DNA from: Macrostomum lignano | Lineage: Eukaryota | Assembly (NCBI GenBank): GCA_002269645.1 | Contig: NIVC01000360.1 | Span: 1 to 36,077, forward strand | Direction: 5' to 3' | Length of the DNA: 36,077 nt | Part shown: piece by piece, positions 1 through 36,077 of the stretch | Position numbering within the stretch: position 1 is the stretch's first letter | How the letters are laid out: each line of letters begins with the position of its first letter | Notes under the pieces: model-generated | Seen by the model: the letters and a program-made list of their open reading frames with translations, nothing else | What the model was told of the DNA's origin: nothing | The model's database searches: none | Position numbers and translations under genes: made by a program

Positions 1-615
1 AAAAAACAATAATAGATGCTTATAAAGGAACAAGTAATCCCATTAAAGCTGCCTGCTTGAGTTTGGGATTGCAATTTTTTGGGTTATAATTTTTTAGTTT
101 CAAACTCTATTGATGCTTGGATAATGACCAGAGATCATTAGATTCTAACTCTCCATTATCCTAGGCAAATATCATTTTTATTAGCTATGCATCTTACAAC
201 TAAGCTGCATGTGTTCTTATATACTTATATACTATTGATAAATATACATCAACAGTTCCTAATTTAAGCCTTCCATAGCCTTATGGCACCCAATATAATC
301 AGAAATGTGATTAATGCATTTAATCATTCATTTAGGCTGAGAAGATTCATATTGATGCAGGACCTATCATTCAGTTCCCCATACTTTTGCTTCTTATAAT
401 GTTCTGGAACAAGAACTTGCAGTATTTGGCTTTTAAGCTGCCATCTGTTCTACTGAATATTGTATTGCATAACTTTCAGTTGCTTCTTGCTATACTTTCT
501 AGGAAACAATCTATCCAACCAGTTTAATAACTTAGCATACATAGTAACTGCTAAGCCTATGCCAATGATTAGAGTTGCAATTTGGTAGTCTTTAGTAAGA
601 CTGCTCAGTGCTTCT

Positions 616-958
616 GGCACATTGTAGTCTCATTCTAAAGGATAATATGAACCAAAAAAACATATTATATAAAGTTGGTCAATATGGAATTTAGCTTATC
701 AAATGCTGTTTCTTTGCTACTCAATCTCACCATTGCTCTAATCAGCTATACACAAGCTCATGTTGAGTCACTTATTAGTTCTTTGATGGCACATTGTATT
801 CTCATTCTAAAGGATAATATGAACCAAAAAACATATTTTATAAAGTTGGTCAATATGGAATTTAGCTTATCAAATGCTGTTTATTTGCTACTCAATCTCA
901 CAATTGCTCTAATCAGCTATACACAAGCTCATGTTGAGCCACTTATTAGTTCTTTGAT
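616..958. repeat. Two-copy tandem duplication, period ~172 bp, in AT-rich CpG-poor DNA
   Basis: GGCACATTGTA(G/T)TCTCATTCTAAAGG starts at 616 and at 788. The copies run near-identically to ...TTAGTTCTTTGAT. This explains the internally repeated 675-995 ORF. Confidence 0.9.
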
Positions 959-1683
959 TTTAGCTTTTATAGATACTATAATTTTTGTCAAATAACAGTT
1001 AATTTTTCCTGTTACAACTTTTTCAAGAAAGTTGATATAAATTTCCAGGGTTATTTATGTTTATATGAATTAAAATGTAACTATTTAGTGAATGAAAATA
1101 GGAATTCACACTGTACACTGGACATGAAAGACATGAAATTTCATGGCACTATAAGGCTAGCATGTTAGTCATAGGACAGATTTTTGTACAACTAAGTTGA
1201 TATTTGATTGAGTATAGTTGATGTAGTAAAAATTAGTGAAAATACAAGAAGCAGTATTTAATATATTTTTGTGTTTTGTTGGTTAGTTGGTTGGTTAGAC
1301 TGATAAAAGCATTAAGAAAGCAAGCTCATGTGGATAAAAAGTCAAAAAATTGATGGCTAACAAAATTTAACAAATCAATCACTGCAATTATTATTGTACA
1401 AGAATACAAATCAATAACCATAGAAAACGGCATATGCATATGGATGCAGTAGGGGTTTATGACCACATCACAAGGTGGCTAATCTAGCTTAGTTTTTTCT
1501 TATATTCTCCCTTTGTTGTACTATTGTGTAATCACCATGCCCCTTATCCAGGCTAAGAGTTGCTAATAGCTAGCTGGCTCTGACCCCCTAAGTAGAAATG
1601 CTGGCCATGCCACTGATGGATATTGCCTATTGGACAAGCCAAGTAACTAAATTTGAAATCCGGCCTCCGCCCCGCAGCTGCAG

Positions 1684-2829
1684 ATGTCCGACAGCAGCAG
1701 AATCAGCGCCTTCCCGCTGCCGCCAATGCAGTACGTGAACTGCTACACTGACGAGCGGGTGCACAGCGGCACCGCGCCGCCTCCGCCCCGGCCTCTGGAC
1801 TCCAGCTATGCCATGTTCGGCATGCCATGCACCAAAGAGGACGCCGTCATTCACTCGCTGGAGAGTCAGGGCATTCGCCGCCTGTACCCGGCGCTCTACG
1901 ATCACAAGCGGGAATTGAAGAAGCTGAATTTCTCCATCTTGGCCAACTATCTCGACCTGATGGACATTGTGGTTAAGTGTCCGGATTCTCAGGAGCGATT
2001 GCAGAAACTCGAGCATATGAAGACTCTGTTTATTAATGTGCACCATCTCATTAATGAGTATAGACCGCTACAGGTAATTTGTCTTTCTGTTTGAGTTTGC
2101 GAGTAGATTTTTGTTGGAATTTCACTGTTGTCTGATAGAAATCCCACCGAATATTCGACTGAAATCCCACCGAATATTCGACTGAAATCCCACCTGATAT
2201 TCGACTGAAATCCGACTGAATATTCGACTGAAATCCGACCGAATATTCTACTGAAATCCGACCGAATATTCAACTGAAATCCCACCGAATATTCGACTGA
2301 AATCCCACCGAATATTCGACTGAAATCCCACCAAATATTCGACTGAAATCCCACCAAATATTCGACTGAAATCCGACCGAATATTCGACTCGAACTCGCC
2401 TAGTATTCGACCAATATTTTATGGAACTGAACGTCAACTGAATGTTTCATTCGAATTTGGCTTAACATTGGCCTAAATCCGACCGAATATTGCGCTAAAT
2501 TTTGCACACTTCTGCCTATAATATAATAGATAATAAGATAATTAAAATCCGTATCGAACACTGGCCAACAGGCCAGGGACACCCTCATCGAGATGCTGTC
2601 CCTGCAGAGCAGCGTCACCCACCAGTCGGTGGACACGGCCTCCCGCTACCTGGCCCGAGCCGATGCCGTTGTTGGCCGAGCGGCGGCCGCCTCTGTCGGC
2701 GGAGACGAGGACGAACCAATGCGAGGGGCGGACGAGGCTGCCGGTGGCGAAATTTCCCAGGCGCTGCTAAACGATATCGATAAGCTCTCCGCTGAGCTGA
2801 GCGAGCTGACAGCGGCTGCGGCTGAGCTG
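1684..2829 (+). CDS. MED7: Mediator subunit 7: exon 1 1684-2073, exon 2 2572-2829. The 3' end is uncertain (read-through to stop 2919, short exon 2888-2926, or acidic exon 3454-3786).
   Basis: Med7-type motifs SAFPLPPMQY, PPPP.P..SYAMFG, SLESQGIRRLYP, DHKRELKKLNFSILANYLDL and FINVHHLINEYRP.Q|ARDTL. Phase-0 GT at 2074 and AG at 2570-2571. Confidence 0.92.
2138..2390. repeat. 23-bp minisatellite (~11 copies) in MED7 intron 1
   Basis: Unit GAAATCC(C/G)ACCGAATATTCGACT, containing the palindrome CGAATATTCG. Confidence 0.95.
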
Positions 2830-3044
2830 GTGAGGAGCCGCTTCTGCGATACGGGCGTCAATGTATTTATAATATTAGTATTCGCAGGAGGGCTGCGGCA
2901 ATTCTGCCCATTCCGCTGACTCTTGAGCACATAAAAGTACGCGGATACTGTACGGAGGCATATACACTCTGTGCCCTGGGGGGTTGGCCATCATCCTAGG
3001 TGTGAATCGCACCACAACCCGCTAAAGCGTCATTGCAAGCAACT

Positions 3045-3270
3045 CACTAGTGACTCAAAAGTCGAAAAATGTCCTCCAAGAGTCGTTGTACTAGCGCTTA
3101 ACTTTCTACAAACTCAGTGATTCTACAGCGACTCCAGCACGCCTCAGATACGACTCTACGGCCCCAGAGTCGTTTCAGAGTCGCAGACAATCAAAACTTC
3201 GCCTACAGTCACTTCTTTCCTATTTACCTGTGTTATCTGCAACCACTCTGAGACGCTTTCATCGGTCCTC
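3045..3270 (+). repeat. Dispersed GACTC/GAGTC-rich repeat, copy A
   Basis: TTCTACAGCGACTCCAGCACGCCTCAGATACGACTC...CCAGAGTCGTTTCAGAGTCGCAGAC is shared with 7278-7350. CTATTTACCTGT...CTGCAAC is shared with 14426-14455. Confidence 0.75.
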
Positions 3271-3453
3271 CAGACAAATCTTTCGTGCCAAAGGTGTCTT
3301 GGCAATTCCTCAGTGAGCATCTTAGCAATTATCATTAAGCACTCACCTCTCAAGACAGTTGACGAATCTTGTAAACAGTGCATTCGGTTCGGTTTTAATC
3401 TGTATAACAATTGATCCCAACCGGAATTCTACCCTCCCCCCCCCCCGGAGCAG

Positions 3454-3786
3454 GACGATGCAGAAAGTGCCGGCTTTGACTTGTTCGCGAGCCGCGGCGA
3501 CGACGGCAACGGCGACGAGGCGGCCGGAGATTCTGCGACCGACGATGTCGAATTGGAGGTGGACTCGGATGAGACTAGCGAAGACGACGACGAGGCGGAT
3601 GAGGCTGGCGAGGCTGTTGTCAATCTGCCAGCCGGTCATCAGGCAGCTGTCGGTTTTTCTTCAACTGGCAACGATGCAGCGTCTGGGAGCCTGGCACAGG
3701 CGCCGGCTGCTGAGGCGGCGGTGGGAGCGTCAGACGAGGCGCCAAGCGTGCTGGACGATCTGGACTCGCTGCTCGCCTTCAATTAA
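3454..3786 (+). CDS. Candidate acidic terminal exon (~110 aa, D/E/A-rich), probably MED7 exon 3
   Basis: GC-rich open frame ending DDLDSLLAFN*, with no ATG of its own. It follows a poly-C tract and a GAGCAG acceptor in phase 0, matching the phase-0 donor CTG|GTGAGG at 2829/2830. Confidence 0.5.
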   Translation, partial: DDAESAGFDLFASRGDDGNGDEAAGDSATDDVELEVDSDETSEDDDEADEAGEAVVNLPAGHQAAVGFSSTGNDAASGSLAQAPAAEAAVGASDEAPSVLDDLDSLLAFN

Positions 3787-4072
3787 TTAAGATTCTAGTA
3801 TATTAGACTAGCCATCCGCCCCCCCCCGGGGGGGGACGCGTTCTCCTATGCTGTAAATATTGCTGTCTCCTATGCTCTCAAGAAATTCCTAAGCATTTTT
3901 AAAGTTTGTTGCTTTCTACAATAATAAAGAATTGTGCAATAACGTTTGTTATTGTTATTGCCAGCTAGAATTTTTATTGCATTTTATTATTTATTATTAT
4001 TCAACCTACTTAGAAATATATTTATTAATTTAAAAACATCTACAGTCACAGTCACCATTGTGCATGCGGTAA

Positions 4073-6813
4073 ATGCTTAACAACGTTGCAAAAGGTCATG
4101 GTAACCATGGCAACCATCGGCCTTCCGAGCCATCCGCGCCGCCGCCGCTGCAGATGCCACCTCCTCCGTACTCGCCAGAGGAAGGCGCAACCAACGCCAG
4201 CAACTGCAGCTCGCGGCATCTGCGCGGCCTCGTCAGAGCCGCTCTCGAAGCTGACGAAGCCAACGGCGGAGTTGGCGGCAGCGAAGTTGTCGCCAGGTAC
4301 CTGGATGCCCGGCGCCAGCTGCTGGCTGCTCACAGTGACGCCGCGAAGATTCTTTGAAGCAGTTGGCTGCCAGCCTGCTCGAGAATGTCAACTCGAGACT
4401 GCTAAGCCTCGGAGTTCAGCTGCTGATGAGGGCAATGAAGCTGATGAGCCGACTGTTGCCGCGACTGAGGTGTGTTGCGACTGAAGTCATGGGCCACCAC
4501 CACCCACCCAGATCCTCAGTTGCTGGGCCAGCTTCCCAGAGTGTCAGTTGCTGTGCCAGCCTCCCAGATTCTCAGTTGCTGGGCCAGCCTCCGTGATCCT
4601 CAGTTGCTGGGCCAGCCTCCGAGATCCTCAGTTGCTGGGCCAGCCTCCCAGATCCTCAGTTGCTTGGCCAAAGCCACCTTCCCAGATCCGTAATTTCTGA
4701 GCTACAGCAGCTTCCCAGAGTGTCAGTTGCTGGGTCACCCTCCCAGATCCTCAGTTGCTGGGTCACCCTGCCAGATCCTCAGTTGCTGGGTCACCCTCCC
4801 AGATCCTCAGTTGCTGGGCCAGCCTCCCGGATCCTCAGTTGCTGGGCCAGCCTCCCGGATCCTCAGCTGCTGGGCCAGTCTCCCGGATCCTCAGTTGCTG
4901 GGCCAGCCTCCCAGATCCTCAGTTGCTGGGCCAGCCTCCCAGATCCTCAGTTGCTGGGCCAGCCTCCGAGATCCTCAGTTGCTGGGCCAGCCTCTGAGAT
5001 CCTCAGTTGCTGGGTCAAAGCCACCTTCCCAGATCTTAAGACTGCAGCCTCCCAAACCCGCAGCTGTTTCGGCTCCCAGACGGTGTCCGTCTATTCTTCG
5101 TAGCCTCGGACGGCCGAATCCGACACGGCGGCTCCAACAGCAGCCTCAGCCTGTTCGTCTTTGACGATGCCGCCACTGCCAGCGAAGCCGAGCAGAGCCA
5201 GTCGGCCCAGCCTCCAGCCTTCATCACTGTGGGCAGTCACTGGCGTTGCCCTTTGATCCCCGGCGTCACCCCGGTGCTCGCCTCGGCCAGCGGGGCGCTG
5301 ATCTTCCCGGATTTGGAGGCTCAGGACGAGGCCTCGTCTGTCGGGGTGATGCTGCCAGAGGGCCTGGACACCGAGAGCCGCTTCCTGCTGCTGGACCTGC
5401 TGGCTTGCCTGTCCAGATTGGGTGAGTTGCTTGTGTCCGAGCTTCAGGTGGGTGAGATCTCAGTTATAGTGAGCTTCAGGTGGGTGAGATCTCAGTTATA
5501 GTGAGCTTCAGGTGGGTGAGATCTCAGTTATAGTGAGCTTCAGGTGAGATCTCAGTTATAGTGAGCTTCAGGTGAGATCTCAGTTATAGTGAGCTTCAGG
5601 TGAGATCTCAGTTATAGTGAGCTTCAGGCGGGTGAGATCTCAGTTATAGCGAGCTTCAGGTGGGTGAGATCTCAGTTATAGTGAGCTTCAGGTGAGATCT
5701 CAGTTATAGTGAGCTTCAGGTGAGATCTCAGTTATAGTGAGCTTCAGGTGAGATCTCAATTATAGTGAGCTTCAGGTGGGTGAGATCTCAGTTACAGTGA
5801 GCTTCAGGTCGGTGAGATCTCAGCTGAAAATCCGGTATTAAAAGTCTAGTTACGCCCCTGATGGAATGTACGTGCAGTTGTGCTATCAGTGATTAATGTA
5901 AATGGCCTAATAAATTGAGTTTTTTTACTTAATCGCAGGAATCGAGCGCCAACCGGAAGCTCCGGAGAAGCCCCCTCCCTACGCTCCGACCCCGACTCCC
6001 GCCGTCACGCCCGCCGACGCCGACGCTGATCAGAAGCCGGCTAGACGGCACACTTCCGACCACCTCGTGACCGGAATCGGCTGGACGGCCGCCCGCATGT
6101 GCGAAGGCGCCGTAGCTGGCGGCAGACTGGCCGGCGACCTGCTGACCCGAGCTCGGCTGGCCGCTCAGAAACGAATGCGACCTGCTGCCGCTGGAAGCTC
6201 TGCTGGAAGCGCCGCCGGAAGTTCCGCCGGAAGTGCCGCCGGAAATTCCAACGAGAGTGCCAATTTGGACCACGTCACCACCGGAGTTCGCCTTCTCCGC
6301 CAAGGCAGCGCCGTTGGTGTCCGGGTCTCCAGGCGCCTGGTCTCCGGCCTGGTGTCCGGCGCCGGTTTTTTAGCCAGCCGAGTTGTTTATCCGCACGCGG
6401 TGGCGCCGGCGCTGAACGCCGTCGGCGTATCAACATCCGGTCGGGGCTCGCGCAGTCGGCTGGCCGGAGCGGCGCGGGTTGCAGGGGCGGCGTTGAGCGG
6501 CGCCTCGGACGTGTGGGAGAGCCTTGGCGCGGCCGGCAGCCAGCTGGCCACCTGCGCGGCGGACAACGGCCAGGCGCTGGCGACGCACCGCTGGGGCGAT
6601 CGAGCCGGCGCCGTCACTGGCGACGCCCTGCACGCCGGCGGCAATGTCGCCCGGATCGCTTGGGCCACTAACGCGTTGGGCGTTCGGGCGGCGCTGAAAG
6701 TGGTTGCCATGGAGACGGGCAAAGAGGCGGTAGGCCGGATGGCCGAGTCGGATGGCGCTAAGGCTGCATCGGCGGCGTCTGGCAGCGCGCCTTCGACCGG
6801 CGCGAAGCGTTGA
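4073..6813 (+). CDS. SPART: Spartin (SPG20): exons 4073-4469 (1-2 apparent 1-bp frameshifts near 4352 and 4410), 5064-5421 (alternative acceptor 5048), 5939-6813
   Basis: MIT-like helices (LVRAALEADE...LLENVNSRLLSL). PH-like segment ATE|LFRLPDGVRLFFVASDG and PPAFITVGSHWRCPLIPGVTPVL...GALIFPD. PPxY motifs and a C-terminal senescence domain (ETGKEAV). Splice phases are consistent. Confidence 0.85.
4497..5035. repeat. 28-bp minisatellite in SPART intron 1
   Basis: Unit CCTCCCAGATCCTCAGTTGCTGGGCCAG, with variants. Confidence 0.95.
5422..5825. repeat. 28/32-bp minisatellite in SPART intron 2
   Basis: Unit GTGAGATCTCAGTTATAGTGAGCTTCAG(GTGG), phased from the donor at 5422. Confidence 0.95.
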
Positions 6814-7027
6814 GAGATGGAGGCGCGAAATCTGCATCTTATGCTACTTGCAGTGGTAGACTGTGCATGCACTACGCACTATGGCCTAGCGGGTGTTATT
6901 CAGCAAAACTTAGCCGCAACCAATGAGGGGGCGTCGTTTCTTAGAGAATATTTATTTATACTACATTTACATTTATTTCGGCACGTAATGGCGTGTAATT
7001 TCATTCATTCGGAAGGAGCGTTATTTA

Positions 7028-7397
7028 GTAGCGACTTTTGTGACTTTTTAACGACTCAAACGACTGCAATGCGACGCAGAGGCGACTGTTGAGTCACGAG
7101 CGCATCACGTGAGTTGCAGAGTCATAAAAAGTCGCGAAACAGTCGTCTAAGAGAGTCGCTGTGTTAGCGCTTAACTTACTACTGACTTAAGTAGGCTAAA
7201 CAGAGTTGTTACAAATGCGAAATGCGATTCAAATTCATAATAAAGTAATGCAGATGCGCTTCAGACGCAACTCAGAAATTCTACAGCGACTCCAGCACGC
7301 CTCAGATACGACTCAGATACGGCTCCAGAGTCGTTTCAGAGTCGCAGACTCGTTCCTGACATCTCGTCGTTTTAGAGTCGTCTAGAGTCGCTTTACT
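7028..7397 (+). repeat. Dispersed GACTC/GAGTC-rich repeat, copy B, interrupted by the BEL element and resuming at ~14428
   Basis: Homology to 3045-3270 continues on the far side of the retrotransposon. Confidence 0.7.
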
Positions 7398-7667
7398 TGT
7401 TTAGGAGTTGGCTTACATGTACGAGTGTACTTTTCATTCACCTACGCGTAACTTTCATAGCAGAGATTTTGATACGTACGTTTCAGCCCCAGCCCCCATT
7501 TATAATGTTCAGCAGCACCCACCCCATTTATTTAAAATTATTGCAATATATAGTTATCAGCCTCTCCAGAGAGAGTGCGCACGCTGGTTGTTTTGTTCGG
7601 TTGGCTAGTAGCCGAAAAATAGTCGCTTACTGCGAAGACTCAATTTATTGAATGAACCATCAAAACA
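7398..7667 (+). repeat. 5' LTR (270 bp)
   Basis: TGTTTAGG...CATCAAAACA; identical to 14153-14422 on base-by-base reading. Confidence 0.98.
7612..7654 (+). other. Spliced-leader-exon-like sequence inside the 5' LTR
   Basis: CCGAAAAATAGTCGCTTACTGCGAAGACTCAATTTATTGAATG, compared with the Macrostomum SL as recalled (CCGTAAAGACGGTCTCTTACTGCGAAGACTCAATTTATTGCATG). The last 29 nt match at 28 positions. No GT donor follows. Confidence 0.8.
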
Positions 7668-7669
7668 TC

Positions 7670-7687
7670 TGGTAGCAGAGCGTGGTT
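7670..7687 (+). promoter_or_regulatory. Primer-binding site complementary to the 3' end of initiator tRNA-Met
   Basis: TGGTAGCAGAGCGTGGTT begins 2 nt after the LTR. TGGTAGCAGAG is the reverse complement of the animal tRNAi-Met 3' end CTCTGCTACCA. Confidence 0.85.
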
Positions 7688-7729
7688 CTACTTGTGGTTC
7701 TACTTGTGGTTCTACTTCATTGGTAAAAG

Positions 7730-9160
7730 ATGTCTGATGAAGAAGCAGAGATGCAAGAACAAGTGCCGGAGGGAGACAGCCGTCTCATTTCGCTGAAGGC
7801 CAGAAAAGCGGTCGACAAGTGCGCGTTCACGAAGCAGCGGAATCGTCTACTGAAGGTATTGGGCTCGGACGGAGCTACTTTAGCGGACGTGGAACCGCTG
7901 GCCGGCACTCTGGATGACCACTACGAGCGAGTTAGTGCGGTGCTACAAGCGATTCTGCCCGAGGTCGTCGGGAATCTACCAGTGCAAGTCCAGACAGTAA
8001 AGGAGTTGGAAAAGCTGGAGACTGAGTACGGTGAGATTGTAAATTTGCTGAGAGAATTGCGCAAGAGGGAACGAGAGGTGCGACTAGAGTCGAGGGAGAT
8101 CGAGCAGAAAGAGATGCGACAGAAGGAGTTGGAGGCAGTCAGGCGGCAGCGGATAGAGATGGAGGAGGAGGAGCGCAGAATGCAGCAGGAGTTTGCAGAG
8201 AGGCAGCGCGAGTTAGATGTCAGATTGGATGCGCTAAGACTGGCAGAGACGTCAGCGAGTGCAAATGATCAATTGTACTCCTCTCAACTACGGGTAGAAG
8301 CGGCCGTCCAATCGCAAGCTGCGTACTCAGTACCAGTCGCCAACCCCATGGTTCAAGCCGACCCTTCAGTCAACCCCTTAATTGGGGGAGGGTCAGATCA
8401 ACTAAGGAGCGCTGAGCAAGGGGGTGAGAGAGTAAAGGCCGGAGAAAAATCAATACCACCCACCCCAACTGGCGGCAAGTGTGACCACGCTGATTCTAAC
8501 CAACCCCGCGGACAGCTAGGTATCCAAGCTATGTACGGTGGAGCTAATTCGCCAATTGGGGCTTCACCGGCCGCCGCAGCAGAATGTACAGCGAAAGCTT
8601 GGGCTGAGGAAAGAATCGGTCAGGATATGTGGAGGCAGTTGCAGAGAGTTGCGATACCGGTGTTTAGTGGAGACAAACGGGAGTTTGAAGGATGGCGGGC
8701 GGCTTTCTATGCCTGCGTGCATGCCTCGCCATCTTCAGAAGCCTATAAGTTGTTGCAATTGCGCCAGTCGCTGCGAGGAGAGGCATTAAAACTTGTTGCG
8801 AATCTTGGCTACTCGGAGTTCGCCTACAAAGCGGCTCTGGAAAGGCTTGAGCGGGAGTATGGTGGAGAGAGACGAAGACTGATGCTGGCACTGGAGGACT
8901 TGGATAGTTTCCAACCTATTCAGATAGAGAATGCAAGTCAATTAAAAAAGCTGGCCGACTTGCTGGATGTTACGGTAGTTAATCTACAGGCTGCAGGGCG
9001 AGAGAGTGAGCTAAGCAACAATGGACTTATGTACTTGAGAGTGCAAAAGAAGCTGCCAACCGAAACCCTAGCTCGTTTTCATCGGTGGATCGGAGAAGCT
9101 AGGAAAGAAGATTCGCTCAGAACGTTGCATCGATGGCTTCTGACGGAGGCAGATACATGA
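7730..9160 (+). CDS. BEL/Pao Gag (coiled coil plus DUF1759-like region), 476 aa as assembled
   Basis: IPVFSGDKREFEGWRAAF...KLLQLRQSLRGEALKLV...LERLEREYG motifs. Confidence 0.9.
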   Translation: MSDEEAEMQEQVPEGDSRLISLKARKAVDKCAFTKQRNRLLKVLGSDGATLADVEPLAGTLDDHYERVSAVLQAILPEVVGNLPVQVQTVKELEKLETEYGEIVNLLRELRKREREVRLESREIEQKEMRQKELEAVRRQRIEMEEEERRMQQEFAERQRELDVRLDALRLAETSASANDQLYSSQLRVEAAVQSQAAYSVPVANPMVQADPSVNPLIGGGSDQLRSAEQGGERVKAGEKSIPPTPTGGKCDHADSNQPRGQLGIQAMYGGANSPIGASPAAAAECTAKAWAEERIGQDMWRQLQRVAIPVFSGDKREFEGWRAAFYACVHASPSSEAYKLLQLRQSLRGEALKLVANLGYSEFAYKAALERLEREYGGERRRLMLALEDLDSFQPIQIENASQLKKLADLLDVTVVNLQAAGRESELSNNGLMYLRVQKKLPTETLARFHRWIGEARKEDSLRTLHRWLLTEADT

Positions 9161-12100
9161 CAGTAGCGTGTGAGGCGGTAAGAGGCGTGGCTTCTTCCGG
9201 TGAGACCGGACGGCACGACAGTGTAAAAGCCAAGAAAACTGTTTCCCGAGGGGCAGCCGCAGCACGCTCGTTTTTTGTGAAGACGAATGATTCGAATAGC
9301 CAAAACAAAGAACAGGCGGAAGGGCGAAAAGGTTGTGGTCTCTGCGGAGAACAGCACGGAGTTTGGAGCTGCCCAAGGTTTCAACGAATGGAACCTGGAG
9401 CCAGATGGGCGACGGTTCGTGACAAGCGCCTGTGCTTCTGCTGCTTGGGAGCAAACCATCTAGCCGGTGCGTGCAAGCGAGCGAGAGTGTGCGGTGTTGA
9501 TGGCTGCAAAGCAAACCATAATCGGCTGCTGCATCAACGAGGGCCGGCGGCGACAACGGCGAATCCGCATGAAGGGGGGTCGCCCAAAACGATCGAAAGA
9601 CCAAAGTCCTTCCAGGAGAAGAAGAGCACAGTTCAAGAGCCGCAAGAGGCATGCACTTTACTGGCCAGAACATCGCCGTCAATAGCGCTGAGGACTGTGC
9701 CCGTGATTTTATCCAACGGCGGTCGGGAAGTCCGAGTGAATGTCTTGCTGGACGACGCTAGCACCCGGTCGTACCTGAACTCTGACGTTGCAGCGGAACT
9801 CGGCTTGGAAGGCAACCTCGAACCGATGACGGTAAAGGTTCTGAACGGCCAGGTGAGCACCTTTCAGACGGTTCCGGTTGAGGTCGACATCCGCAGTCTG
9901 GACGGCGCCTTTCGTGCCACAGTTACGGCCCACACAACTGAGAAAGTGACCGGTGGGATGGAAGCCGTAGATTGGAGCCAGCTTGCAAAGCGTTGGGCTC
10001 ATCTGAGGGGCGTGCCGTTCGACAAAATTAAAGGGAAGCAGACTGTGGATATGCTCATTGGTGTGGACAATGCAGACTTGCACTTTGCCTGTCGCGAAGT
10101 AGGTGGGCAACCTGGAGAGCCGATTGCCAGACTGACGCCAATTGGGTGGACCTGCGTTGGACCAGTGAATCAAGTAGGAACTGCAGAAGAGCAGCAGCAG
10201 CAGACATTCTTTACGGTGACGGCGGAGAACGAGGCATCTGATCTTCTGCGGAAGATGTGGGAGATCGATGAAGTGCCAGATGGAGGACAGCAGGCCAGAA
10301 TGTCCGCTGAAGATCAAAAGATCGTAGAAGCGACACGAGCATCCTTGAAGATGGAGAACGGCAGGTTTCAAGTGGCGATTCCTTGGAAAAAGAATCCGGA
10401 AGAACTACCTATGAACAACGAAGCTGCCCTACAGCGTCTCGTCAGCACAGAAAAGCGCTTGCTGAAGAACCCGGAGCTAGCGAAGGCGTACCAGGCTGTG
10501 ATAGACAAGCATCTGGCAAAAGGCTATGTGCGGGAGGTCGGCATCAGCGAGCCAAGTCAGGCTGGCCAGTGGTTCTTGCCGCATTTCGCGATAGTGCGGG
10601 CCGATAAGGAGACGACCAAAGTTCGAATTGTGTTTGATGCAGCGGCTCGGAGCAATGGGGTCTGCCTAAATGACACCATTCATACGGGACCGAAGTTGCA
10701 GCAGGATTTGCTAAAGGTGCTCCTACGGTTCCGGAAGCATCCCGTGGCGCTAGCAGCCGACATCGAGGAGATGTATCTGAGAGTTCGAATTGCGCCGGAG
10801 GACAGAAGATTTTTCCGATTTCTGTGGCGAGACTTAGACTTGAAGCAAACGCCGAAGAGCTATGAGTTCTGCAGTGTGGTATTTGGCGTAAACTGCTCTC
10901 CGTTTCTGGCTCAGTTTGTGGCACAGGAGAATGCGCGACACTATCAGCAACAGCTGCCGCTGGCGGCCAACACCGTGCTGCATTCCACTTATATGGACGA
11001 CAGTCTAGACTCCGTAGAAACCGTTGGCCAAGCGGTGAAACTCTTCCAACAACTCGTAGAATTATGGAGCAAGGCAGGGATGCGAGCTTGCAAATGGATG
11101 TCGAATTCGTTAGAAGTGCTGCAACACGTTCCAGTCGAGGACCGCGCAGAACGCGCCGAGTTGCTATTGAAAGGTGAGGCCCGAACCGCTAAGGCGCTTG
11201 GAGTGAATTGGAATGCGAAAGAGGACGTCCTAGGAATTTCCATCAGCGAGTCGAATGCTAGCGGCAAGGTGATGACGAAGAGACTGCTTTTGCGCGGTGT
11301 GGCCGAGGTGTTTGACCCCTGTGGCTTCCTAGCTCCGGTAGTTATCACAGGAAAGATAATGCTGCAGTTGGCATGGCAACAAGGTGTTGGGTGGGATGAA
11401 GCGTTGGATCCTGAGTTGGCTGATCAAGCGTTTCAGTGGACCAGTGAGCTCTCCAAAGCTACGAGACTAGCCGTGCCTCGGTGTCTGCGTCCAGACAACG
11501 GATCCATCGAACTTCACTCGTTTGTAGACGCATCGCAAGAGGCCTACGGAGCCGTCGTATATCTGCGGAGCGAAACGATGAGTAAGACGACGGTCCGTTT
11601 CGTTGCTGCAAAGGCTAAGGTAGCACCATTGATGGCGGTGAGCATCCCTCGACTGGAGTTGATGGCGGCAGTCCTAGGACTTCGGCTCGCAAGGGCAGTG
11701 GCCGAGGCGTTGGAGATCGCGATTGAGTCTGTGGTGTTTTGGAGTGACAGTCACAATGTGCTTTGGTGGATTCGCAGGCAGAGTAGAGCGTTCAAGCCTT
11801 TCGTTGCGAACCGAGTCGCCTTCATCCAGCAGCAGGTGCAGCCAAATCAATGGCGGTACGTTCCAACAGGTCTGAATCCAGCGGATGTGGCATCCCGTGG
11901 CTGCAGTGTGCAAGAGCTGATGGACAACGAGCTGTGGTGGAACGGCCCTGGATTCTTGGCGAGGTGCTCAAACGATTGGCCAGAAATGCCGATTCCAGTT
12001 GCGCCAGAAACTACTGAGGCGAATACCCGTCGAAGAGAGCTAGCAAGCATCCAGAAGCGTTGTGCAGAGCCCGTATGTCTGGTCACCACCGATGAAGAAG

Positions 12101-13544
12101 ACAAGACAGGCTGGCGACTCAAACCAGAGCGATTCTCTAGTTTCCATCGACTGCAGCGCGTCTTCGCTTGGGTGTTGCGGTTCATTCGGAACTGTCAGAC
12201 GGAGAAGTATCAGCGGAGCGGCGGTGAGCTGTTGGTGGATGAGCTCGAGGAGGTCGAGGAGCGTTTGGTAAGGTTAGCTCAGGAGGAAGCGTTCAAGACG
12301 GATACAGTGAACGAGAAGAAGCTGCGGTGCTTGCAGCCGGTACGTGATGCAGCAGGAGTCCTACGAGTGGATGGCCGGTTGAAATTCAGGCCACAGGCGC
12401 CATTTGCAGCAAGACATCCATCTATTTTGCCGCGGAAGCATTGGATCACCAAGCTGATCATCAAACAATATCACGAGCAGCAGAGCCATGGTGGGACTAA
12501 CCAAACTCTGGCGGCGCTGTCAGCCAAGTATTGGGTTATCTGTGCTCGGGAAGCTATTCGCGAGTGGGAGGTTGAATGCGCTGTGTGCAAGAGAGAGAAA
12601 GCTCGTCCCATCGTACAACAGATGGCGCCACTGCCTGATGCCCGTGTCGCAGGATCCTTAAAAGCCTTCACGAACGTAGCCGTCGACATGGGAGGGCCGT
12701 TCGTCACTATTCAAGGCCGATTTAAGAAGAGGCAGAAACGCTATTTGGCGCTGTTCACATGCCTCGAGACGCGAGCGGTACACCTCGAGATGACCTACAG
12801 CCTTGACGCGGACTCTTTCTTGAACGCCTTCTACCGAATGGTGAACAGGCGTGGCTTACCCAAGGCTATGTATTCTGACAACGGTGGCAACTTTGTAAAA
12901 GGTGCAGATGAACTGCGACTTCTGGAGGAGCTGGACAGGACAAGGATCAGTCGCGAGACATCCAAGCAGCGAGTCAAGTGGAACTTCCAGCCGCCAGCCG
13001 CCCCGCACTTTGGTGGAGCCCACGAGGTGATGATTCGGGCTGCGAAGCGAGCGCTACACGCGATTCTGGGCAGCGCAGATGTCACCGACGAGGAGCTTCA
13101 GTCAGCGATCACTGGAGCGGAGGCGCTTATCAACTCGCGCCCCATCACCTATCAATCGGCGAATCCGAGAGACGAAGAGCCACTAACGCCAAACCATTTC
13201 CTGCACGGTCAAGCTGGTGGACAATTCGCGCCGGATGTGCCCGACGACGTCGCGGCTGACCCGAGGCGGCGGTGGCGGCGCGTCCAAGAACTCGTGAGGC
13301 ACGTCTGGCGACGCTGGATGCGCGAATGGCTGCCAGGGTTGCAGCCGAGAGCCAAGTGGGCGGGACCGCAGCGGCCAGGTGATGTCGTTCTCGTCATCAA
13401 AGCAGACTCACCGCGGGACACTGGCCGTTGGGACGAGTAGTCGAAGTCTACCCAGGTTCAGACAATCGAGTCCGGGTGGCCAAGGTCCAGGTCGGTGGGA
13501 CGGTATTCGTGCGGCCTGTGAGCAAACTGTGCTATCTCGAGTGA
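9133..13544 (+). CDS. BEL/Pao Gag Zn knuckles plus Pol (PR, RT, RNase H, IN). The integrase C-terminus continues in a shifted frame from ~13415 to stop 13544.
   Basis: [37 protein letters not shown]; [10 protein letters not shown]; [18 protein letters not shown]; DIEEMY; YMDD; [17 protein letters not shown]; H..HGG..C..C; [22 protein letters not shown]. The shifted tail reads [23 protein letters not shown]...[10 protein letters not shown]. Confidence 0.95.
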
Positions 13545-14140
13545 GAGGAGTTGATCATTTGCTTAAGAACTGTTTGTTTTCTTTTCCGGACTTTTCCGAG
13601 TTTACGCTGAGTTTTCAAATTGTTTGTACTGTATCGTGTGCGTTCAGTAGGCTTTCTGCCAGTTTTGGGCTTTTCAAGCCGTTGCCTTTTTGATTATTGG
13701 TTGTGTCTGTTTTTGTTCATGGTTTTTTTTGGGATCAGATTTTTTTGGAGCGCAGTTGGCGCATTTGTTTTTCCTTTGAGTTTGAGCTGTTTGAAGTTTC
13801 TGTTAAGTTACGGTGATGGGTTTTTTCTGTCAACCATTTTCGACTTTATTAAAATTGCGAGTTTAAGCTGAGTTGCAAATTTTTATATTTTTTGATGTTT
13901 AGTGGTAACTTATTTCAGTTTGCGGTCTTGCGCATTTTCATTGTTTTCATTTGCGAGTCTTGGTGGCGGGTGCCGAAACATCTTTTCAGTTTGGCTTTTG
14001 AGCTCTTTTGAGCCCTCACGCTTCTCGTGCTGTTCCCAGGCGTTGTATGTTTTTTTTTGCTATGGTCATAGTTTGTCCGTTCGGTTACTAGGTACTCAAG
14101 TTCAGTGTTTCCGGTCTTTGTTGCTGACATTGCTCTGTCA

Positions 14141-14152
14141 GGAAGGGGGGAA
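14141..14152 (+). promoter_or_regulatory. Polypurine tract
   Basis: GGAAGGGGGGAA immediately before the 3' LTR. Confidence 0.9.
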
Positions 14153-14422
14153 TGTTTAGGAGTTGGCTTACATGTACGAGTGTACTTTTCATTCACCTAC
14201 GCGTAACTTTCATAGCAGAGATTTTGATACGTACGTTTCAGCCCCAGCCCCCATTTATAATGTTCAGCAGCACCCACCCCATTTATTTAAAATTATTGCA
14301 ATATATAGTTATCAGCCTCTCCAGAGAGAGTGCGCACGCTGGTTGTTTTGTTCGGTTGGCTAGTAGCCGAAAAATAGTCGCTTACTGCGAAGACTCAATT
14401 TATTGAATGAACCATCAAAACA
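14153..14422 (+). repeat. 3' LTR (270 bp)
   Basis: Identical to the 5' LTR and followed by the TSD TTACT. Confidence 0.98.
14367..14409 (+). other. Spliced-leader-exon-like sequence inside the 3' LTR
   Basis: Same sequence as 7612-7654. Confidence 0.8.
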
Positions 14423-14975
14423 TTACTATTTTACCTGTATTTTACCTGCAACGACTCTTGGGGCGTTTCTTGGCCTAGGTACCGTTTTCAGATAAATTGT
14501 ATAATGAGATAGATTATGCACTCAGTCAACCTCCCAAATGAATTCTTAGAAACAAGAAAAAGTGGCCCCGTCCTTCTGTTTGAGTCTTCCTTGCTCACTT
14601 ATACTCTGCTCACTTATAATATTCGGATTGCAAGGCGGAACTCACGCACTTCCCTTTTAGATTCGTTGTGACCAGTTGCATGAAACTGACTAATTATTAT
14701 TTTCTTGTCAGTAAAGTAGTTTATTGCAATATATTCAGCCCAATCTATTGTATTGTATTATCACATTTAGAGCGAATGACGCTTTACACAATGTGAAATG
14801 TGTTTATTTTCTATTTTACTTCTGCGTTGAGTTTTCTTTGCAAATACACTGGATTTATTGTGGATATTTTTTGATAAAGTATATTTACTAATGTTTAGTT
14901 TTTATTAGTAAATTGAGTAAAGGATCACTTAAGTTTTGTGAACTGAAAAATATTAAGAAGGTGACAGTCTACTCA

Positions 14976-15150
14976 GGTAGCCTAAAGAGTATATAGGTAG
15001 GTTAGGGTAGCCTAGAGAGTAGTTAGGTGGGTTAGAGTAGCCTAAAGAGTATATAGGTAGGTTAGGGTAGCCTAGAGAGTAGATAGGTGGGTTAGGGTAG
15101 CCTAAAGAGTATATAGGTAGGTTAGGGTAGCCTAGAGAGTAGTTAGGTAG
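14976..15150. repeat. 30-bp minisatellite arranged as a 60-bp dimer, just upstream of OPA1
   Basis: Alternating GGTAGCCTAAAGAGTATATAGGTAGGTTAG and GGTAGCCTAGAGAGTAG(T/A)TAGGTGGGTTAG. Confidence 0.9.
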
Positions 15151-15223
15151 ATATGCGTCGATAAATTGATTCTTACTGAAGTCATGCATCACCTGCCGCT
15201 TTGCTGCTGAGCAAGCAGCACTC

Positions 15224-18200
15224 ATGGCCGCATTAGCCAATAAGAGCTCCGTTGCTTTGTCTCGGCGGTGCACTACTGCCCACACCAGTATTAGTAGTAA
15301 CAGTTGCGCATTGGTGCCGCAACGCCGCGCTTTGAGTGCTTCTTCCAGTTCGGGCCAGCAGCAGGGGGAGCAGCGCCGGCAGCGGCTACGCTGGCTGATG
15401 CGACAAACCTCTCTGCTCCGCGCCGTTCGCCTGCGCTATCTGCTGGCTGCCGGCGCCGCCGCTGTCGCTTTCGAATCCAATCGGCGCTACACAGAGTTCA
15501 AGGCCGGCCTGCCAGACGCTGGCTGGCTCACCGACCGGTTGAGAAGCTTCGCCGAGCTGGCCGCGAATGCCGGCAATGGAGCTGTGGCCAAAGTGCGGCA
15601 TGTGGTTGATCAGAAGGTGAGTCTCCCACCTGTCCTATCTGAGTCTCCCACCTGTCCTATCTGAGTCTCCCACCTGTCATATCTGAGTCTCCCACCTGTC
15701 ATATCTGAGTCTCCCACCTGTCATATCTGAGTCTCCCACCTGTCCTATCTGAGTCTCCCACCTGTCATATCTGAGTCTCCCACCTGTCATATCTGAGTCT
15801 CCCACCTGTCATATCTGAGTCTCCCACCTGTCCTATCTGAGTCTCCCACCTGTCATATCTGAGTCTCCCACCTGTCATATCTGAGTCTCCCACCTGTCAT
15901 ATCTGAGTCTCCCACCTGTCCTATCTGAGTCTCCCACCTGTCATATCTGAGTCTCCCACCTGTCATATCTGAGTCTCCCACCTGTCATATCTGAGTCTCC
16001 CGTCTCTCACTTTCCCAGCTTCTGTCTCTCAGTTTCCCAGCTTCTGTCTCTCAGTTTCCCAGCTTCTGTCCCTGAGTTTCCCAGCTCCTGTCCCTGAGTT
16101 TCCCAGCTCCTGTCCCTGAGTTTCCCAGCTCCTGTCCCTGAGTTTCCCAGCTCCTGTCCCTGAGTTTCCCAGATCCTGTCCCTGAGTTTCCCAGCTCCTG
16201 TCCCTGAGTTTCCCACTGGATCATTATTGCAGGACCACATGCATTCAGCTATGCAAGACTTCCAGTCCTGGCTGGCAAGACACGGCAGTCAGACGTATGC
16301 CAGTCTGGTGTCCACGGGAAGCGGTAAGCCGTGCTTCTGTCTGTCTGATTTTCTCTCTTGACGTACTACTCCTTTATAGCTTACAGTTAGTAGTATTCGT
16401 CTTTTTTTTAGATTCATCGGGTACTAATTTTCGAATAGGTTTGTTTAAATTTGTATCAGTTATGCACACATGTTTTACTGATTTTGTTCGTCAAGAAGCT
16501 AACTACGATGTCTCTGCACCGAAGTGTTTTTACGCTTCTATTGATTAATTATGTTCAGAATGTTGATTATGAATTACGAAATCGATTCAATCTTAATTGC
16601 AATTTTAATCTAATCTGACTGTGTGTTATTGTTACTGTTACTAATTTCACTTTAGTCAATTAGAGACTAAACAGAACCACAACACAACAGGCACAACAGA
16701 ACCCATATGCTGCACTCATCTTAACCTGCCCCACACCCACCTCACACCCACCCCTCAGCCACCTCAAAGCCTACCTCGCACCTCTAACTCAAAACCCACC
16801 CCACACCTCTACTTCAAAGCGCACTCAATACCCCTACCTCAAAACCCTCCCACACCCACCTCAAACCCCTTAAACTCACCTTCAAATCCCTCAAACCCAC
16901 TTCAGACCTCTCAAACCCACTTCAGACCCCTCAAACCCACCTCAGACCCCTCCAACCCACCTCAGACCCCTCAAACCCACCTCAGACCCCTCAAACCCAC
17001 CTCAGACCCCTCAAACCCACCTCAGACCCCTCAAACCCACCTCAGACCCCTCAAACCCACTTCAGACCACTCAAACCCAACTGACCCCTCAAACCCACTT
17101 CAAATCCATCAAACCCACCTCAGACCCCTCAAACCCACCTCAAATCCCTTAAACCCTTCAAATCCCTCAAACCCACTTCAGAACCCTCAAACCCACTTCA
17201 GACCTCTCAAACCCACTTCAGACCCCTCAAACCCACCTCAGACCTCTCAAACCCACCTCAAACCCCTCAAACCCACTTCAGACCCCTCAAACCCACCTCA
17301 AACCTCTCAAACCCACCTCAAACCCGCCCCTCACCCGGCAGACTCGGCAAGGCGTGCATCACACCCACATCCGCCCTTCCCACACCCACCCCACAGCCAC
17401 CTCAAACCCGCCCTGCAGCCACCTCAAACCCGCCCTGCAGCCACCTCAAACCCGCCCCACAGCCACCTCAAACCCGCCCTGCTGCCACCTCAAACCCGCC
17501 CTGCTGCCACCTCAAACCCGCCCTGCAGCCATCTCAAACCCTTCCCACACCCTGACACCCGGCAGACTCGGCAAAGCGCGCATCAGCGGTCGCAGCCAGC
17601 TGGTTCTCATTCGACTCAGACGGCAAGCAGCAGCAGCCGCAGGAGCAGCAGCCGGACGAGCAGCTTCGCCAGCAGATGTTGGAGCTGCAGGCCAAGTACC
17701 AGCGCGAGCTCGAGTCCTTAGAGTCCGAGGTTCGCGCCCTGCGCTCCCAGTTGGCCGAAGCAAAGCGGGCCAGCCGAAGCGGCGGCAGCGGCTCTGTTTC
17801 AGTTGGCGGTGGCGGCGGCCGCCAGCTGCACAAGTCGCTAGTTGAGCTGTACAGCGAGGTACTGGACGCTCTGTCTGAGCACGACTCCAAGTTTTCAGTG
17901 GCCGACCATCTGCCCCGAGTTGTCGTGGTGGGCGACCAGAGCGCCGGCAAGACCTCCGTGCTGGAGATGATCGCCAAGGCCCGGATTTTCCCGCGCGGCG
18001 CCGGCGAGATGATGACCAGGGCGCCCGTGCAGGTCACCCTGGCCGAGGGGCCGTACCATGTTGCCAGGTTCAAGGACAACCCTAGCAGGTGACGCCAAGG
18101 GCTTGAGCTAGGATTTGAACTACTTAGGTCAGATGGTTAGTGTCAGACATCTAGTGTCAGCAAGTCTGTCAGACATCTATTGTCAGAAAGTCTGTGGCAG

Positions 18201-20531
18201 ACATCTAGTGTCAGCAAGTCAGTGTCAGACATCTAGTATCAGTAAGCCAGTGTCAGACATCTAGTCATGTCAGCAAGTTAGTGTCAGACATCTAGTCATG
18301 TCAGCAAGTCAGTGTCAGACATCCAGTGTCAGACATATAGTGTCAGACATCTAGTGTCAGCGAATCAGTGTCAGACATCCAGTGTCAGACATATAGTGTC
18401 AGACATCTAGTGTCAGCGAATCAGTGTCAGACATCTATTATTAGCAATCAGCTACCCCCCCTCACCGCAGAGAGTACGACTTGACCCAGGAATCGGAGCT
18501 GGCCGCGCTGCGCGACACCATCGAGCGCAGGATGCGGTCGGTAGTGCAGTCGGGCGGCACCGTGTCAGCCGAGACCATCTCGCTGTCAGTGCAGGGCCCC
18601 GGCCTGCCACGCATGGTGCTGGTGGACCTGCCGGGCATCATCAGCACGGAGACTCGCGGCATGGCATCTCAGACCAGAGAGGCAATCCGGCAGCTGGCTA
18701 GTCAGCACATGCGGAACCCCAACTCCATCATCCTGTGCGTGGCCGATGCCTGCGTGGACCCGGAGAGGTGAGCGGGACTGGCTGGTGCAACCTACAAAAA
18801 CCTGCCCCCTGGTAACCTGTGCCCTAGCAACCCCACTCTAGCAACCTGCCCCCTTAGCAAACTTCCCCCTTGGCAATCTGCCACCTGGCAACCTTGCCCC
18901 CTGTCAAACTGCCCCCCGGCAACCTGCCCCCTGACAACCTGCCCCCTGACAACCTGCCCCCTGACAACCTGCCCCCTGACAACCTGCCCCCTGGCAACCT
19001 TGCCCCTGTCAACCTGCCCCCCGGCAACCTGCCCCCTGACAACCTGCCCCCTGACAACCTGCCCCCTGGCAACATGCCCCCTGACAACCGGCCCCCTGGC
19101 AACCTGCCCCTGGCAACATGCCCCTAGCAACCTGTCCCCTGGCAACCTGCCCCTGGCAACCTGCTTCCGAGTGAGTTGGTGATGGCAGTGAGGATCCTGG
19201 AAGGGCAGGTGGAGTGTAAGTGTGTTCACACATTTGGAGTTCACCTGTGTCCATCCATGCCGCCGCAGGTCGAACGCATTCGACCTGGTTGCTAGGCACG
19301 ACCCATCCGGTAGGCGCACAATATTCGTGCTGACCAAGCTGGACCTGGCCGAGCGGGATCGAATCTCCCCGGATCGCATTGGCCGCCTGCTGGCCGGCCG
19401 CCTGCTGCCGCTGAAGGCCCTCGGCTATTTCGCCGTGGTGACGGGCAGCGGCGGAGCGGACGAATCCATCCCAGCTATTCAGCGCTACGAGGAGCAGTTC
19501 TTTCGCAATTCGCAGTTCTTCAAGGAGGGCGTGCTCAGCGTGTCGCAGATGACTGCGGCCAATATGGCCCAGGTGAAAATTGCTGAAACTGAAACTGAAA
19601 TTATGATTGTGATGCTGATGGTGATGCTGATGATGATGGTGATGCTGATGATGATGGTGATAATGGTGATGGTGATGATGATTGGTAATAATTATGATGA
19701 TGGTGATGGTGGTGATAGTGATAATGATGGTGATGGTGATGATGATTGTGATGATGATGGTGATGATGGTAATGGTGATGATAATGATGGATTGATGGTG
19801 ATAATGATGGTGATAATGATGATGCTGATGGTGATGATGATGGTGATGATGATGATAGTGATGATAGTGATGATTATGGTGATGATGGTGATGATGATGA
19901 TGATGATGGTGATATTGATGGTGATAATGATGATGGCGATGATGATGGTGATGACGATGATGGTGATAATGGTGATGGTGATGATGGTAATGGTGATGAT
20001 GATGATGGTGATGATGATGGTGATGATGGTGATGATGATGATGGTGATATTGATGGTGATAATGATGATGGTGATGCTAATGATGATCATGATTATAGTG
20101 ATGGTGATGGTGGTAACGATGCTAATAATGGTGATGAAATAACACGAATCACGTGTCTGTCTGTGTAATTCATCTACATTAAAACCTTTAATACTCTTTA
20201 CAATTGGCCCTCCAGGCCGTCAGCCGCCGTTTCTGGGCTCTCGTGCAGGAGTCGGTGGAGGCTCAAGCTGACGCTTTCAAGGCGTCGCGCTTCAACCTTG
20301 AGACCGAGTGGAAGCACATGTTCCCCGGCAGGCGGCAGTATTCTCGAGCTGAGCTATTCGAACGGGCCAGGTCAGACCTGCTGGACGAGGTCATTGCGCT
20401 GAGTGCCCTGCCGGCTAAGGTGAGCAAAGTTATTAACCGGAGTCAGATTTATGATAAAAGCTCTGAACCCTACTTTTACAGTAGTAACATTGCATACAGT
20501 AGCGCCTGCTGCAAGCCGCGAATCCAGCTGG

Positions 20532-20617
<86 letters not shown>

Positions 20618-20676
20618 CTAAGACAGACAGAAGGACAGACAGACAGACAGACAGACAGATAGACAGACAGACACTA

Positions 20677-20753
<77 letters not shown>

Positions 20754-20769
20754 CTAAGACAGACAGAAG

Positions 20770-20853
<84 letters not shown>

Positions 20854-23800
20854 GGCAGACAGACAGGCAGACAGACCAAATCGTTTATTTCCACCCCTCC
20901 CACGCCAGCATTGGGAGGACTCGCTGAGGGCCGGTCTCGAGCGCAGCCTTACGCCGCAGGCGCTTGACGCCCTGCTAGAGTTTTCGGCTCTGTGCAACAA
21001 CGGCGAGGACCCCAGCTCGCACTCGGCCGCCGCAGAGTTGCAGTCCCGTCTGGACATCTGGCTGCGCAAGTGGGCGGACACCGAGCTGCCCAGCCAGTGC
21101 GTGCAGACAGCCTGGGAGGAGCTGTACGCCCAGCTGGACGGCTTGCCCTGCCAGCCTGACCACGACCGGGTGCTGGAGCCGCTGCAGGTGAAGGATTCTA
21201 GCCTGGACAAAAACAAAAGACTTTAGTAGTCTTTGTCCTTGGCATAGGTAGCCCAGAAGCTTTAGTAGTCTTTGTCCTTGGCATAGGTAGCCCAGAAGCT
21301 TTAGTAGTCTTTGTCCTTGGCATAGGTAGCCCAGAAGCTTTAGTAGTCTTTGTCCTTGGCATAGGTAGCCCAGAAGCTTTAGTAGTCTTTGTCCTTGGCA
21401 TAGATAGCCCAGAAGCTTTAGTAGTCTATGTCCTTGGCATAGATAGCCCAGAAGATTTAGTAGTCTTTGTCCTTTGCATAGATAGCCCAGAAGCTTTATT
21501 AGTCTTTGTCCTTGGCATAGATAGCCCAGAAGCTTTAGTAGTCTTTGTCCTTGGCATAGATAGCCCAGAAGCTTTAGTAGTCTTTGTCCTTGGCATAGAT
21601 AGCCCAGAAGCTTTAGTAGTCTTTGTCCTTGGCATAGAGAGCCCAGAAGCTTTAGTAGTCTTTGTCCTTGGCATAGAGAGCCCAGAAGCTTTAGTAGTCT
21701 TTGTACTTGGAATATGTAGCAAACTTTAGTAGTCTTTTTACTTAATTAGCACTTTAGCAGTTTCAGTACCTGCCGTCTTTAAGCTAGCTATTTTATTCAA
21801 AGGAAAAACAAAGAGCCAGATAGCCAGACCGCACGATGCACCCCACTCTCACTGTCTCTGTGCAGGCCGCCGTCAGGGCCGAGGCGCGCAAAGCCCACCG
21901 CTGGGATCCCAAGGCCGAGGGCGCGCTCCGGGTCTTGCAGATGGCCGCGCTAGACGAGCGAGCGGTGCCGACCAGGGCGGACTGGGACGGCGCCGTGGCA
22001 CTGCTCCGCCGGGTTCTGCAGCGCCGCCTCGCCGAAGTGGAATCCGAGCTGGCCAAGTCGTGCGGCCCCGGCGCCTGGGAGCGCTGGACCCGGTGGCGCG
22101 GCCGGACCGAAGCTCAGCAGCGGCTGGTGCAGCTGTCCAACGAGTTGCGCAACTGCCTGCTGACCGGGGCGGCGGTTGGCGGGCGCCGCAATCCTGCCGA
22201 GCTGTCTGACGAGGACCTGATCGCAGTTCGACGGAATCTGCTGGCTCAGGTGAGAGTTTGAAGATGAACTGAGCAGATTCCCTTTCGAGTGGCTCAGCTG
22301 AGAGTTTGAAGATGAACTGAGCAGATTCCCTTTCGAGTGGCTCAGCTGAGAGTTTGAAGATGAACTGAGCAGATTCCCTTTCGAGTGGCTCAGCTGAGAG
22401 TTTGAAGATGAACTGAGCAGATTCCCTTTCGAGTGGCTCAGCTGAGAGTTTGAAGATGAACTGAGCAGATTCCCTTTCGAGTGGCTCAGCTGAGAGTTTG
22501 AAGATGAACTGAGCAGATTCCCTTTCGAGTGGCTCAGCTGAGAGTTTGAAGATGAACTGAGCAGATTCCCTTTCGAGTGGCTCAGCTGAGAGTTTGAAGA
22601 TGAACTGAGCAGATTCCCTTTCGAGTGGCTCAGCTGAGAGTTTGAAGATGAACTGAGCAGATTCCCTTTCGAGTGGCTCAGCTGAGAGTTTGAAGATGAA
22701 CTGAGCAGATTCCCTTTCGAGTGGCTCAGCTGAGAGTTTGAAGATGAACTGAGCAGATTCCCTTTCGAGTGGCTCAGCTGAGAGTTTGAAGATGAACTGA
22801 GCAGATTCCCTTTCGAGTGGCTCAGCTGAGAGTTTGAAGATGAACTGAGCAGATTCCCTTTCGAGTGGCTCAGCTGAGAGTTTGAAGATGAACTGAGCAG
22901 ATTCCCTTTCGAGTGGCTCAGCTGAGAGTTTGAAGATGAACTGAGCAGATTCCCTTTCGAGTGGCTCAGCTGAGAGTTTGAAGATGAACTGAGCAGATTC
23001 CCTTTCGAGTGGCTCAGCTGAGAGTTTGAAGATGAACTGAGCAGATTCCCTTTCGAGTGGCTCAGCTGAGAGTTTGAAGATGAACTGAGCAGATTCCCTT
23101 TCGAGTGGCTCAGCTGAGAGTTTGAAGATGAACTGAGCAGATTCCCTTTCGAGTGGCTCAGCTGAGAGTTTGAAGATGAACTGAGCAGATTCCCTTTCGA
23201 GTGGCTCAGCTGAGAGTTTGAAGATGAACTGAGCAGATTCCCTTTCGAGTGGCTCAGCTGAGAGTTTGAAGATGAACTGAGCAGATTCCCTTTCGAGTGG
23301 CTCAGCTGAGAGTTTGAAGATGAACTGAGCAGATTCCCTTTCGAGTGGCTCAGCTGAGAGTTTGAAGATGAACTGAGCAGATTCCCTTTCGAGTGGCTCA
23401 GCTGAGAGTTTGAAGATGAACTGAGCAGATTCCCTTTCGAGTGGCTCAGCTGAGAGTTTGAAGATCAGGATGAGGTGATCAGTGGATCAGGTGAGGTCCC
23501 AATTTGAAGCCCCTTGAAAAACTCGAATTCATTTTAACAAAAAAAGATTTAAATCCCCCTCTGCTTGTCGATCACGCAGGGTGTTGAAGGCGTCACAGAC
23601 GAGGAGCTGCGGTCGGCCTGGCCGCTGGTGTACCGGCAGTTCGCCCTGCGCTGCGGGCTGGACTCGTGCGCCCAGTGCGCCAAGCTCTACTATCACTACC
23701 AGCAGCGGATCGGCACCGCTGCTGACTGCATTGCTGTGCCATTTTTCTATCGAGTTGGCCGCATGCTCGACGCCACCAGCTCGGCGCTGCGACAGCAGAT

Positions 23801-24017
23801 TGTCAACAACGAGGCGCACCGGCTGGAGAAGGCCGTCAAGTCTGTGCTGGACGCCTGGGCTGACGACCCGGCCAAGCTGAGGGAATACCTGCGAGGTCGG
23901 AGCGTGCAGCTGGCCGAGGATGTGCAGCGGCTGAGGCTGGTGGAGGAGAAGCTGGACCAGTTTATTGAGGCGCTGAATGCCACGAAAGATCCGAAGCGGA
24001 GTCGTGGCAATTGCTGA
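15224..24017 (+). CDS. OPA1: Mitochondrial dynamin-like GTPase OPA1, ~970 aa. Exons 15224-15616, 16233-16323, 17566-18088, 18471-18767, 19269-19572, 20216-20419, 20909-21187, 21866-22249, 23580-24017.
   Basis: Basic, Ser-rich targeting-like N-terminus and LRYLL. Motifs [63 protein letters not shown] and [14 protein letters not shown]. All GT-AG junctions are phase-compatible and total 2913 nt with no frameshift. Confidence 0.97.
15618..16002. repeat. 22-bp minisatellite (~17 copies) starting at the OPA1 intron 1 donor
   Basis: Unit TGAGTCTCCCACCTGTC(C/A)TATC. Confidence 0.97.
16003..16215. repeat. Second 22-bp minisatellite in OPA1 intron 1
   Basis: Unit TGAGTTTCCCAGCTCCTGTCCC, grading from TCAGTTTCCCAGCTTCTGTCTC. 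Confidence 0.95.
16730..17540. repeat. C/A-rich 20-22-bp minisatellites in OPA1 intron 2
   Basis: ACCCAC(C/T)TCAGACCCCTCAA, then GCCACCTCAAACCCGCCCTGC(A/T). Confidence 0.9.
18140..18437. repeat. AGTGTCAGACATCT-based array in OPA1 intron 3
   Basis: Repeated AGTGTCAGACAT(C/A)T and AGTGTCAGC(A/G)A units. Confidence 0.9.
18800..19165. repeat. 15-bp minisatellite in OPA1 intron 4
   Basis: Unit G(G/A)CAACCTGCCCCCT. Confidence 0.92.
19600..20138. repeat. (GAT/GGT)n microsatellite in OPA1 intron 5
   Basis: Degenerate trinucleotide tract after the donor at 19573. Confidence 0.95.
20533..20875. repeat. (GACA)n microsatellite in OPA1 intron 6
   Basis: Direct reading; the interruptions CACTAAGAC and GAAG recur. 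Confidence 0.97.
21221..21736. repeat. 39-bp minisatellite (~13 copies) in OPA1 intron 7
   Basis: Unit CTTTAGTAGTCTTTGTCCTTGGCATAG(G/A)TAGCCCAGAAG. Confidence 0.97.
22242..23465. repeat. 48-bp perfect minisatellite (~25 copies) spanning the OPA1 exon 8/intron 8 junction
   Basis: Unit TGGCTCAGCTGAGAGTTTGAAGATGAACTGAGCAGATTCCCTTTCGAG; the lines of sequence recur every 240 bp (5 x 48). Confidence 0.98.
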
Positions 24018-24404
24018 ATTCGAAATGATAAACTCGGTTTTCAACTTCTATTAGGTAGCTTTGAATTTGCTCTTTAAAATTTTAATTGTCAATTCGCATC
24101 TCTATTTTATTATGCAATGGATCTATTATTATCTGTATTTGAATTTTCAAATTGAAAATGAAGTTGCACACATACACTTGTGCTATGCTTAATCGGCTTT
24201 AGAAAATTTATTATAGAGTAAGCTTAATAAGTCTTCTGTTTAAATTATATATGAATGCCTCAAAATTATTGACTAGTGATTGTTTTGGTTTAGTCTACAA
24301 GCGTTATGACTGCAAGTTTTAGCCAAATTCCACTGTTTCAGCTGACTTCGTCTTTCTCTGTTATTTTTTATAATAGACTGTAAACAATTTCATCTGAATC
24401 AGGC

Positions 24405-24545
24405 GCCTCCTCTGTAGCTGACGCCCCTCTCTGTAGCTGATGCCCCCCTCTGTAGCTGATGCCCCCTCTGTAGCTGACGCCCTCTCTGTAGCTGATGCCC
24501 CCCTCTGTAGCTGATGCCCCCTCTGTAGCTGGCGCCCCTCTGTAG
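24405..24545. repeat. 19-20-bp minisatellite downstream of OPA1
   Basis: Unit GCCCC(C)TCTGTAGCTGA(C/T). Confidence 0.9.
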
Positions 24546-25301
24546 CAGCTGTGTCGATTCTCTTATCTTACTATTGTTAACGTTGCTTTCGTCTTGCCCG
24601 ATCCACACTGTTGTAGAGATGACAAATAGCAGTCGAAATTTTAGCCCAAGTGCGATTACTGTACATTTTTTTATCAACTGAGGCGCCTAATGCTCTATAG
24701 GAGTATTTGTACGTTATACATGTAATGTCTTAATAATCTTAGTCCCATATATGTGTACATATATGCCCATTCCACTGACCCCTGGCATGCACTACATCAT
24801 GATGCATGAAGATAGAAGATTACACCAATGTACACCAGAGCACAGCCAGGCCAGTGTACATTGGTCAGCGGCAATAAAGTTGTTATCATCTGCAGGAATC
24901 GCATATCTCAGACACTCTGCTCCAGGTATATAGGCAATTGTCCCTCATGTCATTTAGCCTCTGGACGATTGGCGACTTTCGTGAATGTGCGTGCACGCGT
25001 AGTGTTTGTGTGACTGCGCGGAATCGAAACCCCGTCCCTGGCATCGAATTTGTTGGACGACCAGACGCGGTACGGTTCGGCGCTCCTCATTTCTGGCAAT
25101 CATCATCAAAACATCAAAACAATGTAACTTTATGAACGTTGTGATTAGAAGCGATTGGTATTATTGGGCTGGGCACTTGATTGTTTTTGTAAATTAGATA
25201 TGCGCGTAATCATATCAAGTTCATGCATTAAACTAAAACCGTTTGCAAACACTAAAACAAAACTATTTTGTTTGCTATTTAGTTTGTGTTTTCTCGTTTT
25301 G

Positions 25302-25313
25302 TGTAATACTTAT

Positions 25314-25345
<32 letters not shown>

Positions 25346-25357
25346 TGTAATACTTAT
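25302..25357. repeat. (ACT)n microsatellite flanked by the direct repeat TGTAATACTTATT
   Basis: Direct reading. Confidence 0.85.
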
Positions 25358-26701
25358 TAGTTGTTATAGCGTTTGTACGATTTTCGGAATTCTGATATAA
25401 AGAAATTTGGAATAGCTATAAAAATTTTAAGCTTATTCCGATTGTTGAAGTGGAACTATTATATTAAGATGATCAATAGATCATACTAATAAGTCATGGG
25501 ACACGCGGTGTTTAGGAATTTAACTAGATTTTGCAATTTAGCAATTTAATTGTACGAACCTTCGTACATGGTTTTTTTTTATTTGGGCTAGGACTTAGCT
25601 AGATTAGAGTCCCAGACCCACCCACAGCTAGTGTCCAGTGACGGCACAGTCTGCTATAGAGTTTGACCCAGGCAGGCCATTCTATTATTTTGATACATTC
25701 CTGTTTTTATTTACTGAATTCTGAATAGGGCCTATTGTTTCAGATCTTTACCATTGATTAGGCCTATCAGACTTAGATCTATAGTCTAGAATATTCATCA
25801 CGAAACAAACAGATACTTATGTTAGCAATTTAACCGGACAAATAGCAAAAAGGCTATTCGTCTAGTCACCAGACAAATAACAACTGCCTAAAAAAAGTTG
25901 TAAATGCCACAGTCTACTAGCTTGGCTTTTTAAGTGCTTCCTAGCTAGGCCTATTTGAATTATTTTACCATTGATACCAAATTGTATTAAGTTCATTTTT
26001 TGATCCTAATAATGAGGATGCACCATATTCCGGATCATGTAGGCCTCTAATATTATAAGAATTTGGGTAGGCCCTATGCTTTGGCTTTGCATACCAAAAG
26101 TTAGGTGTACATAGTTGGAATGCATTATTCCTAGGCCTAAGAAAATAATATATATATTATACACCTTAACACCTAGTGTGCAATTTATAGAATCATAGAA
26201 AAATTAGTAATAAATAGAAAAAAAGATTGAAAAGTTTATTTTTAAATATAAATTTAAAGCTTTCTAGTTTTTAAGCTAGTTTTAACAAAAAGGAAACAAA
26301 TGTTGAAGTATATCAATTTTCTATTCTAAATAGTATAAGCCCCCCTAAGCCAATAGTCAGGAAGATGGCCTTTTTTGCAAAAAATTCTAGCTCAAAATGG
26401 GATTAGACATGCGCTATGCTGGCAAGACTCAAGAGAAAAAATCTAGCATAGTATGGCACAAGACAAAAAAAAATGGTATAATTTGGTGCAAGAAAAAACT
26501 TTCAATGAGATAATATTTTGTTTGATAGAAAATTAAGATTAAATTTGTATAAAATAATATAAAATTAAATTATAACACTGTATTTTCTATGAAACAAATT
26601 CAAATACAAGTTTTACCAGTATTGAATTTTTTAAATAGAAAATTACTGACTATATTTTTCAAAAAGTTGCAGTGCATGGCATGAACAAATTTTTTGCGGC
26701 T

Positions 26702-26974
26702 TTTTTGGCCATGCAACTTCGTTTTAACAAAAATGCAATGTAGTTTTTGGCCAAAAATGTGACTTACATGTAAAAAACCCTAAAGCAAAATTAACGCAAC
26801 TTTATGTAAATGACAGGAATAACTATGACTGTCTTGTTAAGCCAAAATGCCTCATCAGCTACTTAGTACTACTACTTGGTTATTTTTTCGGGATGGCATT
26901 TTTGCGACTTCCTTGGTTGGCCACCAAATCGGTCAGCCAGATTGGCCGACTCGGCCGACTGTTGCGCATGTATG
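26702..26974 (-). mobile_element. Decayed, one-end-truncated inverted copy of the TIR element at 28483-28779
   Basis: Aligns over ~270 bp to the reverse complement of 28483-28750 and keeps one TIR (GTTGCGCATGTATG). Confidence 0.85.
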
Positions 26975-27084
26975 TTCCGGTGCATGGCACAATCAAACTT
27001 ATTTGATAGGATTTATTTTGCCATGATCCTGACTATGGCCCTAAGCAAAAAAAGATAAATAATCAACCAAATTATCTGCCAAAA

Positions 27085-27369
27085 TCATCACACCAGCCTG
27101 GCCCATCCTAGCGATCTACTGTGCCATCGGCGACTCCAGCTGGCAGGCCATGTCATCCACACCGAGGCCTATTGTCCCGAGCCAGTGCAGGTGCTGCTAC
27201 TTACATTGCAGGCACCCTACCAGCGGGGACAGGCAAGGACTCGGCGCTACGTTGACTATCTGCTGCCTGATCCCTTCGCCCCAGACTTTGCCAGTGGTGC
27301 AGCCTTTGTTCGCACCCAAGCTTCAAAGCGCGCCATCTGATGCTGCTTTTGCAAACTGGCAGCATACTC

Positions 27370-27416
<47 letters not shown>

Positions 27417-27426
27417 GGCGCAGGCA
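27085..27426 (+). mobile_element. 5'-truncated LINE (3' end of ORF2 plus (GTT)n tail)
   Basis: 27086-27340 reads ...LCHRRLQLAGHVIHTEAYCPEPVQVLLLTLQAPYQRGQARTRRYVDYLL...*, matching the RRL.(W/L)AGHV motif found after the RT of RTE/L2-type LINEs. A (GTT)n tail lies at 27370-27415, and ~65-bp direct repeats flank the insert. Confidence 0.75.
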
Positions 27427-28482
27427 TGCCATGATCCTGACTATGGCCCTAAGCAAAAAAGATAATAATCAACCAAATTATCTGCCAAAAAAGATCCTTT
27501 ATACAACATAAAATTGTCATTTATTGTTGAAATACAAATAGGTCATTTACTGTTGCAACACTAAGCCTAGCCTAGATTTTAGAATTAGAGTGTGGGTATA
27601 CATATATATTTTTGGCATTTTTTATGCTATTCAATTTTTTTTGGGTGTGCACTCAGCATGATCTAGACTAAAAGAGATGCAGTTGTTTTGTTTGCTGTCA
27701 ATCTATCTGCTAGCAGAAAAATTACTATTTAGTAGTAGGTATGTTAATTGTTTGTTTTAACATGATCATATGGCATATTATGAATAGTTGATTAATTTTT
27801 ATGTAGTTTAGTTGCCAAAAAAAATTCAAAGCAAATAGAAAAAATATTACTTTGTTTATATGCTGCATAATATAATTTGAGGAGATAAGACTATATAATT
27901 TAGCTTTTATTTCAAAATACAACCTTTTATAATATAATCTTTAGCAATGCTATGCATTTCAATTCATTGCACTATGCAGCACTACAAGAAATGCATAGGG
28001 AAAATACATGAACTTTGTGCTTTGTATAACATTTCTACCAAAATGTGAATTCAAAACTTGAGATATATCTATATTTATCTTAACAAAAGTAGCACTAAAT
28101 GATGAAATAAAAAAATAGATGCTTTTTGTAGCAAATATTGCTCTTTGCACAAATGGCAATATATGCTTCATTGCTTCATTGCTGGGTATTGTTTTCATTG
28201 GACACAATAGCAGACAACTATCTATTCTAACATGGACCTCTAGTAGACAAAATGACCCCTATCTGCCACTAAGTTGTTATAGCTTTTTTTTCTACTATGG
28301 CTTATCCCACCTGATCCTATCTTTATTATCAAGTTTTTTTATAAATTTTATTCTGATCTAAAGACTCCTTGCATAGCATAGGTACAAGCTATAGATTTGG
28401 TCTAACCTTCCTATATATAAAGTATGTAGGACAAAAATGATATAGCTATATTGCATATACTTAAGAGTATGGGTTATATAGA

Positions 28483-28779
28483 CATACATGCGCAACAGTC
28501 GGCCGAGTTGGCCGATCCGGCCGACCGATTTGGCGGCCAACCAAGGAAGTCGCAAAAATGCCCACCCAAAAAATACCAAAGTGGTAGTACTAAGTAGCTG
28601 ACGAGGCATTCTGGCTTAGTAAGACAGTCATAGTTACTCCTGCCGTTTACCCAAAGTTGCGATAATTTTGCTTTAGGGTTTTTTTACATGAAAGTCGCAG
28701 TTTTGGCCAAAAACTACGTCGCATTTTTGTTAAAACTAAGTCGCACGGCCGACCAAATTTTTGAGGTTGCGCATGTATG
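28483..28779 (+). mobile_element. Non-autonomous TIR element (MITE, 297 bp), hAT- or P-like
   Basis: 14-bp perfect TIRs CATACATGCGCAAC / GTTGCGCATGTATG and an 8-bp TSD TATATAGA at 28475-28482 and 28780-28787. Confidence 0.9.
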
Positions 28780-29689
28780 TATATAGATGTTTAGCAATTG
28801 AGATTTATTTAACTATTGAGGCTTACTCAGCAAAACTAGAAAAATTAGCATTAAGATATTTGTAGTCATTTGATACTATCTTATCAAGCAAAGTTCCAAA
28901 AGCTTTGCCTAGGTTAAGGCCAATGCTCAACAAAGTCAGAACTGATGCAAAAATATGTGGTCAACATTTTTATTAAATTTATAGGCCTATAAATGCCACA
29001 CTATAGTATTTTGCTAATTGCTATATAGGGATATATTGAATATAATAATGCTTATAAGAGAAATTGGACCTTTTGGAAGAATCATTATCTCATTAGTCCC
29101 AAAAGGCAAGCAACTTGTTTTTTTAGATAGTATGCAAAAAAGTTGGCCCATGCTTTGAATTTTGTGTGCCTATGTTATTCTATTTTGATATAGCAAAAAG
29201 GGATTTCCCTCCTTGGTAGTTCTATTTTTTTAAAGTAGGCATTGCTACTTACCTTTATGCCTATATTTATAGCTGCTATATACCTAGGTGCATATTTCAA
29301 GTTGATAAAATGGAAAATAATGTCTCTTGCTAGTTATATGCCAATTGTCATTTCAACTATATTGTGCTTAACCCTTGTTGTTTCCAAAAATAGTAAAAAA
29401 GTTTTAGGACAAATCTTTGTATAAAATCATTGTGCAATAGAGATTAAAATGAGCAATAGTTAATTTGTTAAGTACATCTTTGATAAAATGCACTTTATGG
29501 TCTTTTTAATGTATGGTTTTTAATTGAAAATTCTTGTCTAAATTGGCTATAGCTATAGAATACAAATGGCTATGGATAACATTAGCAATCTATATGCCCC
29601 TAGCAAAAAGCAGATAAAGAATTTAATTTTTTTTCTAAATAAACTACACATAGCTTCTGACCTCAGCCTTTGTATCTTAGTGGTTCCTC

Positions 29690-30365
29690 CTAAGCCTTGA
29701 CATCTCAGCAATTCCCCTCAAGCCTTGCCAACTCAGTGATTGCTCCTGTAAGCCTTGAACTCAAAGCAATTCACCCCCAATAAACCTTGAAATCTCAGCA
29801 ATTCCCCCCATAAGCCTTGACATCTCAGCAATTCCCCGTAAGCCTCAACATCTCAGCAATTCCCCCTGTAAGCCTCGACATCTCAGCAATTCCCCCTATA
29901 AGCCTCGACATCTCAGCAATTCCCCCAGTAAGCCTTGACATCTCAGCAGTTTCCCCATAAGCCTTGACATCTCAGCAGTTCCCTGGCCCCCATAAGTCTT
30001 GACATCTAAGCAATTCCCCCCATAACCCTTGATATCTCAGCAATTCCCCCCATAACCCTTGATATCTCAGCAATTCCCCCCATAAGCCTCGACATCTCAG
30101 CAATTCCCCCCATAAGCCTCGACATCTCAGCAATTCCCACAGTAAGCCTTGACATCTCAGCAGTTTCCCCATAAGCCTTGACATCTCAGCAGTTCCCTGG
30201 CCCCCATAACCCTTGATATCTCAGCAATTCCCCCCTCCAAGACTTGACATCTCAGAAATTCCCCCCCCCCCAAGACTTGACATCTCAGCAATTCCTCTCA
30301 ACCCATGCCAGCTCAGTGATTGCCCCTGAAAGACTTGACATCTCAGCAATTCCCCCCATGAGCCT
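29690..30365. repeat. ~29-30-bp degenerate minisatellite with a ~210-bp higher-order block
   Basis: Unit TAAGCCT(T/C)GACATCTCAGCA(A/G)TTCCCCC. The block ...GCAGTTCCCTGGCCCCCATAA occurs at ~29975 and ~30190. Confidence 0.9.
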
Positions 30366-30689
30366 TGCCATAGCTTCCCATAGAAAAAAACTGCTCTTAT
30401 GGCTACAACTGGAAAAATATGTAGTACTTGTAGTTTATAAGCTTTCCTATAGACTTCTATTAAGTTTTAGTATTTTATTTTGAATTTAAATCAATTATAT
30501 GGTAAAACAATTGTTTAGTAATATTGTAGCAAAAAACTTGAAGTTTATTGTACAAAGAAGAATTTTTGTCTTGCTGTAATTATGACTAAAACTTATGGTA
30601 AAATGCCTACAGTAGAAAACACCTGCTTTAGCCTAGAAGGTCTTCCATTTTATGGCTAAGGTCAAAATATACTGAACACCTGAATTGCA

Positions 30690-33600
30690 ATGGCCGCTTG
30701 AATCTCTTCTGGCTGATCACAGTGAACGTCGGCACTCCATCGGCGCTCGGGCTTCTTCAACTGGCAGTCGCGGCAGGAAGCGCTGCTGCCGGCACTCCAG
30801 CTCGGACGAGGCAGAGCCGGCCGCGGCCAACCCGGCACACGCCGCCGCTGCAGCGTCAGCAACCGCTTCAACAGCAGCCAACTTCAAAGGGACTCAAAGT
30901 AAGCGGACTCGACTTCAGCAGCACCGCGACGATGTAAATATCGGCGCCACTGAGACAGCGTGGACTGCTGACCGCGACGATGTCGGGACTGCTGGCCAGG
31001 CGATCCCCAACGCGGCCAACAGCAGCAGCGGCAGTTTGAACACTGTCGATGATTTCGTCATGGCACCAGCGATTGCCGGAGGAGCGTCAGCGTCGGCCGC
31101 CGCTTTGTCGTCTGTCGATGCCGGCGTTACTGGCGGCGTCACCACCCGGTCGCGGATTCGCGAATCGGCCGCGCTGGCTCTGGTTGAGGAGCTCCGACTG
31201 CGGCCGAAATCATTTGAGCACCTGCCACCTGAGGTGTACTGCCGCATCCTGCAGTACCTGTCCATTGTCGAGCTGATGCGGGTCACCTCGGTCAATCGGC
31301 AATTCCATGCCGCCGTCACGAAGCACCTGCGATTGGCCAAGCGAATCAACTTCTGTAGCGGCTTGCCGTTCACCTTCTTGTCCGAATCTCTTGACGACCT
31401 GACGCTGGCCTCTGTGCTGTCCCTGTGCCCGGAGGTCACTCACATTCTTGGCTTCTATCCTCGTAGGATTTTGCACCGAGCTCCTCAGCAGCCACAGCAG
31501 CAGGGAGCGACGGCTGCTGCCAATTCGCAAGCCGCCTCTTCTGCTTCTTCCTCCGTAGGTGCTAGCCGAACTAACCGATTCCTCACCTACGGCGGCATCC
31601 TGCAAGCGCTGAAGCAGTGCAAGAAGCTCAAATCAATCGAAATCATGGACGTCGACTTGATGTCGCGTCTTATCGCTTCCTTTCCTCGCGTGAAATTTCA
31701 CGGCATGTTTCGCAATCGGCCGGACATTTGGGACTGCGAGCGGGCTTACGAAGGCCCGAGTCCGTTGCCTAGCAGCGCCACGAAACTGCTGCTTAGCCCG
31801 CAGATTAACAGCCTCACTAAGGTTAGTCTGGTTTCTTATTTACAGACCATCCTCTGGTGTGACTCTACTGGGTTTATCGAATCAATGATCGGTCCTGCCG
31901 CCACCTCCACCCTCCCAGATCTTTAGTCGCTGGGACACCGCCACCCTCCCAGATTCTCAGTTGCTGTGCCAGCCTCCCAGATTCTCAGTTGCTGGGCCAG
32001 CCTCCGAGATCCTCAGTTGCTGTGCCAGCCTCCGAGATCCTCAGTTGCTGTGCCAGCCTCCGAGATCCTCAGTTGCTGGGCCAGCCTCCCAGATTCTCAG
32101 TTGCTGGGCCAGCCTCCCAGATCCTCAGTTGCTGGGTCAGCCTCCGAGATCGTCAGTTGCTGGGCCTCACTGGGCCTCGAATCTCACTTAGCTAGCAGAG
32201 AAGATACTACTTGGGTTTTTGTATAAAATACCCAGCTGTAGTGCCTACACCGCAACAGGCATTCAATGTTGCAAAATATTTTGTTTTTATTTTCGCAGGT
32301 GGATTTGCAGACAGTCTGTCTGAACACCCTGCCCAAGATGGACTGCGTCCGCTACCTGTACCTGAAGTGGGTCCGCTTTGCCAGCAACGATCCGTTCGTG
32401 AACTTCAGCGCGCCCAAGCTGCAGACCTTCGTGATGAACAACTGCGCCGGGCCCAGCAACGCATTTCGCTATCTGCGCGTGTTCACCGCCCTGGCCAAAG
32501 CGCCGCAGCTGGCCCGGCTGGAGCTCACTGGCCTGCGCTTCATCACCGGCCTCATTGAGCACATTGTTGACGAGATTGGCGTCGACTCTCGGGCGTTCCG
32601 CGCTCTACAGAAGCTGTCGCTGTCCAGCAACAGGTCTGCCAGCGAAATTGACGCCGGCTGCCTGCTGCTGGCCTCCTCCGCCGGGCTCAGCTGCGCCTCT
32701 CTGCAGAGCAGCCTGTGCAAAGACTCGCTGTTCGTGTCGCTCACCTATGCCCAGGCTCAGTTTCCTAAGCTGGACACGCTGACCTTGGGTTATAAGGATC
32801 CCTGTCCTGACCTGGATAGGTAACTACTGCTCCAGTGCTATTGTCTTTCAGGCACTCACTCAGTCACTTCAGTTGCTCACTCCAGTCAGACACCCCTCCA
32901 GTTGCTCACTCAATCACTCACTGCAGTTACACAATCAGTCACTCACTCCAGTTATTTACTCCAGTCACTCACTCCAGTTATTCACTCCAGTCACTCACTC
33001 CAGTCACTCACTCAGTCACTCACTCCACTCACTCACTCCAGTCACTCACTTCAGTTATTCACTCCAGTCACTCACTCCAGTTATTCACTCCAGTCACTCA
33101 CTCAGTCACTCACTCCACTCACTCACTCCAGTCACTCACTTCAGTTATTCACTCCAGTCACTCACTCCAGTTATTCACTCCAGTCACTCGCTCCAGTTAT
33201 TCACTCCAGTCACTCACTCAGTCACTCGCTCCAGTTATTCACTCCAGTCACTCACTCAGTCACTCACTCAGTCACTCACTCCAGTTATTCACTCCAGTCA
33301 CTCACTCCAGTTATTCACTCCAGTCACTCACTCAGTCACCCACTCCAGTTATTCACTCCAGTCACTCACTCAGTCACCCACTCCAGTTATTCACTCCAGT
33401 CACTCACTCCAGTCACTCACTCCAGTTATTCACTCCAGTCACTCACTCAGTCACTCGCTCCAGTTATTCACTCCAGTCACTCACTCAGTCACTCACTCAG
33501 TCACTCACTCCAGTCACTCACTCCAGTTATTCACTCCAGTCACTCACTCCAGTTATTCACTCCAGTCACTCACTCAGTCACTCGCTCCAGTTATTCACTC

Positions 33601-34416
33601 CAGTCACTCACTCAGTCACCCACTCCAGTTATTCACTCCAGTCACTCACTCAGTCACTCACTCCAGTCACTCACTCCAGTTATTCACTCCAGTCACTCAC
33701 CCAGTCACTCGCTCCAGTTATTCACTCCAGTCACTCACTCCAGTTATTCACTCTAGTCACTCAGTCACTTACTTAGTCACTCGGAAACATTGTCCCACAG
33801 CCAGTGCTGTGGCAATGCTGCCCATTCCGCCGACTGCTGAGCATACAAGCGCGCCAATACTGTACGCAGCCACGCACTCATGCACACGCTCACACAGGGT
33901 GTACAGCGGCACGAAATCGAACCAGGGGTTCGTGGCGCGTGACTTAGTCTGACGGTCAGTCAGTTATCAGCAAACTATACTACTAGTTTCTATTTAGTAG
34001 TGTGATGCGGTCTAAAGCACAAGCCTACGCTATCAAATCGCAGGTCTCAATTCACCGTGGAGCCAACTGATCCGCCCTGCCAGCTCACCGACTACGGCAT
34101 GGCCTACGTTGGCCGCTGTTTCAACCGCCTGACCAACCTGACCGTCTGCCGGGCTCCGTTCCTCACCGACCCCACCCGCTGGCTGGACCAGCCGCTGCCC
34201 ATATTCGAGCCGCTCCGCTGCCTGACCCTGGAATCCTGCCAGTGCATGGTGGCCGGCCGCCTGGCCGATTTCATGGCCCAACTGCCCAATATGGAGATGC
34301 TGGTACTGCGCGACATGTTCGCGCCAGCGCCTCGCGGCTGCGACTATTTGGGTGTTGCCGCTGGTCAGCGCTGGTCTATTATGCCGCATAGTTGCGTAAC
34401 TAGGGACTCCGTTCAG
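30690..34416 (+). CDS. FBXO38: F-box only protein 38, 5' portion: exons ~30690-31821, 32299-32819, 34044-34416. It probably continues downstream, and the start codon is inferred.
   Basis: F-box FEHLPPEVYCRILQYLSIVELMR. FBXO38-like motifs FHGMFRNR, VRYLYLKWVRF, LQTFVMNNCAGPSN, FPKLDTLTLGY, LTDYGM and DMFAPAPRGC..GVAAG. Splice phases 0, 2 and 0 are consistent. Confidence 0.9.
31905..32165. repeat. 28-bp minisatellite in FBXO38 intron 1 (same family as SPART intron 1)
   Basis: Unit CCTCC(C/G)AGAT(C/T)CTCAGTTGCTG(G/T)GCCAG. Confidence 0.95.
32850..33775. repeat. Compound CAGTCACTCACT / CCAGTTATTCACT array in FBXO38 intron 2
   Basis: Direct reading; the array lies between donor 32820 and acceptor 34043. 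Confidence 0.95.
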
Positions 34417-34639
34417 GTGAGCTGTTTTAAAATTGAGGGCTGTAACCGTCTTATTTTGCCACTAATCAGATAACGAGGCTTTTAAGTATGTAAATAAAGT
34501 CATTGTTACTCCTTCCGTTTACCTTTGACGTCCTCAGGGCAAAATTTTCTTTCTTTGATACTAGCTAAATTTTTCCTAATTGACATTAGTTTGCACAAGT
34601 GCATTCCTTATGCGGCGGGCTTGTGGTTTTAAAACAACA

Positions 34640-35640
34640 CTGTGGCGCTAAATTGTCGCTAAAATCTACTCTGTGGCACTAAATTGGCGCTAAAATCTAA
34701 TCTGTGGCGCTAAATTATCGCTAAAATCTAGTCTGTGGCACTACATTGGCGCTAAAATCTAGTCTGTGGTGCTAAATCGGCGCTAAAATCTAGTCGTTGG
34801 CGCTTAATTGGCGCTAAACTCTAGTCTGTGGCGCTAAATTGGCGCTAAAATCTAGTCTGTGGCGCTTAATTGGCGCTAAACTCTAGTCTGTGGCGCTAAC
34901 TTGGCGCTAAAATCTAGTCTGTGGTGCTAAATTGGCGCTAAACTCTAGTCTGTGGCACTAAATTTGCGCTAAACTCTAGTCTGTGGCACTAAATTGGCGC
35001 TAAAATCTAGTCTGTGGCGCTTAATTGGCGCTAAACTCTAGTCTGTGGCGCTAACTTGGCGCTAAAATCTAGTCTGTGGTGCTAAATTGGAGCTAAAATC
35101 TAGTCTGTGGCGCTTGATTGGCGCTAAACTCTAGTCGGTGACGCTAACTTGGCGCTAAAATCTAGTCTGTGGCGCTTAATTGGCGCTAAACTCTAGTCTG
35201 TGGCGCTAAATTGGCGCTAAACTCTAGTCTGTGGTGCTAAATTGGCGCTAAACTCTAGTCTGTGGCACTAAATTTGCGCTAAACTCTAGTCTGTGGCACT
35301 AAATTGGCGCTAAAATCTAATCTGTGGCGCTTAATTATCGCTAAAATCTAGTCTGTGGCACTACATTGGCGCTAAAATCTAGTCTGTGGTGCTAAATTGG
35401 CGCTAAAATCTAGTCTGTGGCGCTTAATTGGCGCTAAACTCTAGTCTGTGGCGCTAAATTGGCGCTAAACTCTAGTCTGTGGCGCTAAATTGGCGCTAAA
35501 CTCTAGTCTGTGGCGCTAACTTGGCGCTAAACTCTAGTCTGTGGCGCTAACTTGGCGCTAAAATCTAGTCTGTGGCGCTAAATTGACGCTAAAATCTAGT
35601 CTGTGGCGCTAAATTAGCGCTAAAATATTGTCTGCGGCGC
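34640..35640. repeat. 31-bp minisatellite (~32 copies), probably in FBXO38 intron 3
   Basis: Unit TCTAGTCTGTGGCGCTAAATTGGCGCTAAA(A/C), with two TGGCGCTAA subrepeats. Confidence 0.95.
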
Positions 35641-35801
35641 GTCATCCCGAACTCGTGGAATCGAACCCAGTGGACCCCTGGAAGCTACTTTAAAATCCAA
35701 TTGAATGATTTCTCAGCGCGTAGCAATTCAAAGCCATGCCGTCTAACCGTAGCAGCATTTTTATAATAGCGATGCAACATCGGCGCTGCACCATTCGACA
35801 G

Positions 35802-36010
35802 GGCCTGTTTGTGCCAACCCGCCGGCCGGCCGCATGCTCGCCGCTTTTCCCAGCATCCGGCATCGACTATTCGGCTGCGGAGCTGACGAGTCCCAGTCTC
35901 AAGCTGACGCCGGGGCGGTAGGGCCGACTGCTGCTTCTGCCTCATCGTCGAATGCTTCAGCTGACGGAGGAGCTGGCGAGGCGCAGTTCTATAGTAGAGG
36001 CGTGCAGACT
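35802..36010 (+). other. GC-rich stretch, possible further FBXO38 exon; reading frame unresolved
   Basis: Ala/Ser/Gly-rich frames and candidate AG acceptors at 35801 and 35853, but no frame joins the phase-0 donor at 34416 and stays open. Confidence 0.3.
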
Positions 36011-36077
36011 TCGCGTGAGTGCCGCAGTTTTAATGACCTTTTTTAGTTATCGGTTGGTAGCTAAGGCGCTAACTAAT

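What the first reader, a model, noticed from the sequence alone, without database searches (positions are those of the whole stretch)
7612..7667. Both LTRs of the BEL/Pao retrotransposon contain the host spliced-leader exon: SL capture or mimicry by an LTR element
Seen: each LTR ends ...CCGAAAAATAGTCGCTTACTGCGAAGACTCAATTTATTGAATG-AACCATCAAAACA (7612-7667 and 14367-14422), followed in the 5' copy by the PBS. Known, from memory and to be verified: the Macrostomum lignano SL exon is about CCGTAAAGACGGTCTCTTACTGCGAAGACTCAATTTATTGCATG, and flatworm SLs characteristically end in AUG. The last 29 nt match at 28 positions, and the 5' CCG.AAA...GTC is also retained, so the whole leader is represented. 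The ATG is not followed by GT and there is no SL intron or Sm site, so this is not an SL RNA gene. It is part of the element, not its target, unlike SL-gene-targeting non-LTR elements such as NeSL, SLACS and CRE. Inference: the SL forms the R/U5 region, so element RNA would begin with an SL encoded in cis. It could have been captured when strong-stop DNA was copied from a trans-spliced genomic RNA, or taken from an SL RNA gene together with its snRNA-type promoter. It might give SL-dependent translation, stability or TMG capping. I know of no description of this in LTR elements.
Basis: partly seen in the sequence, partly recalled or inferred. Interest (0 to 1): 0.93.

Follow-up and report, generated by a model that had tools for sequence, protein, structure and literature searches.

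The report
Host spliced leader inside retrotransposon LTRs
Both long terminal repeats of an intact flatworm BEL/Pao retrotransposon carry a slightly diverged copy of the host's spliced-leader exon, most likely because a trans-spliced element RNA was once reverse transcribed; the case is unusually clean, but the phenomenon has already been noted in passing for parasitic flatworms.

Summary
Window 7611-7654 and 14366-14409 match the published Macrostomum spliced leader (SL) exon at 39 of 45 positions. The last 29 nt match at 28 positions, where chance predicts no such hit. The copies lie 13 nt from the 3' end of two identical 270-bp LTRs of an intact BEL/Pao element (7398-14422).

Similarity starts at the first SL nucleotide and stops at the splice-donor boundary. 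The LTR shows no similarity to the promoter or intron of a genuine SL RNA gene (L005). The 13 nt after the SL are the element's own U5 terminus.

The best explanation is RNA-mediated capture. An ancestral element transcript was SL trans-spliced in U5 and then reverse transcribed, and the SL has since been inherited as LTR sequence.

Not supported or untestable here:
- co-capture of an snRNA-type promoter (tested, not supported);
- transcription starting at 7612 (the only TATA-like motif predicts a start about 30 nt upstream);
- TMG capping or any functional mimicry.

The novelty claim is overstated. A 2025 study of parasitic flatworms reported 597 partial-SL loci associated with LTR and LINE elements and proposed the same origin. 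No other copy of this family could be retrieved, so conservation and function remain open.

The parts
7393..7397 (+). 5' target-site duplication TTACT
   Evidence: The same 5 nt follow the 3' LTR at 14423-14427.
7398..7667 (+). 5' LTR, 270 bp, TG...CA, with terminal inverted repeat TGTTT/AAACA
   Evidence: 100% identical to 14153-14422. Termini compared.
7547..7552 (+). TATATA, the only TATA-like hexamer in the LTR; it overlaps AATATA at 7545
   Evidence: Motif scan. Its role as a TATA box, and a transcription start near 7577-7582, are inferred only.
7586..7610 (+). T/G-rich tract ending in CTAGTA(G), directly upstream of the SL copy; possible remnant of the ancestral trans-splice acceptor
   Evidence: Read directly from the sequence. 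It does not fit the commonest M. lignano acceptor motif [T/C]TNCAG, so this is a weak inference.
7611..7654 (+). SL exon copy in the 5' LTR (39/45 identical to the Macrostomum SL)
   Evidence: Published SL. Genuine SL RNA gene L005 615-659 for comparison.
7655..7667 (+). AACCATCAAAACA, the element's own U5 terminus, joined directly to the SL ATG
   Evidence: It contains the LTR terminal inverted repeat AAACA. It has no similarity to the SL intron.
7652..7675 (+). 7-codon uORF opened by the SL ATG (MNHQNIW*), ending inside the PBS
   Evidence: Read directly from the sequence.
7670..7688 (+). Primer-binding site TGGTAGCAGAGCGTGGTTC, after a 2-nt TC spacer
   Evidence: Sequence. Its complement ends in ...CTCTGCTACCA, which resembles the 3' end of initiator tRNA-Met (own knowledge, not tested here).
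7730..9160 (+). gag ORF, 476 aa (DUF1759)
   Evidence: 66% identical over 147 aa to M. lignano UniRef protein A0A1I8G1W5.
9133..13440 (+). pol ORF, 1435 aa (RVT_1, Peptidase_A17/Pao, Integrase_H2C2, DUF5641), in the -1 frame relative to gag
14140..14152 (+). Polypurine tract AGGAAGGGGGGAA
   Evidence: Lies immediately upstream of the 3' LTR.
14153..14422 (+). 3' LTR
14366..14409 (+). SL exon copy in the 3' LTR
14423..14427 (+). 3' target-site duplication TTACT

Best explanation
The motif is a relict host spliced leader that entered the LTR through RNA.

Proposed steps (all inferred unless marked):
1. An ancestor of this BEL/Pao family had a trans-splice acceptor in U5, 13 nt before the LTR end and upstream of the PBS.
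2. The host SL was spliced onto one of its transcripts, giving SL-AACCATCAAAACA-PBS-gag-pol.
3. That RNA was packaged, and reverse transcriptase copied it from the PBS to the first SL nucleotide.
4. The nascent minus strand then continued by an illegitimate or microhomology-guided template switch. The target was either the co-packaged unspliced RNA just upstream of the acceptor or the 3' end of the RNA.
5. The completed LTR became U3-R-(old U5)-SL-13 nt.

Both LTRs are built from one template, so every daughter copy carries the SL in both LTRs and passes it on.

Today the SL copy is most likely an internal part of the 5' leader (U5, or R/U5). It lies about 30 nt downstream of the start predicted from the TATA-like motif and 76 nt upstream of the gag ATG, and its ATG opens a 7-codon uORF. 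It is compatible with transposition (inferred from the intact element). No function is required to explain its presence.

Shown: identity, position, exon-exact boundaries, lack of promoter or intron homology, and an intact, young element. Inferred: the ancestral acceptor, the template switch, the transcription start and the lack of function.
For: 1. The SL match is far beyond chance, both for the core and for the 5' part.
2. Homology begins at the first SL nucleotide and ends exactly at the exon/donor boundary. The LTR regions upstream and downstream of the copy show no similarity to the promoter or intron of a genuine SL RNA gene, L005. That is the footprint of a mature trans-spliced 5' end.
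3. The 13 nt joined to the SL carry the LTR's own terminal inverted repeat. The element's own RNA was therefore the splice acceptor.
4. Trans-spliced mRNAs with the same SL show the same layout of SL-ATG followed directly by the transcript body, often with a short uORF (L001-L004, L006).
5. The LTRs are 100% identical, but the SL copy differs from the genus-wide conserved SL at 6 positions. Unless a variant SL was the source, the capture predates this insertion and has been propagated.
6. The element is intact: TSD, PBS, PPT, and open gag and pol.
7. Precedents exist. The spliced 2.4-kb Cer1 mRNA is SL1 trans-spliced in C. elegans (PMC3315495). Partial leaders are associated with LTR and LINE elements in parasitic flatworms, with the same proposed origin (PMC12582326). 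Dinoflagellates carry relict SLs (PMC3229502).
Against: - Only one copy of the family could be examined. No SL-less relative was available to reveal the ancestral acceptor.
- The tract upstream of the SL copy ends in TAG and does not fit the commonest M. lignano acceptor motif [T/C]TNCAG.
- A minus strand that ends in SL complement has no R homology, so a rare illegitimate transfer must be assumed.
- The differences from the canonical SL cluster in its 5' third (5/16 against 1/29; Fisher p = 0.017). Uniform neutral decay does not predict this. It could reflect selection on the 3' part, a variant source SL, or errors at capture.
- The transcription start and poly(A) site are unknown, and the LTR has no AATAAA or ATTAAA.
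Confidence: 0.62

Rival explanations
1. Functional SL mimicry. Selection maintains the SL copy, transcription starts at or next to its first base, and element RNAs carry a cis-encoded leader. This would give SL-dependent translation, stability or capping, or let the SL serve as the R repeat for strand transfer.
For: - The 3' 29 nt are almost unchanged (28/29) while the 5' 16 nt have drifted (Fisher p = 0.017). Constraint on the 3' part would explain this.
- The element is intact and young, so the SL-bearing LTR is at least not harmful.
- In Ascaris the SL sequence itself acts as an intragenic promoter element of the SL RNA gene (own knowledge: Hannon et al. 1990, not retrieved here). An SL exon could therefore in principle set its own start site.
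Against: - There is no transcript evidence.
- The only TATA-like motif lies 64 nt upstream of 7611, which predicts a start about 30 nt before the SL.
- The LTR has no similarity to an SL gene promoter.
- A transcript made from an mRNA-type promoter would be expected to carry an m7G cap rather than the TMG cap that SL RNAs carry (PMC8629364; the expectation itself is general knowledge).
- The 5' third, next to the cap, is the diverged part.
- Predicted folding of the copy is weaker than that of the true SL (-5.3 against -8.8 kcal/mol).
- Conservation across copies or families could not be tested.
Confidence: 0.15
2. Reverse transcriptase switched templates from the element RNA onto a different SL-bearing molecule, either free SL RNA or a co-packaged trans-spliced host mRNA. 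The element's own transcript was not trans-spliced.
For: Reverse transcriptases are known to switch onto small nuclear RNAs, as in L1-U6 chimeric retrocopies (own knowledge). The SL copy reaches the 5'-most SL nucleotide, as expected when a template is copied to its end.
Against: The junction lies exactly at the exon 3' end, with no intron bases. A switch onto free SL RNA, or into the interior of a host mRNA, would have had to land precisely there. Trans-splicing produces that junction by itself. The bases after the junction are the element's own U5 terminus.
Confidence: 0.06
3. DNA-level capture of an SL RNA gene, or part of one, together with its snRNA-type promoter. This would be analogous to plant Cassandra elements, which carry 5S rDNA in their LTRs.
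For: Both LTRs contain a small-RNA-derived sequence, as in Cassandra (own knowledge).
Against: - There is no donor GTAAG, no Sm site and no stem-loops II/III.
- There is no similarity upstream or downstream of the exon to the genuine gene.
- Rfam finds nothing in the window.
- The comparison gene comes from a metagenomic Macrostomum-like organism. A fast-evolving promoter could escape detection.
Confidence: 0.03
4. Chance resemblance or an assembly artefact.
For: None beyond the fact that only one element was seen.
Against: No shuffle gave a match. Two identical copies sit in a structurally complete element with a TSD.
Confidence: 0.01

Closest known systems
Partial SL sequences associated with LTR and LINE elements in parasitic flatworm genomes (Mol Biol Evol 2025, PMC12582326)
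   Same: These are DNA-encoded leader sequences with no other SL RNA features, next to retroelements. [quoted passage not shown]
   Different: That report is a one-paragraph by-product of filtering: 597 loci within 500 bp of repeats, in cestodes and trematodes, with no anatomy. Here the leader is full length. It is mapped to U5 of both LTRs of an intact autonomous BEL/Pao element in a free-living macrostomid, and the exon-exact boundaries were tested.
Relict spliced leaders of dinoflagellate retrogenes ('mRNA recycling', Slamovits and Keeling 2008; PMC3229502)
   Same: The SL is encoded in DNA at the 5' end of a retro-copied transcript. It diverges from the canonical SL with age.
   Different: The dinoflagellate relicts sit on host retrogenes. 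They are truncated at an internal AG and often occur in tandem. Here there is a single untruncated copy inside a self-replicating LTR, and no second relict was found.
SL1 trans-splicing of the spliced 2.4-kb Cer1 mRNA in C. elegans (PMC3315495)
   Same: It shows that LTR-retrotransposon transcripts can be substrates for SL trans-splicing.
   Different: In Cer1 the SL is added to RNA only, and the 8-kb genomic RNA is not trans-spliced at that site. No SL is encoded in the element's DNA.
Cassandra TRIM elements with 5S rDNA in both LTRs (own knowledge: Kalendar et al. 2008)
   Same: A host small-RNA sequence is carried in both LTRs and propagated by retrotransposition.
   Different: Cassandra carries the 5S internal promoter and a foldable 5S unit. 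Here only the SL exon is present, without promoter, intron or Sm site.
SL-gene-targeting non-LTR elements (NeSL-1, SLACS, CZAR, CRE; own knowledge)
   Same: A retroelement is associated with SL sequence.
   Different: Those elements insert into SL RNA genes. Here the SL lies inside the element, within the TSD, and the flanking DNA is not an SL gene.

Membership tests
BEL/Pao LTR retrotransposon | Direct LTRs with TG...CA termini, flanked by a short target-site duplication | tested here: met
   The 270-bp LTRs are 100% identical and the TSD is TTACT.
BEL/Pao LTR retrotransposon | pol with the Pao-type Peptidase_A17 region, RT and integrase; gag with DUF1759 | tested here: met
   Pfam hits: PF05380 at 3e-48, plus PF00078, PF17921, PF18701 and PF03564.
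BEL/Pao LTR retrotransposon | PBS next to the 5' LTR and PPT next to the 3' LTR | tested here: met
   TGGTAGCAGAGCGTGGTTC at 7670-7688 and AGGAAGGGGGGAA at 14140-14152. The tRNA identity was not verified.
SL RNA gene | SL exon sequence | tested here: met
   39/45 identical to the published SL.
SL RNA gene | GT splice donor immediately after the exon | tested here: not met
   ATG is followed by AACC. The genuine gene has ATG|GTAAG (PMC8629364).
SL RNA gene | Sm-like site flanked by stem-loops in the intron part | tested here: not met
   No similarity to the L005 intron. The fold of the SL copy plus leader is no better than shuffles (z = -0.39), whereas the genuine SL RNA gives z = -3.46.
SL RNA gene | Shared upstream promoter region | tested here: not met
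   LTR U3 against L005 121-614 scores no better than shuffles. The comparison gene comes from a metagenomic relative.
Retro-captured (relict) SL | DNA-encoded SL homology confined to the exon, from its first base to the donor boundary | tested here: met
Retro-captured (relict) SL | SL joined to the transcript body at a site that was a 3' splice acceptor in the unspliced ancestor | not testable with these tools
   No SL-less relative could be retrieved. A T/G-rich tract ending in TAG lies just upstream of the SL copy, but this is only suggestive.
Retro-captured (relict) SL | Tandem truncated relicts from repeated cycles (the dinoflagellate pattern) | tested here: not met
   No second SL-like segment in the LTR, the leader or the rest of the window.
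SL-gene-targeting non-LTR retrotransposons (NeSL/SLACS/CRE) | Element inserted at a specific site within an SL RNA gene | tested here: not met
   The SL lies inside both LTRs and within the TSD. The element is an LTR type, and the flanks are not an SL gene.
Cassandra-like LTR carrying a functional small-RNA gene | Complete small-RNA unit with its own promoter inside the LTR | tested here: not met
   Only the exon is present. No promoter or intron homology was found.

The most novel reading that the evidence does not exclude
Selection maintains the SL copy as a working part of the element. It would define the 5' end or the R repeat of the genomic RNA, possibly by acting as an intragenic initiator like the Ascaris SL. 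Element RNAs would then look like trans-spliced host mRNAs, gaining translation or stability or escaping silencing. Alternatively, host-trans-spliced element RNAs could still complete first-strand transfer by pairing their SL with the SL copy in the 3' LTR.
Probability: 0.12. Interest if true: 0.85.

Novelty: new member of a known kind. Interest (0 to 1): 0.5.

Why it matters
- It is direct genomic evidence that RNA of an autonomous LTR retrotransposon in a macrostomid flatworm was SL trans-spliced, and that such an RNA, which lacks its 5' R, could still be reverse transcribed and integrated. That requires a non-canonical strand transfer.
- It yields an LTR family that permanently encodes the host leader. 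This is a natural construct for asking what the SL sequence does when encoded in cis without a TMG cap.
- There is a practical consequence. Genome-encoded SL copies in repeats can be mistaken for SL RNA genes. Their transcripts can also be mistaken for trans-spliced reads in pipelines that define gene 5' ends from SL-containing reads. The GAATG/GCATG difference and the diverged 5' third would help tell the two apart.

Tried and rejected
- Other copies of the family. An exact look-up of gag found nothing. The best pol homologue is 63% identical, on a 4.8-kb JGI contig with no SL match. The best gag homologue is an M. lignano UniRef protein with no DNA available.
- More distant relatives. P0002 and P0009 on ENA contigs L008 and L009 carry no Macrostomum SL, and their host SL is unknown. 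Conservation could therefore not be assessed.
- Viral-contig scans for the SL core and for the PBS found nothing.
- Rfam found no family in the window.
- Species identification. A homologue search with the Senescence-domain ORF gave no hits. The source is inferred to be Macrostomum or a close relative only from the SL and the gag hit.
- Supplementary consensus sequences of M. lignano LTR families (PMC12801592) are not held.
- SL-gene promoter capture was tested and rejected.
- A second or tandem relict SL was searched for and not found.
- No canonical poly(A) signal could be located in the LTR, so R could not be delimited.
- A literature search for the Ascaris intragenic SL promoter retrieved nothing usable. 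That point rests on my own knowledge.

Full report
**1. What is there**

Window 7398-14422 is a complete BEL/Pao LTR retrotransposon.
- It has two 270-bp LTRs (7398-7667 and 14153-14422) that are 100% identical.
- The termini are TG...CA, with a TGTTT/AAACA inverted repeat and a 5-bp target-site duplication, TTACT.
- A polypurine tract, AGGAAGGGGGGAA, abuts the 3' LTR.
- A PBS-like TGGTAGCAGAGCGTGGTTC lies two bases after the 5' LTR.
- The gag ORF is 476 aa and contains DUF1759. The pol ORF is 1435 aa in the -1 frame and contains RVT_1, Peptidase_A17, Integrase_H2C2 and DUF5641.

Identical LTRs and open reading frames point to a recent insertion of a family that is, or was very recently, active.

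**2. The observation**

- PMC5173321 prints CCGTAAAGACGGTCTCTTACTGCGAAGACTCAATTTATTGCATG.
- PMC8629364 uses the 35-nt form. It describes the 109-bp SL RNA gene with a GTAAG donor and an Sm-like site.
- The PMC10468722 supplement gives the same leader for M. cliftonense (45 nt, with an extra 5' G) and M. hystrix.

The leader is therefore conserved across the genus.

In the window, the 29-nt core occurs only at 7626-7654 and 14381-14409. It has one mismatch (C to A, giving GAATG). None of 100 shuffles produced a match.

The 15 nt upstream align to the SL 5' part with 11 of 16 identities and one gap. Only about 0.1% of random 15-mers score as well.

The copy thus spans the whole leader, 7611-7654 and 14366-14409, at 39/45 identity.

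**3. A genuine SL RNA gene for comparison**

One metagenome scan for the SL core returned six contigs.
- Five of them (L001-L004, L006) begin with ...GCATG followed by different mRNA bodies. These are trans-spliced transcripts.
- The sixth, L005, holds a true SL RNA gene. Its exon is at 615-659, followed by GTAAG, a U-rich Sm-like site and hairpins. It folds well beyond shuffles (z = -3.46).

Against this gene the LTR shares nothing outside the exon.
- LTR 7398-7610 against 494 bp of gene upstream sequence (L005 121-614) scores at or below the shuffle mean.
- The LTR and leader downstream of the ATG score the same way against the SL intron.

Homology therefore begins at the first SL base and ends at the donor boundary.

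**4. Origin**

Exon-exact boundaries are what a mature trans-spliced 5' end looks like. They argue against DNA-level capture of an SL gene or its promoter.

The 13 nt joined to the SL ATG (AACCATCAAAACA) end in the LTR's own terminal inverted repeat. The molecule that received the SL was therefore the element's own transcript, spliced at an acceptor in U5 upstream of the PBS.

Such an RNA keeps the PBS and the coding region but has lost R. Minus-strand synthesis from the PBS would copy the 13 nt and then the whole SL. To finish, the nascent DNA must switch templates without R homology.

The T/G-rich tract ending in CTAGTA(G) directly 5' of the SL copy may be the old acceptor. If so, the SL sits exactly where splicing occurred. 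One possible mechanism is re-priming on the co-packaged unspliced RNA just upstream of the acceptor, with the shared G as one base of microhomology. This step is inference. The tract does not match the commonest M. lignano trans-acceptor motif [T/C]TNCAG.

Once it is in U5, the normal replication cycle copies the SL into both LTRs of every daughter. Its presence in both LTRs therefore needs no special explanation.

**5. Age and constraint**

The two LTRs do not differ at any of 270 positions. The SL copy differs from the genus-wide SL at 6 of 45 positions. Those changes therefore arose before this insertion. Three sources are possible:
- an SL-bearing lineage that has transposed repeatedly;
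- errors at the time of capture;
- a variant source SL.

The changes cluster in the 5' third (5/16 against 1/29; Fisher p = 0.017). This leaves room for constraint on the 3' part. With only one copy it cannot be separated from the other explanations.

**6. How it sits in the transcript**

- The LTR has a single TATA-like hexamer (TATATA, 7547-7552), which overlaps the AATATA hexamer at 7545, and no AATAAA or ATTAAA.
- A TATA-driven start would fall near 7577-7582, about 30 nt before the SL. The SL would then be internal to the leader rather than at the RNA's first base.
- The SL ATG opens a 7-codon uORF that ends in the PBS. The gag ATG lies 76 nt after the SL. Authentic trans-spliced mRNAs L001, L004 and L006 also show short uORFs from the SL ATG.
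- The copy's predicted fold is weaker than that of the true SL.
- None of this tests function.

**7. Comparison with what is known**

- PMC12582326 (2025) discarded 597 candidate SL loci in cestodes and trematodes because they lay within 500 bp of mobile elements, mainly LTR and LINE. These loci showed only partial leader sequence. [quoted passage not shown] That is the same phenomenon and the same proposed origin, stated briefly and without anatomy.
- Dinoflagellate relict SLs on retrogenes are the classic analogue.
- The spliced 2.4-kb Cer1 mRNA shows SL1 trans-splicing of an LTR-element RNA.
- Cassandra (5S in LTRs) and NeSL/SLACS/CRE (insertion into SL genes) resemble this case only superficially. 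Their defining features were tested here and not met.
- No paper in the searchable library describes an SL within an LTR in Macrostomum.

**8. Limits**

- No second copy or sister family could be retrieved.
- The source species is inferred only from the SL and from a 66%-identical gag segment in an M. lignano protein.
- The transcription start, poly(A) site, cap type and any function are untested.

**9. Verdict**

The capture interpretation is supported. The promoter-capture, start-site and mimicry parts are unsupported or open. The claim of complete novelty is not upheld. This is a well-resolved new example of a phenomenon already noted in passing in other flatworms. It is of moderate interest, with a small chance of a more interesting functional role.

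Noticed in passing
window 7682-7717: Three perfect tandem copies of the 12-nt unit GTGGTTCTACTT lie in the leader. The first copy overlaps the 3' end of the PBS (GTGGTTC), so the part of the PBS that would pair with the tRNA T-arm is triplicated.
   Followed up: no
window 9103-9160: The pol frame is open from 9103 and overlaps gag by 58 nt in the -1 frame. The overlap contains no canonical X XXY YYZ slippery heptamer, so how pol is expressed is unclear.
   Followed up: partly
window 7386-7397: The 5' flank next to the insertion reads AGTCGCTTTACT. This resembles the SL copy's AGTCGCTTACT (7620-7630). The flank is built from repeated AGAGTCG-like units, so this is probably chance.
   Followed up: no
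window 6067-6813 and 30685-31926: Two host-like ORFs lie on the + strand. One has a Senescence (spartin-like) domain and ends 585 bp upstream of the element. The other has an F-box domain. The Senescence ORF found no homologue in the word-indexed protein search.
   Followed up: partly
window 2138-5823 and 14976-35640: The window is packed with unrelated minisatellite arrays with periods of 4 to 60 bp. Examples are 48 bp x 25.5 copies at 99% identity (22242-23465) and 31 bp x 32 copies (34640-35640). The same 28-bp unit occurs at 4500-5014 and again at 31940-32166.
   Followed up: no
L005 587-720 (JGI contig Ga0302322_100095745): A complete SL RNA gene with the exact Macrostomum leader sits in an environmental metagenome contig. 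It is preceded by a partial duplicate of its first bases (GCCGTAAAC...GCCGTAAAGACGG). Five contigs from sample Ga0316592 start with the same SL, so macrostomid-like transcripts are present in these public samples.
   Followed up: partly
PMC8629364 (literature): The 'SL RNA' first published for M. lignano was later found to map to the 5' end of a protein-coding gene model, Mlig013257.g1, with a genome-encoded SL. That locus might be another retro-captured SL.
   Followed up: no
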